Source: Pseudomonadota bacterium (GTDB lineage Bacteria > Myxococcota_A > Polyangia > JAAYKL01). Taken from it: DNA of 64,000 nt. The notes below the pieces were generated by a model that saw only the letters and a list, made by a program, of their open reading frames with translations, was not told where the DNA came from and searched no databases. Of this stretch, positions 1 to 64,000 are shown piece by piece. The stretch is from assembly GCA_023229365.1 (NCBI GenBank), contig JALNZK010000014.1, positions 6,970-70,969 on the forward strand. Reading direction: 5' to 3'. Every line of letters begins with the position of its first letter. Position 1 is the stretch's first letter. The translations under genes were made by a program, and so were the position numbers.

Positions 1-479
1 CGCGGGAATCCCATATTTACCATCATATACTGCCTGCATAAACCTAATCATTGCAAATTTGGCATTGATTTCGTCATGAGTCCAGATTACATGAAATTTT
101 TCCCTTGTCATCAATGATGCAATCTCGCCGTATATGATAGACTCGTTGATATCTATCTCTATAGATTTCATGTCTCGGATATAAGAGTCAACCGATCCTA
201 TAATTAAAAAAAGTACGATTTTGTCTTCGTGGGTTGCCAGTTTATCAGTTTCGTTGTGGATCCTAGAACGTCCATTTAGTTGTTTTGGACCAAAAATAGA
301 TTCACATAGGTCCCCTATGGTTTTACGTTCTACCAAAACTTCTGCACTCTTCGCATAGTAGTCTCCCGCATCGAGTTTTTCATGGTGAAAAGTTATTGCA
401 GGAAATAAAACACAATACTCGTCAAAAATAGATTTCTTTTCTCTGGTATCAATTATTATCTCAAGAGACATAAAATCAC

Positions 480-764
480 TTATATCTCTTCGTCTCCATA
501 TGTTCCAGTATACCAGGTTATTTCGGTTGCTTCATTCATCCAAGGCATCCACCACCCTTTATTTTTTATGGAGTCTAGCCATTTACCTAAAATATGATTT
601 CCGATGTCGCTAAAGGAGTTAAATGACGCCTCCTCTATGTTTAGTTCGCCATGTTGTTCAACAATGTAATTCGTCACTTCGGAAAACGTAACACGTTCGG
701 TATCTGAAGTAATTTTACTAATTATAGCAATGTAGATTTCATTCATATAATCGCTTCCTGTCAT
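480..764 (-). CDS. small hypothetical protein (94 aa). The track ORF 480..923 is over-extended; the probable start MTGSDY at 764 overlaps the dcd stop as ATGA.
   Basis: The ATG at 764-762 overlaps the TGA of the upstream gene. The only homology claimed is the overlap pattern. Confidence 0.4.
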   Translation of the reverse strand: MTGSDYMNEIYIAIISKITSDTERVTFSEVTNYIVEQHGELNIEEASFNSFSDIGNHILGKWLDSIKNKGWWMPWMNEATEITWYTGTYGDEEI

Positions 765-1312
765 AATTTGTTCCTGTAGTATCTGGACTTTGTTGGGCCT
801 TGTTGACCTTGATACTTTGATCCTGGTTTGTTTCCATACGGAATCTTGCAATGTTCTGTTTTGTGAAAAATTAGTTGGGCAAATGTCATTCCGGATTTTA
901 GTTTTATTGGATACATTCCGCAATTTGATATCTCAAATGTTATGGTACCGGAAAATCCGGCGTCAATCCATCCAGCAGTTTTGTGTACATCTATACCGAG
1001 TCTTGCCAAAGATGACTTCCCAGTAACTTCTGCACAGATGTTATCGGGAAGAGTTATTTTTTCTATTGATGATCCCAAGATGAAATCACCTGGATTTATT
1101 GTTATGTCTGGTGTTGCAAATGGCTTTCCGCAATTTGATATGTCTTGTTGATTGTATGGATCGATTGCGTGAAATGTCGGGCCAAATGTAATGAAACCAT
1201 CGCTCAATCTCAAATCAATAGAGTTTGGATTTACTAAGGATTCATCATATGGACTTATGGATACTAAACCGTCCGATATGTATGATTTGATCTCCCAATC
1301 CACCATTACCAT
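761..1312 (-). CDS. dcd: dCTP deaminase (dCTP deaminase/dUTPase superfamily)
   Basis: Motifs NPNSIDLRL, GKSSLARLG and GWIDAGFSG are typical of Dcd. Length 183 aa. Confidence 0.85.
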   Translation of the reverse strand: MVMVDWEIKSYISDGLVSISPYDESLVNPNSIDLRLSDGFITFGPTFHAIDPYNQQDISNCGKPFATPDITINPGDFILGSSIEKITLPDNICAEVTGKSSLARLGIDVHKTAGWIDAGFSGTITFEISNCGMYPIKLKSGMTFAQLIFHKTEHCKIPYGNKPGSKYQGQQGPTKSRYYRNKL

Positions 1313-1314
1313 GT

Positions 1315-1542
1315 TTAATTTCCATAATCCTTAAAATTAGAAAGAACAAAATCTATGTCGTCCGCGGTAATTCTTTTTCCGTTCTTTTTATCGACTATTT
1401 TTTCTGCGTCTTGTACCAGGTGTTCAACATAAGAGGTTGCCAACTTGGCAAGATGTGTTGCAGTTTCCATACCAATAAGTTTCCCGCATGCATTTTTTCC
1501 TATGCGTCTTGCAGTATATGCTGGAAATATATTATCTACCAT
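1315..1542 (-). CDS. archaeal histone-fold protein (HMf-like singlet, 75 aa)
   Basis: ARRIGKNACGKLIGMETATHLAKLATSYVEHLVQDAEKIVDKKNGKRITADDIDFV matches the archaeal histone fold, including the RxTxxxxD C-terminal element. Confidence 0.8.
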   Translation of the reverse strand: MVDNIFPAYTARRIGKNACGKLIGMETATHLAKLATSYVEHLVQDAEKIVDKKNGKRITADDIDFVLSNFKDYGN

Positions 1543-1569
1543 ACTTAATGATATAACATCGATTTGTAT

Positions 1570-2259
1570 TTAATCTGCTGATGTTTTGTTGCTAATTACC
1601 GGACAGCATATAATATATGAGTCTGTATTTTTGTCTCGTATTCCAATTGCATTAGATCCGTCTTTATGCTTTATGGAAACAATCTCAACAATATTGGTTG
1701 ATATGTTTTTCTTTGATAGTTTAATCAGATAATCTATCATATGCATATCAAACAGTCCTATTTGAGTTATGAGATTATTACCGTCATATCGTATTTCTCG
1801 TATACCTACAGCAGATGCAACATCCGGGGGTATAGATAATTTACCCATAACACGATTTCTAACATATTCCTTTATGTAGGATTCAGATTGGGTATTCATG
1901 GGGCACGTACCGGTATCGTTGGTAAGTTTTCCAATCCAATCATCAGATATCTGCCATATTCGTGTAGATCCTCCAAAAGAAACATTTGTTACACTTACAA
2001 TACACCCCAAATTCTTAAGTTTGTATATCATTCCTCTTGGTAATGCACCGGATAAATAACTGGTTATGAATTTATCACAACCTACTTTGTTAAATATGGT
2101 CAATAGATTATCATATTGTCCTTTTGATAGTTCCCTCAAAATATCACCGCAATGTAAGAGGGTTTGGGACATCCTTGAATAGCCCGGCTTCCTGTGTTGA
2201 ACTACATAATCCACATATTGGATACATTGCCCAGGAGCACCGTGGTTTAATTTCAGCAT
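1570..2259 (-). CDS. hypothetical protein (229 aa). The start may be the internal Met at 2172.
   Basis: Long ORF in a gene-dense minus-strand block. No motif recognised. Confidence 0.45.
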   Translation of the reverse strand: MLKLNHGAPGQCIQYVDYVVQHRKPGYSRMSQTLLHCGDILRELSKGQYDNLLTIFNKVGCDKFITSYLSGALPRGMIYKLKNLGCIVSVTNVSFGGSTRIWQISDDWIGKLTNDTGTCPMNTQSESYIKEYVRNRVMGKLSIPPDVASAVGIREIRYDGNNLITQIGLFDMHMIDYLIKLSKKNISTNIVEIVSIKHKDGSNAIGIRDKNTDSYIICCPVISNKTSAD

Positions 2260-2854
2260 CCGGATTGTTTATTATGGCTTTCATGTCTTGTATCGCGGTT
2301 TCTACTTTTGATGTGTCTGGATAGCCATAGTCCACATACTGTTGTAGTCTTGGATTGATTACCCTGAGTTCAGTTATGTCAATATCCAGGATGTTCTTGA
2401 TGTTATATGCATAAAATTCGAGTTGACGCTTTTCTGATTTACGGTCAAACTTTTTGCTGGTTTTGTATTCTACCAGACGAAACCCACCGTAAAGTAGTGC
2501 ATCGATCCGGTCTATTGTCCCTGTGGTTTCCAGGATGTGGTTTGTAAATTCAAGCTCCGTGACATATGGAAAAAATAGTTCGTCAGAATAAAACCGGTTT
2601 ATTTCGTAATTTATAAAATATGATGCCATCCTGCGTTCTAAAATTCCAAACTCCTGTGGTATGAACTCTGTCCATCTGTCTGGAGAATATTTTAGGATGT
2701 CTACTGCGACAAAAAATTTGTCCGCGAATTCATGGAATCGAGATCCTAAAGTTAGGGCATATGATTTTTTCTGCTCTGTTTTGTCGATGTATTGCTTTTT
2801 GAACTGGAGTGGACAGAACGAATAGGATTCTATGTGAGACTTTCTAATGTACAT
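2144..2854 (-). CDS. Cas4-like PD-(D/E)XK nuclease with a C-terminal 4-Cys cluster
   Basis: N-terminal Cys (SYSFCPLQF), core GTIDRID...VEYKTSK, and C-terminal CSWAMYPICGLC. Confidence 0.8.
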   Translation of the reverse strand: MYIRKSHIESYSFCPLQFKKQYIDKTEQKKSYALTLGSRFHEFADKFFVAVDILKYSPDRWTEFIPQEFGILERRMASYFINYEINRFYSDELFFPYVTELEFTNHILETTGTIDRIDALLYGGFRLVEYKTSKKFDRKSEKRQLEFYAYNIKNILDIDITELRVINPRLQQYVDYGYPDTSKVETAIQDMKAIINNPDAEIKPRCSWAMYPICGLCSSTQEAGLFKDVPNPLTLR

Positions 2855-3083
2855 TTGCTCTCCTTATTTCCTTCTCTACGCACTCTATATATCTGTCTTT
2901 AATCTTCCACTGACCGCATCTATCTGCATGAGCACTTATTTCACCACGTCTTATGCTATCTTCACATATTCCTGATAAGTTGCCTCGATGAATAAATCTG
3001 CTACAAGTTCCGCATTCATCAGTAGAAAACGTGTAGCAATGTTCACCATTATGAGACTCTACTTCAAATGTTATTGGCATCAT
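2844..3083 (-). CDS. small Cys/His-rich protein
   Basis: ORF with CGTCSRFIH...CED...HADRCG. Confidence 0.4.
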   Translation of the reverse strand: MMPITFEVESHNGEHCYTFSTDECGTCSRFIHRGNLSGICEDSIRRGEISAHADRCGQWKIKDRYIECVEKEIRRANVH

Positions 3084-3258
3084 ACACCACGTGTGTTTTG
3101 TCTATTGCATCCCCTATGTTATAGCCTTCCGGTCCTCTTGCACCACATTTGTTGCAATGTGAGTAAAATATGTCTATAATCTGCCCGTTTTTCTTTATGT
3201 ATTCAGATTTTATAACCATAGAGCACCCACAGTATTTACAATCGCTTGGTTTAGACAT
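3064..3258 (-). CDS. Zn-ribbon protein
   Basis: CKYCGC...CNKCG pairs. Confidence 0.45.
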   Translation of the reverse strand: MSKPSDCKYCGCSMVIKSEYIKKNGQIIDIFYSHCNKCGARGPEGYNIGDAIDKTHVVYDANNI

Positions 3259-3271
3259 GATAAAAAAAGAG

Positions 3272-3817
3272 TTATGTGAATTTAACCGTGAATGGAGATT
3301 CGTTCTTAAACATCTCTATTCTCTGGCTTTCCTGTGCTGCATAGACGAATACTGAGATCTGAACTTCCGCTGTCTCCCCTGCGATTCTAAACTTGGAAGG
3401 AATAGCAAAGAATTCGGTGTCGGTGTTATCGCCCTCTTTTATCTGTCCATGACAAATAGCAACCATCTTACTGTTGATATATACCCGAACTACATTGTTC
3501 ACTACCCCATATCCTTTCCCAGATGATTCAATTCTGTAAAACAGTTTTTCGGTTGTTATAGGAATGGTGATTTCGGTTTTTGGATTTGGCTCTCCTGCTT
3601 TTCCAGCCCAAATGCCATTAATTGTAATTGCAAGCCCACCGGTTCCCGTGGTATTTGGCCTTTCTACGGGTGTAGATACTTCGGGTTCATCTGTGGGAAT
3701 GTTTTGTGCCTGGGGTTCTTCCTTGGGTTTTCGTGCATCTTCCATTATGCTTTCACCCGGTGTATTTGTCATAGAGTTTTCGCACTGTGCTTTTGTTTCC
3801 AGAAAGATGTTCGCCAT
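3272..3817 (-). CDS. hypothetical protein (181 aa)
   Basis: ORF. Pro/Glu/Thr-rich N-terminus. No motif. Confidence 0.45.
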   Translation of the reverse strand: MANIFLETKAQCENSMTNTPGESIMEDARKPKEEPQAQNIPTDEPEVSTPVERPNTTGTGGLAITINGIWAGKAGEPNPKTEITIPITTEKLFYRIESSGKGYGVVNNVVRVYINSKMVAICHGQIKEGDNTDTEFFAIPSKFRIAGETAEVQISVFVYAAQESQRIEMFKNESPFTVKFT

Positions 3818-3919
3818 TCGGAAACTCTATCTGGTATCTCTTTTCCTCTACTACAGTCCCAATAATATTCGGGTTGTCATTTATCCCGAATTTATATCCG
3901 TTTTTTTCTTCTAATACTT

Positions 3920-4357
3920 TCATGATGATGCTACTGGTATGCTGACTGTCTCAGCCTGCTGTTCAACTGTTGATTCCTGACTTAAGTCACCATCGGAGAC
4001 CTTAGCCATTTCACGGATAGCACTGTCGATTCCAGTTTTAATATCTTCTTCTGGTGGTAGATAAGCCTTTAGCCACCCGGTGCTCTGGCTGCTTATTGTC
4101 GCTCCATAAACAAACTTTAATATGTTCTCAACATGCTCCTGAAACTTAAACGATGCTTCTACATACTCATCAACATCGTTATATGTCAGTGTTTTGTTGC
4201 CAAGAGAATCGATGCGTGCCTTTTCCACCTGCATTACTGCAAAATCTCTACACGCCTTTCCTACAGACCTGAGCTTTTTGAATAACCCAAGACTGATACC
4301 TCCCAAAACAATCCAGGAACCAATTAGTTCCGGATTGACTGCAAGAGTCTCTATCAT
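3920..4357 (-). CDS. membrane-anchored hypothetical protein
   Basis: Hydrophobic N-terminal segment LIGSWIVLGGISLGLF. Confidence 0.45.
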   Translation of the reverse strand: MIETLAVNPELIGSWIVLGGISLGLFKKLRSVGKACRDFAVMQVEKARIDSLGNKTLTYNDVDEYVEASFKFQEHVENILKFVYGATISSQSTGWLKAYLPPEEDIKTGIDSAIREMAKVSDGDLSQESTVEQQAETVSIPVASS

Positions 4358-4618
4358 AACTATCTATATGATTTGCCCCATAATTATGCTTTTCTTAATA
4401 GATAAGTTGCTTATCTATTTGAAGCAATTAATAAACGGTGCAATAAGAAAGCAAAAGATAAAGAATCCAACTATAATTAAGTAAATGTCTTCCATAATCT
4501 CAATGTGCTCCACAATGCAATAAAATAATCAGAGAAATGATCCAGCTTAAACAGAGACAAAAAGATAATTGTCTGCTGTTTGGTTTTGTGTGGAAATAAC
4601 TATATGACATGGCTGTGC

Positions 4619-4768
4619 TTAAGGTTTATCATTTGTTTTCTTGTATAATATACACATGTCTACCTTCCATTTTTTAGAATTGTCAAGTCCGCATGTTATG
4701 TAGTTTCTTCCATCGATTACAGCGTTGTCTTCGGAGTGTTTACAAGTTTTGCATAACGATTTTATCAT
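4619..4768 (-). CDS. 49-aa Zn-ribbon protein, below the track cutoff
   Basis: MIKSLCKTCKH...ITCG...C. ATGA overlap with the upstream small gene. Confidence 0.3.
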   Translation of the reverse strand: MIKSLCKTCKHSEDNAVIDGRNYITCGLDNSKKWKVDMCILYKKTNDKP

Positions 4769-4917
4769 TTAAACAATCTCAGTCTTATTATCTTTCCGAC
4801 GTGTAAATTTGACTTCCTGCTCTTTAAAAACTGATTAAATATCTGGTCTGACATTGTATTAGATTCAAACTCTCTATTTTCTATGCATGCCAAATAATAT
4901 GAGATGTCTTCGGTCAT
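4765..4917 (-). CDS. 50-aa small protein (MTEDISYY...)
   Basis: ATGA overlaps at both ends (4914-4917 and 4765-4768). Confidence 0.3.
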   Translation of the reverse strand: MTEDISYYLACIENREFESNTMSDQIFNQFLKSRKSNLHVGKIIRLRLFK

Positions 4918-5156
4918 TTAAACCAACCCAAATCAATATCTGAGTTTCTTTCTATAGTTTTTCTGGCTTCACATCCATAATATATTTTAAGCATACATTG
5001 ATCGCATATAGGGAGTCTGATTGATGCTGTGTCTTTGTTTAAAAAGTCAACTAATACTCCATTTATTTTCCCCCCGTAATGATCTGTCCCCACTGTTTCC
5101 CCGCAAATGCCACATGTTATTGTTTCTATCATGTTACCACAATGTCTGTTGTCCAT
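4914..5156 (-). CDS. small Zn-binding protein
   Basis: CGICGE...CDQC. Confidence 0.4.
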   Translation of the reverse strand: MDNRHCGNMIETITCGICGETVGTDHYGGKINGVLVDFLNKDTASIRLPICDQCMLKIYYGCEARKTIERNSDIDLGWFK

Positions 5157-7407
5157 TTACTATATAATCCCATGTGTATCCCAATGCTTCCATATATGAT
5201 TCCATTTTATTTTTTACCAGCTTTTCTGCGTGTGTTGTCCAATCAACCTCACTTTGAATTATTGAGGTATCGAAATCTCCATCTATACAAATCTCTCTGG
5301 GCCACGAGTCACGTTTAAGGAGATAAACAAGACGTGGCTTTACAGAAGGATCAAATATGTGTTGGTATTGAACCTTTGCTACTTCTCTCCCACGATACCA
5401 CGGATCGTCATGTTCAGTATGTATTCCCTTAGGTATAGAGACATCGTATACTGATAACTTTCCGGATTTTATGTCCTTCCAGCGTTGTCTTATGAGAGCC
5501 AGTGCTTTTGGTAGATCATCTTCAATGAATAGTATGTTGAAAAATTCTGTTTGGAGATCTTTTACCGCTTTTGCCTGATCTGATCTTTTGATTTCGACTC
5601 CAACATAACTCATCTTTTTACAGAACCCGTAATCCTGATGCCACAACAACAATCCCACATATTTCTTTTTAGCTGCTTCATTACCTTTTTTTCTCATCTT
5701 GAAGAACAGTGAGTCATGTATTTTTTCGAGCTTTAACGTAAAATCTACAATGGCATTTGTGGCTATGGAGTATGTTTTAAGATCACCATTTAATATATCT
5801 TGAACTTTTAAACCCTCTTCAAGCGTATTTACAGGATTAAACGCTGCTGAGTCCGTGTCGCAATATATTACGTGATATCCAAGCGATTCTATTTTATCCC
5901 GTACTATTTTTGAGATTTCTCTGCCATAGCGAGTGACTGACGCAGCTGTTGCTTCGTTGTATAAACGGAAGCTTTTGGCTCCAAGAACTCCATAGAAGCT
6001 GTTTGCTAGATACTTTAGGACTTGTTCCTGATATTTTAGATTTATATCCTGGCTTGTTTTGTTTATGGTTCTGAGTCTGTCACGCTCTGCTACGATGTGT
6101 TTCAGGATTTTTGGAACTAATTTATCTACATCCGGGGAGATGTCATATGCCATCATAATAGTTGGATATAGGGATTTTAAGTCTACCCAGCCTACGTTTT
6201 TGTGCAGGCCAAACGGCGGGAGAATTACTGTTGCGCCTTCAAATGTACTGTCTGAATTATTTGGAAGTCGTCTTGGCATCGGTTTGATGCCAGATTGCAT
6301 GAGATATGATTCTATGATTTTGCTGTTGTATATGGTGTCTTCAAGTTTGCAGCCTGTAAAATGACGAACTGAATCAAAAAACCGAAACATCTGTGTCTTT
6401 TCTTCAATGATCATCAGGCTGGTGATATCATTTTCACAGTACTGAAGTAGGGTATCCCAGTCATGAGTAGCATACAGGTGTTTTATTTGGGCACCATAGT
6501 CTTTATATGGGAATCCGTATTCGGCCGACACTGTTTTGAGTCCGTTGTCTTCACGTTCCGACTCAGATGATTTTAGTTTTTTAAATCCGTCTAACATGTC
6601 AAAACATTGACGACCCGGAGTTCTTACGATGTATTTTCCGTTTGGCATTAAGTCGCATCGTGCGTCATTTAGCCTGCATAAAGCAGTTGTTCTCATGCCT
6701 ATGACGTTTGCCCTGCGTACGAGATATGGCAAATCAAATTGAAGACAATACCATCCGGTGTAAACATCGGGATCAATCTTTTTGATTAGTTGATAAAAAA
6801 TTTCAAACAGTTCTTTTTCCGACTTTGCAACAATATGATTGGATTTTATTCTGTGATCTATTCCATTTGTGATTATGAATTTCTTTCCGGTGTAACTGTC
6901 GCCAAATTGAATGGTTGCGACCGGATATTTTACAGTTGATGGATTTGGCATGTCCCCGGGATCATTGTCGATTTCGATATCGAAAAACAGGATTCTTGGA
7001 GGAATGTAACCGTCGTACTGCACCGATGATACTGCGCTGTTGCTCTCGATTTTATATGCTTTTTTTAGCTTTTTGTCTGCAATAAATCTCTTTTCAAACA
7101 GAATGTCGCTCTCATCTGTGAAACTAAACTGATCTCGTACTTCTGAGACCCGTCCAGGGAGGTCTGTAAATACCTTGACGACGTTTCTGCCAAAACAATC
7201 GGTTGCGGATTCTCCTCGTCTACATCCATCCAGTTGAGTAATTCTACCTGCTTCATCATATGGAACATAAAAATATGGTTCGAAGTCTTTTATCTTTGTT
7301 ACGGTTGGTTCTCTTGTGGTAGTGTCTCTTCCAAAAACATGCAGGATTGGCTTCCGATTTTTAAAATCTATTTGATATGCTACATCCTGAACAATCGAAA
7401 TAGACAT
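5134..7407 (-). CDS. polB: family B DNA polymerase with 3'-5' proofreading exonuclease
   Basis: ExoI FFDIEID, ExoII YCLQFDLPYL, ExoIII YCENDITSL, pol motif A DLKSLYPTI, motif B KILANSFYGVLG, motif C YCDTDS, and KKKYVG. Confidence 0.95.
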   Translation of the reverse strand: MSISIVQDVAYQIDFKNRKPILHVFGRDTTTREPTVTKIKDFEPYFYVPYDEAGRITQLDGCRRGESATDCFGRNVVKVFTDLPGRVSEVRDQFSFTDESDILFEKRFIADKKLKKAYKIESNSAVSSVQYDGYIPPRILFFDIEIDNDPGDMPNPSTVKYPVATIQFGDSYTGKKFIITNGIDHRIKSNHIVAKSEKELFEIFYQLIKKIDPDVYTGWYCLQFDLPYLVRRANVIGMRTTALCRLNDARCDLMPNGKYIVRTPGRQCFDMLDGFKKLKSSESEREDNGLKTVSAEYGFPYKDYGAQIKHLYATHDWDTLLQYCENDITSLMIIEEKTQMFRFFDSVRHFTGCKLEDTIYNSKIIESYLMQSGIKPMPRRLPNNSDSTFEGATVILPPFGLHKNVGWVDLKSLYPTIMMAYDISPDVDKLVPKILKHIVAERDRLRTINKTSQDINLKYQEQVLKYLANSFYGVLGAKSFRLYNEATAASVTRYGREISKIVRDKIESLGYHVIYCDTDSAAFNPVNTLEEGLKVQDILNGDLKTYSIATNAIVDFTLKLEKIHDSLFFKMRKKGNEAAKKKYVGLLLWHQDYGFCKKMSYVGVEIKRSDQAKAVKDLQTEFFNILFIEDDLPKALALIRQRWKDIKSGKLSVYDVSIPKGIHTEHDDPWYRGREVAKVQYQHIFDPSVKPRLVYLLKRDSWPREICIDGDFDTSIIQSEVDWTTHAEKLVKNKMESYMEALGYTWDYIVNGQQTLW

Positions 7408-7415
7408 GACAAATC

Positions 7416-8267
7416 CTATACAAATTCAAGAGAACTGTATGTTCCCACTTTGTTTTTGACATCTTCCCATGTAGGGTTTATCATGGGTTCGATCTCGGGA
7501 ATATCGCCAAATCTTCCACCTTTGAAGTAAAACCAGTGTTCGTTAAGCCCTGTGATTGGTTCCGGGACTTTTTTAACTTCCATAACAAGATTCAGCCAGA
7601 AATCTGTATTTTTTTGCCATTTTGGCAGATCAAATTTCAGTGGAGTAGATCCATCAAATGCCTGATGGGCTCTAAATGTAATTATGACATGCCATTTGGT
7701 GGCTAAAAGCATCCGTAGCATATCCATATACTTGCGGTTTGCCTTACCCCACTCAGTTTGCATCATCAAATCTTTGCCGGATTTATCTTTTACCTTTTTC
7801 GTCTCTATGGTTTCAAGCCAAAGACTTAGCCATTCCCAGGCATCGGTTCCAGAATCAATTACAATGAATCCGTATTTGCGATCTTCCTCTGGTAATTCTT
7901 CATTGGACAGTATCATGTCGGTTAAAACATCAATTGCCTCTTCGTATAGGGTCAGAGACTTTACCAGATCAACGGTTTTGTTCTTTTTGTCCAGATATTC
8001 CACAGCATTGAACAATCTTATTCTGTCTTGGACTTCCTGAGGCCAAGTTGATACATTTATGTGGAAATCACCTTCTGTATCTATTGCCCAGACATAACCC
8101 GGGAGATTATGACTGATAAGATATTGTGCAGACGATATGCAAAAATGAGTTTTGCCTTGTTTTGCCCTGGAATATACCGCAATTCGAATTGTTGCTTTCT
8201 GATGGCTTATAGGTTTAAAATAGTCGTCCACTGATTTTTTGGTTTTAATTGTGCTACCAAATGCCAT
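7416..8267 (-). CDS. P-loop RecA-like / AAA_24 (Sak4-like) ATPase. The track ORF extends to 8330; the probable start is MAFGST.
   Basis: Walker A SRAKQGKT, then AIDTEGDF, and Walker B-like FIVIDSGTD. Sits immediately upstream of polB. Confidence 0.55.
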   Translation of the reverse strand: MAFGSTIKTKKSVDDYFKPISHQKATIRIAVYSRAKQGKTHFCISSAQYLISHNLPGYVWAIDTEGDFHINVSTWPQEVQDRIRLFNAVEYLDKKNKTVDLVKSLTLYEEAIDVLTDMILSNEELPEEDRKYGFIVIDSGTDAWEWLSLWLETIETKKVKDKSGKDLMMQTEWGKANRKYMDMLRMLLATKWHVIITFRAHQAFDGSTPLKFDLPKWQKNTDFWLNLVMEVKKVPEPITGLNEHWFYFKGGRFGDIPEIEPMINPTWEDVKNKVGTYSSLEFV

Positions 8268-8460
8268 GATTATATTCCCAATTTTTCTGCTGCGTCTTGT
8301 GCAAATTTCACTGCACAATCTTTGCTGCATACATCTGCGTAATCTGATTTATCACCATAATTCGCAATCATATGAAGCGCAAATGGCTTTTCCTGTGTTT
8401 TATTGCAGACATCACATGTATAAATAGTATGTTTTGACATAATGTTCACCTAAAAAATAG

Positions 8461-8769
8461 TTATGCAGTTGTGTCTTCTGGTTTGGAAGGCGGCAATTGC
8501 TGCTTTTTTGAAGACTTATGGATATCGGTGGGTATGTCTGTTGACTTTGAATTCTCCAGTCTTCCGGTTGGTGTTGAGTTTGGCTTGGCGTATTCTTTGG
8601 GATCTTGCACTTCTCGTAATCCATCAGGACGCTTCTCCCATTTCCTACACCAGGAATTTGGTTTTTTGTAGATAGACTCGGGATTTATGCAGCAATTTGA
8701 TGTTTCTTCATCGTAATTCCCACAATCAATGCATGTTCCGAGTCTAAGATCATTCTTGAATGTTTTCAT
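8461..8769 (-). CDS. Cys-rich small protein with a disordered C-terminus
   Basis: CIDCGN...CC...C. Confidence 0.45.
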   Translation of the reverse strand: MKTFKNDLRLGTCIDCGNYDEETSNCCINPESIYKKPNSWCRKWEKRPDGLREVQDPKEYAKPNSTPTGRLENSKSTDIPTDIHKSSKKQQLPPSKPEDTTA

Positions 8770-8779
8770 GTTCGCCTCG

Positions 8780-9781
8780 TTAGATTTCTATGTCGTCAAT
8801 TGCAGTCAATGCACCAGACAACTCACTGCTTGATGGATTCAATAACACACCGAGTAAATTTATGTTCTGGTTTTCATTCCCATCTCTGCCCTTATACTTG
8901 TTTACGGTCCCGAACATGATTACTTCAGAACCACGTGGGATGTTTTCGGATTGTTCCTTGATTACTTCATTAGAGACGTCTGCAAACCCTACAATATCAT
9001 CTGCAAGACCAATGTCGGTAATTCCCACCATTACTCCACCTGCACCGTCCTTTGTGACTTTTATTGATGTTACCTTACCAATTACCGCCACGAGTGTTCC
9101 GGGATCATTGTCAAACACCGATTCAATCGGAACCGACATATCTGAGTTACTCAGGATATCGTAAGTTGTGTTCCAAAGCTCTTGCGGATCGGATGTTCCT
9201 TTTGGTTCCCATCCTTCTTTGTATATGAATGCCTTTGTGAGTTTTCCGTCATCGGTCTTGTTAATCTTCCCGGTCATTATACCGTTGTCGCCGGCGTTTG
9301 CATCAAGCTTGCCGTTGAATGGAACACAGAATACATCACCACTTTTGTCCTCGATTAATAAGATGCCTTCGCGCTTGAGCTCCTCTTCAATGTCCTTCCT
9401 AAAATTTGGGTTCTTCTGTGTTTTCTTAGCGTCAAAGAATTCCTTGGAGTAGATTGGAATAGGCTGTCTATTTTCATCTAATCTTACCAGTCCTTCCGTA
9501 AGAGCAAGTTGCGGGTTTTCTGCATATTTGTTCAGAGCGTGCTTTTTGGATGGAAAGTTCACATCTCGATATGAGGTTATGGATACAATTACTGCCTTTG
9601 CTTTTTCTCCACCGGATCTTTTCGCCAAGCTGATTTTCATGTAAAGAATTTTTTCAATTTCTTCTGGAGTTTTTCCTGGACTTCGTTCTGCAATTTGCTT
9701 TCGTATGCTGTCTACTGCTGCTTTTGCATCTTCAGCAGGTATTCCCTTTATTTTTGCGTAGAGCTCTTCGCTTGATGTCAT
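8780..9781 (-). CDS. putative RPA-like OB-fold ssDNA-binding protein
   Basis: C-terminal OB-fold-like pattern GTLVAVIGKVTSIKV...GVMVGITD...GSEVIMFGTV. Located in the replication cluster. The function is inferred. Confidence 0.4.
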   Translation of the reverse strand: MTSSEELYAKIKGIPAEDAKAAVDSIRKQIAERSPGKTPEEIEKILYMKISLAKRSGGEKAKAVIVSITSYRDVNFPSKKHALNKYAENPQLALTEGLVRLDENRQPIPIYSKEFFDAKKTQKNPNFRKDIEEELKREGILLIEDKSGDVFCVPFNGKLDANAGDNGIMTGKINKTDDGKLTKAFIYKEGWEPKGTSDPQELWNTTYDILSNSDMSVPIESVFDNDPGTLVAVIGKVTSIKVTKDGAGGVMVGITDIGLADDIVGFADVSNEVIKEQSENIPRGSEVIMFGTVNKYKGRDGNENQNINLLGVLLNPSSSELSGALTAIDDIEI

Positions 9782-9845
9782 GTTCTATCTCTGTTATTTT
9801 GTACAAAATGCCTCAAGACATGTTATCTATCATTGGCCGATTTAT

Positions 9846-10094
9846 TCACCTATATTCTACAGATACACCAACTGGTTTATACTGTAAAAATCGTTCCGCA
9901 ACTTCCGGACGTACATACCATACGTGCCGTTTATATTTTATCCTGACGACTTTATGTTGTGTCACAACCTTGTTTAAATACCATTTTGCCATTCCCCTTC
10001 CAGATCCAAAATAGTCTCCTAACCACGGAGCTGATGGTGCCATACAGGTATGCCAGTTGTATTTTATAAAGTCATCAAGATCTTGTTCATTCAT
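9846..10094 (-). CDS. hypothetical protein
   Basis: ORF in operon context. Confidence 0.4.
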   Translation of the reverse strand: MNEQDLDDFIKYNWHTCMAPSAPWLGDYFGSGRGMAKWYLNKVVTQHKVVRIKYKRHVWYVRPEVAERFLQYKPVGVSVEYR

Positions 10095-10455
10095 GCTGTT
10101 GTTTTTTCTTTACTGCCATTAGTCCCTGAATAAATCCTTCTTTATAGTTGGAATCTCCTGCAATTTTCTTTATGTATTCCTCATGTGCTTTAGACATATC
10201 GCGTCTATACAAATATAATTTTTCTCCCCGTAATGCAATATCGGTTTCAAGTTCCGGATGCATATGGAGATATCTATTGAGTTTCCCGTATAAACTATCG
10301 CGTTTTTGATCTACCGGCACATTAACCTCAGCAATGTTCTCTTCTGTTTTTAAAAATTCCAATACGATGTTTGCAGAACGAGCATAACACGGCAGAATTA
10401 ATGGGATCTCTCCTTTTGAGTTTACTATTAGGTTAAATTGTTTATCTAGCGTCAT
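10087..10455 (-). CDS. hypothetical protein
   Basis: ORF. Start overlaps the neighbouring gene. Confidence 0.4.
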   Translation of the reverse strand: MTLDKQFNLIVNSKGEIPLILPCYARSANIVLEFLKTEENIAEVNVPVDQKRDSLYGKLNRYLHMHPELETDIALRGEKLYLYRRDMSKAHEEYIKKIAGDSNYKEGFIQGLMAVKKKQQHE

Positions 10456-10465
10456 GATTCTCTGT

Positions 10466-10789
10466 TTATAAAATTCGCCTTATATAAACACTGCCATGTA
10501 TTGGCATGCTTGTGTCTATATGTAATACTCCATCCATATCCTTCTCGCTTTCCCAAGTTCCCAGAATAATTTTTTCAAAATATGATTTCCGTATTGAATA
10601 CCCGGTAGATTGTATATATGCATTATGCAGGACAAATACAGCAAGTTTTGTGTCGTGAACTTCCTCTGCGTAATGCAACACAAATGCACGAATGGAGTTT
10701 GATATAGATGGTTTATTTTTCTTCTTTCGATTCATTTCATCTGTAAAATATGCATGAAGATCTCCGATCGTATCGCATCCGTCTTTCAT
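10466..10789 (-). CDS. hypothetical protein
   Basis: ORF. Confidence 0.4.
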   Translation of the reverse strand: MKDGCDTIGDLHAYFTDEMNRKKKNKPSISNSIRAFVLHYAEEVHDTKLAVFVLHNAYIQSTGYSIRKSYFEKIILGTWESEKDMDGVLHIDTSMPIHGSVYIRRIL

Positions 10790-10853
10790 AGTAATAAATA
10801 GATCTCAATACATATATCATTTAATGCAAATGATGTGGTAACATATAGGTTGT

Positions 10854-10997
10854 CTAATGCTTGCCATTTACTGAAATCCATCCACGACCACCACAATAAC
10901 TGCACTGAGTTATTTCGTATGGTGGGATATCTCCTATGATTTTTCCGGATCCTCTGCATTCTTTACATATCTTGCCTTTCTGTTTCTTTTTCGACAT
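10854..10997 (-). CDS. 47-aa Zn-ribbon protein (MSKKKQKGKICKECRGSG...CSYCGG)
   Basis: Two CxxC pairs. Below the track cutoff. Confidence 0.3.
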   Translation of the reverse strand: MSKKKQKGKICKECRGSGKIIGDIPPYEITQCSYCGGRGWISVNGKH

Positions 10998-11406
10998 TTC
11001 CCTTTGATATTATTTCTTTGATCAATTCAATCTTTTGGATTTTATAGTTGTGTTCATTTGTATTCCAAAGACCTATTTTGTCTAGAACACGGGAATTAGA
11101 TGAATAGAGATTGGCACATCTTCCCATCACAGTCTTTTTAATTGCTCTTTGTTTTACCTTTATGAGTTCTAATTGCAAGAGTCGTTTTAGAGATAGGGAG
11201 ACTGCCGGTTCATCTCTATTGGTACACATTACAATCTCTTTCATTGTTGCAGGAGACTTGATCAGTAGATATGCTAGCACATCTGAGTCTACCGCATTCA
11301 ATTTACATAATTGTAATGAGGTACTGATTTCATGTAGTTTTTCTATATCAGGCATAGATTTATTACCTCTCGTGTTAATATTTATTTCCCCAAACACAAA
11401 CAACAA
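10963..11406 (-). CDS. winged-helix (MarR/TrmB-like) transcription regulator
   Basis: DVLAYLLIKSPATMKEIVMCTNRDEPAVSLSLKRLLQLELIK HTH pattern. Confidence 0.5.
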   Translation of the reverse strand: MLFVFGEININTRGNKSMPDIEKLHEISTSLQLCKLNAVDSDVLAYLLIKSPATMKEIVMCTNRDEPAVSLSLKRLLQLELIKVKQRAIKKTVMGRCANLYSSNSRVLDKIGLWNTNEHNYKIQKIELIKEIISKGNVEKETERQDM

Positions 11407-11475
11407 GCAAGATCGGAATTGTCTTTTTCCTTTTCTTCTTGTTTAGAATCGATTGTTTGAGGAGTTGCGTCTGTC

Positions 11476-11823
11476 TTATTTTTCCGCGGTTATTCTAAGC
11501 AAGGCATTGTGTGCTGTTATAACGCATATCATATGTTTTTCCTCATAGCATTCGTCATTCCTGTAATAACAAATGGTATCTCCCTGGGATAGGTGCATAT
11601 TAATGTGATCTACGTCTACAACTTTTCCTCTATCCAGATATGACTGCAATCCAAGTTTTTCTTTTGGCTCGTAATACTTGCAAAATGTTTGTGCTTGCGT
11701 CCAGGGGTTATTAACTATCGTTGCAAAAATACAGTGGTTTAATTCTTTGGTCGCTGCACATATGTTTGATATGTGCACTGCGCCCGGGTCAGGTTTAACG
11801 TAATGTTTGCATTGTTCTGTCAT
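11476..11823 (-). CDS. hypothetical protein (MTEQ...)
   Basis: ORF. Confidence 0.4.
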   Translation of the reverse strand: MTEQCKHYVKPDPGAVHISNICAATKELNHCIFATIVNNPWTQAQTFCKYYEPKEKLGLQSYLDRGKVVDVDHINMHLSQGDTICYYRNDECYEEKHMICVITAHNALLRITAEK

Positions 11824-11850
11824 GGTTTTGCCTTGTTGTTATTCGCAGTT

Positions 11851-12093
11851 TCAAACTCCATTTTTACATTGTTTCCAAAGTTTCCTGGCTTGTTCCATAT
11901 CCGTTCCATATGGTCCACAAGCATTGCATTTGCGGCAATATACAAATACATAATTAGTGAAGAGAGTCCCTCCCTCACAATAGTCAAGATCTATGCCTTT
12001 GCAAAACGGACAAGGACAGTCTTTGCCTAGATTGTTTAGCTCTTGGATGATTAGGCGACTTCTTGATGATCCAGGCGGCCAGTTTTCAGTCAT
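11851..12093 (-). CDS. Zn-ribbon protein (MTENW...)
   Basis: CPCPFC...CRKCNAC. Confidence 0.45.
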   Translation of the reverse strand: MTENWPPGSSRSRLIIQELNNLGKDCPCPFCKGIDLDYCEGGTLFTNYVFVYCRKCNACGPYGTDMEQARKLWKQCKNGV

Positions 12094-12337
12094 GAGTATT
12101 CACCTCCCCAACCGGGCTATAATTTATACAATACTTTCGATTGGGTAAATCTAATGGGCATATAATTTCCCAAAAATCACAGTCATATACACTCGGATCA
12201 TATCTTTGCATTTCATCGCAATGGTTTACGCAATCAACTGTACTATCATTTGGCCTGCAAACATAAACCATGTCATCTTTGATGTAGACTGGCTGGCCTC
12301 GTTGGATGTATTCACCTGCTAGTAATATTTCTTTCAT
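12086..12337 (-). CDS. small Cys-containing protein
   Basis: ORF overlapping its neighbours by a few nt. Confidence 0.4.
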   Translation of the reverse strand: MKEILLAGEYIQRGQPVYIKDDMVYVCRPNDSTVDCVNHCDEMQRYDPSVYDCDFWEIICPLDLPNRKYCINYSPVGEVNTHD

Positions 12338-12729
12338 TTTAATTTCCTTATAACCCTATCTTGATTGTAAGTTGGACCTTCATGTAGGGTGAGGTTTTCA
12401 TCCTGATATTGAACAGATACACCATTAATATAAGTGGCATCTTGATTGAATTGTATATGTAAGGGTTCTCCGTTTATGGATACCCATCTGGCAATAGGTA
12501 ATATACAAGGATACAATTTAGTCACTTTAATATCTATACCTTGAATTGATAATTCGCCTATATTCAATAATTCATCGCCTTTATCCATCCTAGAACAATA
12601 AGTAGGATACTTTTCATTATGACAAGTTTTACGGTTTATGCACTTATAGCAGAATTTGTGGCCCTGACTCTTCATCTCATTGATGGTTTCTTCTTCCCGG
12701 AGGATTTGCATTTCATAATTTTCAGTCAT
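12334..12729 (-). CDS. Cys-rich protein (MTENYEMQ...)
   Basis: CYKCINRKTCHNEKYPTYC. Confidence 0.4.
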   Translation of the reverse strand: MTENYEMQILREEETINEMKSQGHKFCYKCINRKTCHNEKYPTYCSRMDKGDELLNIGELSIQGIDIKVTKLYPCILPIARWVSINGEPLHIQFNQDATYINGVSVQYQDENLTLHEGPTYNQDRVIRKLK

Positions 12730-12731
12730 GA

Positions 12732-12935
12732 TTATTCATCTCCTATATATTCACATAAAACATCCACCGTATCCGGAAAGAGACAATGGTAACCAATTAC
12801 TATGTATTTCTTGTATCCAAACATGATTATAGAATTAACTGGGGGAATCCAAGTAGAATTAGATAGATCACCCAATGGTGGATTAATCCATTTATCATAT
12901 TTAACTTCTACATATAATGTAAATTTTGGTATCAT
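12732..12935 (-). CDS. small hypothetical protein
   Basis: ORF with ATGA overlap to the upstream 42-aa gene. Confidence 0.4.
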   Translation of the reverse strand: MIPKFTLYVEVKYDKWINPPLGDLSNSTWIPPVNSIIMFGYKKYIVIGYHCLFPDTVDVLCEYIGDE

Positions 12936-13060
12936 GATTCATCTGCACCATCTTCAATTGTTCCTGATCCATTACATTGCCTACAAGTTAGATCTGTTTC
13001 AGGATCATAACCATTGCCTCTGCATCTAGGACATGTCTTTGTATACTCTTCACGAGTCAT
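12932..13060 (-). CDS. 42-aa Zn-ribbon protein (MTREEYTKTCPRC...CRQCNGSG...DES)
   Basis: Junction motif GATGAATCATGA at both ends. Confidence 0.35.
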   Translation of the reverse strand: MTREEYTKTCPRCRGNGYDPETDLTCRQCNGSGTIEDGADES

Positions 13061-13236
13061 GATTCATCCTTTATAAGTTTGAATGAAATATGCATTAGTT
13101 CAGAACTAACTCCGATTGTTTTATGACAGTGGGGGCATTTTGTTGTATAATTTTTAAATACTATATCACCAAAGTGCGATTCAAATTCTTTCCCACAGTA
13201 AACGCAAGTAATCATACCATTAATGTTGATTATCAT
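13057..13236 (-). CDS. 59-aa Zn-ribbon protein (MIININGMITCVYCG...CPHCH...DES)
   Basis: The same conserved DES-stop/ATG junction. Confidence 0.35.
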   Translation of the reverse strand: MIININGMITCVYCGKEFESHFGDIVFKNYTTKCPHCHKTIGVSSELMHISFKLIKDES

Positions 13237-13261
13237 TGAAACATTTCCTCATGAATTCGTT

Positions 13262-13330
13262 AAATGAAAGTTTCTATCCAGAGTAAGTCAACTCTGATTG
13301 ACTCTGGAGTTGGCTCATCTAGTATTATCA
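13262..13330. promoter_or_regulatory. nested palindromes (CCAGAGT...ACTCTGG, GAGTCAA...TTGACTC) in the 100-bp gap after gene 13340..13612
   Basis: Inverted repeats read directly from the sequence. A terminator or operator is possible. Confidence 0.3.
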
Positions 13331-13339
13331 TTAATTTAC

Positions 13340-13612
13340 TCACCATAATTCATCCTTTATATTGTCTACTATCATCATTGCATAGTTTGCTATGTCAGCA
13401 CAGTCATCAATACTCTTCATTTGTGTTATGTCGGTAGAACTTCGGCTCATAACTGCATCATTAAATAGTTTTTCTACGTTGACTTGGAGTTTGAGTAATA
13501 GGGTTGTGATGTCATCTTGTTTCCACCCACCCTTGAAATCGTTCTTTCGAAGTTTATCTTCCATAAGGATTGCAAAATCTTTTACTTCGGTCCTACAATA
13601 AATATCAATCAT
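13340..13612 (-). CDS. possible all-alpha NTP pyrophosphohydrolase (MazG-like)
   Basis: 90-aa helical protein with EVKDFAILMEDKLRKND...DCADIANYAMMI, reminiscent of MazG/HisE-like phage proteins. Weak call. Confidence 0.3.
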   Translation of the reverse strand: MIDIYCRTEVKDFAILMEDKLRKNDFKGGWKQDDITTLLLKLQVNVEKLFNDAVMSRSSTDITQMKSIDDCADIANYAMMIVDNIKDELW

Positions 13613-13773
13613 TTTTCTCGCATTATCTCCTGAGTTTATTGTATCCGATTTCTGATAAAATTCCTATGCTAAACACCGGGGTAACAATCAGAATGGTGAA
13701 ATATGTGGCGTACCGATATACCCTAAAACCGGAATAACCTGTCTGGCAAATTATTATGTGTCCTATTCTCATT

Positions 13774-14013
13774 CTATCCACCGATATTTTCTTTGAGTCT
13801 TCCATAACTATTTATAGTGAAGTCTTGTTCTGTTATGTTCGTAAGATTTGTTTGGTGTCTACTGCCGTTGATCTCTGATGTGTGGGTTATGGTGAGATTG
13901 TCTCCGGAGATCTTAAAGTCTGAGAAGTCATTACATGTTCGATCCATAACGTAGATGTTAATAACTCCGGCTGTAAATACCAGAAATAATAGGATAAATT
14001 GTATAATCTTCAT
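13774..14013 (-). CDS. small secreted or membrane protein
   Basis: N-terminal MKIIQFILLFLVFTAGVINIYV. Confidence 0.4.
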   Translation of the reverse strand: MKIIQFILLFLVFTAGVINIYVMDRTCNDFSDFKISGDNLTITHTSEINGSRHQTNLTNITEQDFTINSYGRLKENIGG

Positions 14014-14026
14014 TTTAACGCTCCTG

Positions 14027-14704
14027 CTATGTGTTGCATGGTTCCTCCAGTTTGTCCGATGTTGAAAATGTTAAGCCGTCAATGCGTCCTTCCATAAAAA
14101 CAAGTTGATGAGATCTGTTGATTTTGGGTCGTATGTTTTCTGTTTTGATTGATGCTACCTTGTTGTATGTTTCGGTTACCTTTGTATCTGGTATCATGGC
14201 AAGTGCAACACTGGAATTACTGGATTTCTGTTCTTTATAGTTCTGGTGGAGTCCTGCTGCAAACCCGGTTGCATATGAGTCTTCGAGATCTCTTGTGGAT
14301 TGATTGTGCCTTTTGTATTCTTTTTTGAGTTCTGTAGACCGCTTTAGTATGAATGATGTGGCGTATTTGTATACCTCCATGCATACGTCTACATCGTCTT
14401 TCAGTCCCAAAAACACAATGCATTTGGTCCCGCAATGTCTTGGCTGAATTAGACAATAACAGCTGAAGTTTGATGATATTATGCTGGCTAGCAGCATCCT
14501 CCATTTTTTATGTCTGAATGTATATTGGTGGATCTGGACTGTAATATCTGATTCTGGTATCTGGATATCTTTAATGGATAGTTTATGCTTGGATAGGAGT
14601 TCTTGGGCTTTTAATAATGCGGTGTTTGCTTCGTGTTCGTTGGTGCTAGATGACAGTTCCAGCAACTTGCTTATTTTGGATTTTATTTCAGAAATAGGTG
14701 TCAT
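14027..14704 (-). CDS. DUF2786-like protein common in phages
   Basis: N-terminal ISKLLELSSSTNEHEANTALLKAQELLSKH resembles the DUF2786 signature. Confidence 0.45.
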   Translation of the reverse strand: MTPISEIKSKISKLLELSSSTNEHEANTALLKAQELLSKHKLSIKDIQIPESDITVQIHQYTFRHKKWRMLLASIISSNFSCYCLIQPRHCGTKCIVFLGLKDDVDVCMEVYKYATSFILKRSTELKKEYKRHNQSTRDLEDSYATGFAAGLHQNYKEQKSSNSSVALAMIPDTKVTETYNKVASIKTENIRPKINRSHQLVFMEGRIDGLTFSTSDKLEEPCNT

Positions 14705-14876
14705 AATCCTCCAGTGTATTTGTGGCGTCGTCGTCTATATTGTATGATGGTGATCCGGGATTCCCATACTTGTTGCATAACTGTGGTTCTTTGTATTTGC
14801 ATCGTTTGTAATTCGCACAATCAGCACAAAAATAGATTTCGTCGCTATCTGTTATGTCTGACATGCTATGCCACAC
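14688..14876 (-). CDS. Cys-rich small protein
   Basis: YFCADCANYKRCKYKEPQLC. Confidence 0.4.
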   Translation of the reverse strand: MWHSMSDITDSDEIYFCADCANYKRCKYKEPQLCNKYGNPGSPSYNIDDDATNTLEDYDTYF

Positions 14877-15229
14877 AAATCAAGAAGTGACTTTATGGTA
14901 TATTCGTTTATGTTGCCAAGTGAGTCAAACAGATCTGATATTTGGTATATGGCATCTGCACGAACATCAGAGTCGTGAGTTATAAGTAATACTGGTGCCT
15001 GAATTGCAAAACAACTACGATATCTGAGTTCGCATAGGGCATTTTTGCTTTGCATATCCTCAGTTATATACGGAATATTATATGCATCTAGTTTCTCTTT
15101 GAGTTTTTCGCAATTTGGACAGTTTTCTAACGTAAAAATGGTTATTGTAATGTCTGGGTCATTCATTTGGTTCACCTTGGGATTTAATTGGTTCTGGGGT
15201 TTTATGGATAAAGTTGCCTTCCGAGTCAA
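14852..15229 (-). CDS. glutaredoxin/NrdH-like redoxin
   Basis: ITIFTLENCPNCEKLKEKLDAYNIPY: a CPxC active site in a thioredoxin-fold context. Confidence 0.55.
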   Translation of the reverse strand: MTRKATLSIKPQNQLNPKVNQMNDPDITITIFTLENCPNCEKLKEKLDAYNIPYITEDMQSKNALCELRYRSCFAIQAPVLLITHDSDVRADAIYQISDLFDSLGNINEYTIKSLLDLCGIACQT

Positions 15230-15548
15230 ACATTTCAGGATGTGTTTTTTTAAGCCATAATTCAGATCTTTTCCTGTGGATCTCTGAATATTCTATCCAG
15301 TGTTTTTTATGGAGTGGTGGTATGATAAACGGCAGAGTTAGGGATCCCGGGTGTGCTTTGTCTACGCTAAATATCCAGGATAATTCCGAGTTGGCGTCAT
15401 TAAATTCTGGGTTTCCCATGGCTCTGTTTATCATAAGAAATGCTGCATTTAGGAATACCAGGTCCCCCCTGGTAATCCGTATTGTTTTTACCACGTCTTT
15501 TAGCGTTGATCTTGGATCGACTGGTGTGTCTCTTGCAGGTTTAATCAT
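15159..15548 (-). CDS. hypothetical protein
   Basis: ORF. Confidence 0.4.
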   Translation of the reverse strand: MIKPARDTPVDPRSTLKDVVKTIRITRGDLVFLNAAFLMINRAMGNPEFNDANSELSWIFSVDKAHPGSLTLPFIIPPLHKKHWIEYSEIHRKRSELWLKKTHPEMFDSEGNFIHKTPEPIKSQGEPNE

Positions 15549-15873
15549 GTTGTCGCCTCATGAGTTTATCTGAGAATTGTTTGAATCTGTTTAGCAATCT
15601 TACTGTTATATTTCCTTCAACACAGTTTAACATATTACGCAGACATTCTTCACATATGCGGGGATATTCGCGGTGATCGATTCTATACTCGTCCATATCC
15701 CAGAATGATGTAGTGTGGACGACTCTTGGCTGTATGTTTATTGAGATGTCCACGTAATGATATAGTTTGCGGCCACATGCATTACAATATATGGGATCAT
15801 CTGGAATTTCCTTGATTTTACTCAAGTCGATTACAGATGCCATGCACAGGTTACCAAATGATTTTTCCCCCAT
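15541..15873 (-). CDS. Zn-finger protein
   Basis: CNACGRK...CEEC. Confidence 0.4.
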   Translation of the reverse strand: MGEKSFGNLCMASVIDLSKIKEIPDDPIYCNACGRKLYHYVDISINIQPRVVHTTSFWDMDEYRIDHREYPRICEECLRNMLNCVEGNITVRLLNRFKQFSDKLMRRQHD

Positions 15874-15876
15874 GTT

Positions 15877-16155
15877 TTAGTCCTCATAGTATAGTCGAAC
15901 AAAGTTTAATGTGGTGTTGCCGGGGTGTTCTCCTTCCTTTATCCACAGTCGATACTTTGGCCTCCCGTAATATTGGATGTGTTGTTTTAGTAGTCGCTGA
16001 ACCATTTTGGATATATAGTTCATTGAGTAGTCTTTTCCGTTCGATGCCTTCATCCAAGAGTTTATGCCTGTTCTTACGTAAAGGATTTCATTGCCTTTTT
16101 TCTTGATTACTATGTGTTTTACACTTGCAACTTCGATTTGTTTTGTTAGTTTCAT
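15877..16155 (-). CDS. hypothetical basic protein
   Basis: ORF. Confidence 0.4.
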   Translation of the reverse strand: MKLTKQIEVASVKHIVIKKKGNEILYVRTGINSWMKASNGKDYSMNYISKMVQRLLKQHIQYYGRPKYRLWIKEGEHPGNTTLNFVRLYYED

Positions 16156-16272
16156 AAGAAATCACACCGGAATATTAGTTTTAGATTTGTTGATCGTAAT
16201 GTCGGGTTTCCATTTATCATGCTATATTTTCCTCATTGGGTTAATTTGTATGTAATTTTTTGCCTTATTGTA

Positions 16273-16638
16273 TCATTCTTCGAACTTTGTTGAGTGAGGA
16301 CAATGTTCTGGGAATGGACATATCCCGGCTTTAATTTTTTCCTGGTCGTCTGTAGATAGTTCAGTGTCGTTCTGTAAGATGCATTCTGTTAATTCACATG
16401 CCATTTTTTCTCCGAATTGCTCATTTATGTCTGATATGATAGATCCTAATATGAGGTCATATGACTGTTTTATTAGGTTTGCTGTTTTTAATTTGTCTAT
16501 ACTATGGTTTATGTATGGAGATACGTCAACCATCATGGCAAATGTGTCAAATTTACCAGTTTTTGTTCTATACCAGAATGCTGTCTCATATGAGAATGGC
16601 GCTGTCTGGATTATTGTGCTGAAGCTTGTGGATGTCAT
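16273..16638 (-). CDS. hypothetical protein
   Basis: ORF. Confidence 0.4.
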   Translation of the reverse strand: MTSTSFSTIIQTAPFSYETAFWYRTKTGKFDTFAMMVDVSPYINHSIDKLKTANLIKQSYDLILGSIISDINEQFGEKMACELTECILQNDTELSTDDQEKIKAGICPFPEHCPHSTKFEE

Positions 16639-16689
16639 AATAGATCATCAGATATGTGGATTTACTGATTTCATAGTGTTACCGCTTGC

Positions 16690-16745
16690 GATTGGCGGGA
16701 ATGGGGTTTGATCCCACTCCTGCCTATTGTATCTCCCTGGAGAAG
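16690..16745 (+). promoter_or_regulatory. orphan copy of the conserved leader (…CTATTGTATCTCCCTGGAGAAGAAAGAA-ATG) on the plus strand, followed only by an 11-codon ORF
   Basis: Matches the CCCTGGAGAAAAGAAATG leader seen before the 27.3-32.1 kb genes. Confidence 0.3.
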
Positions 16746-16919
16746 AAAGAAATGAAAAAACATCGGACCTATGTTGTCCCTACATAGTTTAGCCTCCGTG
16801 CCCAGAGTAAAGATTATGTGGGACTGAACCCATCATAACCTCCCACATATTTTCTACACCCAGTGATTTTCTGCTCTGGAATTTTTGTTCCGTCATTGCA
16901 GGAGTCAATTGAAAATATG

Positions 16920-17159
16920 TTATACGTTGAATATTGCAATGTCATCTGCAATATCTGCTGATTTCTTTAGTTCTGCTCTTACTAGGGTTCTTGAGATGTT
17001 TTCAAGTTTGTTTATTTTCTGCTGAAGTTCTGTAATAGTTAGTTCCGTTTCTTTTATTCTGTCTTTGAGATATGACAGTTCATTCTTAAGATTTTCAATT
17101 TCTGGATCTGGTTTTATTTCAGATATATAAGATGTTAATTGTGGTAACTTTTTGCTCAT
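16920..17159 (-). CDS. coiled-coil protein
   Basis: Heptad-rich LKNELSYLKDRIKETELTITELQQKINKLEN. Confidence 0.4.
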   Translation of the reverse strand: MSKKLPQLTSYISEIKPDPEIENLKNELSYLKDRIKETELTITELQQKINKLENISRTLVRAELKKSADIADDIAIFNV

Positions 17160-18050
17160 TGTGGTTCCTCGGTTAGAATTCTGTTTATTATCTTATTTAT
17201 AGTATTGGTTTCGTTAAGATATGTCGATTGTAGGATTTGAACCTACTTCTGTGGCTTGAGACCACCGTCTTTACCAATCTAATAAAATACAAATGATAGA
17301 TCTATATTTCCCACGGGCATGATTTTATTAGACCAGACCAAATCGACAATGGGAATTGTTAACATTCTTTGAAATGGCACCAGTGAGATTCGCACTCACG
17401 TAGCCCTACGGCGGCAGATTTTGAGTTTGTTGTTCTCTGGTAACAGGCTGACCCGTCGTGGGTCGATTTAAGCTGACTTTACAGACACCCTCATATGAAG
17501 CAATTAGTCGCTACACGCTGCTGGTTCTTCATAGTTTCTGATACCAGAGATAACCAGAATCGGGGATCGAACCCGAACGGCGCTACATGTGCCAACCCAC
17601 TTCCGGTTTTTGTTATAACTCATCCTGATGATCGGATGTAGAGGGTTTGAACCTCCATTGATCTCATATCAAACATCCGATAGGCTGATTGTTTTTATAG
17701 AGGTATCAACCTATGAATTTAACCTCTTTTTGATTCAAACGTCTTTAAATCTCATCCATTTCTGGATAACCGAATAGTGGAATTTAACCACAATTCAATC
17801 AGACTTATGGAGGTCTTACCCCTGATTTGACCCAGGGATAAGATTATTGTTATTTGCGACAGGAAGTTGAGTAAGTTTCCTGTATGAGTTATATTTGCGA
17901 AGGGTATCAGTCTGATGAGGATAAAATGTTTGTACTAAGTAGGTGCATTCGATGGCTTGTTTCCGTGTCTTGTGGTCCTCCTGTAGTTGTTTGGCCTCAC
18001 CAAGATGTGATTATTGGATCACCGGCCAAAAAAGTTTGAGTTAATAAGGT
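17160..18050. other. non-coding tract rich in tRNA-like fragments and hairpins
   Basis: No ORF of 60 aa or more on either strand. GC is higher than the surroundings. T-arm-like GTAGGATTTGAACCTAC (17230-17246), T-arm plus acceptor strand ACCAGAA-TCGGGGATCGAACCCGA (17553-17576), and a hairpin GACCCGTCGTGGGTC (17452-17466). Confidence 0.5.
17632..17680 (-). ncRNA. tRNA-like mini-element: 7-bp acceptor stem (CGGATGT/ACATCCG), T-arm GGAGGTTCAAACCCTCT and a D-like hairpin, but no anticodon arm
   Basis: Complementarity read directly. Not a canonical tRNA. Confidence 0.3.
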
Positions 18051-18340
18051 TAATAAGCTCTGCTTATTATGTAATTCGACTGAGCCACAACTTCTGATGT
18101 GTTTGTTGTCAGGTTGTTATAGATGGTCAGGGTTGCAGCAAGAGATGCCTGTTGTCCTGTAACATAAAGTACTGATTGGTTTGTGATGAACTCACCATAG
18201 TAAAGTGGTGTCGCCCCACCTGCAATAACCAGGGACTTTGATGTTACGTTTATGGTCTGATTGGTATCTGCCATTGCGATACTAGATAGCATCAGTAATG
18301 TTGCTATCAGAAGAACTATGTAAAGCGCTTTTGTCTCCAT
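18050..18340 (-). CDS. secreted protein with signal peptide (probable start METKALYIVLLIATLLMLSSIAMA)
   Basis: Hydrophobic signal, then a Thr/Asn-rich mature part. Confidence 0.45.
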   Translation of the reverse strand: METKALYIVLLIATLLMLSSIAMADTNQTINVTSKSLVIAGGATPLYYGEFITNQSVLYVTGQQASLAATLTIYNNLTTNTSEVVAQSNYIISRAY

Positions 18341-18365
18341 AATATGTGGTTGGTGTTCCCTGGTA

Positions 18366-18545
18366 TTATTTTTGTTGGATGATAATACCACATTTTGGAT
18401 ATTTTGCTGGGATTTTTCCTGGCGGTCCGAGGTATATGTGATAAAATTTGCAGGAGTATCCGGATTTCTGTCCGTTTATCAGGTACCCGCAATGGTTGCA
18501 TGTTGGTGGGGTTTCTATGTCATCTTTAAATAGTTTTTTTGCCAT
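18366..18545 (-). CDS. 59-aa Zn-ribbon protein (MAKKLFKDD...CNHCG...CKFYH...CG)
   Basis: Below the track cutoff. Preceded by another 48-aa Cys-rich ORF (about 18546-18692). Confidence 0.3.
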   Translation of the reverse strand: MAKKLFKDDIETPPTCNHCGYLINGQKSGYSCKFYHIYLGPPGKIPAKYPKCGIIIQQK

Positions 18546-18903
18546 GTTACCACTTCTTTTGTGGGCATGATATCATTTGGTACCGGAGGTCTCCGGATAT
18601 GTTGCATTTATACATTCCGTTTTTTACTGAACTTTCTGTGCAGTCTCTACATGAGTTTATTTGTTTGAATTCGTTGTTGTTTCTGTCTGTCATATATCAT
18701 TCCTCAATTTATGCTTAATTGTTTCCATAATATTAGCATCTCACGTTGTGATTCTCTGTCTAAATTTCCGATTTCATACATTATGGTTGTTAATTCTGGT
18801 GTAAAAAATATGCTGTGGACCTTTATCTGGTGGTATATCACACCGGAGAATGAGCGAGTTGTTAATTTAAGTGTCATATCATCACTATGTTATCCCAATA
18901 TTG

Positions 18904-19383
18904 TTAATATCCATTTCCATTGATAAACATCCTTTTTGGATATATCATCATGAAAAGTCCACGTTTTATCATAAGTTTTGCGTCATCTCCGGTGATTCCC
19001 AATGACATGGGAGATATTATGTCGCATATTTCCAGGTATGACCCTAATGCTGCGATCCTGAATGCTGCTTCTTGGGAATCTAGTGTTGCCCCAATTTCTA
19101 TGTAACTTGGGCCTTGAGAGAGTCGTTTTGGATCGGGGTAGTTGTCTAGGATGTCTATCAGACTTTGTTTATTCCGTTCTGCTTTTTCTACTATTATACC
19201 TACCTTGAATAATCCCACATCTATTTTTAGAATATCGGTATAGTCCGGATCTGATTCGTGTGGCATATTCCAAATTTCAGTTACAGTGAGATCTTTGTAT
19301 TCAATTTGTTCAGATGGTTTTCCGATCCTGAGGCATATAGTTGATTCAGATAATATTTTGTGTAATTTTGTCAGGTCAAACAT
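18904..19383 (-). CDS. hypothetical protein (159 aa)
   Basis: ORF. Confidence 0.45.
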   Translation of the reverse strand: MFDLTKLHKILSESTICLRIGKPSEQIEYKDLTVTEIWNMPHESDPDYTDILKIDVGLFKVGIIVEKAERNKQSLIDILDNYPDPKRLSQGPSYIEIGATLDSQEAAFRIAALGSYLEICDIISPMSLGITGDDAKLMIKRGLFMMIYPKRMFINGNGY

Positions 19384-19507
19384 TGTGTCACCATATTTTG
19401 GAGTTCATCCATATAATGTCGAATATATAAACAGTATTAGTGTTATGATAACCATTAGTAATGCACATATGAGTAGGGCATCATTTAAGTATTGTTCGAT
19501 GTTTCTG

Positions 19508-19759
19508 TTAGACATAATCGCCCTCTTTAGCGTCGTAATACTTTGATCCTTTTATGAACATAGTGTATCCTCGTTTTTTATAGCAGTCTGGCTTCCGTTG
19601 CTTTGGATATTTCCAGTAATCTCTCGGGTAAGCATCACGCGATATTACTTTACACCATACCATTTTGGCATCTTTTAACCTCCAGCATTCCTTGACATTT
19701 AAGTCGTTATTGCCGTTGTAGAAGTTATCTTCACAACATATACAGTGTGCTTTGTTCAT
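19508..19759 (-). CDS. Cys-rich small protein
   Basis: CICCED...C...C. Confidence 0.4.
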   Translation of the reverse strand: MNKAHCICCEDNFYNGNNDLNVKECWRLKDAKMVWCKVISRDAYPRDYWKYPKQRKPDCYKKRGYTMFIKGSKYYDAKEGDYV

Positions 19760-19962
19760 AATGCTATTTCCCCGATTTCATTATCATCAATTGAGTGCTG
19801 TGACTTACGACCATTCCAGCACCATGCATTTGCTCTTATAATTGGGAACCCGTCAATTGAAGGGTTATCTCGCCTGCATTCGATCATATCGTTACAAGTT
19901 ATTTCAAAAACATCACTTGAAAATCTGCATGTTTTACAAGTATATCCTGGATTATCTCCCAT
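19756..19962 (-). CDS. Cys-rich small protein
   Basis: CKTCRF...CNDMIEC. Confidence 0.4.
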   Translation of the reverse strand: MGDNPGYTCKTCRFSSDVFEITCNDMIECRRDNPSIDGFPIIRANAWCWNGRKSQHSIDDNEIGEIAL

Positions 19963-20097
19963 ATCATCACTTCTTTTTTGGCGTTTGCTTCTGTTCTACA
20001 AATATACACCAGATTGGTTTGGTTGATTGGTATGCCGGACACTCCTCCAGGTAACAGGATGTAAAGCCTTTGTATGGACATCGTCTAGTCGAGATAG

Positions 20098-20877
20098 TCA
20101 TGAGAATTGCTTCCTGCCTTGTATAAATCTGGATAATTCTTCAATGTCTCGTTTGTAATAGATGTGGGGTGAATTGCTTATGGTTTCAAGCCACCCGGAT
20201 TCAATTTCATGGGATAACATTGTATTAATGTCATTCACTAGTTTCTGCTGTAGATATGCTAGTGCTATGGCGTTCATCCCCCAGGCAGATAGCATGTCAT
20301 TGGAGCGGAATATGGAAATTAAGTTTAGATGATTTGTTCTATCGATTAGTGCCTGGATTAGTTGGAGACATGGGGGTTCAGATGATATTATGTCAATCTC
20401 TGGAGACCAAGTGATTGCTATGGCTCTTCTACTGTTTGGGGTGTTGATTAGTCGAGTTATTATGCTGAGTTTGAGCTGATTTATTCCCCCTAGATTTCCA
20501 TTGCCAATTTGCCCATCTTCAGTTGGATAATCGCACAATCTGTTACCATAGGTGTATGTTGCGTCAGTGTTGTCGTTTTTTCGCGTTGTAATTGAATACA
20601 TAGATGATTTGTATTGATCTATGAATTTGTCGCCAAACATAGAGTATTGGGATTTCATTGGGGACTGCATTGGATTTTTTATATGAACACAGAGAGGTTG
20701 TTCCAGGTCCCATATGTGTTCGTTGTCTTCGGTTAGTTTATCAATGCCGAGACATGTGTCATGGATAAGATTTACGATGGAATTATGTGCCTCTCCAATT
20801 GTTGATTTTGATAGTAGGATCATGGGATCATTTATTCTCCTCAATTTTGTTGTAATAGTCGACATGTAGTCTAACAA
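20098..20877 (-). CDS. thyA: thymidylate synthase (ThyA) family enzyme. The catalytic Cys sits in PPCL (not PCH) and WSP replaces WNP.
   Basis: NSRRAIAITWSPE, SEPPCLQLIQ, RSNDMLSAWGMNAIALAYL and SPHIYY align with ThyA core motifs. Confidence 0.75.
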   Translation of the reverse strand: MLDYMSTITTKLRRINDPMILLSKSTIGEAHNSIVNLIHDTCLGIDKLTEDNEHIWDLEQPLCVHIKNPMQSPMKSQYSMFGDKFIDQYKSSMYSITTRKNDNTDATYTYGNRLCDYPTEDGQIGNGNLGGINQLKLSIITRLINTPNSRRAIAITWSPEIDIISSEPPCLQLIQALIDRTNHLNLISIFRSNDMLSAWGMNAIALAYLQQKLVNDINTMLSHEIESGWLETISNSPHIYYKRDIEELSRFIQGRKQFS

Positions 20878-21055
20878 AATGTTTAAAATCGTGCTCCAAT
20901 CTAATCACCAGGCTATATAGATATAATAGCATGATAACATATATTATGATAAATGTTACTATGCAAATTAGATATGTGGATTCAGTCATGATCTGTTTCC
21001 GATTTCTTCAGGGAACCCATGCAATTTGATTGCGATAGATTGTCTACACGATCCA

Positions 21056-21073
21056 CTCTCTCTCTCTCTCTCT
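21056..21073. repeat. (CT)9 microsatellite inside coding sequence
   Basis: CTCTCTCTCTCTCTCTCT. Confidence 0.9.
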
Positions 21074-21248
21074 GTATCGTATAATAAAATTGCCTGATAA
21101 AGTGGGCAAAATCCATCAGATTCTCTCCCTCCGAACCAACACGAAGACGATTGCAACTTGTATCCTGCTTTAAGGAGACCATTTACCAGTTCCTCAAATT
21201 TATCACAATCTGAACTTTCTACAACTTTAATTGAGGATGGGGCAATCA

Positions 21249-21740
21249 TTATATATCTTCCTCCCCCGGTTTCTTCAATGATAAAACCCAACCCAATATT
21301 TTAATTCCACATATCCGTGTTGTCGAACGAACTGTTTCATCTGTTTTCATTTCATCTATTTTACTCTGGAGTTTTGCCAATATCCATTCTGGTAGTTCTT
21401 CAGATTTATTGGAGTTTAATAAATTCCATGGATAATCTTCTGGACAAATTTCTTTTCGTTTGGATAATGCCTGGACAAGATCTTCAGTAGAAATGGTGGA
21501 GCCGGGTTTAATGTGCTCATTCCACGCATCGGTTATTTTTTTCTCATTTATACCACAAGGGCATAACACGATAGGTCCTACGTACTGGCATTTGTTACAA
21601 CCGATAAAGAAAATTGTTCCAGGTAATTTAAGTCGAGTTGGATCTTGCGGGTGGAAGCCAATTATCAATCCCACACCGTTACAATCTTCATCTGCATCTC
21701 CTGCTCCACATTCCGGGCAGGGTTCAACATGATATTTCAT
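21249..21740 (-). CDS. Zn-binding hypothetical protein
   Basis: CPECG...C...CNKC...CPC. Confidence 0.45.
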   Translation of the reverse strand: MKYHVEPCPECGAGDADEDCNGVGLIIGFHPQDPTRLKLPGTIFFIGCNKCQYVGPIVLCPCGINEKKITDAWNEHIKPGSTISTEDLVQALSKRKEICPEDYPWNLLNSNKSEELPEWILAKLQSKIDEMKTDETVRSTTRICGIKILGWVLSLKKPGEEDI

Positions 21741-22181
21741 ACTTGTTCACCATTTTACCTTCTGTTAACATCTCTTCAGGCCACCCGCAAAATGGACAAT
21801 GGAGTAATTCTTCAGTCATTTCTTATCACTCTTTGATTAACTCTGTTCGCTATATCTACAATCCAGGGAGTACTCGTTGTGACCTCGATAATAGTCGCAG
21901 TCTTCGCAATATGCTGGATCTTTGTAGTCATCTAACATTGGACACAACACGATTTTCTTAAATGATAGGGATGTCATGATGTAGATTCTCCTGTCATTAT
22001 GTAGATCCGTGTTGTAGTCTTATGCAATCCCACTTTCCGGTGTTGATTTCCCGCCATGCCATACATTCGTTACCTAGGCATTTCACCATGTTGAACTGTG
22101 CAATTAGAATCCTGGGATCTCTGAAAGAACTTGCTGCGACTGGTATGCTCATGAATGGACAGATTTTTTCTTCTGCCATGC

Positions 22182-22487
22182 TTAATCACCATCCAAAAAT
22201 ATATTTGGTAGAAATGTTACGTCTGGTTCGCTCGCAGGAATTAACATACAGTAACCTGGCCTGTAATGACAGCCGTTACCAATTTTCTTGTGATAGTGGG
22301 TGTCACCAAATTTTAGTTCTGGAGACCATGCTCTGCAGATTTCCTCACCCAGAATGCCAACTCGCTGATTTCCAATTCTCCCTTCAGTACAATATAGAAG
22401 ATTTCCCGAAGAAAGAGAGAATGGGCAGATTTTGCTGTTTTCTGTTGTGTCTTCCATTATTTTATCTCCGGGATTAAAGCACGACAT
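22182..22487 (-). CDS. hypothetical protein
   Basis: ORF. Confidence 0.35.
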   Translation of the reverse strand: MSCFNPGDKIMEDTTENSKICPFSLSSGNLLYCTEGRIGNQRVGILGEEICRAWSPELKFGDTHYHKKIGNGCHYRPGYCMLIPASEPDVTFLPNIFLDGD

Positions 22488-23454
22488 ATATCATTATATG
22501 ACAATTTATCATGATGTAGCGGGCATCCTTGTCGTTCTAGCATTTCGACAAGAATCTGATTTAGGTTGTTTGATATGGTGGATGATATCTTGTGGTCCTT
22601 TAGCAGTTCTATGGCCGTTGCCAACTTCAATATAAGTGTTATGTTGTTCATTGTTTTTCCTGTATTTTAACAGTAGATAATGGAAAAATGGGCTTGGGTT
22701 ACTCCCAGGTTAACTATTGGTTTGACCCAATTTGTTAACAATAATAGAATGGTTGTAGAATTGTTCTACAGGGTTGCAGCATTCTGTTTTATAGAGTGCT
22801 GTTTTGTTCTTGATTAATGCCCGGATTAATGTCACACTAATCAGCTTTACCTACCCAGTTACAGCCGCATATAATATGCTGTTAATGCTGTTGCCTGCAT
22901 CATTCCTGGACAGATGTTATTCTGTCGTCATTTGGCAGGGCCGGGTGTGGTTGCCTTGCCTCACGGAACTCATCGGTATAATTACATTTGATGATTTGAC
23001 TATTAAGTGTTTCGGTTTAATATGCAGAAAAAGTAGGTGTTTTGTGGATTTGGTGGAGATATGAGGTGTTGTGTTAATGTTGTTTGATTAACTGCACAGA
23101 CGGTGGGGAGTTAAATTGTAGTTTGTAATTGCAGGTGAGGTGTCCTGGATAACAACAGGGGCGATTTCTGATTTTTTCTGCGCAGATAAAGGCGTTGTGG
23201 AATGGAATGCAGGAAAAACAATGGGGGATCATTGGGGATATAATTGGGTGATATTACATGTTATGTTATTCATTGGATGGTTCGTTGTTTGCATTTTTTA
23301 TTTAGATATGGTCTTGTAATGTTTGCATAGAAGGGCTGCAAATTCCCAGGCGCTTGGATCTGGAGATGAGGTGCCGTTGTCTGATAACATGGCAAATGGA
23401 CATCCTGAGTTGATTTTGGTGCAGATATGTCCAGTGTGTTGATAGTTGTGGTGT

Positions 23455-23724
23455 TTACATGTGGTGTATTGTGTTGTCATTGTTTTTCCTTGGGTTTGTT
23501 GTTAGGCTGCCTGAGTTTAGTAGTCTGGTGAGGTATGAAATTACGTTGTCTTCTATACCGGTGTAGACTGTTGTGGTATTGTTTATAGATAGGGTTACGG
23601 TGTTATGTCCGGTGTGGTTAAGACTGGAAGATAGAATGGATTCTATGATGGGTAGAGAGGTCGGATGTATTGGATATGTCCTGTCTTGGTATGTTAGAGA
23701 TATGTTGGGCGTAATTGTTGTCAT
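23455..23724 (-). CDS. hypothetical Thr/Ser-rich protein
   Basis: ORF. Confidence 0.35.
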   Translation of the reverse strand: MTTITPNISLTYQDRTYPIHPTSLPIIESILSSSLNHTGHNTVTLSINNTTTVYTGIEDNVISYLTRLLNSGSLTTNPRKNNDNTIHHM

Positions 23725-23739
23725 GGGTTATCCGTGTAT

Positions 23740-24066
23740 TTAGTCATCATAAATTTTATTTTCACAATTATAGCAGTGTAATACCAGTGTTATTGCGTCG
23801 TCCATTTCCGTATGTAGTTTACCACCACAGATGGGACAGATAATTTCGCCACACTCTAAACATCTACAACAGTCCATTGGATTCGGATCGTCAATTATTG
23901 CATTACAATTAAAACATTTTATAGTGTGACTTTCTGGAAGCCTCCTTTTTTCTATGTCATAATATTTTATTTTATCAAATTCATTCATTCCCGAATGATT
24001 TTCTCCATGATTCTTATGTGCTCTCATAATAATGCTACGTATCTTGTCTATTATAATTATTGTCAT
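23740..24066 (-). CDS. multi-Cys Zn-finger protein
   Basis: CFNCNAIIDDPNPMDCCRCLECGEIICPICGG. Confidence 0.45.
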   Translation of the reverse strand: MTIIIIDKIRSIIMRAHKNHGENHSGMNEFDKIKYYDIEKRRLPESHTIKCFNCNAIIDDPNPMDCCRCLECGEIICPICGGKLHTEMDDAITLVLHCYNCENKIYDD

Positions 24067-24239
24067 GATTGTTTCAATCTTTGTTTCATTGGATGTTCCT
24101 CTGATACTTGACAGTAACCCACTTCATAATATTATTCCTCAATTTTACGAATGTATTTGTGCATGTCAATACTACACCTAAAATTTGGATAGTTGTCGGA
24201 ATCATCGCAGTTTGATCCTTTTGCCGTGTCTACCATAGT

Positions 24240-24473
24240 CTATTCCACACCCTTCAATTTTCTTTGAACAACTCTATAAATACTACAAATTGACAAAACT
24301 AATTCATCTGGAATTACCAGGATGGGTTCTCCGCAAAATGATGGTTCCCATACAACAAGACCCATGTCTATTAATGCTAAAACTTTATCTTTATCTTCGG
24401 GATTGAACTCTTCAAGCAGTAGTCCTTTACCACTACGATTTTCAATGTATATCTTTAACAATATCTCTATCAT
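24240..24473 (-). CDS. hypothetical protein
   Basis: ORF with ATGA-type overlap to the downstream gene. Confidence 0.4.
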   Translation of the reverse strand: MIEILLKIYIENRSGKGLLLEEFNPEDKDKVLALIDMGLVVWEPSFCGEPILVIPDELVLSICSIYRVVQRKLKGVE

Positions 24474-25270
24474 AGTCTATTCCACCAGTGTTTTTTCGTC
24501 ACGTTTAACCATAGTGTTTTCTTTAGATTTTGTATGGTTTCGTCTTTGGCTGCTATAAATTCCGTTAATTGTTTGTTATGGATGGTAAGCGCTTCGATTT
24601 TCGTACTTTGATCTTCAGTTGTCCACTCTCTTCGGTCTTCTTTTTTGGCATAAACTGTCAACATTTGATTATAGGATTTTATCTCATCATCTAATTTGGT
24701 ATTTAGTTCTTGTATGGTGTTATCGCGATCCGATAATATTTTCTTTAGTGCTTGTATGGTGTTATCCTTGGCTACCATCATTATGCTGTCTGCTGATGCA
24801 ATGCTATGTATTTTGGAGTTTAGATGCTGTATGGTTGCATGTCGTGATTCTATGCAGGCATTGAGTTCATGTATTGCCCGACATGCTGAATACATGTGGC
24901 AGTCAGCATTACAATTGCTGTTGTAGTTGTTGTAGTTGTGGCATTCGGGAATTAGACTTCTTGCAGTTGTCGTGCTAGTGGATTTGGCTGCATGATATGC
25001 GTCTCTATATTTGTTGAGAGACTGGGTTAGTGATTTCACTTCGATCTGTTGTATGTGAATCCTGGTGCACATGTTGTAGTGTTTGCATTTAACTTTGCAA
25101 TTGCTGTTGTAGTTCTGATAAGTGTTGCATTTGGATGGCTTTGTAATGGTGCCTGTTGTTGTTTTAGGATGTTCTATGGTAGTCCCGCATTGTTTGGCTG
25201 ACTTTGTCGTGTGCTTTGATTCTTTGCATTTGTTGCATTTGGTTTTTGGTATGGTGCTCTTGTGTTGCAT
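24470..25270 (-). CDS. repeat-containing protein with duplicated Cys/Asn-rich modules and a coiled-coil
   Basis: YNNYNSNCKVKCKHYNMCTRIH versus YNNYNSNCNADCHMYSACRAIH, and KDNTIQALKKIL versus KDETIQNLKKTL. Confidence 0.45.
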   Translation of the reverse strand: MQHKSTIPKTKCNKCKESKHTTKSAKQCGTTIEHPKTTTGTITKPSKCNTYQNYNSNCKVKCKHYNMCTRIHIQQIEVKSLTQSLNKYRDAYHAAKSTSTTTARSLIPECHNYNNYNSNCNADCHMYSACRAIHELNACIESRHATIQHLNSKIHSIASADSIMMVAKDNTIQALKKILSDRDNTIQELNTKLDDEIKSYNQMLTVYAKKEDRREWTTEDQSTKIEALTIHNKQLTEFIAAKDETIQNLKKTLWLNVTKKHWWNRL

Positions 25271-25299
25271 ATGATTACCTCAGGTCGTGGAATGGATTA

Positions 25300-27100
25300 A
25301 ATCATCTATTTCTTTTTTCCTAGCAGCATATCTATCCATAGCCACAGGACTCCCTGCACATATGAAATAGTGTATGCAGGATATGTTACGGCATTTTCCA
25401 TCATGAATATATGATGAACATGGCTCATACATATGCTAATGATTGCGTTCTGTTGTATTTAATGCTGTGGTTTTCGGTAGGAGATGACGGATTTGGTGAA
25501 TTGAATGGTGAATTATGAAATGCGGTGGGTGATAAGTTTTGGGGCAATTTTGAGGTTATTGTGAGATGAGTTGATGCGCTGTTTAAATATGGTTAGGGAA
25601 TTGTGGCAAGTGGCTTGCCATTAGGTATTTAATTGTTTTGAATGGTGTTATATATGTATTAGGTTCAATCCTTACAACAACACTGATAAAATAGTAATAA
25701 GATTTGGTATAATTAATTCTCTTTTCAACTCAAAAATGATAATGTAATGATGTTCTGTATAATTTTTTATTTGGTTTTTACCTTATTGGGTTAATTGTCA
25801 TGATAGATCATGTGGGATATGATTGGGGGATAGTTTGGGCTTTGTTTCCGGTTAATGTTTTTTGGTGGGATATACTGGGTTAATTTTTTGATTGCGGCTT
25901 AATTATGCCTGATGTATTATATGGTAACACTGCAATATAAGTAAAATGAAGGAATCGAAAAAAGGGTTATTGGCAAAAGGAGAGCATACCTTTATCCGAT
26001 TGCGCCTCATTACTGCCAGGGATTCAAAATCGTTAGCCAAAACGTTAATATCAGTTTCCTTCTATTCTATCCTGACCGATAGGTTTATGTTGTGGTAATT
26101 TTGTCCGGAAATGAGGGTTAAGTGGGCGGCGAAAACACAAATATAACATGTAGTGGTACAAAAGTTGAGATTTAGTTTAAAAAATATGAAAAAAAGTTTA
26201 ACACTAATTTTTTTTTAGTGTGATTTTGTTATACTTTTGAATCGGGGTTCAATTTGGCTTTAATATTAATACTTTTATTTAAATATGGTTTATTTAATGA
26301 TTTATGGAGCGCACACGCATCGTGATGAAGCCGGATATCGATTTATCTACGTTGGTTTTGTAATATAGTTTGTGATGGATAAAATAGGCGCGAGTCTGGC
26401 GTGGTGTTGCGCGTGTGGAAAATGGTTGGATAGATGCTAACTCAATGTTTTTTGAGTTAAGTTAAGTTTTGTTTTCGCTTATTTGATACCGCACTTTTTT
26501 GAGAAAATTTCAATTTTTGTAGTATTTATATGTTTGGGATGATTTCGGAAAATGTAGAATCGTGATAGATTTGTGCTACTAATTCAATTTTATATTCTAC
26601 TGATGATTTAAATCTGGATTGGTGAAATAAGTGAGATACGGATGCAACTAGTTGCAACTGGCAGAATGGGCTTGGATTGAAATAAGGACAGAATGGGCGT
26701 ATTTTCCAGTGGAAATAGTGGGAGTGTGACGTTAATTATAGGTCGGAATGATGAATAAGCAGTGTATATGCCGTTTCTTGACTTGTCCGGACTGGTTGAC
26801 AACTATTTTGGGGCTGATTTGGGCTTGGTTTTTATTTTTGATTTAAAGCCGCGCTAATGTAAAACATGGCTGGATTGGTTTAACTTATAAAGCATGGCTA
26901 TTGCTGGGGTAGATTGAAGAATGCGGCTTTAGCGCGTTAGCTATCGCTATAATAATTGCGCAAACTGGTTTTTGATGAATCAGGTGGTGTTAAGTATATA
27001 TACTTAACAAAATTGCAGTAACACTTATACCAATTGGTATTAGTGTAGTGTGTTAATAATTTGTGTATTTTTTTTACTGTCGTATTATTTGATTAAAAAA
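25300..27100. promoter_or_regulatory. 1.8-kb non-coding region and candidate replication origin or control region
   Basis: No ORFs. G+T skew on the plus strand. AT-rich core about 26160-26310. Perfect palindromes GTTAAGTATATATACTTAAC (about 26993-27012), ATACCAATTGGTAT (about 27028-27041) and GCAACTAGTTGC (about 26644-26655). Direct repeat GGTGAATTGAATGGTGAATT (about 25496). Confidence 0.4.
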
Positions 27101-27103
27101 TTG

Positions 27104-27310
27104 TTATCTGAAGGATCTTGTCCACTGGTATAACCTAGTGAGTGATGTGTTTACCTCCACAATCTTTTTATGTATTGAAATTAGGCTGTCAATACGACTC
27201 CTATTCATTTTTCCGTCACAATTACACTTTATTTGTGATATAATTGTGCTCGACTTCTCAAACTCCTGTTCGATCTCCTCAAACAGGTAGTCCTCTATGA
27301 TTGTCCTCAT
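27104..27310 (-). CDS. small hypothetical protein
   Basis: ATGA overlap with the upstream gene. Confidence 0.4.
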   Translation of the reverse strand: MRTIIEDYLFEEIEQEFEKSSTIISQIKCNCDGKMNRSRIDSLISIHKKIVEVNTSLTRLYQWTRSFR

Positions 27311-28035
27311 TGTATAATTCCAATAAGTTTTAAATACTTGGCCTCATCGCTTTTCAGCAACTCATTGACCACTTTTGGCTTATGTTTTTGTTCTCCATAA
27401 CAACGCTTACATAGCCTGCATGCACCAATACAATTGATATTTATGTCATTTTCAATTGCAAAGTCTGCTGTGAATATGTTGAATGATGCCCGCGACAGTG
27501 GATGCCTGTCGAAGTCCACATCGTTTATCATCGGGTTAGAATGAACAAACGTGTAGTTTGAGGGCATTTTGCTTTCAACTCTCTCAATTATGTCTGGATT
27601 TTTAGTCCACGATGTACATGTTGCATAGTTTACAACAGAACATATGGCAAAATCCACAAGAACATCTCGTTCGTCCTGATAATCTCCATTCCAATTAGAT
27701 CTCCAAGTAAGATCATTATTTAAATGAAAGACAGGAGGATGATCATATACATCTTCCGGGGACAGATCTCGGTTGCGTTGTAGTGCCTGTCCAACAGCAG
27801 GATATATTTGATTTATCCGTGTTGCATAGCACTTTTGGCAAATACATCCTGGTATTTCGTGTCTGGGTTGACATCTGTCGGTCATCGGCCGACCAATTGC
27901 ACGCTTTCCAAACATCTTCCCGGTCATCGTGCTCCAATGAACGCACCCAAGGTCATCAAAAAGTTTCTCCTTTGGGAGGATGTTATAGATGTTCTTCTTG
28001 AGAGCAACCTCTCTACTAATTATGGTTGTTTTCAT
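27307..28035 (-). CDS. Cys-rich protein, possibly the phage Gp37/Gp68 (DUF5131)-like family. Start at MKTTIIS after the GGAGAAGAA leader.
   Basis: PGCICQKCYA resembles the GCxxCYA signature. C-terminal CIGACRLCKRCYG. Low-confidence family call. Confidence 0.45.
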   Translation of the reverse strand: MKTTIISREVALKKNIYNILPKEKLFDDLGCVHWSTMTGKMFGKRAIGRPMTDRCQPRHEIPGCICQKCYATRINQIYPAVGQALQRNRDLSPEDVYDHPPVFHLNNDLTWRSNWNGDYQDERDVLVDFAICSVVNYATCTSWTKNPDIIERVESKMPSNYTFVHSNPMINDVDFDRHPLSRASFNIFTADFAIENDININCIGACRLCKRCYGEQKHKPKVVNELLKSDEAKYLKLIGIIQ

Positions 28036-28115
28036 TTCTTCTCCTGGGATCAGAATTAACCTCATTTCCCAAGAGAGTCCTATTTTTGGAGCAATGAACC
28101 AAAAAATAAGAGAAT

Positions 28116-28364
28116 TTATCGATCTACTACAACTAAAGGTGCTGCCATACACGCAGCATCTTCAAATCTGTAGTGAACGACATCAGAACCAGATGTTATA
28201 AGAACAGTTTCTCCACAGTATGGACATATACTGTGAGCATTGCAGTCTGTAGTGCCATGTGCATATACCCAAAATGTTATATTATAGGCTTTTGTTATCA
28301 ATCCATACTGGCAGCTTGGGCATAAAACTGCCCCGGCACCATATATTTCTATTTCTTCTTTCAT
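28116..28364 (-). CDS. Zn-ribbon protein
   Basis: CPSCQ...CPYCG. Confidence 0.45.
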   Translation of the reverse strand: MKEEIEIYGAGAVLCPSCQYGLITKAYNITFWVYAHGTTDCNAHSICPYCGETVLITSGSDVVHYRFEDAACMAAPLVVVDR

Positions 28365-28633
28365 GTTTTCTTCTCCAGTAGGCTCAGAATTAACCTCATT
28401 GCCAAAAGTTATTCAACAACTATACAATAGGATACAAATTGATAGTATCCATGGGATTAGAACCAAAATGGTTGTGGTGTGGTTTTTCATATAATTTGAT
28501 CGTTATCCCTTAACCTTACTTGACAAGCCATAAGGTATTTCATGATCTGTTCCGATGTATCGATGTTCAATGCTTCTTCTGGCGAATTGGCCTCAACATC
28601 GGCGTAACTGTGGTAATAGATTCTAAATCTCAT

Positions 28634-28759
28634 TTAATCAACGCTCCAGTCAAATTCATTGTCGCAGTTGTGACAGATGAAGTGGATGTAACCAGATCCA
28701 CAGCTGGTGTCTTCTAGGTTCTCATCTTCTCCGCAATAAGGACATGTTAATCTAATCAT
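28634..28759 (-). CDS. 41-aa Zn-ribbon protein (MIRLTCPYCGED...CHNCDNEF)
   Basis: ATGA overlap with the radC-like stop. Followed by a further 48-aa ORF. Confidence 0.3.
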   Translation of the reverse strand: MIRLTCPYCGEDENLEDTSCGSGYIHFICHNCDNEFDWSVD

Positions 28760-29196
28760 ATGCATCCTAGTCTTCTTAACGATGCTATCCCTGCCTTTGC
28801 CACTATTATGTGGTCTAGCAGTTCTATTCCAATAATCTTACCAGCATTGACAATCTGCTTGGTAACTTCTATGTCTGCACTGCTTGGTGTGAGACAGTTG
28901 CTTGGGTGATTATGCACAATAATTATGCTGTGTGCATTATCCATTATTGCTTCCCGGAATACCTCACGTGGGTGGACCAATGAATGATTCATCAATCCTT
29001 TGGTAATGATTCTGCACCTGATAACCTTTGAATCAGCACCAAGAGTCAGTACCAAGACGTGCTCCTGTTTTTGTCCAGATATCCTGGATACCTGCTTATA
29101 TGCCAGGATATCTTCAGGAGATACAATAGTTCTCCTGCTGTCTGCCGTGTATTCTGACCTTACGGCTTCATACACAGCCTTACAGATGTTTTCCAT
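28756..29196 (-). CDS. RadC-like JAB/MPN domain protein
   Basis: IIIVHNHPSNCLTPSSADIEVTKQI matches the RadC HNHPSG...PS..D JAMM motif. Confidence 0.8.
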   Translation of the reverse strand: MENICKAVYEAVRSEYTADSRRTIVSPEDILAYKQVSRISGQKQEHVLVLTLGADSKVIRCRIITKGLMNHSLVHPREVFREAIMDNAHSIIIVHNHPSNCLTPSSADIEVTKQIVNAGKIIGIELLDHIIVAKAGIASLRRLGCI

Positions 29197-29250
29197 TTCT
29201 TTTCTTCTCCAGTGGATAGGATTGATTACCTATCCAGATCCGGGAAAAAT
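29197..29250 (-). promoter_or_regulatory. promoter/leader unit with inverted repeat TGGATAGG/CCTATCCA before CTGGAGAAGAAAAGAA-ATG
   Basis: Read directly. Confidence 0.5.
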
Positions 29251-29260
29251 AGAAGGAGGA

Positions 29261-29617
29261 TTATAGAGATTTAGCCCACTTCAGCAATGCAGTATAGTTA
29301 TTGCCATATCTATGATCTATATTATCAGACAGACCGTATGAATCGCAGACTTCAAGTAATAATAGTTGATCCTTCATCACTTCTTTAATTGGCTCTCCAC
29401 ACGTCTTTGATGCATTAGACACACCTGTATACGATAAAGATGACAAATCTATGTTTCTTACTATAACTAAGTATTTGCCGTTTGATATGTTATCACAGCA
29501 ATCTTGCATATTACAAAATTCAATGATCGTGTAACATGAACATCCATCGTATCTATACCATTTTCCGCCATAGTCCTTCCAGTTCACGTCTCCTGTTAGA
29601 AACTTGAATTTTTCCAT
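29261..29617 (-). CDS. Cys-rich hypothetical protein
   Basis: ORF with private leader. Confidence 0.45.
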   Translation of the reverse strand: MEKFKFLTGDVNWKDYGGKWYRYDGCSCYTIIEFCNMQDCCDNISNGKYLVIVRNIDLSSLSYTGVSNASKTCGEPIKEVMKDQLLLLEVCDSYGLSDNIDHRYGNNYTALLKWAKSL

Positions 29618-29867
29618 TTCTTTTCTCCATACCCTAGATGCTTACTCTAGGGATGGAATCCTCTATCCGGATTGAACCGACTTCTAAAAAGTAGAGGGTT
29701 ATTCTCTCATCAGATATCGATTCATTTCAGTGTCTTCAGTTCCATCATCATACTGGACCATTGCCCAGTAATGCTCCCAATCCTTGCCATATCTAGATCT
29801 TATAACTTTACCATGAAGACCGCATTTAGGAGAGAGTGTGTATTGGTTTACAACTCTCGTTCCAATC

Positions 29868-30311
29868 TTAATCATCTGCTTTTACCATCCTTGGCTTTCT
29901 TGATGCCGCCGGACTATGCTTCTGCTCAATCTTGATTATCATAATCAAGAATTCTAATGATGCAAAGACGGTCACCGGCGGGACCACATACATACACATG
30001 GTAAGTGGATTCTGGGTATACCAGACACTTGCCACATTGAATGCAGTCGATGCTGCTGTAGTTGCTACCACAATAGCCCACGGGAATATGGTATTCTCCT
30101 TGAGCATACTGAACCTGATAACAGTGAGGCAACCAATCACCATGAACAAGTCAAGACATAGAGGCCACAGATAGGATAGATATGATAATCCGTGTTCTAG
30201 CCCCATTATTACCAGGCTGCTGTAAGACAGGGTGAATGCAGCAATACACACTGCAATCAGTCCTACAGTGACTACATCAGCAATTCTCTTGCTGGATTTC
30301 GTTAGTTTCAT
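29868..30311 (-). CDS. integral membrane protein (about 4 TM helices)
   Basis: Four hydrophobic segments. Confidence 0.5.
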   Translation of the reverse strand: MKLTKSSKRIADVVTVGLIAVCIAAFTLSYSSLVIMGLEHGLSYLSYLWPLCLDLFMVIGCLTVIRFSMLKENTIFPWAIVVATTAASTAFNVASVWYTQNPLTMCMYVVPPVTVFASLEFLIMIIKIEQKHSPAASRKPRMVKADD

Positions 30312-30365
30312 TTCTTTTCCTCTAGGGATAACAGAATGTTCTGTTACCCAATCTAGGGAATTAAT
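30312..30365 (-). promoter_or_regulatory. promoter/leader unit with inverted repeat GGGTAACAGAA/TTCTGTTATCC
   Basis: Read directly. Confidence 0.5.
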
Positions 30366-30377
30366 GTCTTAAAAAAG

Positions 30378-30803
30378 TTAGATTTCATTCCTAGCACTTT
30401 GGATCAATGCTTCTACATTGATCGATAATGCTATGGTCTTAATTTTCTCACAATCTTTTCGGATTGTTTTCATAGTCTTGACAGACAGTCTTGTGTTACC
30501 GAACGCTTCAGTCTTTGTGAGTAGATTCTCACAATATCTGATGTCATTGACTAGACTGTCTATTGTAATAACTCCAAGGAGATCACCACTGTTTTTCCTA
30601 GTTGTTCTCTGTCTAGATACAACTGATAATACGTGATTCTCCAGGGTATCACACAGTGCAATAGTTGTTTCTGCCAGATCTAATCCAACATTGATCTGAT
30701 TTTCTAGATCGATGTGGTATTCAGTCAGAAATTCTACTGCCTTTGCAAGGTCGTCCTTTGAGACCTTAACTGAATTGAGTTCTGCTGCCATTTCTTTCTC
30801 CAT
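30378..30803 (-). CDS. hypothetical helical protein
   Basis: ORF with private leader. Confidence 0.45.
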   Translation of the reverse strand: MEKEMAAELNSVKVSKDDLAKAVEFLTEYHIDLENQINVGLDLAETTIALCDTLENHVLSVVSRQRTTRKNSGDLLGVITIDSLVNDIRYCENLLTKTEAFGNTRLSVKTMKTIRKDCEKIKTIALSINVEALIQSARNEI

Positions 30804-30886
30804 CCAAGTTACTGCCTGGTGCAGGCATATCAGTCATACATGGGCTGACATGCTATCTGCCCGTTAAAAAATTAGAGTGATAAGGT

Positions 30887-31063
30887 CTACATTGTATAAA
30901 ACTTATCAATTACTTTCCATGCTTTCCTTCTATTGCCGTGTTTTGTATAGAATTCTACCAAGTCGATTGAATGACCGATAAATTCTTTAAACCTATCATT
31001 TTCTGGTAGCAAAGCGTACATATTCCGTAGATATGCAACCTCTGTTTCTAGTTTTCTTCTCAT
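30887..31063 (-). CDS. 58-aa small protein (MRRKLETEVAYL...)
   Basis: Preceded by GGAGAAGTA-ATG and an imperfect inverted repeat. Confidence 0.3.
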   Translation of the reverse strand: MRRKLETEVAYLRNMYALLPENDRFKEFIGHSIDLVEFYTKHGNRRKAWKVIDKFYTM

Positions 31064-31269
31064 TACTTCTCCAAAAATAAGGGTTAGTAATCGTCTTCTT
31101 CACAAAGACGACGATCTCTTTCTACTTCATAGCAATGGTCCTCATAACCGGACCAAAAGATGTCTAATATCTCTCCATCAGACATCCTTTCGTATTCTTC
31201 TCGCTTTTCGTCGGTATCTGCATTATCTGCAAGATACTCTCGATACTCGTCTACATTGCAGTTAATCGT

Positions 31270-31470
31270 TTACTTCACCTCAAGCTGTTGTCTTGCATAC
31301 TCAAGTGCAATCTTTGCGTTGTCAATCTTACTCTTGAAGTCAGCAATATCACTGATATCACCGTGTATGTCCATACTTCCCCCTTTACCAGGAGTGCCAA
31401 TCCTAAGCACATCCTGTTGCTTGACAAGTGTGGATTGTGATCCATGCACCTGTATTTCTCGGTCTTCCAT
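31270..31470 (-). CDS. small hypothetical protein (start MEDREIQ, positioned by the leader motif)
   Basis: CCCTGGAGAAGAAA-ATG leader. Confidence 0.4.
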   Translation of the reverse strand: MEDREIQVHGSQSTLVKQQDVLRIGTPGKGGSMDIHGDISDIADFKSKIDNAKIALEYARQQLEVK

Positions 31471-31517
31471 TTTCTTCTCCAGGGACATCAGTCTAGCATG
31501 CTGATGTCCTATCTGTG

Positions 31518-31805
31518 TTAAAAATGGGTTGATTTAACCCATTTGCCTTCTATTACAAAGTCTAATGAGTGCTGTTCTACTATCTTCTCTATAGTAAGAT
31601 GGATGCCATTGTATGACACCACATCTGCAAGCTTAAGCCTTCTTGAGGCTTCCTTGATTGTTACAGGCTTAACAAGCACTATATCGTTGAGCTTCTTTGA
31701 AATGCTGTATTCTACATACTGTTGCTTCACAGCAAGTTTGCTATGAAACTTGACTGCTGCTTTCTTTGAGGATACAATCATATACCCCTTCAAGTTTCCA
31801 TTCAT
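31518..31805 (-). CDS. hypothetical protein (95 aa)
   Basis: ORF with private leader. Confidence 0.45.
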   Translation of the reverse strand: MNGNLKGYMIVSSKKAAVKFHSKLAVKQQYVEYSISKKLNDIVLVKPVTIKEASRRLKLADVVSYNGIHLTIEKIVEQHSLDFVIEGKWVKSTHF

Positions 31806-31866
31806 TTCTTTCTTTTCTCCAGGGATAGCAGGTTGTCATCTGCTACCCTATCTGGGTTAAAAAGGA
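31806..31866 (-). promoter_or_regulatory. promoter/leader unit: TTTTTAA box, CCAGATAG, inverted repeat GGGTAGCAG/CTGCTATCCC, then CTGGAGAAAAGAAAGAA-ATG
   Basis: Read directly. One of at least 9 homologous units (others near 28036-28090, 28365-28410, 29197-29250, 29618-29665, 30312-30365, 30804-30885, 31471-31525, 32089-32145). Confidence 0.5.
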
Positions 31867-32088
31867 TTAGATGTTAGGCACAAAGTGCCTTCCATCTATG
31901 CTGCACCCTAATGGGTGTGTGCATGTCATTAGACCCGCCGCACAGCAACCAGTGCTTTTGCCGCAGTGATACCCACACGATCTTGTGTCGTACGCCGGCC
32001 CATGCCAGTAACACATAAAACATGGGTTCGTAAATTTATCACCGCATGGTGCTACATACACCATGTCGAACTTCTTTTCTGTTTTCAT
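31867..32088 (-). CDS. Cys/His-rich small protein
   Basis: PCGDKF..C..C...C..HCG...CC...C. Confidence 0.45.
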   Translation of the reverse strand: MKTEKKFDMVYVAPCGDKFTNPCFMCYWHGPAYDTRSCGYHCGKSTGCCAAGLMTCTHPLGCSIDGRHFVPNI

Positions 32089-32744
32089 TTATTTTTCTCC
32101 AGGCATGACAGATTGATTCTGCCATGCTATCTGGGAAACGATGAGAGTTAGGTGTGTACTAACTCCCTGACTATTTTACCCACAGTGCGATACTGTAGGT
32201 AAACGTCTAGCCAGGTGTTACCCTGACAGTATTCTACCTTCTTGCCACCGTTAAACATCTCTATGGTTACTCTCCACACAGAGGTGCTACATGATGCTAA
32301 GTAAGCATCTAAAACCAACTGCTTCATTTAATCAGCCCAATACATCCCACCCATAATGCTATGTTCATCAATACCATGTTGAGTGCAAATAACCACTCAA
32401 TCTTAAGATTGTATTCTCGTCTTGTCATGTTGTTCTCCAGTGATACTCTGGCTATATGAATGGAAGAAAAAAAGCATCTATATAGCCTCATAATATCACA
32501 AATCATCCTCACCTTCTACCCGGATAAAAAAAAATTTCACTAAATCTACCAATTATTATAAAAAACAAAACATATATATCGTTATTATATATTGCAGTCG
32601 AGTTTATCACCTATCTTACCCACATTATGTTATGGGATGTAAAAAGCCGAAAAGGCCGAAGAAATAATTTCTTGATATTATCACTATTTTTGCCGGGGTT
32701 TCGTTACGCAATCATTATAATGCTGGACATCCATACATTCGTGT

Positions 32745-33389
32745 ATGACGTTCAAATACGGCAATAGTTACATGGGGATAACTGACGTGTCTATTGAGAC
32801 CAGAGCGAGAGAACCATGGACTTTGAAGTTTGGTGGTGCAATTAGACCGGAGTTTATGGAGTTATTGCGGAATGAATTAATTCCGGACGGTGTCCATCCT
32901 GCATATTCTGTGAGTAGATTTCATGTTCCTAAAGGTAGATTTTCAAGTATATTTATGGATTTTATTCCCCAAAATTATGCGACTTTTTACCTAGAGAGGG
33001 AAATATTAGATCAAAACCTTATACTATTAGGCAAAAGTATTGATTTTCCAAGAGATCATGTCATGCCAGTTCTTGCTCCAGGATATTATACTTCTGTCGT
33101 TATAAATGGCAACAAATGTGAGGCAAAACACATGTCAATATTATTTGATCAGATCGGCAACATTGGCGCTGATGCCATTGCAACGATGGGAACAATCTGT
33201 ATTACTGGGGGCGACCTTGTGGAATTTGACGGAGAGATCCCCTTAACCATAGACCTAAAATTTGTAGACAATTCGCGTTCCAACATTGCATTTGTGGTAT
33301 CCAAACGGAACAAATATACCACCGGTGGCGTAATATCCCGAATTGTGTATAATATTGTCAGGATTGAAAACATTTCGCGTGTAGTTTAA
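32745..33389 (+). CDS. hypothetical protein, first gene of the plus-strand morphogenesis block
   Basis: ORF. Confidence 0.45.
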   Translation: MTFKYGNSYMGITDVSIETRAREPWTLKFGGAIRPEFMELLRNELIPDGVHPAYSVSRFHVPKGRFSSIFMDFIPQNYATFYLEREILDQNLILLGKSIDFPRDHVMPVLAPGYYTSVVINGNKCEAKHMSILFDQIGNIGADAIATMGTICITGGDLVEFDGEIPLTIDLKFVDNSRSNIAFVVSKRNKYTTGGVISRIVYNIVRIENISRVV

Positions 33390-33558
33390 ATCAATTATCT
33401 GCAATTATCTGCAAAGTTTGCAGGTTGCTTATTTTTTATCCCGATACAACATTTGTCAATATTGCATGGTAATGGTTTTCTTTGTAAGCGAAATCATTCA
33501 TGAGACTCCCAATGTATTTTGGCAGTTGCGTGGTGTGTCGGGTTGCGTTATTTAAACA

Positions 33559-34095
33559 TTGAACCACAAATACTGTCTCATGCCATATGATGAGAACTGT
33601 CCATTGTGTCGAAGTCCTATCCAGGCGGATGCATGGAGCAGGCTTATTTTATCGAATGAAAAGTCTTCTATGGAGTGTGCTAAAGAATTTGACATATCTG
33701 TGGAAGAAGTAAATGAACACATATACAAACATTCATCTGGATTGGATGCCGACGGCGACCCTAATACACCAGAACATCTAAAGAATAAGCTGCTTAGATT
33801 TTCTCATATTTGTGAGATCTGGATGGATGAAATGATAGTGAGTAAGGAACTAGATCCGTCGAAGTTAGACAAGGTGCTTAAACTGATGGATGTAATTGAG
33901 AAGCAACTGGTGTCCAGGGCACAAATAGCAGGCATAATTAAGAAAGATGCTCCACAAATACAGATAACAAATGTCCAAAATAATATTGATAATTTGACTA
34001 ATGTTATTATGATGAAATTATGTCCGGAATGCAAGAAAATTGCAATTGCTGAAATGGAAGGGTTTGTATACGGAGAACAGAAACTTCTGGCGTGA
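33559..34095 (+). CDS. putative terminase small subunit or DNA-binding protein
   Basis: N-terminal Zn ribbon (CPLC...), HTH-like SMECAKEFDISVEEVNEHI, a C-terminal CPEC, and position immediately upstream of TerL. Confidence 0.4.
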   Translation: MNHKYCLMPYDENCPLCRSPIQADAWSRLILSNEKSSMECAKEFDISVEEVNEHIYKHSSGLDADGDPNTPEHLKNKLLRFSHICEIWMDEMIVSKELDPSKLDKVLKLMDVIEKQLVSRAQIAGIIKKDAPQIQITNVQNNIDNLTNVIMMKLCPECKKIAIAEMEGFVYGEQKLLA

Positions 34096-34101
34096 TAGGT
34101 C

Positions 34102-35646
34102 TTGACAAAATCCAAAAAAGAGTTTAATGAGTTTAAGATAAAGCCCGGGGAGACTTTAGACGGGAAAGATCTGATCCGGTTTAAGTTGGATTTGATTAAG
34201 GGGAAATCAGATCCGGTTTGGGCGGTCCAAAATATTTTGGGATTTGGAGATCTGTTCCCCTGGCAGGAAGAATACCTGAGATTGTTTTACCGGAATATTT
34301 ATGATGCCAGTTTAATGCCGATAAGAGATGCATATCTATCAGCGGGCCAGCGTAGTGGAAAAACTATGTGGGCTGCAATGATTGGGTCATATGACTTTTT
34401 TAACGTGGTGACTATTCCAGAACCACAAAAGTTCTTCGGGGTTAAAAATTCACAGAAGCTTTTTGCCACCTGCATGAGTACCAGCGGGAAGCTTGCGGAG
34501 GATGGAATTTATGCGCACATGCTAAATGCCATTGAAGCAAGCGAATGGATGAATCAGTGGTTTGACATAAGATCTGTGACCTCTCCTATACCCCAAATCA
34601 GTGTTGATGATAAACAAGTGTATGCCCAGGTATTAGGTTCCTGGATGAATACAGCAGTTGGCAGGACCAACTTCTGCGTATTGCTGGACGAAATAGATTA
34701 TTTTGAGGAATCTACTTCTAAACGGTCTGGAATGGAGGTATATTCCAGGATGACAAAATCCAGGGACACCTTAAGAGAATGGGGGCATCTGGTTGCAATT
34801 TCGTCTCCAAAGTCTATATCCGGTCCAATTTTGTCATTGGTAAGAGTAGCACAAAAACGTATTGAGGAATTTGGCATAAATGGAACCGACACAATTGGAT
34901 TTAATAAGCCCGTATGGGAACTAAATCCAGATCCGTTCTTTTCATTCCCGGAATTATGTAAGCGATATGCCCATGATATGATTGCGATGTGGAGAGACTT
35001 TGGATGCAAACCCGAAATGGCAGGTGGCATGCAGTTTCCTGAAGGCATATTCATGGATGAGACCCTGACTAACATATTAAAGGAAAAGGTCCGTCCGAAG
35101 TTTCAATACCCCCATGTCATGTACATAGATCCGGCTGCAAGATCAGATAAATTTGGGATATCCGTTGGCTGTAGGGTGCCATTTAAAGGAATGGTGGTAG
35201 ACGGCACAACATATTTTAAGAAGAAAACGGGCGACCCGTTTATCATGCCGTCTGATGTCTGGGACTTTATAAATGAAGCAATCCCAAGATGTAATGTCCG
35301 ATACTTTTGCTTTGATACCTGGATGTTCACTGAAATCCTGGAGCGAGTCTGGAAAAAGCATGGAATTAAGCCAGAACAGCATTTCGTGACTAAATCCGAT
35401 TATGATACCTGGAGGTCCTATCAAAGCCCTAACGCACCACACCCGATGCGATTGTGCTACGATAAAGAACTAAAGGACGAAGCCGATCAGCTCATAGTTA
35501 AGGAAGGCAAACGCGGACATGTGGTAGATCATGCCTGGAACCAGTATAAAGATCAGTCGGATACTGTGGCAGGCGTCTGCTGGTTCCTAACGAATTTTGA
35601 GGTCGAATCAACTGTAGTGCCGTATATCGGGCTTCAAATAATTTAA
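34102..35646 (+). CDS. terL: terminase large subunit (ATPase plus nuclease)
   Basis: Walker A SAGQRSGKT, Walker B VLLDEIDYFEE, and C-terminal nuclease-like YIDPAARSDKFGISVG. The in-frame stop at 34096 forces a TTG (or other non-ATG) start at 34102. Confidence 0.8.
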   Translation: MTKSKKEFNEFKIKPGETLDGKDLIRFKLDLIKGKSDPVWAVQNILGFGDLFPWQEEYLRLFYRNIYDASLMPIRDAYLSAGQRSGKTMWAAMIGSYDFFNVVTIPEPQKFFGVKNSQKLFATCMSTSGKLAEDGIYAHMLNAIEASEWMNQWFDIRSVTSPIPQISVDDKQVYAQVLGSWMNTAVGRTNFCVLLDEIDYFEESTSKRSGMEVYSRMTKSRDTLREWGHLVAISSPKSISGPILSLVRVAQKRIEEFGINGTDTIGFNKPVWELNPDPFFSFPELCKRYAHDMIAMWRDFGCKPEMAGGMQFPEGIFMDETLTNILKEKVRPKFQYPHVMYIDPAARSDKFGISVGCRVPFKGMVVDGTTYFKKKTGDPFIMPSDVWDFINEAIPRCNVRYFCFDTWMFTEILERVWKKHGIKPEQHFVTKSDYDTWRSYQSPNAPHPMRLCYDKELKDEADQLIVKEGKRGHVVDHAWNQYKDQSDTVAGVCWFLTNFEVESTVVPYIGLQII

Positions 35647-35970
35647 AAGAGATTGACAGGGGACCACTCTTATAGACCCTGTCTATACAGAGTAAGTTGG
35701 GTTGATATTTAAGTTGATTGATTTGAATCCTGGAGCAACTTGTGTCTTGAATGTAGATTCGCCGCGAATCATTAGGTAATAAGAATAGAACACAAATCAA
35801 CCACTAATTGCGCAAATGATCTTGCTTAAACAGAAGAAAGGAAATTGATTTCTCCTGCTTGGTTTGTTTGTGGAAATAAGTATAAGATGTCTTGTAACTT
35901 AAGGGTTGCTAAATTATCTCAACGGTTACGATTGTGCTCCAACATCTATATCAGTTCTTGTGTTTAATAT

Positions 35971-37461
35971 TTGGATATGGGACTGATTAAACATATACGA
36001 GAGGTGTTTTCGGGATTTGCAAGGGTTAGACAGGCACCTGGTGGAAGTGTGGGTGCCAGAATGCAATCCAATTCTTTTGTAAATTTTGTAATTAATTTGT
36101 TTTCTGATTGGGATACGAAACAAGAAGAAGAAATTTTCCAGGATATGTATTGCTATGATGATGCTGTAGGAGGTGGGATAGATAGAGTTTCCACGATGTG
36201 TGGACAGGCATTTATAGGGTTTGAAGCATGTTCGAATGAAGAAATGTTTACTGATGGACCTCCACCGGATAAGAAAAAGTTAGATGAGATGGTTAGAAGA
36301 GCAAATTATCTCAAAATTAAGAATGATTTGTCTTCGGTTGCAGCTACATACGGTGGGGTGCTGTCGATGTATGGATTACTGGTGCTTCACGAAGATCCAG
36401 GAACGTATGATATCGATATTTTGCCAAATAGTTTAATTACGTTTCTTGATTATGAAAGCAGAATAACAACTCCTCCTACCGATATAAAGAAACAGGTTAT
36501 TACAAAGGCAAATATAGTTTGTGTCAATGAACCGGTGCCAGACTTAATGGACAAATATCCGGTGTCTGAATGCTATATTGTTAAGATGCGGGATATTCCG
36601 TTATGGGCAAAAGATAGATTATGCAGGCTGACATATGGATTGTATCCGGTTAGTCCATTGCAGCGTGCTATTATTCCAGTTTGGCAAAAATCAATTATTA
36701 TTGCCATTGATGCAATGTGGAGATGGGCAAATGTTCCCAGGGATCACCATAAGTTGAATTCTGAGATGTTTAGCCTGGATAAATTTCCTGGGTCTGATAT
36801 GGACAGCGTTGTGGATCAGTCGATAAAGGCAGCAGATAAGGTTATAAAAGCATATGCTGCTGAAGTTAGTGCAAAGGCACCTGATCAGGGATATGTTACA
36901 TTAGATACAGTGACTATTGAGCCGTTGGAGCATGCAAACGCCGGATATATGGCACCAAATGATTTGTTGACACAGATCTCTGATCAGGTATGGGGTGCAA
37001 TTGCGATACCTAAGAGCATTGTTACTGGGGTTTCCGGCAATAGTTATGCTAGTGAGCTTACCATTGCAAACTACACCAACACTATGATTTTGCATTTGGC
37101 TGGAAGGGCAACAATACCAATACTGGAAAATATGAAAAAAAGGCTTCAGGCATATAACAAAGGGTATCCTGTTGATTATTTAAAGGTTAAATTGGAGTTT
37201 AAGCTTGCTACAACTGAGTTGGATGAGATTAAGAGAGGTGCTGCAATGGCATCTACAAATTGTTATACGATCGATGAATGTAGGAATGAGACCGGACATT
37301 CACATTTAGATCCAAAGGATTATGATAAGATGCCTGGTGCTGTAAATGCGGCAAGTAGTATGAAGAATGAGATGAACTATCCGGATACACCACAGAGTGC
37401 AAATCAGAGACCTACTGTTGCAGGTATGAGCAAGGCTGAAAAGTCTGTCAGCGCAACGTAA
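35971..37461 (+). CDS. portal protein (by size and synteny; the start may be the ATG at 35977)
   Basis: About 495 aa, between TerL and the protease/scaffold. Confidence 0.55.
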   Translation: MDMGLIKHIREVFSGFARVRQAPGGSVGARMQSNSFVNFVINLFSDWDTKQEEEIFQDMYCYDDAVGGGIDRVSTMCGQAFIGFEACSNEEMFTDGPPPDKKKLDEMVRRANYLKIKNDLSSVAATYGGVLSMYGLLVLHEDPGTYDIDILPNSLITFLDYESRITTPPTDIKKQVITKANIVCVNEPVPDLMDKYPVSECYIVKMRDIPLWAKDRLCRLTYGLYPVSPLQRAIIPVWQKSIIIAIDAMWRWANVPRDHHKLNSEMFSLDKFPGSDMDSVVDQSIKAADKVIKAYAAEVSAKAPDQGYVTLDTVTIEPLEHANAGYMAPNDLLTQISDQVWGAIAIPKSIVTGVSGNSYASELTIANYTNTMILHLAGRATIPILENMKKRLQAYNKGYPVDYLKVKLEFKLATTELDEIKRGAAMASTNCYTIDECRNETGHSHLDPKDYDKMPGAVNAASSMKNEMNYPDTPQSANQRPTVAGMSKAEKSVSAT

Positions 37462-37503
37462 TTACCCATTTCTTTTTTATCATGGAAATTTCATAGCCTA
37501 ATT

Positions 37504-38610
37504 ATGGTATTCCAGTGGAAACAGGAAGACGTTTTGCTTTCTGAAGGCGATGTTGTCAAAGCTGGTACTTGGCACGGAAACAATGTCGTTGATAATAAGC
37601 CATATGTCTCTACTTTCACTAATTCTGATGTAAGGAAGATCTATGACAGAATTCCAAAGGGATTAATTCCGATTTATGTAGATCTGCATGGCAGGAGAGG
37701 AGATCGGAGTGAACCCGATGGATATGCAATGAGCTTTGGAATATCAGAAGACAGCAGTAAAATTGCCCATAAAGGATTTGTGTATAATTTGGATGCGCAA
37801 AAGGCAATTGTAAGCGGGGATAACGAGTGCTCTCCAGAATTTAGTACATTAATTGATTCAAAAGGAAATGCTGATAGAACTCTTACTGCACTTTGTTATA
37901 TTCCCAATTCTGCGATGAAAAATGATGTGAATTTTATGTTCGAAAAATTTGAAGAAGCTCCAGAAAAAGGGGCAGACAAGACAGATGGAAATGCTGGAAA
38001 TATTTCCGGACAAGATCAGAAAAAGGAGTCTGGAAATGATGCTAAGGATAAGTTTGCCGGGTTGTTCGACGGGGGAAAGAAGGCAGAACAAGCACCGGTA
38101 GAGGTAGATTATAATAAGATTGTTAGTATGACAATAGATGCATTAAAGCCGTTTCTTACCGCTGGAGGGAATACTACTCCTGGTGTTTCTGATGGTGGTA
38201 AGAAGGAGGAATCTAAAGGCGGTGATAATGTAGATAAGAAGACTATAAAGCAAGATGGGGGTTCTGATCCGGGAGTAGATGCTTTAAAAAGCAGACTTGA
38301 TGAACAGGGCGCCATGCTTGATGGTATGATGGACGAAAAGATCGAGGCCCTTGTAAATCAGATTAAAGGGTTTGGTGTGTCCGATCCAATGTCATTGATT
38401 CCGGCTGGAGCTTCGAAGAAGGGCACTATTGAGTTTCTGACCAAAACAAAGGATCTTAGACTGGATTTGATCAAGTTAAACGGTGTTCCACAGAATCTTG
38501 GTGGTGGTGAATCTTCGAAAGCTTCTAGGATGGAATTTGAGAAAACTATGACAGAACTTGGGTTTGGAGACAAACATTATACGGAAATGTTTCCGGAAAT
38601 GTATCAGTGA
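37504..38610 (+). CDS. prohead protease domain fused to a Lys/Gly/Asp-rich scaffold-like region
   Basis: N-terminal about 150 aa globular region, then low-complexity GGKK/DGG repeats and a coiled-coil. Position between portal and MCP. Confidence 0.45.
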   Translation: MVFQWKQEDVLLSEGDVVKAGTWHGNNVVDNKPYVSTFTNSDVRKIYDRIPKGLIPIYVDLHGRRGDRSEPDGYAMSFGISEDSSKIAHKGFVYNLDAQKAIVSGDNECSPEFSTLIDSKGNADRTLTALCYIPNSAMKNDVNFMFEKFEEAPEKGADKTDGNAGNISGQDQKKESGNDAKDKFAGLFDGGKKAEQAPVEVDYNKIVSMTIDALKPFLTAGGNTTPGVSDGGKKEESKGGDNVDKKTIKQDGGSDPGVDALKSRLDEQGAMLDGMMDEKIEALVNQIKGFGVSDPMSLIPAGASKKGTIEFLTKTKDLRLDLIKLNGVPQNLGGGESSKASRMEFEKTMTELGFGDKHYTEMFPEMYQ

Positions 38611-38621
38611 GGTTGTAAATT

Positions 38622-39146
38622 ATGGTGATGCCAATAAGCAACGATCAGCAGATCAGTACTGGTGGAACTCTGCAAGATGCTCCAAGGAGGATGTATTTTG
38701 TAGACTCTGCTGTGTATTGGCCTGGAACAGCAGTGACGTTTAAAACAAGCGAGGTTGATGAAAACGGAGATCCTTATGTGACACTTGCAGATAAAAATGA
38801 TGTGCCTGTGGGGTTTGCATATCTGTCTACGGTAGATCCGAGGATACCATATGAATATCAGACTTCGAGTAGTTATCAGAGCGATGTCCCATGTTCTGTA
38901 AATAGATATGAAAGAGGGCAGAGAATATCAGTTCCGCTTTGTGCCGGACATGCAGCAATTGCGATAGGAGAAAAAGTTGCAATTTATGCAAACGGTGAGC
39001 ATGATAAACTGTCTGCTGTTTCTGGTGCAACCTGGTCTATTGGGTATGCATTGAGGGCGATTGATGCAAACACTGATAGCTTGGGGACTGCTGGACTTGA
39101 TGCTGACTTTATGCTTATCTGGGTTGATGTCCAGAAGGAGAGCTAA
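38622..39146 (+). CDS. head-associated structural protein (possibly decoration)
   Basis: Synteny only. Confidence 0.35.
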   Translation: MVMPISNDQQISTGGTLQDAPRRMYFVDSAVYWPGTAVTFKTSEVDENGDPYVTLADKNDVPVGFAYLSTVDPRIPYEYQTSSSYQSDVPCSVNRYERGQRISVPLCAGHAAIAIGEKVAIYANGEHDKLSAVSGATWSIGYALRAIDANTDSLGTAGLDADFMLIWVDVQKES

Positions 39147-39148
39147 TT

Positions 39149-40054
39149 ATGGTGCTTAAATTTGGTGCGTTAACTTCTGATAAGGACGCAATGAAAAAAG
39201 ACATTGTTAAGCGGATTTTATATACCGAAGCTGAAACAATGCTTGAAATGGGCAGAGCTGTTGTAGTTCAGGGAATAGATCAGCTGAGTTATGGGATGAC
39301 ATTTCCCACGGTTGAGAGGCTTGATCCTCAACAGGTAACAGAAGGAACAATTGCTGATTACCAGAAACTTAGCTGGGCAGAGTTTTATGGGAGCATGAAA
39401 AAGTTCCAGGATATCATTCTGACGACTGATGAAGCAAATGCCAGAAACCAGATGAATATCCAGATGCCATATACCATGACTGCAATTGCAAGAGGTCTGG
39501 CATGGGCAAAAGATAAGGAGATAAAGACCGTTGTAAAAGCTGCTGCTGGAAAGACGGTTAGTGTGTCTGCTTATTGGGATGACCCGGTTTCGAGCAACTT
39601 GCCTAAGGATATTGCTGAAGCTATGGCATTTGCTCTTTCGACTACCTATATGAATGTGGTTGATTTAAAAGGTGGAATATTGTTTTATCCTGCTGAGCTT
39701 TGGGCATTTATGAATCAGCCTGCAAGACCAAACGAATATACCATGCTTGGTATGAGTCCTATTGAATGGGTTCAGCAGAAATATGGAGTCACATTTATTC
39801 CAACCAGGCAACTTGACGCAGAAGCAATGTTGGTATTTCCAGGACAGTGGACTGCACTTCATATGATATATATGGGTGGAGATATTCCGCTTGTTGAGTA
39901 TGCAAGAGAGTACGGAACCGGTAACAAGTTCTATGTAACTCAGATGTACTCGACTCTTGCTATGCCGAATAGCACTACTGATAGACTTAAGAATAACCGG
40001 ATTATTTTGTTAAGTGGCGTATGTCAGACTAGAGCTACAAGAGCATCTAGTTAA
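39149..40054 (+). CDS. major capsid protein (HK97-like, inferred)
   Basis: 301 aa, SD AGGAG, directly after the protease-scaffold genes. Confidence 0.55.
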   Translation: MVLKFGALTSDKDAMKKDIVKRILYTEAETMLEMGRAVVVQGIDQLSYGMTFPTVERLDPQQVTEGTIADYQKLSWAEFYGSMKKFQDIILTTDEANARNQMNIQMPYTMTAIARGLAWAKDKEIKTVVKAAAGKTVSVSAYWDDPVSSNLPKDIAEAMAFALSTTYMNVVDLKGGILFYPAELWAFMNQPARPNEYTMLGMSPIEWVQQKYGVTFIPTRQLDAEAMLVFPGQWTALHMIYMGGDIPLVEYAREYGTGNKFYVTQMYSTLAMPNSTTDRLKNNRIILLSGVCQTRATRASS

Positions 40055-40067
40055 GGAGGGATCCATT

Positions 40068-40478
40068 ATGGATCTCTCTATTATAGTCGATCGGGTTATT
40101 GATAATTTACATGGAATAACTCAGTCATATCTTGATGAAAAATTTGTAAGGAATGACGCCAGAAGAGCTTATTCATTTGTAAACTTTTATCTGCCTGCTG
40201 ATTCTGATGCTACTGATGATCAGGTTTATGATGCAGTTGAAGCATTAACTACGTTTTATTCATATGTTACATGGACAACATTGGTAGAACCAGAATTGGG
40301 ATATTTACCTGCTGCAAACATGAACAAAGCAGCGATGTTGAGATCTACGGCAAAAGGTATGATTCAGATGTTGACGTCATTTCCGCTTACAGATGAGTTA
40401 ACTATTGATATGAAAGTGATGTCTAAACGAACGGTATGTTGTTTTGGACTCACAAAATCTGTTGCTGATCCGATATGA
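40068..40478 (+). CDS. head-tail connector/adaptor protein (start at MDLSII after TAAGGAGGGATCC)
   Basis: Strong SD. Synteny. Confidence 0.45.
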   Translation: MDLSIIVDRVIDNLHGITQSYLDEKFVRNDARRAYSFVNFYLPADSDATDDQVYDAVEALTTFYSYVTWTTLVEPELGYLPAANMNKAAMLRSTAKGMIQMLTSFPLTDELTIDMKVMSKRTVCCFGLTKSVADPI

Positions 40479-41095
40479 CAGAAATACTTAAGGTGTATGA
40501 ATATGGGAATCCGGGGTTATTGGGTAGCGTGGACTATGATGATTATAGATTGGCACTTTTAATGGCCGGAGATAATCTGATATTTTTTTGGAACAACCGG
40601 GTAAAATATTATTTTAGACGGAGTGAAAATCAAAGTCTGTTTAAGAAAGGATCTAAATTTAAGCTGGTGTCGCCATCTAAATCGTCTGTGCTTCAGAATG
40701 CATTGTTGAAGCCTACAATAAACGCTAGAAATATGGGGATATTGGGGTTAAAAAATGTTGTGAAGAAAAATCCAAATGGGACTTCCGTTCAGCTTATTAA
40801 GGCGTTGTCTCATGGTGTTCCTGGAAGAGATGGGATGCATTATGATCCATTTTCTGGGGTTATGGAAAAAGGTGGAAAATGGAAAGGATTTAGCGCGGAG
40901 TATTGGAGACGATGGGATACTGTATTTACGAATAGGTGTAGGGAGGAGAGCGATAGGATTGCAGGGTATGTTGCGGATATAAAGGGAGCTGGTTATGAGG
41001 ATAAGGAAGGACATGCATTTAGCAATTCTGGTGAGGTTGTTAAGGCATATCTGAATAGAGGAGTGGAAAGTACAAGATCACTTACACGGTTTTAA
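40475..41095 (+). CDS. head closure or neck protein
   Basis: ATGA overlap. Synteny. Confidence 0.4.
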   Translation: MTEILKVYEYGNPGLLGSVDYDDYRLALLMAGDNLIFFWNNRVKYYFRRSENQSLFKKGSKFKLVSPSKSSVLQNALLKPTINARNMGILGLKNVVKKNPNGTSVQLIKALSHGVPGRDGMHYDPFSGVMEKGGKWKGFSAEYWRRWDTVFTNRCREESDRIAGYVADIKGAGYEDKEGHAFSNSGEVVKAYLNRGVESTRSLTRF

Positions 41096-41097
41096 GT

Positions 41098-41478
41098 ATG
41101 GAAGAAAATGTTGACGAGTATAAGAGTTTGATTGGAAAGTGTCTTAAGGACTTAGGATATAAGATATTTTATTCAAAGAAGGATAGTATGGCACCAAACG
41201 AGTGTGCCATATATTATACGGATGTAGATCTTGAACTTGAAACTACGGAGGACTATATTCAGTGGAACACACTGGTTATACAATGGGAGGAGAAAATAGA
41301 TACAAATCTTAGGCTCCAGGTAAGGAGAATGGTGGAAAATGTTGAGAAGACCGTTAAGTTAAGCGGAGTGCTTCATGTATCTAGCTTTATGTTTGGGAAA
41401 GTAAAAATAATAGATTTAGGAACATCGTATAGATCCGTAATGACTGTATCGTTTAGGGAATTAGTAAGTCATGGGTGA
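41098..41478 (+). CDS. tail completion or neck protein
   Basis: Synteny. Confidence 0.4.
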   Translation: MEENVDEYKSLIGKCLKDLGYKIFYSKKDSMAPNECAIYYTDVDLELETTEDYIQWNTLVIQWEEKIDTNLRLQVRRMVENVEKTVKLSGVLHVSSFMFGKVKIIDLGTSYRSVMTVSFRELVSHG

Positions 41479-41484
41479 AAATAA

Positions 41485-42510
41485 ATGACAGATAGATTGG
41501 TTGCAATTGCAATAAATTCTACTTCTGATTATGGAGTAACCACCATCGGAACTGATATCGCCGGAACTTATTATAAGTTCAGGGGTAGTGCTGATACTGA
41601 TGGGGTGAACAGGACTCCTATATCAGAAGAGAACATGGATACTATGGCACCGGGTGAAATAGACGGTGGTGGATATGCTGTTACCGGTAATATTGATGGA
41701 ACACTTAGGACTGATCCTGGGACTCTTAATCTGATTAGTTGTTTCATGGGGGTTCAAGCTAGTGGAACAACCGCCGGTACTTATTATATGACGAATATCC
41801 CGCTTACCACATGCACGTTGCTTGTGTATGATGAGCAGGCAAATGATAATGCCGGGGTTGCCACATATTATACCGGTGTCGGGATGACGTCCATGGAAAT
41901 AAGCTGTAAGGTAGAAGATTACGCCAAGCTTAAGTTTGCATGGATTGGAAGACGGGCTATAACAGTTCATGGGGCATTATCGGCTGCACCAACGGAACCA
42001 ACCTGGACAAGTTTTCCGATGTCAGTATATTATAATGCAGTGTTGACATTTGGAGGAACTGTCTTACAGACCAAAGGAATTACTGTTAAGGCTGAGAGAA
42101 AATATGCTCAGGATTACAGGTTCTTGGGGTCACAGTTTTTGCAGGGCTTGTATATTAACGGTATGAGCAACCTTTCAGGAACTATGGATATTGGAGCTGG
42201 TGAATGGGATCTCGTAAGTCAGATCATTAATGGGTCCTCAATTGGCGGTGCTCTCGATTCAGGTCATACGGAGTTTGATGGTAGTCTGGCAAACACGATG
42301 GCCTCTGGAGAATTGAAGTTGAAGTTCTATAGGCCGGCTGGTAGCGGTGCGACAAATGGACTGCTTTTGACTGTTACGATAGCTAAATGTGTTGTTACTG
42401 ATTTTAACCGGAGTGTCCAGAACCGGAATATGTGGGAAAAGACCGTGAATTGGAAAGCTGCACTACCTACAAGTGCTGATTTCAGTATTACTGTGGCAGC
42501 AGTAACATAA
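41485..42510 (+). CDS. major tail (tube) protein
   Basis: 341 aa, Gly/Thr-rich, directly before the chaperone pair and the TMP. Confidence 0.5.
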   Translation: MTDRLVAIAINSTSDYGVTTIGTDIAGTYYKFRGSADTDGVNRTPISEENMDTMAPGEIDGGGYAVTGNIDGTLRTDPGTLNLISCFMGVQASGTTAGTYYMTNIPLTTCTLLVYDEQANDNAGVATYYTGVGMTSMEISCKVEDYAKLKFAWIGRRAITVHGALSAAPTEPTWTSFPMSVYYNAVLTFGGTVLQTKGITVKAERKYAQDYRFLGSQFLQGLYINGMSNLSGTMDIGAGEWDLVSQIINGSSIGGALDSGHTEFDGSLANTMASGELKLKFYRPAGSGATNGLLLTVTIAKCVVTDFNRSVQNRNMWEKTVNWKAALPTSADFSITVAAVT

Positions 42511-42557
42511 TTACTTTTTTTCGATATATTGATATCCAGGTAATATCATTATATCTT

Positions 42558-43097
42558 ATGGGTTTTGATAAAGAATCTGGACAGATTATCGAATGCAAAG
42601 ATAATATTATGAAGGTACTTATTCCATCCACTGGAAACGTATATAAGATCCAGGAGCCTGTTGGGAATCTTGCACCTGATCATTTTATTTTGATGTCTAA
42701 AGGAGTTCCTATGGACATGCAGTTTGAGGATGAGAGAGTTCCAAAATATGAATATCCCAGGGATGAAAACGGAGATATTATCGAAGGAGCAGAGAGAATT
42801 CCAGTATTTAAGACAAATGAAGATGGGACGTTTAAGATTGATGAAGATGGAGATCCCATTCCGGTGATGACAAAGGTTAGAACGCCTAGGTGGTCTGATG
42901 CAAACTGGAGAAATTTATTCGAGGCATTTAAAGCATGGTGCGAAAATATACTGAATAAACCGGGTGCCGTGGTTGTAGAAGGACTACCGTTTGATAAGAT
43001 GCCTCCTGCTGACATGTTTGGGATTTTTATGGCGCTATACAACAGGTGTAATAGTGGCGTTACGCCCTTTCGGTTACTTGTCGGTGATGGCGTCTAA
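42558..43097 (+). CDS. tail assembly chaperone (G-like)
   Basis: Between the major tail protein and the TMP. Overlapped by a +1-frame ORF. Confidence 0.5.
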   Translation: MGFDKESGQIIECKDNIMKVLIPSTGNVYKIQEPVGNLAPDHFILMSKGVPMDMQFEDERVPKYEYPRDENGDIIEGAERIPVFKTNEDGTFKIDEDGDPIPVMTKVRTPRWSDANWRNLFEAFKAWCENILNKPGAVVVEGLPFDKMPPADMFGIFMALYNRCNSGVTPFRLLVGDGV

Positions 43098-43284
43098 AGA
43101 GAAAGGACAAGAACAGAAACGAGTAAACAGTCTGATGGATAGCCTCAATGATATAGGTGAGCGATATCATATAAGGCCAACTTCTATTTTTGGATGGGAC
43201 GATCCTAAAGATTGGTATAGGCGATTGTTGTTTGACCTCTACATAGTTAATAATACTAGGAAAGAATCAAATTCTAGTAATTAA
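42991..43284 (+). CDS. frameshift extension ORF of the tail assembly chaperone (GT-like)
   Basis: The +1 frame overlaps the 3' end of 42558..43097. Classic chaperone architecture. Confidence 0.4.
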   Translation: MIRCLLLTCLGFLWRYTTGVIVALRPFGYLSVMASKEKGQEQKRVNSLMDSLNDIGERYHIRPTSIFGWDDPKDWYRRLLFDLYIVNNTRKESNSSN

Positions 43285-43302
43285 TATTAGAGGTTTTATT
43301 TT

Positions 43303-46300
43303 ATGGTGGATCCTAAAAAAAATATCAATGATAATGTAAGAGTTAAGATCTTGCTTGACGCCGCAAAGAAAGGCGATGAGAATCTTGAGCACATTAGAAC
43401 GCGATATAAGGATGCCATAAAGGAGTATGGGGCCGATGAAGACATCATACTTGTTAATCCTAAGCTGGTGAGTGATCGCAAAGAGCTTAATGACATGATG
43501 CAACATGTCATGCTGGATAAAACTTTTGCTGTGGATACCGAGGTAAATCCTAGGGCCGGAAAACCCGGGACTATTCAAATTGCATCTAGATCAGGTGTAC
43601 ATACTATTGCGGTTAATGCATTTAGAGAAAACGAAGCGGATATGACATATCTTAGAAATAAGATAGGGTCGTTGTTAAACCGGGATGACGTGCATTCATA
43701 TTACCATAATAGAATGTTTGATATGGACTTTCTCACCAGGGATGGGTTTAATCTGGCATTGACAAATTCAGGGGGGGAAGTTACAGCACATGATACAGTT
43801 GCATTGGCATCCAGACTTGGGAAGGCAAACTTGCTTGCTAATCCAGAAATGGGAAATTCTCTGGCATCATTTGTACTGAGATCTTTGGGAAAATATCTGC
43901 CTAAGAAGTTGTCTGGGTCTGGATTTGGATTTAACTATAATGTTGAGACATCCAAAACCAAAGATTTTGATAAGTGGTTTCTTAGGTATGGTGCTGGAGA
44001 TGCACTAGCACTGTATGAAGTGGTATCTAAGTATTATGGAGAGCACAATGATCTTAAGAACCTGAAGAATATTGGAGCATCCAAGGATCAGATTGATTTT
44101 ATAAATAAGATTGATGAGATAGAGCATGCAAAGAGATCAATGTTTAGGCCACCGCCTAGTGTTCAGGATTTCATGGAAGGACGGAATATTATAGCAACCA
44201 GGGTTAAAAAGGGAAATGATGGGAAGTTATATGTTGAAAGTTATTTGTCACCGTCTGATGAATCCCAAAATGCAGTGATGAATTACCTAAGCGACAATAA
44301 TATTTTAGATATTAAAAAAAAGCACGAAACAGGAATATTGGAAAAGGCAGCAGCAGTAGGAGTAAAACTAAAAAAAGGAGAAATTGCAGAGGAAGTAAAT
44401 CTAAAAGCAGAAAGAGAAATAGCAAGTTATCTGCATACAAACCACGGAATAGACATTTATAAAGCAGTTGCAGATGCATTATCCGGAACTGCAAAGACCG
44501 ATGTAAAATCCGGGATTAATCCAATTGCAAGGATGTATGCAAAGGGTGTAGCCGGAAGACTTGGGATGTTTAGATCCAACCGGGTGTATGTATCTGATGC
44601 ATATCGAAACAAACCTGGGCAGGGCGGATCATATGCTAAATATGCCAGTGCATACAGCAAGGACAACAAGATTGGAATTGGATATATTCCGGAAATAAGA
44701 AGCGGGGATTTTTCAATTGTAAAGGCATTCAGACAGATGTATGAAGCATCTCCCGAATACCTGATGAAATCTGTGGGGCACTTTGTTAAAGGGGATATAA
44801 ACAAGGGAAATGTAGAATCTGCAACATCTGACATATTTAATAGGGTAAAGAGTCTGCCTACCGATATAAACGAGGTAAAGAATTATTTTGGTGCATTGGG
44901 AATTTCACCTGATGTTATTGATGCAAACCCGGAGATGTGGATTAGGGATTATCATAGACATGGCCTTGTGGGAACATGGCTTGGACTTAGTAATGTGGCA
45001 AAAGGATTGACTGGAAAGAAAAGTATAGAACGAAATGTGGTTGGTGCAATTAAACAGGTTGGGTTTGATCCTACAACCGGAGATCCTATTTATGCAAGGA
45101 AGTTACAGGAATCGAAGTCTGAAATATCGGAGTCCGGATTAAACTCGTTGCTTAATGGAGTATATGAATCGTTTGCCGGGATAAAAATAGCAAAACATAG
45201 TGTTCCAGGATTTACTCCCGGAAAGTCTGCTGCTGCATTTGGATCGTTGCTTGGTAGTGGAAGAGCTGTTGAAATTATAACAAAGATGGGATTACCGGAA
45301 AGTGTGGCTGCCATACCAGGAAAGTTTAGATTCAGACAGCAATTGATGTCATCTGCTGTTAATTATGGTGCGGCATATGAGAACATGGACGAGCGGATGC
45401 AATCCGTAAATGCAATCAACACACCCGAAATGAATGAGTTATATGGGGAAACAGAGCTGCTTAACAAGATGCCTATACGATCCAGGTTTAAAGAAGGAGA
45501 TGTTGATGAATCACATAGAGAACGGTTGAGATCATTGGGATTTGAACCTGAAAAGATTGAAGAACTGGTTGCAAATGGCGGAGAAATATTAAGAGAGGCA
45601 CTGACATCCCCGGTATTGTATGGAAAAGGAAACGAATGGTGGAAACAGTCCAGAATTATTGTTACAGATGATGTAAAGCAGAAGTTTACTGACTTGTGGG
45701 AAAATATTGAGAATTATTCGCCTGAAGTTCAGAATAAGATACGATCTGCTCTTGCTATAGGAACAAAAGGGCCGTTTAGAGATGCAAACGGACTGGTGCA
45801 GGTTGGAGATCTTGATACCAGGATGGTGGGACATAATAAGAATTATGAGTTATCCACAGGGTTCTATCAGGGAACTGTAGGTCAGGAAATAACATCTATG
45901 CTGACTGATAAGCAGTTTAGACATGAGGCATTTATTGAAAATATACCAAAGATGATTCCAGAAATTTATGCAAGCGGCGATAAGGGAATTACACCCGGTG
46001 GAAGATCGCAATATATAAAAGACTCCTATGATTTTTTTGCTCAGATAGGACTGCTTAAGAGCATTCCGGATAAAAAAGTGGGAATCAAAGCAGCAAAAGG
46101 CATCAAAAACACCATATTAACTGAAATGAGTTATAGGAAGGCATATGGGAAAAATGTACTTAGTGATGCTGAAGTTCTGAAGATGTCTCGTTTGTTTAAT
46201 TTAGTGATGTCAAAAAGAGTTGCCAGAGACGAAACTATAATGAGGGCAGATCTAGACAAAAGTCTTGATTATATAGGGAATATTAAGAACGAGGTTGGAT

Positions 46301-49300
46301 ATAACCCCAATGTATTGCATGGATCTTATAGAAATTATAATGAAGAAACAGGAATGAGTACCATTGTACCATATCAGACATTATCTACACTCCCGACGAT
46401 GAGTGAAAAGGAAGCCAGGAAACTGGAAGGAAGTTATATAAACAGAGTTAAGGAACTGTCTGAAGTAATAAGGCCGAAAGAATTGTTGCAAGTAGAAAAG
46501 TTTATTTCTGGAATAGAAAAGGGATATGCCCCAAATGCAACTGAGTCTGTTAATGCAGCATCAATATATGACACGGTGAAGAAGCTGGGATTGAATGAAG
46601 ACGATGCATATTCGTTGGTAAATAATGCCACAACTGAGGCTTATGATATAGGACAGGCGTTTTCTCCGGAATCAAAAATTCCTGCTACCTTGGCAGTCAG
46701 CAGAACGTTATTTCCACCATTAAAAAAGGCAATTGCCTCTGTTATTCCAGATGTTGCACCGGTCATTTCAGATACAGGAGTTGGAAGATCTCATTCTCCG
46801 CTACTGAACGCAATATTTGATATATCGTCTGAGACTGGAGGACGAACTCCATTAATGTCTCACCCCATTGGTATAACCGATCCGGATGTTTTAATGTCTA
46901 TGCTGGAGTCTGGTGCAATAACGGATAAAGAATATGCAAAGGCTGTTGTGTTGTCTGCGAAACCAATTACAGATCAGAAAGGAACTAGATGGGAAAAACA
47001 TATTCCGAGGGCATTTGCAGATATTTCTAAAGTTGATTTCTCCAGTGGATTTATACGACCGCCTAATGTAGGAGATGAATATATTCAGACACGTGGATCT
47101 GGTCCATCTCGTTTATACTACAGTACATTCCGGGGAATGATGGGAGAAACCTTGTCTGTAATGGCTGAGAATGCAGCACGTAAGAAACAAGATTTGAGAA
47201 GGCTCGAGAGCGAACGGGTTTTAGATAAGCTTGCTGGATCTCATTCCATTCAGGTTGATTACTTGAAAGGACACAAGGTTGCTACCGGTGCAAATGCTGT
47301 GATGGAAGAAGGAAAGGTTGGAAATCTTGTTAAGACATATGAGACATATAACAAGGTTTCTGATGCTATAGGAGAGAGACACAGCGATATAATAAAGCCA
47401 GGATATGTTCCTAAGAAAACAATATCAAGAAATCGCATACTTGGGGAATATTCTCCAGAAACAGCAAATGTTAGATATAATAGAGACATTGGACAGATAA
47501 TTGGAAGCGTATCTGATTATGCTGGAATGGCTAAAGATGTTGGAGGATTTAAAGATAGCAAGGAGGCATTAAAGAAGGCTCCTGGAATCATATCAAAGTT
47601 TTTAAACATATGGGGTCCAAGGAAACCAGACACTTGGAAAAGCAGTGATGCCAGATTGTTTGCTCCTGGATATTATCCAGAAAATGATGTGTCTGATTTG
47701 GTTTCCATAGATTTTTGGATGAACAAAGAGTTGGAGCGGGTATGGAGTGGAAAGACTCCATTTAGTCTGATGCCGAAGGGAGAGAACGAAGATATAAAAG
47801 GGTCTGATATATTTGGACTGGACTTTACCAGGGAAACCACAACCGAGAGTTCAAAGGACTTTAAGAGAATAAGCAGAGATGTAATGGAGAAATCAATTCT
47901 CCAGTCCATTAAGGAATCTGATAACCCGGTTGAACTTATAAATCAAATGCATAGATCTATTGAAGGATTCAATCAATGGAAGAAAGAAGGGGTTGAGGGA
48001 ACTTATCCATATATTCCAGATTACTTGGCATTGTCTAAATCACCAGGTATGAGTTCTGGATTGGGAACTTCGCTATTTGACTGGCTTACAAAAGGCAATA
48101 CAAAGGAGTTATCTGCTGCATTTTCTGAGAATGAGAAAGGATATGGTACGTTGTCCAGTATGCTTGAGGAGGTTGCGGAGATACAAGAAAGCGGGATGTT
48201 AAATGGAAAAAGGATAGGGAAAGACGCATCCGATTATGATGTGGTATCTCACGTAATAAATAAATACAGGACTGGAGAAACCGGAGAAATAAGTCTTGAA
48301 TATCTTGATGCGGTTAACTTGGTTTCTGGATATAGACCATTAAGACCTGAATATGGAATACAACATGTTAATCCATATTATAAGGGAATACCAAGGAAGT
48401 TGTCTGAATATAATCCACGCGATTATGGACTTGGGATGAAAAGCGGGAGATCATCTGTGCTTACTGATCTGTACTCAGATGTCATTGATTACAGTAAGGG
48501 TAGAAGTATTGGATTTAGACTGCCTAAATTTGGAAAAGGAACTCCAAATATAAATGGAATTACATTATCTGGTAAGGCATTTGGATTATCGGTGGTAGGC
48601 GATGGCGGACCTGAAATATCAATCTCAGATGATGGGACCATTAGAACCCACAATACGGAAGAAGTGGTTAATTTTAGATCTCCTACTACTGTAATACCAA
48701 AGAATAGACTTCCACACTTTGCTTTTGGAACCCCAGACTTCAACAGAAATGACATAATACGGTCTATTGCGGAATCTATTGAAAATAGTTTTGAAGAATA
48801 TAATGCTCTTGGATCAGATTTATTATCAACAAAGGGAGTCACAAGGACCACCACACCGTCTGAAATCCAGTCGATAAAAAGTGTGGTGGCGGAACATATG
48901 AATTCCGGATTGGCTAAATCCGGGAAGCATCCTGAAAGGGCTGGGTTGTTTAGGACGGAAGGAAGTGGAATAATCAGTGGTATTGGAAGATTTATGGACT
49001 TTGGTAATACTGATTATACGCTTAGTGGTCCTGGTAATGTAAGAAAAGATATTGGGCGGCATGATATCATGGGACAAGATATATCTGGTAGAATCCAGAG
49101 AATGTCGGATGTCACAAATATCACAGATAATAGATTTATACGAAATAAAAACCGGGGGATTGCAGATGTATATGAAGATGCCACCATTCCTGGAATTCAA
49201 AAAGTAGTAACATCATTGCCTCAGCCTGGTGGAGTCGCACAATCCGGAGCAAGATTGTCTGCAACAGAAATTAATAGTCTTAAAGATATGCTGGGGGATT

Positions 49301-52300
49301 TAAATGCGTCGATGAGAGATCTTGGTAGCGATACTGATTATGGTGGATTCATTAAGAGTCTTGAAACATCAATTGGGGCAAACAGGGGTATTGATGTAAC
49401 AAAAGGTGTGGCAGAACAGTTTAAGCTACTTAGTGATCAGCTTAGGATTATTGTTCCGGAATTGAAGTCGTTTTCTGATGTTGCAAAGATAGAGAATATT
49501 GCAAAGGCAAGAAAGGTATCTCCTGAATATCAGGAAGAAATCATGAAAAAGGGGTACTTTAAGGAAGGCCCTATAAGCAGCATCAGATACATGATGGCAA
49601 AGAGGAGAGATCCCGGATTGACTCCGGAAGAATGGAATGCAGATAGGTTTGAAGCATCATTTTCAGAAAGCAGAGATCAGAGATTAGCTAGGTGGTTAAA
49701 GAAGAGGGCTTTGAAGGGGACCGAAGAAACTGAGACATTTGCATTCCAAGCCAATTATGCATTGGAGTCTCCAGCAGCTAAGTCGGAAATGACAAGGGTG
49801 CAGTCAGAGTTCTCTGCATTTGTATCTGAATTGTCTAAGATTGACAAAAATATTAAAATAAATACTCAGACGGGGACAAAATTCTCACCGGGCGAAAAGT
49901 CAAAACAAGTTGAGAGCGTCTTTGGGGAACAACTTGGGATGAATGTAGAGGTGAGTAAAGAAGCTCTGAGATTGAAGTTTGGCAAAGATTATAGGAAGAT
50001 ATTACAGGGTATGTTTGGGCCGTCTTTAATTGATCAGCCAGGATATATTTCAAATGCAAACCTGGATATTGTGGAAGGCAGGAGAACCACAAGACCTACA
50101 GAAGAATCATCTGGATATTTATCTGCATCTTCCACTCTTCAGGGATATGGCAGAAAAATGACGGCATTGAGCATGGGTGCAATGGGTACCTACTTTTCAA
50201 TAACTGGTATCTATAGTGTGATATCTCAAGGCGTTCGTATGGTAACCGATTCACTGAAGGATCTTAGTTCTCAGATGAAATCAATTGCCATAATGGATAA
50301 CTTCAGCAATGGGCTACTTAGATCTAAGGATATAATGGCTACGATGGGAATAACCCAGCAGGATTTCATTAATGGGTGGAAAGGCATAACATCTATCCAG
50401 GCATCGTTCCAGGTATTTTTGGGATCTATTGCTGCTAAGATGATGCAGGTAGGAGAAGACGGAACTTCAGCGTTCAAAACCATTGCTGATACACTGATGA
50501 AGGCATTTACAGATAAAAGAAGCATAGATGAATTGGTGAGTTCTGTTAAGACACTGGTTGTGGCGGGTGCAGAATTGCTACCGATGTTTATTGGGTTTGC
50601 TAAAACTCTTGCTAATCTGGTTGCTGGAATTGCAAAAAGTCCGTTTGCTCCACTTATTACTGGATTTACGCTTATTGCGTTTGTAATGCAACCGGTGCTT
50701 ACACTGATTGCTGTTACACTGGAAGGATTTGCATCATTGCTTACCCTTATGGCATTCATGGGTCCGGCAGCATCAACCGGAGCACTTGGAATGACACAGT
50801 TTGCAGCTGGTACCACAAGTGCAGCTGGTGGTGTAATGGTTCTTAATGGGGCATTGGGAACTACACTTGCAATGTTATCAACTGTAGTTGTGGTTGTAGG
50901 AGCTGCTGTTGCTGCTTGGCAGTTACTAGGAATGGCTATAAATTTTGCATCAAATAAAGAGGTTGTTCCTACCCCGGTTGGATTAATTGGGGGTGCACTT
51001 GGATTCAATAAGGGTGGATTGGTGGAGTGTTTTGCAGAGGGAGGAGAAAAAGGAACCGACATCGTTCCCTCAATGCTTACACCCGGGGAGTTTGTAGTTA
51101 GGAGAGATTCTGCTAAGAAGTTTGGATATGACAGGCTTGACAAAATTAATAAAATGGCAGATGGAGGTGTTGTAGGCGGACTGATGCCATCATCCTCTCC
51201 TGTTATGGATTCAGATAACCGGATGAATATAAACAATAAGTTTGGGTTGTTGACAAATGTGAGTGAGGCAGGAGCCAATGCAAATAAAAATACCGCAAAG
51301 ACGTTATCTGATGCAAGTGGAGGGAAATATCTTAATGTTAAGTTGTATGGAGAAGAAGGGCAGATCGGCGGTAAAGGCGATGTAGAAACTGAAGGTGGAT
51401 ATCTAGGAAATCTAATGGATACTCTAGGAAATGCAGCAGATGAATTTGCGAAGGGGCTATCTGATACATTTACCCCAAGTGGACTCAAGAATGTAGTAAC
51501 AACTGGAGCAGCTGGAGCAACGTTGTCTACTCCATTTAATGAACTTACTAAAAAAGTAAAGGAATGGTGGGATAAAATAGAATGGCCTGATGTCGGAAAA
51601 TGGATTAAAGAAAGATTTAAGTTTTTGGATGATACAGATCTTGGAGAAAAATTTAGGGAATTTAAGGAAAGGTTAATTGAGTTGACTACCGGAAAGGAGA
51701 GAACCGGTAGAACTGAGAATGTAGACATCGATAGGAATGAAAAGATAAAAGGAAGGAAGACACCTGGGGAAGAAAGTCTCGAAAGTAAAACTAATAAAAG
51801 GGTTGTAGACTGGTTTAGAGGGGATAAAGGATTAGAAGGCTGGGAAAAGGTAGATACAGGAACCGAAAAACAACCTAGCAGACCAAAGATGACCTGGTCA
51901 TATGAGAATGAATATGGGAATGTAGAGGCAGAAAAACCAATTTATGAACCAGGAAGAAATGCATTACCAAATCAAATATGGGAGGTAACTCCAGAAGGAG
52001 GTATAGGAAAAGGAGTTGAAACACCAGAGAGCGGGTTTAAAACCGCAAAGCCACCTGTTGGAGTTTCAACTACCCAAGAGATTATTGGTGGTGCTAAAGG
52101 AGGTGGTATTCTTGGTGGTATATTAGCTGCTGTGGATGAGATACTTGTAAAGGGAAAATCTCCGGTAGAGGCAGCACCTACGGTTGGAGTGAGTGCAGCA
52201 GCAGGAGCGGGACTTGGAGCTGCAACAGCTGCATTTCCTATTTTGGGTCTTCCAGTAGCTATGCTTTCTCATGAGTGGATGGCAAACTTCGGCGCAAATG

Positions 52301-53295
52301 TAGCAGAAAAAGCAACTGGAGGAACATGGATAGAAGAGAAAAAAGACAAACAGGGCAATGTTATTACTCCTGGATATATGGAGGGAGGAAATAAAGAACT
52401 TGGTGCGGCATCTGGCATTGCAGGTGCCACAATAAATGATGTCACTGGTGGAGCAGTGACCGGTGGTGCAATAGGATCTGTGGTTCCAGTTGTTGGAACT
52501 GGCATTGGAGCACTTATAGGTGCAATTGCTGGCATAGTTAGTGGCGGGGTTCTTGATATTCAGGATATAAATAAACAGGTTTCGTCTGGCAAAACCAATA
52601 TTGAGGGCAATTATGGTGTAATTGGATCGGTTTCAAAGTATGCAACTAATTTATCCATGAATCCAACTGCCGCAAATGGTGAAGCAAACCCGATGTATTA
52701 TGATGCAACAAAGGCACAAAATATGCTGAGTGGAACGCTTGATTCCATAAAAACAAGTATATTGAGCGGGCTTGGAGATGCATCCGCCACACTTGGTACT
52801 ATATGGGGTTCAGTTTATAATATGGCAATATCAGGATTTGGAGATGCAGCATCGGTGCTTGGAGGACTGTGGACCTGGATATCAGATGCGGTTAAGTCGG
52901 CTATTGGTATTGGAGGCAGTGTAGTAAGTACGGTGTCAAATGCTGCAACTGGTATAGCAAGCGGTGTAACTGGAACTGCAAGTGGGATTGTAAAGGCAAT
53001 TACTGGTGCTGCTGATGGAGGACTGATAACTTCAACGGGATTGATTAATGCTCATGCTGGAGAAGTTATAGGTCCAATTGATAAAGTATCGAGTATTTTA
53101 TCTGGTGCATCAAGCAGCAGCAATACAAATTCTACATCGTCTGTTTCATCATCTGGTGGTAATAATATCTCAATAACAATTCCAATAACTATAGGAAGTG
53201 CATCATCGTCCACAGTTAATGATATCAAGAGCGAACTTGAATATTGGTTACCACGGCTGCTCAAACAGTATGACATAAAAGGAATTAGCTTATGA
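43303..53295 (+). CDS. giant tape measure protein (3330 aa) with an N-terminal DEDDy 3'-5' exonuclease domain
   Basis: Exo motifs FAVDTEV...TIQIAS, YHNRMFDMDFL and YGAGDALALYEV near the N-terminus. Hydrophobic, Gly/Ala-rich helices and the TMP-type motif VPSMLTPGEFVV in the C-terminal third. Position after the chaperones. Confidence 0.8.
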   Translation: MVDPKKNINDNVRVKILLDAAKKGDENLEHIRTRYKDAIKEYGADEDIILVNPKLVSDRKELNDMMQHVMLDKTFAVDTEVNPRAGKPGTIQIASRSGVHTIAVNAFRENEADMTYLRNKIGSLLNRDDVHSYYHNRMFDMDFLTRDGFNLALTNSGGEVTAHDTVALASRLGKANLLANPEMGNSLASFVLRSLGKYLPKKLSGSGFGFNYNVETSKTKDFDKWFLRYGAGDALALYEVVSKYYGEHNDLKNLKNIGASKDQIDFINKIDEIEHAKRSMFRPPPSVQDFMEGRNIIATRVKKGNDGKLYVESYLSPSDESQNAVMNYLSDNNILDIKKKHETGILEKAAAVGVKLKKGEIAEEVNLKAEREIASYLHTNHGIDIYKAVADALSGTAKTDVKSGINPIARMYAKGVAGRLGMFRSNRVYVSDAYRNKPGQGGSYAKYASAYSKDNKIGIGYIPEIRSGDFSIVKAFRQMYEASPEYLMKSVGHFVKGDINKGNVESATSDIFNRVKSLPTDINEVKNYFGALGISPDVIDANPEMWIRDYHRHGLVGTWLGLSNVAKGLTGKKSIERNVVGAIKQVGFDPTTGDPIYARKLQESKSEISESGLNSLLNGVYESFAGIKIAKHSVPGFTPGKSAAAFGSLLGSGRAVEIITKMGLPESVAAIPGKFRFRQQLMSSAVNYGAAYENMDERMQSVNAINTPEMNELYGETELLNKMPIRSRFKEGDVDESHRERLRSLGFEPEKIEELVANGGEILREALTSPVLYGKGNEWWKQSRIIVTDDVKQKFTDLWENIENYSPEVQNKIRSALAIGTKGPFRDANGLVQVGDLDTRMVGHNKNYELSTGFYQGTVGQEITSMLTDKQFRHEAFIENIPKMIPEIYASGDKGITPGGRSQYIKDSYDFFAQIGLLKSIPDKKVGIKAAKGIKNTILTEMSYRKAYGKNVLSDAEVLKMSRLFNLVMSKRVARDETIMRADLDKSLDYIGNIKNEVGYNPNVLHGSYRNYNEETGMSTIVPYQTLSTLPTMSEKEARKLEGSYINRVKELSEVIRPKELLQVEKFISGIEKGYAPNATESVNAASIYDTVKKLGLNEDDAYSLVNNATTEAYDIGQAFSPESKIPATLAVSRTLFPPLKKAIASVIPDVAPVISDTGVGRSHSPLLNAIFDISSETGGRTPLMSHPIGITDPDVLMSMLESGAITDKEYAKAVVLSAKPITDQKGTRWEKHIPRAFADISKVDFSSGFIRPPNVGDEYIQTRGSGPSRLYYSTFRGMMGETLSVMAENAARKKQDLRRLESERVLDKLAGSHSIQVDYLKGHKVATGANAVMEEGKVGNLVKTYETYNKVSDAIGERHSDIIKPGYVPKKTISRNRILGEYSPETANVRYNRDIGQIIGSVSDYAGMAKDVGGFKDSKEALKKAPGIISKFLNIWGPRKPDTWKSSDARLFAPGYYPENDVSDLVSIDFWMNKELERVWSGKTPFSLMPKGENEDIKGSDIFGLDFTRETTTESSKDFKRISRDVMEKSILQSIKESDNPVELINQMHRSIEGFNQWKKEGVEGTYPYIPDYLALSKSPGMSSGLGTSLFDWLTKGNTKELSAAFSENEKGYGTLSSMLEEVAEIQESGMLNGKRIGKDASDYDVVSHVINKYRTGETGEISLEYLDAVNLVSGYRPLRPEYGIQHVNPYYKGIPRKLSEYNPRDYGLGMKSGRSSVLTDLYSDVIDYSKGRSIGFRLPKFGKGTPNINGITLSGKAFGLSVVGDGGPEISISDDGTIRTHNTEEVVNFRSPTTVIPKNRLPHFAFGTPDFNRNDIIRSIAESIENSFEEYNALGSDLLSTKGVTRTTTPSEIQSIKSVVAEHMNSGLAKSGKHPERAGLFRTEGSGIISGIGRFMDFGNTDYTLSGPGNVRKDIGRHDIMGQDISGRIQRMSDVTNITDNRFIRNKNRGIADVYEDATIPGIQKVVTSLPQPGGVAQSGARLSATEINSLKDMLGDLNASMRDLGSDTDYGGFIKSLETSIGANRGIDVTKGVAEQFKLLSDQLRIIVPELKSFSDVAKIENIAKARKVSPEYQEEIMKKGYFKEGPISSIRYMMAKRRDPGLTPEEWNADRFEASFSESRDQRLARWLKKRALKGTEETETFAFQANYALESPAAKSEMTRVQSEFSAFVSELSKIDKNIKINTQTGTKFSPGEKSKQVESVFGEQLGMNVEVSKEALRLKFGKDYRKILQGMFGPSLIDQPGYISNANLDIVEGRRTTRPTEESSGYLSASSTLQGYGRKMTALSMGAMGTYFSITGIYSVISQGVRMVTDSLKDLSSQMKSIAIMDNFSNGLLRSKDIMATMGITQQDFINGWKGITSIQASFQVFLGSIAAKMMQVGEDGTSAFKTIADTLMKAFTDKRSIDELVSSVKTLVVAGAELLPMFIGFAKTLANLVAGIAKSPFAPLITGFTLIAFVMQPVLTLIAVTLEGFASLLTLMAFMGPAASTGALGMTQFAAGTTSAAGGVMVLNGALGTTLAMLSTVVVVVGAAVAAWQLLGMAINFASNKEVVPTPVGLIGGALGFNKGGLVECFAEGGEKGTDIVPSMLTPGEFVVRRDSAKKFGYDRLDKINKMADGGVVGGLMPSSSPVMDSDNRMNINNKFGLLTNVSEAGANANKNTAKTLSDASGGKYLNVKLYGEEGQIGGKGDVETEGGYLGNLMDTLGNAADEFAKGLSDTFTPSGLKNVVTTGAAGATLSTPFNELTKKVKEWWDKIEWPDVGKWIKERFKFLDDTDLGEKFREFKERLIELTTGKERTGRTENVDIDRNEKIKGRKTPGEESLESKTNKRVVDWFRGDKGLEGWEKVDTGTEKQPSRPKMTWSYENEYGNVEAEKPIYEPGRNALPNQIWEVTPEGGIGKGVETPESGFKTAKPPVGVSTTQEIIGGAKGGGILGGILAAVDEILVKGKSPVEAAPTVGVSAAAGAGLGAATAAFPILGLPVAMLSHEWMANFGANVAEKATGGTWIEEKKDKQGNVITPGYMEGGNKELGAASGIAGATINDVTGGAVTGGAIGSVVPVVGTGIGALIGAIAGIVSGGVLDIQDINKQVSSGKTNIEGNYGVIGSVSKYATNLSMNPTAANGEANPMYYDATKAQNMLSGTLDSIKTSILSGLGDASATLGTIWGSVYNMAISGFGDAASVLGGLWTWISDAVKSAIGIGGSVVSTVSNAATGIASGVTGTASGIVKAITGAADGGLITSTGLINAHAGEVIGPIDKVSSILSGASSSSNTNSTSSVSSSGGNNISITIPITIGSASSSTVNDIKSELEYWLPRLLKQYDIKGISL

Positions 53296-53798
53296 CCGAA
53301 CTTGCTGAATATGCTCCATTGCAGTTTGCAGAAAGCACATTGAATATAACTATGGAATATAATGGAGATCATGGAAGAAAGGGATATGCTCCCGGATCAA
53401 CTGGATTTACCCATAATATTTTTGCTAAAAAACACAATAACACCAGAGAACTCAACGTAGATTCTATTCCTGGTGGAGCAATACCAGTGTCTAATTATTA
53501 TGGGAAAAAAGTCCAGGTAGTAACACTAGAGGGATATTTTCCTTATAGATACCCAGATGATTTCTGGAATGTTTTTATGGCTGCATTGTCTCCATATCGG
53601 TATCTTTGCGTTCCTAAGAATATTTTTCTATGTGGTAGTGTAATTCAGGTTAGTAAAAATGTAACATTCCCAGATTTACCGGTTGGATCATACTGGTATA
53701 TAAAACGCTACACATATAAACGGGGTGTTGATATGCCAGAAGTAGCGGGATTTAACTTGGTTTTATGGAGGTGGTATAACCTTGACATCTTTGAGTAA
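53292..53798 (+). CDS. distal tail or baseplate protein
   Basis: ATGA overlap with the TMP stop. Synteny. Confidence 0.4.
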   Translation: MTELAEYAPLQFAESTLNITMEYNGDHGRKGYAPGSTGFTHNIFAKKHNNTRELNVDSIPGGAIPVSNYYGKKVQVVTLEGYFPYRYPDDFWNVFMAALSPYRYLCVPKNIFLCGSVIQVSKNVTFPDLPVGSYWYIKRYTYKRGVDMPEVAGFNLVLWRWYNLDIFE

Positions 53799-55578
53799 TA
53801 CATATGCATATTTCAATCTCATGAGATCAGAATATGGGAGCGATGGATCTCTTATATGGTCCACAATATATGAGCTCCCGCCGGCATCATTAAGCAGCAT
53901 AGAGATTGTTACAGACTCGTATGAGGAAAAAACAGAATATGGAGCAGAACCAGATATAGTTCCAATGGGAATTAATTCGTGTTCTGCCACAATGTCTGGT
54001 CAGTTTATGCGAAAAGTAGCATCTGGTAATAAACTAAATGCCTCGTATCCATTCCCGGCAGGCAATCTATCTCCCGTAATAGTAAGTTCAGATGATTTGT
54101 TTCCATTGTTTGTGGATATAAGCGGGAATACTCATGTGTTTGCGATCCAAAGAACTGCTACCGGAACTGGAGGGAGAGATCTTGGAAGCGGAATATGGAG
54201 AATAGATAAATTTGTTTTTGATAGAGATTCTAATAATGCCGGGATATTTAGGTTTAACATGGTGCTTGGGTATGTATGGACTAATCCGCTTGAGCAACAG
54301 ATATTTTATGGAAATACTGGGGTCAATAAGAAACAGACATGCAAATTCCAGGCTACAATAACTCCAAGTGATAATGACCAAGATGAATTAAATGCAGTTG
54401 AAATATTTAATACTAAGATTACTAAGTCGCTTTATGTAAAGAATACAGCTAAGTTCGATTACACTGTTAACATATTTAAAAATTCTTTTGTCTTGATTGG
54501 AAAGATGGGAGCAACCAGTGATTCAGAATCTAAAGTCTTTCTCGGAATAGTTACGGATTGCGAAAACAATAGGGATGGCACGTTTACTGTGTCGTGTAAA
54601 GAAGTTTGTGACCTGTTATACCGTGGTGTGTGTAGTCAAGGGGGACTGTTGGGTGCATTATTTCCAAAGGTTATAATTCCAAACCCTGATGCATATACCG
54701 CAACAGACTTGACTATAGATCAGATACTAAATAAGATTCTCCAATATTATAAGGCTAAAACCGGATATGAGAGATTTGTTCCCGGATATATAGGAAATGA
54801 TAGAACGCACGGACTCGGTGGATCTATTTATCTACCTGGTCATGATTCAGATACAGAATCTCCAATTAAAATCAGTACTCAGGTTATGTCATGTATGAGC
54901 GTAGGAACAGCAGTAACTAATTTTCTGTATCAGCAGTGCGGGTTTAATATATGGTATAACTATAATACAAATGGAACGATAGAATATGGATACATAAGAG
55001 ATAGAATAACCATCGACATTACAAAGGAGGTTATTGAAAAGAGTGAATTAATCTCAACAAATAACGAAGAAACTGTTCCGGATGGCGTTATGGTATGGGA
55101 TTCAGCAGGAGAATATAACGGAAGTTATGGGGATATAGACATAAATAAACATGTATTGGTTTATGTTATGACCGATAGTAAATTTGATGGGGCGTTAAAC
55201 GCAATTGCAGAAAGAATATTTAAATTGTATGATGGAATTGATTTGTCTAGTTATAGCGTGAGATTTCCGGCTGGAACTGTAAGGTTTAAAGAGGGAGACT
55301 ATTTTGATGGGCTAGGCGACGAAACAGTATCCGATAGAATTATGGAATACAGGGAAGGAACCGATGTAGATCCATTGGAAGATCCAACTGATGCAGTATG
55401 GCAAATTAAGGAACTCACTATAACTGAACAAAGTACCACGGTAACTGTTGGAAGCTCGTATGTATCGGTTCTCGACATATATAGAGGGGTACTTAATAAG
55501 AATAAAGATGGTATTCCGGCACCAGTTGAAAATAAGGTTCTTCAGTCAAAACCGATTGTGGTAGGAAGAGCAACATGA
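53782..55578 (+). CDS. tail tip or baseplate hub protein (598 aa)
   Basis: Synteny. Confidence 0.4.
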   Translation: MTSLSNTYAYFNLMRSEYGSDGSLIWSTIYELPPASLSSIEIVTDSYEEKTEYGAEPDIVPMGINSCSATMSGQFMRKVASGNKLNASYPFPAGNLSPVIVSSDDLFPLFVDISGNTHVFAIQRTATGTGGRDLGSGIWRIDKFVFDRDSNNAGIFRFNMVLGYVWTNPLEQQIFYGNTGVNKKQTCKFQATITPSDNDQDELNAVEIFNTKITKSLYVKNTAKFDYTVNIFKNSFVLIGKMGATSDSESKVFLGIVTDCENNRDGTFTVSCKEVCDLLYRGVCSQGGLLGALFPKVIIPNPDAYTATDLTIDQILNKILQYYKAKTGYERFVPGYIGNDRTHGLGGSIYLPGHDSDTESPIKISTQVMSCMSVGTAVTNFLYQQCGFNIWYNYNTNGTIEYGYIRDRITIDITKEVIEKSELISTNNEETVPDGVMVWDSAGEYNGSYGDIDINKHVLVYVMTDSKFDGALNAIAERIFKLYDGIDLSSYSVRFPAGTVRFKEGDYFDGLGDETVSDRIMEYREGTDVDPLEDPTDAVWQIKELTITEQSTTVTVGSSYVSVLDIYRGVLNKNKDGIPAPVENKVLQSKPIVVGRAT

Positions 55579-57317
55579 GTAATAATGAAGTGGTGTCACT
55601 GGATAAGTTTTTTATTGATCCGCTGTGTAATGGAACAATTACCATTTCTTCGAGTGTTGCAGAGGTTGTAGATACAGTTGATTATCCGGAGTCAAATAAT
55701 ACTGCTGCTGAGTGTAGTGCGTCATATGGAACCGCAATAACAATAACTCCCGGGGGATTGTTTGAGTTTGACTTTGATAGCACAACCACATCATATGGGG
55801 ATAATTTGGGCATTCTTAAATATATTCCAGCATTTTATTCATCCGGATCCATCGTGATTAATGCAATTGTCCAGGAATCTGATGATGAGGACGGAGCCGT
55901 TGATTTAACATTTGATGCTATGATGTATGTAGCGGATGCTGATAAACCAACCTGGTATCCATATAGCTTAGAGTTGGTTACAGATCCGGATGATGTCACT
56001 CTTGAACGAATGCCATACCCGATGGACGGAATGATAACATCACCAAACGATAATACCAAACATGACAGCATTGGCGAAAATACAAATCTCACACACACGT
56101 TTACCATTGGTTCCTGGGTTGGTATGAGACCAATGGTAGAGTCGTTTAATACAGATGGGATTAAAAGAGGACATCTACCTCCATTGTCGTTTAAAGTTAC
56201 GTGTAAGAATAACTTGGAGTCTTCTGTTACATTTTCAAGTCTTAAAGTCTCAATTTCATTTAATTATGCATCAGACGGAACCTTGATGAATCTGGGAAGT
56301 ACTGCGGTTGCTGATTTCTGTAAGTTGTATTGTGATCCTAAATTTATTAATAATGATGAGAAAACCGATCCATCGGACGGCGAAGATAGATATCTTTGGG
56401 CAATTGCAGATGGATATTCAAAAGGAGAAATTCTTCATGTATTTGGATACTATAGGCAGACTCAGAGTGACAGTACTACAAAGTTAAAATGCGTATATCT
56501 GAAGAAAGTAGCTGCAACAGAGGGAACAAACCACGCTGCATTTGTTTATAAATCTGACATAGCGGTTAATCCGGTGGATTTTTCTGATAACTATCGCATG
56601 GTGTTTAGGGGATTTTACTCCGATGAATATGCATATGTGGTAACTCCAAAAGTCATTTGTCAAAGTGATAAGTTTAAAGACATAAGCGTAACTTGTATGA
56701 AAGAAGTAATATCCGATGATGAGGAAGCAGACACGTCATACATTGAATGCTCTCCATCTGATGTCGATGCTATTTTCATGATTGTGGTTAAACTACGGGA
56801 TGATGATATAGATGAGATTGCAATCGTCGGAACAAGACTTGGGGTAACATCTGACGACTTTAATTCCGCTATCAAAACGATAAAGTTTTATGATGTTGAT
56901 ACCGCTTTTGTGCCATATACGGAAAATGAAGATGGAACGAATACTGCGATTCAAGTGTTGAGATCCGACATAAATAAAATATTTTATGATACGCTGGCAA
57001 AGAGCTTTGAAGAGGATGTAATTTTAGTTTCTAGTTTTAATGATGTAATTCCATATGTTGAACTCAAGATAAACTCATATGCCGATTATATATTCCCGTT
57101 ATATGACGGCAAGTCTATTACATTTAATGAGAGTTTATCCAGGTGTACTGATGGTGTAAGAAGTAGAGAGTTGTTTTATTTTACTAAGAAGACATCCGGT
57201 ATATTTAATACGATTACTTTGCAGGATTCAGATAAGCGATATACTGCTACGCTACAAATAACATATGGCAAGTACAAAGGTATGATTGTTCATAAAGATA
57301 GAGATATAACAACTTAG
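55575..57317 (+). CDS. tail or baseplate structural protein (580 aa)
   Basis: ATGA overlap. Synteny. Confidence 0.4.
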   Translation: MSNNEVVSLDKFFIDPLCNGTITISSSVAEVVDTVDYPESNNTAAECSASYGTAITITPGGLFEFDFDSTTTSYGDNLGILKYIPAFYSSGSIVINAIVQESDDEDGAVDLTFDAMMYVADADKPTWYPYSLELVTDPDDVTLERMPYPMDGMITSPNDNTKHDSIGENTNLTHTFTIGSWVGMRPMVESFNTDGIKRGHLPPLSFKVTCKNNLESSVTFSSLKVSISFNYASDGTLMNLGSTAVADFCKLYCDPKFINNDEKTDPSDGEDRYLWAIADGYSKGEILHVFGYYRQTQSDSTTKLKCVYLKKVAATEGTNHAAFVYKSDIAVNPVDFSDNYRMVFRGFYSDEYAYVVTPKVICQSDKFKDISVTCMKEVISDDEEADTSYIECSPSDVDAIFMIVVKLRDDDIDEIAIVGTRLGVTSDDFNSAIKTIKFYDVDTAFVPYTENEDGTNTAIQVLRSDINKIFYDTLAKSFEEDVILVSSFNDVIPYVELKINSYADYIFPLYDGKSITFNESLSRCTDGVRSRELFYFTKKTSGIFNTITLQDSDKRYTATLQITYGKYKGMIVHKDRDITT

Positions 57318-57326
57318 AGGGCTATT

Positions 57327-57887
57327 ATGATACATGATAAATTTAAGGTGATGGATCGGGTTGAGTTTAGAAAAATAAAGGTTGAAGAACTTCCAGAAAA
57401 TTATACTCAAGAAGATCTTATTAATGCCATAGACTATTCGGATGATGGGATAATTCAACAGACAATATGTCACCCTACTGTTTTCCAGAGAGTTCTTAAT
57501 AAACTTGGATTGTTTCATTATCTTAAGGACGCTCCAATGGACTATGAAATACAGAGAATTGCAACATCTGTATATACGACATACGGCTATATAAGCGTTG
57601 GAATAAGTAGTTCAAGCCCCACAGATTATACATTGAATAATTTGGTTTCATCTGTTCTTACAAGAGTTACAGCACTTAAGGGATATGAGACGCTGTATGT
57701 AACAAACGACACTGCAACATTCATTGGTGTGTTTACTCCAGATGGAACATATACTATTGTGGAGACTGGACTTCATACAGCTGCGACCAGCGGATATATG
57801 GGATACAGACAGACAAGTTGTTCAATTTCTACTACCGCAAGTATTCCATTTGCAATTTTCTGGAAGGTAACAATAGCAAGAGGTTAA
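57327..57887 (+). CDS. tail-associated protein
   Basis: ORF. Confidence 0.4.
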   Translation: MIHDKFKVMDRVEFRKIKVEELPENYTQEDLINAIDYSDDGIIQQTICHPTVFQRVLNKLGLFHYLKDAPMDYEIQRIATSVYTTYGYISVGISSSSPTDYTLNNLVSSVLTRVTALKGYETLYVTNDTATFIGVFTPDGTYTIVETGLHTAATSGYMGYRQTSCSISTTASIPFAIFWKVTIARG

Positions 57888-57889
57888 GA

Positions 57890-58210
57890 ATGTCAGACGA
57901 AGTAAGCATGGCATATGGGTTGCAGCAAGTGTCTGCTGGTGGAGTTCTTGGAATAAGACCAATTACATCTGGAGAAGAATGGGTGATACATAATATATAT
58001 ATTCCAGAGGGGGTTGTGTCGGTTATTGAAGTATATGTAAGTACTGATCCCACATATGTAAGTCTCCCAATTAAAATAAAGACGTTGATTGAAAGCCAGA
58101 CGGGTATGAACAATTTTCATGTTAATAATTCTCAATTTCTTGTAGCTAAAAATACCAGTGCGTCTGCTGTATATATTGCATTTGATGGAGTGGTGAGCAA
58201 ACAATCATGA
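57890..58210 (+). CDS. small tail-associated protein (start MSDEVSMAYG after AGAGGT)
   Basis: SD plus ATG immediately after the previous stop. Confidence 0.4.
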   Translation: MSDEVSMAYGLQQVSAGGVLGIRPITSGEEWVIHNIYIPEGVVSVIEVYVSTDPTYVSLPIKIKTLIESQTGMNNFHVNNSQFLVAKNTSASAVYIAFDGVVSKQS

Positions 58211-59163
58211 AACCAGATCAACAGATAATCATGCTTACTAATGCAGAATGGATTGCATTAGATCCGATTGTTCCAATTAATATTGTGGCGTGGAGTAGCG
58301 ACACCGGAGTTTTTAAAATTGGAAATGGGACTGATATCTGGAGTGATCTAGATTACAGTGCGGGAAAGTTGATTGGAAATAAATATGTGGAAAGTGATAG
58401 GGAACCAGTTGACCAGGAGGAATTAAGGTTTTGTTCAGCAGAGGACAAATGGATCTTCAAATTAAAGGGATGTTTTTTATCCGAAACTGAAATTACAACA
58501 ATTACGACTACTATTTATCCAAAGTTTTGTGTTATTGGAGAAGTTTCAGATTCAACCGGATATCCTACAGGAAGATATAAAATATGTGATGGAGTAAACA
58601 CCTTTGTTAATATCCCATGGATAGATTATACTGAGCAATATTTTGATACTGATGGTACTCTTACAGCAAATTCCGATGTATTGTTGGCTACTCAGAAAGC
58701 TACAAAGACATATGCAGATACCAAAATAAGTTTAAGTGATGTGGATACAGATGGAACTTTGGCGGCTAATTCTGATTCTAAAGTACCGTCACAGAAAGCT
58801 GTAAAGACGTATTCGGATACAAAGATCCCGTCAACCTATTTGGACACCGATGGGACATTATCAGCAAATTCCGATACTAAAATTGCATCTCAAAAAGCGA
58901 CCAAAACTTATGCCGATACTAGAATACCAAATTCTTATTTAGATACCGACGGAACCCTGGCTGCAAATTCAGATACCAAGATAGCAACGCAGAAATCTGT
59001 AAAAACTTACTCAGATACTAAAGTTCCACTCACTTATTTAGACACAGATGTTACTTTGGCTGTGAATTCTGATTCTAAAGTTGCAACACAAAAAGCTGTA
59101 AAAACTTATGCAGATGCAATTGCAGAACAATCAATTGCAATGGCAATAGTTTTTGGAGGATAA
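58207..59163 (+). CDS. tail fibre protein with five tandem 32-aa phage-tail-fibre repeats
   Basis: Repeats (Y)LDTDGTLAANSDTKIATQKAVKTYSDTKIP. Confidence 0.7.
   Translation: MKPDQQIIMLTNAEWIALDPIVPINIVAWSSDTGVFKIGNGTDIWSDLDYSAGKLIGNKYVESDREPVDQEELRFCSAEDKWIFKLKGCFLSETEITTITTTIYPKFCVIGEVSDSTGYPTGRYKICDGVNTFVNIPWIDYTEQYFDTDGTLTANSDVLLATQKATKTYADTKISLSDVDTDGTLAANSDSKVPSQKAVKTYSDTKIPSTYLDTDGTLSANSDTKIASQKATKTYADTRIPNSYLDTDGTLAANSDTKIATQKSVKTYSDTKVPLTYLDTDVTLAVNSDSKVATQKAVKTYADAIAEQSIAMAIVFGG
58640..59130 (+). repeat. about 96-bp tandem DNA repeat, 5 copies, encoding the fibre repeats
   Basis: Seen directly in the nucleotide and protein sequence. Confidence 0.8.
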
Positions 59164-59482
59164 AATGACAGATAAATTTACTTCGGCGTTTATAGAACTT
59201 ACAACCACAAATGAAACAGATATCTATCAGTCTACAGAAAGTAATCAGGTGATAGTAAACATCCGGATTACTAATGTAACAAATGGAGGAGTAACGGTAG
59301 AAATGTGGGTTACAGATGGATTAGATGTTCATTGCGGAAATCTTATCCCGCCGAATACGGTGATAGAAGCATACGGGGGGTTAGAAGACTCCTTTAAAAT
59401 AGCTCTGCCTTTAAATTATAAAATAAGGGCTACTGCTGATACCGCAGATGCAATATTTGTAACTACAACGGTGATGTTATGA
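59153..59482 (+). CDS. small tail fibre-associated protein
   Basis: ORF with ATGA overlap. Confidence 0.4.
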   Translation: MEDKMTDKFTSAFIELTTTNETDIYQSTESNQVIVNIRITNVTNGGVTVEMWVTDGLDVHCGNLIPPNTVIEAYGGLEDSFKIALPLNYKIRATADTADAIFVTTTVML

Positions 59483-60414
59483 AATTATTTAATCAAACTG
59501 TTGGCAACTCCAAGAATGTAATTGTCGATAATGCAACCTACATGAAGTTGGAATTTCGGGATTTTGGATATCAAGAAAACGTAGGAAAATATAAAGCCTG
59601 TATTGGAAATCCAAACTTTTCAGATGATTTAAGTGGGTGGGTTGCAACTGGAAGTGCCAATGTAACTGTGAATTCAACCACCAGGGAAGCGGATGAAAAC
59701 AATTTTGGTAGTTATGCATTAGAAGCCAATATCACTGTATCCGATTCAACAGATTCAACTTTAAAATTTACATATAATACGGCCCATAGACTATCATATC
59801 CTGTAACTGCTCAGACTGGAATCAAATTTGGATCATCGCCTCTTGGTACCTCGTATCTTACTATCGAGACAATATCTTACCATCTTGGTCAACGATGGGT
59901 TTATACGAGCGATATACTTACCGGGACGACATGGAAATATCCTAATTTAAAGAGTCCGTTTCTCGATGAAACATATGTTGGTGTAGATGAAAACGAAACG
60001 GTTATTTTAACCATATTAAACCTACCAACTGGTACATATACAATTAGAATTGCCGGAGTAATGCTATATGGTGTGGGCAAAACTTATTTTGAAATCCTCG
60101 ACGATGGATCAGATATATCCGGAATTAATCTAACCAGTGGTGAAGATGTTCCTGTAAAACTCTATATCGATTCATCTATAGTTGCAAAGATATCAGATGT
60201 CACATATGATAATCTAAACGCAAATGGAGATGTGGGAACCGGGTCTGATCAGGTAGCGGTTGGAAACCATACGCATCCACTGGTGACTTGGGGTGGAGCA
60301 TTATCTGCTGATCCGGCATCACCGGCTGATGGCACCATGTACTGGAATACAACTACTCCGGCAATGAGATTTTACGTGAATTCTTCTGTTGGATGGAAAA
60401 CCATTACAACATAA
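59479..60414 (+). CDS. tail fibre or receptor-binding protein with a C-terminal HTHP/WNTTT...FYV motif
   Basis: C-terminus VAVGNHTHPLV...GTMYWNTTTPAMRFYVNSSVGWKTI resembles phage fibre C-terminal domains. Confidence 0.45.
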   Translation: MKLFNQTVGNSKNVIVDNATYMKLEFRDFGYQENVGKYKACIGNPNFSDDLSGWVATGSANVTVNSTTREADENNFGSYALEANITVSDSTDSTLKFTYNTAHRLSYPVTAQTGIKFGSSPLGTSYLTIETISYHLGQRWVYTSDILTGTTWKYPNLKSPFLDETYVGVDENETVILTILNLPTGTYTIRIAGVMLYGVGKTYFEILDDGSDISGINLTSGEDVPVKLYIDSSIVAKISDVTYDNLNANGDVGTGSDQVAVGNHTHPLVTWGGALSADPASPADGTMYWNTTTPAMRFYVNSSVGWKTITT

Positions 60415-60423
60415 CTTATTTTT

Positions 60424-62841
60424 ATGACAACAGAATTTGATGACATAATTATGAGAGGATCTCAACAAAGAGATTACGGAACACTAGTTGGAAATTGTCA
60501 AATATATTTAGATAGGTTTGCAATTGTTCTAGGAAGTGAAACTGAATCACCATCAACTGCGTCATCTATAGTGGTTGGATCTGATTTAAGTTTCTACCAA
60601 TGTGGGTTTGAGCATAGCGGTAATTTCAGTTTGCTATATTTTTTAACTTTAACTGCATTACTTCCTGCTGCTGCATTTGAAGTTCGTATTTGTAAGAACG
60701 ACAATAAACGTATTGTGATTGAGACTTATGGTGATGTTGCTGCGACACAAGCAATGAGTTTGTGGTTTAATACAGCGAAATCGGCACATAAAGAGTCAAG
60801 TGTTCCTACTTGGGTTAAGTTGAATGGGGTGGCAAGTGGTAGCACAATGACATACGCTACAACATCGTATGTATTTAAAGAAGATGTAAGTGAAAGTAGA
60901 GGTTCTGTTGTAATTGATTGCTGTAAAAAGTGTCCAACTTGTCAGTGTTTGAATTGTTATATTTGCGATAGGTTATATCTAAAGGCAGTTGGCAGTGAAA
61001 CTAAAATATATGGCACATCTATTAAACATGGATATGGTAAGAATCTAGGTAATTCAGCATGTGTATTTAAAAAATCAGGTACAATTCCAGTTACAAGTTT
61101 TTGCCCATTTTCAATGACATTAGATATGTCAAATTACAAATTCAATTTATATTTTTTAGACGATGATGGAACTACAGAACACCTAATAGAAACTTATGAA
61201 TGGTTTCAATCTACTGCTGACTATGATTTAATTGTAGAATATAAGATCGAATGTGACACTGTCGCTATATGGTCATATTTGGATGATGAAGTTGTAAGCA
61301 TTGACAGCAATATTGCTGGAAAAACAGTGACTACACATGGATATCCTTTTGAAATTGAATCATTTGATAGCGTTACTAATAAATTAACAGTGAATAGAAA
61401 TACAATACCGTTCAGAAGTATATCCAGTGAAAATACTAATGCATTTAGATATGGTGGCCCTCTTAAATTATCTACCTCAATAACCCTTGGTAAAATATGT
61501 CTGACACAACAACGCATATTGGGAAATGTTGATATCTCATGCCCATTATGGCTCCCTACTGGAAATACTAGAGTAAAGATGAAATTCACATTAACTCACG
61601 ACGCCCCAACAATAAATAGTTATGGAACAAACGGGGGCATGTACTATGTAAGATGTGAGTGTACTGGCGGAACTGGATATAGTGTTTTTATATATGAATA
61701 TTTCGGGGAAGATACAAAAAGCATCTCATTAGATGTTGATTTCTCGGAACTGGATTATGAATATTATACATATGATACGGGTTATATATTCTATTTTGGT
61801 ATAATTATAGAATACGAAAACTGCGATGGTGCGATATTAAATAAAACATTATCTGCCTCAATTGAAATATTAGATGTATATGATGGATGCACCGGTGAAA
61901 GTTTATTGAGTTCGCTACCACAGTTTAATACAATAGCATTACAATATCCAAACAGAGATGGCATTTCATTTACTGCAACTTTTTCATCATTAGGCGCTAC
62001 AACTAACCCGGTGACAACGAGCACATTTGACTTTGATTATTTAAATAATTGCGTGGGAACAAGATCTGTTAAAGTTTGTAAAAATTATATACATACCATA
62101 TCTCCAGCACTCACAGTTAAATCATCTAATTGTCAAATTGGAAAAACTATAAAACTATACATAGATGTTCGTTCAGCATACGGTATGACATTATATATTT
62201 ATAAAGGAACTTATATAGCAGATGTGGAATCAGTAGATCAGGTTAATAATTTAATAACCGTAACAAATATTATTCATATTGGAGATTCTAGTGAGGGGTT
62301 ATCAGATAGATCGGCACACGTAACAGATTCATTTACATCGTCTGGATGGTCATCATGGTGGGGGTGGATGTCTGGGCAGTCTCATAGTCCAGATCCAGTA
62401 AATATAGGATATATAGGTCCAATTGCAGGTAGAGATGCTATAGTAACTGGAACCATAGTAGCAACAATCACAACAACAGCAGGATTTTTTAATAATGGAC
62501 TTGAGTGTAGTTTTGACTGTGGAAATGGTCTATTAGCATCAAGAACATTATCTTATCCTTTAACAAATGGATTGCTTCAACAAGTTGTCACATTAACACT
62601 TTTATCAACCCCGGTTACAAATATACCATACATATATGCCCCAAAAACTACGGTTTATTTTAAGTATTATGTATCTGATGAAACACCAAGAGGATCTGTA
62701 TACAATATTAGTATAGAAGCATCAAATATGAAAATTGTAGATTGCAAAGGAAACAGTTATAATGAAAATGATATATTACCTGGATCAATATTAGACTCTG
62801 GGACAACACTATCGAGTATATTAATGACTACATATTTATAA
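60424..62841 (+). CDS. large Cys-containing structural protein (805 aa)
   Basis: CCKKCPTCQCLNCYIC cluster. Position in the tail-fibre region. Confidence 0.45.
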   Translation: MTTEFDDIIMRGSQQRDYGTLVGNCQIYLDRFAIVLGSETESPSTASSIVVGSDLSFYQCGFEHSGNFSLLYFLTLTALLPAAAFEVRICKNDNKRIVIETYGDVAATQAMSLWFNTAKSAHKESSVPTWVKLNGVASGSTMTYATTSYVFKEDVSESRGSVVIDCCKKCPTCQCLNCYICDRLYLKAVGSETKIYGTSIKHGYGKNLGNSACVFKKSGTIPVTSFCPFSMTLDMSNYKFNLYFLDDDGTTEHLIETYEWFQSTADYDLIVEYKIECDTVAIWSYLDDEVVSIDSNIAGKTVTTHGYPFEIESFDSVTNKLTVNRNTIPFRSISSENTNAFRYGGPLKLSTSITLGKICLTQQRILGNVDISCPLWLPTGNTRVKMKFTLTHDAPTINSYGTNGGMYYVRCECTGGTGYSVFIYEYFGEDTKSISLDVDFSELDYEYYTYDTGYIFYFGIIIEYENCDGAILNKTLSASIEILDVYDGCTGESLLSSLPQFNTIALQYPNRDGISFTATFSSLGATTNPVTTSTFDFDYLNNCVGTRSVKVCKNYIHTISPALTVKSSNCQIGKTIKLYIDVRSAYGMTLYIYKGTYIADVESVDQVNNLITVTNIIHIGDSSEGLSDRSAHVTDSFTSSGWSSWWGWMSGQSHSPDPVNIGYIGPIAGRDAIVTGTIVATITTTAGFFNNGLECSFDCGNGLLASRTLSYPLTNGLLQQVVTLTLLSTPVTNIPYIYAPKTTVYFKYYVSDETPRGSVYNISIEASNMKIVDCKGNSYNENDILPGSILDSGTTLSSILMTTYL

Positions 62842-62922
62842 CATGTAAATAACACAATCATTAGCAATGACATTGGGTGGTTGGACTAAATCTATTAATA
62901 TTCAGTTGTATAGGTGTTGATT

Positions 62923-64000
62923 ATGGTGTATGATGATTGGTTATACAATAAAAGTCACGTTATAACATCAGCAAGCACTTTAACTGATTATCAAGTTAAA
63001 TTAACAGTTTACTATGGTAGTGGAACCGATAGCGGATCATCTGTTTATCTTAATTCTCATTGTAATGTAGATTTTAGTGATATTAGATTTACAAATAGTT
63101 CAGGCGCAGCACTTCCCTATTGGATTGAAAGTTATACAAGTGGTGTTAGTGCAGTTGTTTGGGTAAAGATTGATTCAATTACTACGTCTACTACGATTTA
63201 TGTTTATTATGGAAATGGTAGTGCGGTAAGTGAGAGTAATGGAGATAGTGTTTTTGAATTCTTTGATGATTTTGAAGGGTCAACATTATCTAAATGGACC
63301 GGCGATACTACATATGGAACCATTTCAAATGGTATCCTATCTTACATGTATAATACCACGTCAGAAACGTGGAAATATATATTTTCAAATGTTACATTAT
63401 CCACATCTACTACCCCCTACGCCATTAGAACCCGATGCTCTATAGTTGCGTCAACACCATGGGCTTTATATCAAATGTGTGGATTTCAATTATCAGACAC
63501 AATAGGAACTGGGCGAGCAATATTAACATCAATTGGATCATATCCACTTACTGTTTTAACAGAATCTCAAGGATTTGGGGCTGCAAATATATATACGACA
63601 GGTTACAAGATATTTGAAATTCAATACAATCCAAGTGTAAATACTAAATTTTATGTAGATGGTTCATTAGTTGTAACTCATACATGCAATTCACCGGCAA
63701 ATACCAAAGTTAGTATAGGATCATGTAATGGTGGAACACATACCAACGATTGGATCGTAGTAAGGAAATATGCGGCAACAGAACCCACTCATTCAACTTG
63801 GGGAACTGAAACCTTTAACATTGATGTGTACATTGCATCGGAGACTATTGCATTGACGGATATTCCATGTGGCGAAGTTGATACCGGATCTGCGTTTGAA
63901 ATCATTACGATATCAGACACAGCAACGAGATTACTCCACACAAGAATACTACACGAAATAATTACTGTGTCTGATTCCATAATCAATCCGATTATATACC
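62923..64000 (+). CDS. partial (3'-truncated by the window) DUF2341-like plus concanavalin-A/LamG-like adhesin, a receptor-binding candidate
   Basis: DYQVKLTVYYGSG...DFSDIRFT...LPYWIESY...VWVKI...IYVYYGNGS...FEFFDDFEG. SD AGGTG before the ATG at 62923. The open frame runs to the window end. Confidence 0.5.
   Translation, partial: MVYDDWLYNKSHVITSASTLTDYQVKLTVYYGSGTDSGSSVYLNSHCNVDFSDIRFTNSSGAALPYWIESYTSGVSAVVWVKIDSITTSTTIYVYYGNGSAVSESNGDSVFEFFDDFEGSTLSKWTGDTTYGTISNGILSYMYNTTSETWKYIFSNVTLSTSTTPYAIRTRCSIVASTPWALYQMCGFQLSDTIGTGRAILTSIGSYPLTVLTESQGFGAANIYTTGYKIFEIQYNPSVNTKFYVDGSLVVTHTCNSPANTKVSIGSCNGGTHTNDWIVVRKYAATEPTHSTWGTETFNIDVYIASETIALTDIPCGEVDTGSAFEIITISDTATRLLHTRILHEIITVSDSIINPIIY

Follow-up and report, generated by a model that had tools for sequence, protein, structure and literature searches.

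A giant tape measure protein from an uncultivated long-tailed phage with a predicted DEDDy exonuclease domain at its N terminus

Tape measure proteins (TMPs) are usually regarded as rulers that also form a conduit through the membrane; some have enzymatic add-ons, and the known ones are mostly cell-wall hydrolases, placed centrally or at the C terminus. The initial annotation of the locus described here called a nuclease on a TMP unusual. There is a precedent for a nucleic acid enzyme in this setting, however: the giant TMPs of the Thermus phages P23-45 (gp96) and P74-26 (gp95) carry an N-terminal two-barrel virion RNA polymerase (Chaban et al. 2024, PMC10770324), and both the activity of the polymerase and its presence in the virion were demonstrated experimentally for P23-45 (PMC10770324). 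The TMP-related effector Tme of the Streptomyces davawensis CIS contains an EndA-like endonuclease (Nagakubo et al. 2024, PMC11126660), and the polyvalent proteins injected by phages and conjugative elements are multidomain effectors (Iyer et al. 2017, PMC5512222). Phage 80alpha has three TMP copies per virion, and the N termini of its TMP bind the tail completion protein (PMC11661146).

Tail gene neighborhood and layout of the giant protein

The window, i.e., the whole stretch of 64,000 nucleotides that was analyzed, contains a giant ORF that is the largest of the structural module. This ORF and its surroundings comprise the following features.

41485..42510, + strand: tail tube protein gene, 341 aa (PF18906 Phage_tube_2, E 1.3e-12; phrog_290, E 7e-14)
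42558..43097, + strand: G-like tail assembly chaperone ORF, 179 aa, assigned by position and conserved frameshift arrangement
43068..43073, + strand: TTT CGG, candidate site of a +1 frameshift, read in frame 0 of the G-like ORF
43072..43284, + strand: 70-aa extension in the +1 frame, which would yield a GT-like fused chaperone of about 241 aa
43303..53295, + strand: giant ORF, 3330 aa, with exonuclease, then region of unknown function, then tape measure module
43303..43464, + strand: N-terminal leader, aa 1-54, two helices predicted (AF2)
43465..44037, + strand: predicted DEDDy 3'-5' exonuclease domain, aa 55-245
43534..43542, + strand: ExoI motif D78-T79-E80, invariant in 6/6 sequences
43702..43734, + strand: ExoII motif YHNRMFDMDFL, with N136 and D140 invariant
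43987..44016, + strand: ExoIII motif YGAGDALALY (Y229, D233), with Y229, G230, A231, and D233 invariant
44038..50109, + strand: conserved region of unknown function, aa 246-2269, aligning across all six relatives
48520..48747, + strand: conserved 'VGxxGPEIS' block, aa 1740-1815
50110..53292, + strand: tape measure module, aa 2270-3330, with PHROG TMP matches
50545..50952, + strand: hydrophobic transmembrane-like helix cluster, aa 2415-2550 (Kyte-Doolittle 19-residue window >1.6)
51064..51099, + strand: VPSMLTPGEFVV motif, aa 2588-2599
52207..52563, + strand: second hydrophobic Gly-rich region, aa 2969-3087
53050..53073, + strand: C-terminal AHAGEVIG motif, aa 3250-3257
53292..57317, + strand: three downstream genes (168, 598, and 580 aa), presumed distal tail/tip proteins by position

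The giant ORF opens with an ATG preceded by an SD-like GAGG and is translated without an internal stop, in agreement with the single uninterrupted frame described initially. Its reported location, between a chaperone pair and distal tail genes, stood on the upstream side, where the tail tube gene (also present upstream in L002 and L003) and the chaperone-like pair precede it. Downstream, the order of the three genes is conserved in L002 to L004, and they yielded no Pfam or PHROG matches, so that their designation as distal tail genes is one of position only. No sheath gene was detected. The order of tube and chaperone genes, giant gene, and distal genes was the same in four independent loci, and the giant gene demonstrably occupies the tape measure position.

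In all loci, the G-like ORF is found between the tube gene and the giant gene; it has no family match. Near its 3' end, TTTCGG occurs in frame 0 in the window, L002, L003, and L004; CGG accounts for 8.7% of the Arg codons in the late genes. The +1 frame is open, encodes a C-terminal peptide conserved in four loci (RPSSLFGWDDPDDWYERLLFDL..NNTW), and stops 11 to 24 nt short of the giant gene start. A canonical -1 frameshift was rejected, as the -1 frame runs just 11 to 110 nt beyond the G-like stop with no conserved peptide and ends 52 to 177 nt before the giant gene. We infer that the chaperone pair is made via a programmed +1 frameshift, not the usual -1.

Similarity to TMP families was confined to the C-terminal third of the giant protein. 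It matched phrog_58 (TMP) with an E of 9e-7 over aa 2641 to 3309, its relatives matched phrog_167 (TMP, 9.4e-8) and phrog_25241 (TMP), and the Pfam search gave no PF10145 match in the giant protein. The hallmarks noted initially were recovered: hydrophobic Gly/Ala-rich segments at aa 2415-2550, 2969-2990, and 3054-3087 and the VPSMLTPGEFVV motif at aa 2588. This motif is also found, sometimes twice, in P0007 (1508 aa, with a PF10145 TMP domain), P0008, and P0009, as well as in an annotated TMP of Gordonia phage GMA4. In the AHAGEVIG motif, A3250, H3251, G3253, E3254, and G3257 are invariant. The most conserved stretch of the family is aa 2280 to 2380, and aa ∼2200 to 2300 form one continuous conserved block. 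The gene slot and these C-terminal features support the identification of the giant protein as a TMP, of which only aa ∼2270 to 3330 are demonstrably TMP-like.

The preceding region, aa 246 to 2269, contains invariant charged residues across the family, its best-conserved block being aa 545 to 1000 (44935..46302), and it had no match in Pfam, PHROG, NCBIfam, PDB, or phage tblastn searches. No polymerase, helicase, or HNH motif proved to be conserved (DxDxD, Walker A, PolA, DEAD, GDD, YxDD, and HNH). The 'VGxxGPEIS' block, which we take to resemble a common TMP motif, has invariant G1757, G1761, G1766, and E1771, and the GPE motif occurs in 4/6 full-length sequences (Q, P0002, P0004, and P0005). 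In composition, aa 1 to 2270 are like the globular proteins of the window; two thirds of the giant protein are globular-like in this sense, and the P74-26 TMP is uniformly helix-prone. Self-blastp gave no internal repeats, and an internal start yielding a separate "true" TMP was rejected because no conserved SD plus ATG was found.

The N-terminal exonuclease domain

We then analyzed the first ∼250 residues, in which DnaQ/RNase D-type motifs had been noted. All of them were located (VDTEV starting at aa 77, TIQIAS at aa 90, YHNRMFDMDFL at aa 134, and YGAGDALALY at aa 229), with the catalytic residues invariant in 6/6 sequences. The ExoI DxE and ExoII Nx3D signatures are present, and ExoIII is Yx3D, i.e., of the Tyr type and not the His type. 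Scored over these six sequences, the five catalytic positions, N136, and the H163-D164 pair are invariant despite identities of 32 to 41%.

Profile searches agreed with this assignment. The Pfam DNA_pol_A_exo1 profile (PF01612) scored 22.3 bits with the query domain alone (E 1.2e-4), just below its gathering threshold of 23.6 bits, and 16.5 bits with the whole protein; it matched 5/6 relatives at an E of <=1 (best E, 2.3e-6). A match to an NCBIfam exonuclease/polymerase entry was confined to the exonuclease part (aa 48 to 154). The N-terminal region gave a significant exonuclease-fold match, as the initial annotation had expected. PDB sequence searches with the domain, the whole protein, and three profiles returned only insignificant Rrp6 matches at ExoI, and phmmer against 1.84 billion proteins matched no ordinary exonuclease.

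The predicted structure of the N-terminal domain has an RNase H-like alpha/beta exonuclease fold, whose nearest neighbors include the RNA-processing enzymes Rrp6, Nibbler, and RNase D and the dinucleotide-degrading diDNases; the structural matches also include Exd1 and the exonuclease-like domain of Pol theta. Single-sequence AF2 was unusable (pLDDT 36.5). With the six-sequence alignment, the leader was modeled as helices 10-22 and 28-40 (block-mean pLDDT of 69 to 83 over aa 11 to 50), and confidence is low for aa 157 to 300, the latter half of the domain as modeled, so the geometry of ExoIII is read from its sequence. Motif conservation, the Pfam and NCBIfam matches, and the predicted fold support the identification of the N-terminal ∼250 aa as a DEDDy exonuclease, which is apparently active, judging from its intact catalytic set. 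The leader may have a role in docking at the neck, by analogy with phage 80alpha.

Downstream of the exonuclease, neither an HRDC nor a polymerase domain was found. A family A DNA polymerase was rejected, with neither a conserved motif A (DYSQIE-like) or C (HDE-like) nor a Pfam DNA_pol_A match.

The domain is N-terminal in every diverged relative, within ORFs of 3349 to 3791 aa, full-length relatives being 31 to 34% identical to the giant protein, and the fusion is therefore conserved. Close relatives in cultured phages were not found: INPHARED gave no match to the gene by megablast or to aa 1-300 or aa 300-2270 by tblastn. Word-indexed homology searches with aa 1-320 and with the aa 545-1000 alignment gave no matches. 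Scans of IMG/VR and GTDB for the N-terminal domain returned zero confirmed relatives and hence neither a prophage nor a host clue; the MAG labels ("Proteobacteria" versus "Dehalococcoidia") are contradictory and were set aside.

Alternative readings and proposed function

A first concern is whether the chain is real, that is, whether separate exonuclease, unknown protein, and TMP genes were fused by a sequencing error or by gene calling. One JGI contig, on which the gene is split into five ORF fragments, would speak for this. Its first break falls within the exonuclease domain, off any domain boundary, and its breaks lie just before GAG215, TGG546, GAA2038, and TGG3168, codons one substitution away from stop, which points to sequencing errors or a defective copy and not to gene boundaries. 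The intact ORF is identical in three assemblies; the window and a Logan contig agree at every position over 29,993 nt, and the same 3330-aa protein is deposited at NCBI as MCK9459952.1. The indel splitting off the exonuclease, against which the initial annotation had advised a check, was not found. Moreover, the domain begins the giant ORF in 5/5 representative relatives and in 4/4 additional JGI loci (two of which reach the contig end), and we consider the chance of an artifact practically negligible. It is also very improbable that the domain is a degenerate fold serving as a noncatalytic structural or nucleic acid-binding module, for instance, to hold the 3' end of the genome in the neck. 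Inactivated DEDD folds do exist, and Exd1 and the Pol theta domain are among the structural matches, but a catalytic set that stays invariant at such low identity is the pattern expected from purifying selection on an active site.

If active, the exonuclease might be an injected weapon acting in trans, entering with the DNA to degrade nucleic acids of the host or of competitors, as the initial annotation had suggested; it could be directed at host RNA or tRNA 3' ends, RNAs or DNAs of defense systems, short linear oligonucleotides, or resident plasmid or prophage DNA. The intact catalytic residues, the RNA-processing enzymes and diDNases among the closest folds, and the established theme of injected multidomain "polyvalent" effectors (PMC5512222) all fit. 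We nevertheless hold this to be unlikely, as the few TMP copies per virion (three in 80alpha, PMC11661146) are a number ill suited to bulk degradation, the enzyme would remain attached to a chain embedded in the membrane, and Pfam and NCBIfam recognized no other effector or anti-defense domain. More doubtful still is a scheme in which the N-terminal ∼2270 residues act in the producing cell, e.g., in tail assembly or in handling DNA ends at head-tail joining, and are then removed by proteolysis, leaving the C-terminal ∼1060 residues alone as the virion tape measure. The restriction of TMP likeness to aa 2270-3330, the globular-like composition of aa 1-2270, and the frequent fragmentation or processing of TMPs (PMC11661146) agree with it. 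Yet neither a protease domain nor a conserved cleavage signal was identified, the aa 2200-2300 region is conserved as a continuous block, and the N-terminal enzyme of P23-45 was detected in virions with antibodies (PMC10770324). A further, speculative reading, to which we assign a rather low probability, makes the N-terminal ∼2270 residues a multienzyme "entry module" and not a ruler, with the exonuclease as its sole recognizable part. New nucleic acid-processing domains (e.g., cryptic polymerase, primase, nuclease, or end-joining domains in aa 545 to 1000) may then be threaded through the tail and work on the genome during entry. If so, together with the P23-45 polymerase, the head-proximal end of TMPs would be a general cargo site for genome-establishment enzymes.

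We favor, as reasonably probable, that the protein is the tail TMP of an uncultivated long-tailed phage, a single 3330-residue chain that delivers its exonuclease at genome entry. The chain consists of a short helical leader followed by a DEDDy (RNase D/Pol I-type) exonuclease with a complete catalytic set (aa ∼55 to 245), about 2000 conserved residues with no recognizable family, and a C-terminal module of ∼1060 residues with ordinary tape measure features. By extension from 80alpha and P23-45, the C-terminal module would sit at the tail tip and leave first on infection, its hydrophobic helices inserting into the membrane to form a DNA conduit, while the N terminus would be head-proximal, beside the leading end of the genome, and last out. 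The exonuclease would consequently arrive, in a few copies per virion, where the entry pore opens into the cytoplasm. Its most likely action there is a local one on 3' ends, the most plausible target being the terminus of the incoming genome itself, and trimming or chew-back of that end might ready it for annealing, circularization, or priming. Against this stands the plain cost to a phage of exposing its own genome end to an exonuclease. Large-scale breakdown of host nucleic acid seems the less likely role.

Comparison with known systems

The domain shares ExoI, ExoII, a Tyr-type ExoIII, and the fold with RNase D, Rrp6, Nibbler, EXD2, WRN, and the Pol I proofreading domains, to which it is related very distantly. 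The literature searched contained no description of a PF01612-type exonuclease at the N terminus of a virion tail protein. With ordinary siphovirus TMPs (PF10145 or PHROG 58 type), the giant protein has in common TMP PHROG matches, hydrophobic segments, the LTPGEFVV motif, and a gene that follows a frameshifted chaperone pair; it differs by an N-terminal extension of ∼2270 residues with the nuclease first.

Tme is likewise tape-measure-like, with transmembrane helices, a nuclease domain, and a gene upstream of baseplate genes. However, the nuclease of Tme is an endonuclease of the DRGH/H-N-N kind at the C terminus, Tme is part of a contractile injection system and not of a phage, and homology was not detected. 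Polyvalent proteins are, like the giant protein, very large and multidomain, and both are presumed to be codelivered with DNA and to be early acting. Their description (PMC5512222) does not mention TMPs or DEDD exonucleases. Pfam and NCBIfam found none of their typical domains in the giant protein, the exonuclease being its only recognizable domain, and we did not place it among them, as it lacks several effector or anti-defense domains plus a processing peptidase.

The closest parallel is P23-45 gp96 and P74-26 gp95. At 5002 and 5006 aa, respectively, they are giant single-chain TMPs as well, so the size of 3330 aa is not unprecedented and the earlier statement that it far exceeds known TMPs is incorrect. 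A metallopeptidase domain is annotated in the P74-26 TMP. In both systems, an N-terminal nucleic acid enzyme is combined with transmembrane TMP features further along, and the gene comes after that for the major tail protein and a single small ORF. The enzymes differ, a predicted DEDDy exonuclease here and an experimentally demonstrated polymerase in P23-45. There is no meaningful similarity to the P74-26 TMP (family HMM, 1.7 bits; blastp E of at least 0.055), and the idea that the middle region hides an RNA polymerase of the P23-45 type was rejected, with no DxDxD in the query and none aligned across the family.

These comparisons suggest that the head-facing end of a TMP can carry nucleic acid enzymes into the host with the genome. 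They raise questions about the fate of the first DNA end to enter the cell, about TMP N termini as cargo carriers, and about how a folded enzyme of ∼200 residues, perhaps with 2000 more, passes through a tube of ∼4 nm, and we flag the conserved ∼2000-residue region, for which no relatives could be detected. The first sign of a head-proximal N-terminal enzyme acting on intracellular nucleic acid was the P23-45 virion RNA polymerase, reported in 2024. A different nucleic acid enzyme at this position in a second, unrelated lineage would point to a recurring design and not a one-off.

Genomic setting of the giant gene

The window is a segment of a phage genome, in which a replication/early module (1..31000, -) and a structural/late module (31000..64000, +) are transcribed divergently and between which GC and AT skew switch sign. 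No tRNAs were found in the window.

Features of the window, by module
Replication module:
2144..2854 (-), Cas4-like PD-(D/E)XK nuclease
5134..7407 (-), family B DNA polymerase (PolB) with its own exonuclease domain
7416..8330 (-), AAA_24 protein
14027..14704, DUF2786/DUF7168 protein
20098..20877 (-), thymidylate synthase (ThyA)-like gene
Late module:
34102..35646 (+), large terminase
35971..37461 (+), portal (weak match)
41485..42510 (+), tail tube gene (PF18906, E 1.3e-12)
42558..43097 (+), 179-aa ORF lying between the tube and giant genes
43303..53295 (+), giant ORF, 3330 codons with an ATG start
58207..59163 (+), 318-aa protein with several PHROG matches to tail fibre, tail spike, and tail assembly families (phrog_9851, E 5e-17, three stretches)

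The gene order of the window recurs in relatives found in contigs from different samples. The initial annotation placed the giant ORF between a tail-chaperone pair and distal tail genes. The upstream part of this placement agrees with the tube gene and a frameshift pair, described below. The label "distal tail genes" is positional, because the three genes directly 3' of the giant ORF have no family matches and only their order is kept in relatives; the 318-aa protein is the sole downstream tail gene with any family match.

We found an in-frame TTT CGG, CGG being a rare Arg codon, near the 3' end of the 179-aa ORF in the window (43068..43073) and in three diverged relatives (at ~5191, ~9767, and ~1428 in loci L002, L003, and L004). 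In all four loci, the +1 frame after this site is open for 68 to 71 aa, encodes a conserved C-terminal peptide, and closes 11 to 24 nt ahead of the giant gene; the -1 frame stays open for no more than 11 to 110 nt beyond the stop of the ORF and ends 52 to 177 nt short of the giant gene. Judged from sequence, 42558..43284 looks like a tail-chaperone G/GT pair produced by a +1 programmed frameshift on the rare CGG, the usual G/GT frameshift being -1.

The giant gene is preceded by an SD-like GAGG and translates without internal stops, as expected from its description as a single uninterrupted ORF; no internal ATG preceded by an SD is conserved within it. Continuity of the frame was confirmed by a Logan contig identical to the window over 29,993 nt and by NCBI entry MCK9459952.1, the same 3330-aa protein from a metagenome-assembled genome (MAG), where its sole annotation is "hypothetical protein"; both carry the intact ORF. 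The N-terminal fusion is also kept in relatives: in four additional JGI metagenome loci, the domain likewise opens a giant ORF, which is closed in two (3434 and 3349 aa) and runs off the contig in the other two. MCK9459952.1 belongs to a MAG assigned to Proteobacteria and TRZ48442.1, a "hypothetical protein" related to the homolog P0005, to one assigned to Dehalococcoidia; the phage contigs behind both were probably mis-binned.

In one JGI contig of the same virus (40,953 bp), the giant gene is split into five ORFs (P0011 to P0015) corresponding to aa 1-214, 240-545, 556-2037, 2054-3167, and 3174-3330, with 99.7 to 100% identity to our protein and five missense differences. The pieces end exactly before codons one substitution away from a stop (GAG215, TGG546, GAA2038, and TGG3168), and the first break falls within the exonuclease domain, so we rejected this copy as evidence that separate genes had been joined. 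No long A/T homopolymer runs were found at the breaks; a GGGG run overlaps the last one. Sequence errors or a genuine defect in this copy probably account for the split.

An N-terminal DEDDy exonuclease domain

The initial annotation recognized three exonuclease motifs at the N terminus, and these are present. VDTEV (aa 77), TIQIAS (aa 90), YHNRMFDMDFL (aa 134), and YGAGDALALY (aa 229) contain ExoI, ExoII, and ExoIII, the complete set of a Tyr-type DEDD (DEDDy) exonuclease. The only Pfam match of the whole protein was PF01612 (DNA_pol_A_exo1; aa 55-242 versus profile positions 3-166 of 173; E 0.0076, 16.5 bits). The isolated domain reached E 1.2e-4 and 22.3 bits, just below the 23.6-bit cut-off, and PF01612 was found in 5/6 N-domains (best E 2.3e-6). 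NCBIfam exonuclease/polymerase models hit the same stretch (9.5e-7 in one relative).

An exhaustive phmmer search of aa 1-320 against 1.84 billion cluster representatives gave five matches in total (E 5e-60 to 6e-33), each a protein of 3349 to 3791 aa with the matching region at the N terminus. In the alignment of the six sequences (32 to 41% identity), D78-T79-E80, N136, D140, H163-D164, Y229-G230-A231, and D233 are invariant; the active site is under selection. From this alignment, AlphaFold2 modeled aa 7-156 confidently in the expected beta1-beta2-beta3-alphaA-beta4-alphaB order and aa 157-300 poorly. Foldseek matches in the PDB were nearly all DEDDy exonucleases, with Nibbler first (3e-6), followed by Rrp6, RNase D, EXD2, and Klenow. 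Structure matches in BFVD were exonucleases, either stand-alone or as a domain of phage PolA, with no tail proteins among them. The assignment as a DEDDy exonuclease is therefore sound.

Tape measure and middle regions

The tape measure protein (TMP) hallmarks noted earlier were recovered in the C-terminal third. The VPSMLTPGEFVV motif lies at aa 2588, and the only strongly hydrophobic stretches rich in Gly and Ala are aa 2415-2550, 2969-2990, and 3054-3087. The TMP family phrog_58 matches aa 2641-3309 (E 9e-7), and the TMP families phrog_167 and phrog_25241 match relatives. The LTPGEFVV motif is shared by the annotated TMP of Gordonia phage GMA4 and by several metagenomic proteins, one of which (1508 aa) has the Pfam TMP domain PF10145. 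The PHROG matches, motif, hydrophobic clusters, and gene position support TMP identity for aa ~2270-3330, where conservation across the family is also highest.

An antisense ORF of 485 aa (50271..51728, -) lies wholly within the hydrophobic, Gly/Ala-rich part and is most likely a by-product of sense-strand codon composition. The relative P0003 (L003 10001..21376, 3791 aa) has an extra segment near its C terminus containing VVAHEGTHAYND, an HExxH-like signature of zinc peptidases, a kind of enzyme often added to TMPs; this segment has no Pfam match and is absent from our protein.

Residues ~250-2270 can be aligned across the family and include invariant charged residues. This region had no match in Pfam, PHROGs, NCBIfam, the PDB, or cultured phages, and no conserved classic motif was found in it. 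Its mean helix propensity is about that of the globular proteins of the window, unlike the TMP of Thermus phage P74-26, which is uniformly helix-prone; this is weak evidence, drawn from composition. The family is rare, uncultivated, and unannotated.

Proposed function and comparison with known systems

In the neck of phage 80alpha, TMP N termini lie just below the tail completion protein capping the DNA end, and C termini lie at the tip (PMC11661146). By analogy with 80alpha and P23-45, we propose that the C-terminal module would leave the tail first and then build a membrane conduit, while the N-terminal leader and exonuclease would adjoin the leading genome end and exit last. This would leave a few exonuclease copies where the pore opens into the cytoplasm, acting locally on 3' ends and most plausibly on the terminus of the entering genome itself.

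The low copy number and tethering make such local action more likely than large-scale degradation of nucleic acid in the host. A trans-acting nuclease directed against the host or its defenses is a less likely competitor. Cleavage of the exonuclease-bearing part before assembly seems improbable to us. An inactive binding module is very improbable for a domain with the full set of invariant catalytic motifs. Replicative proofreading is unlikely, since PolB has its own proofreading domain.

The giant ORF is real, and its interpretation as an exonuclease-TMP fusion is supported. Literature searches retrieved no other TMP-exonuclease fusion, and a survey of polyvalent proteins mentions neither TMPs nor DEDD exonucleases. 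The protein had been thought far longer than known TMPs; its size is no record, the P74-26 TMP having 5006 aa. In a contractile injection system of Streptomyces, a TMP-related effector has an EndA-like endonuclease at its C terminus (PMC11126660). A close likeness is to gp96 of Thermus phage P23-45, a TMP found in virions. The first ~1200 residues of gp96 form an active two-barrel RNA polymerase, proposed to transcribe the DNA as it enters at the TMP pore (PMC10770324). Our family differs in bearing an exonuclease; it lacks the DxDxD motif, shows no similarity to gp96, and therefore represents a separate, independent case. The protein is best classed with an already known type, the giant TMP with an N-terminal nucleic-acid enzyme.
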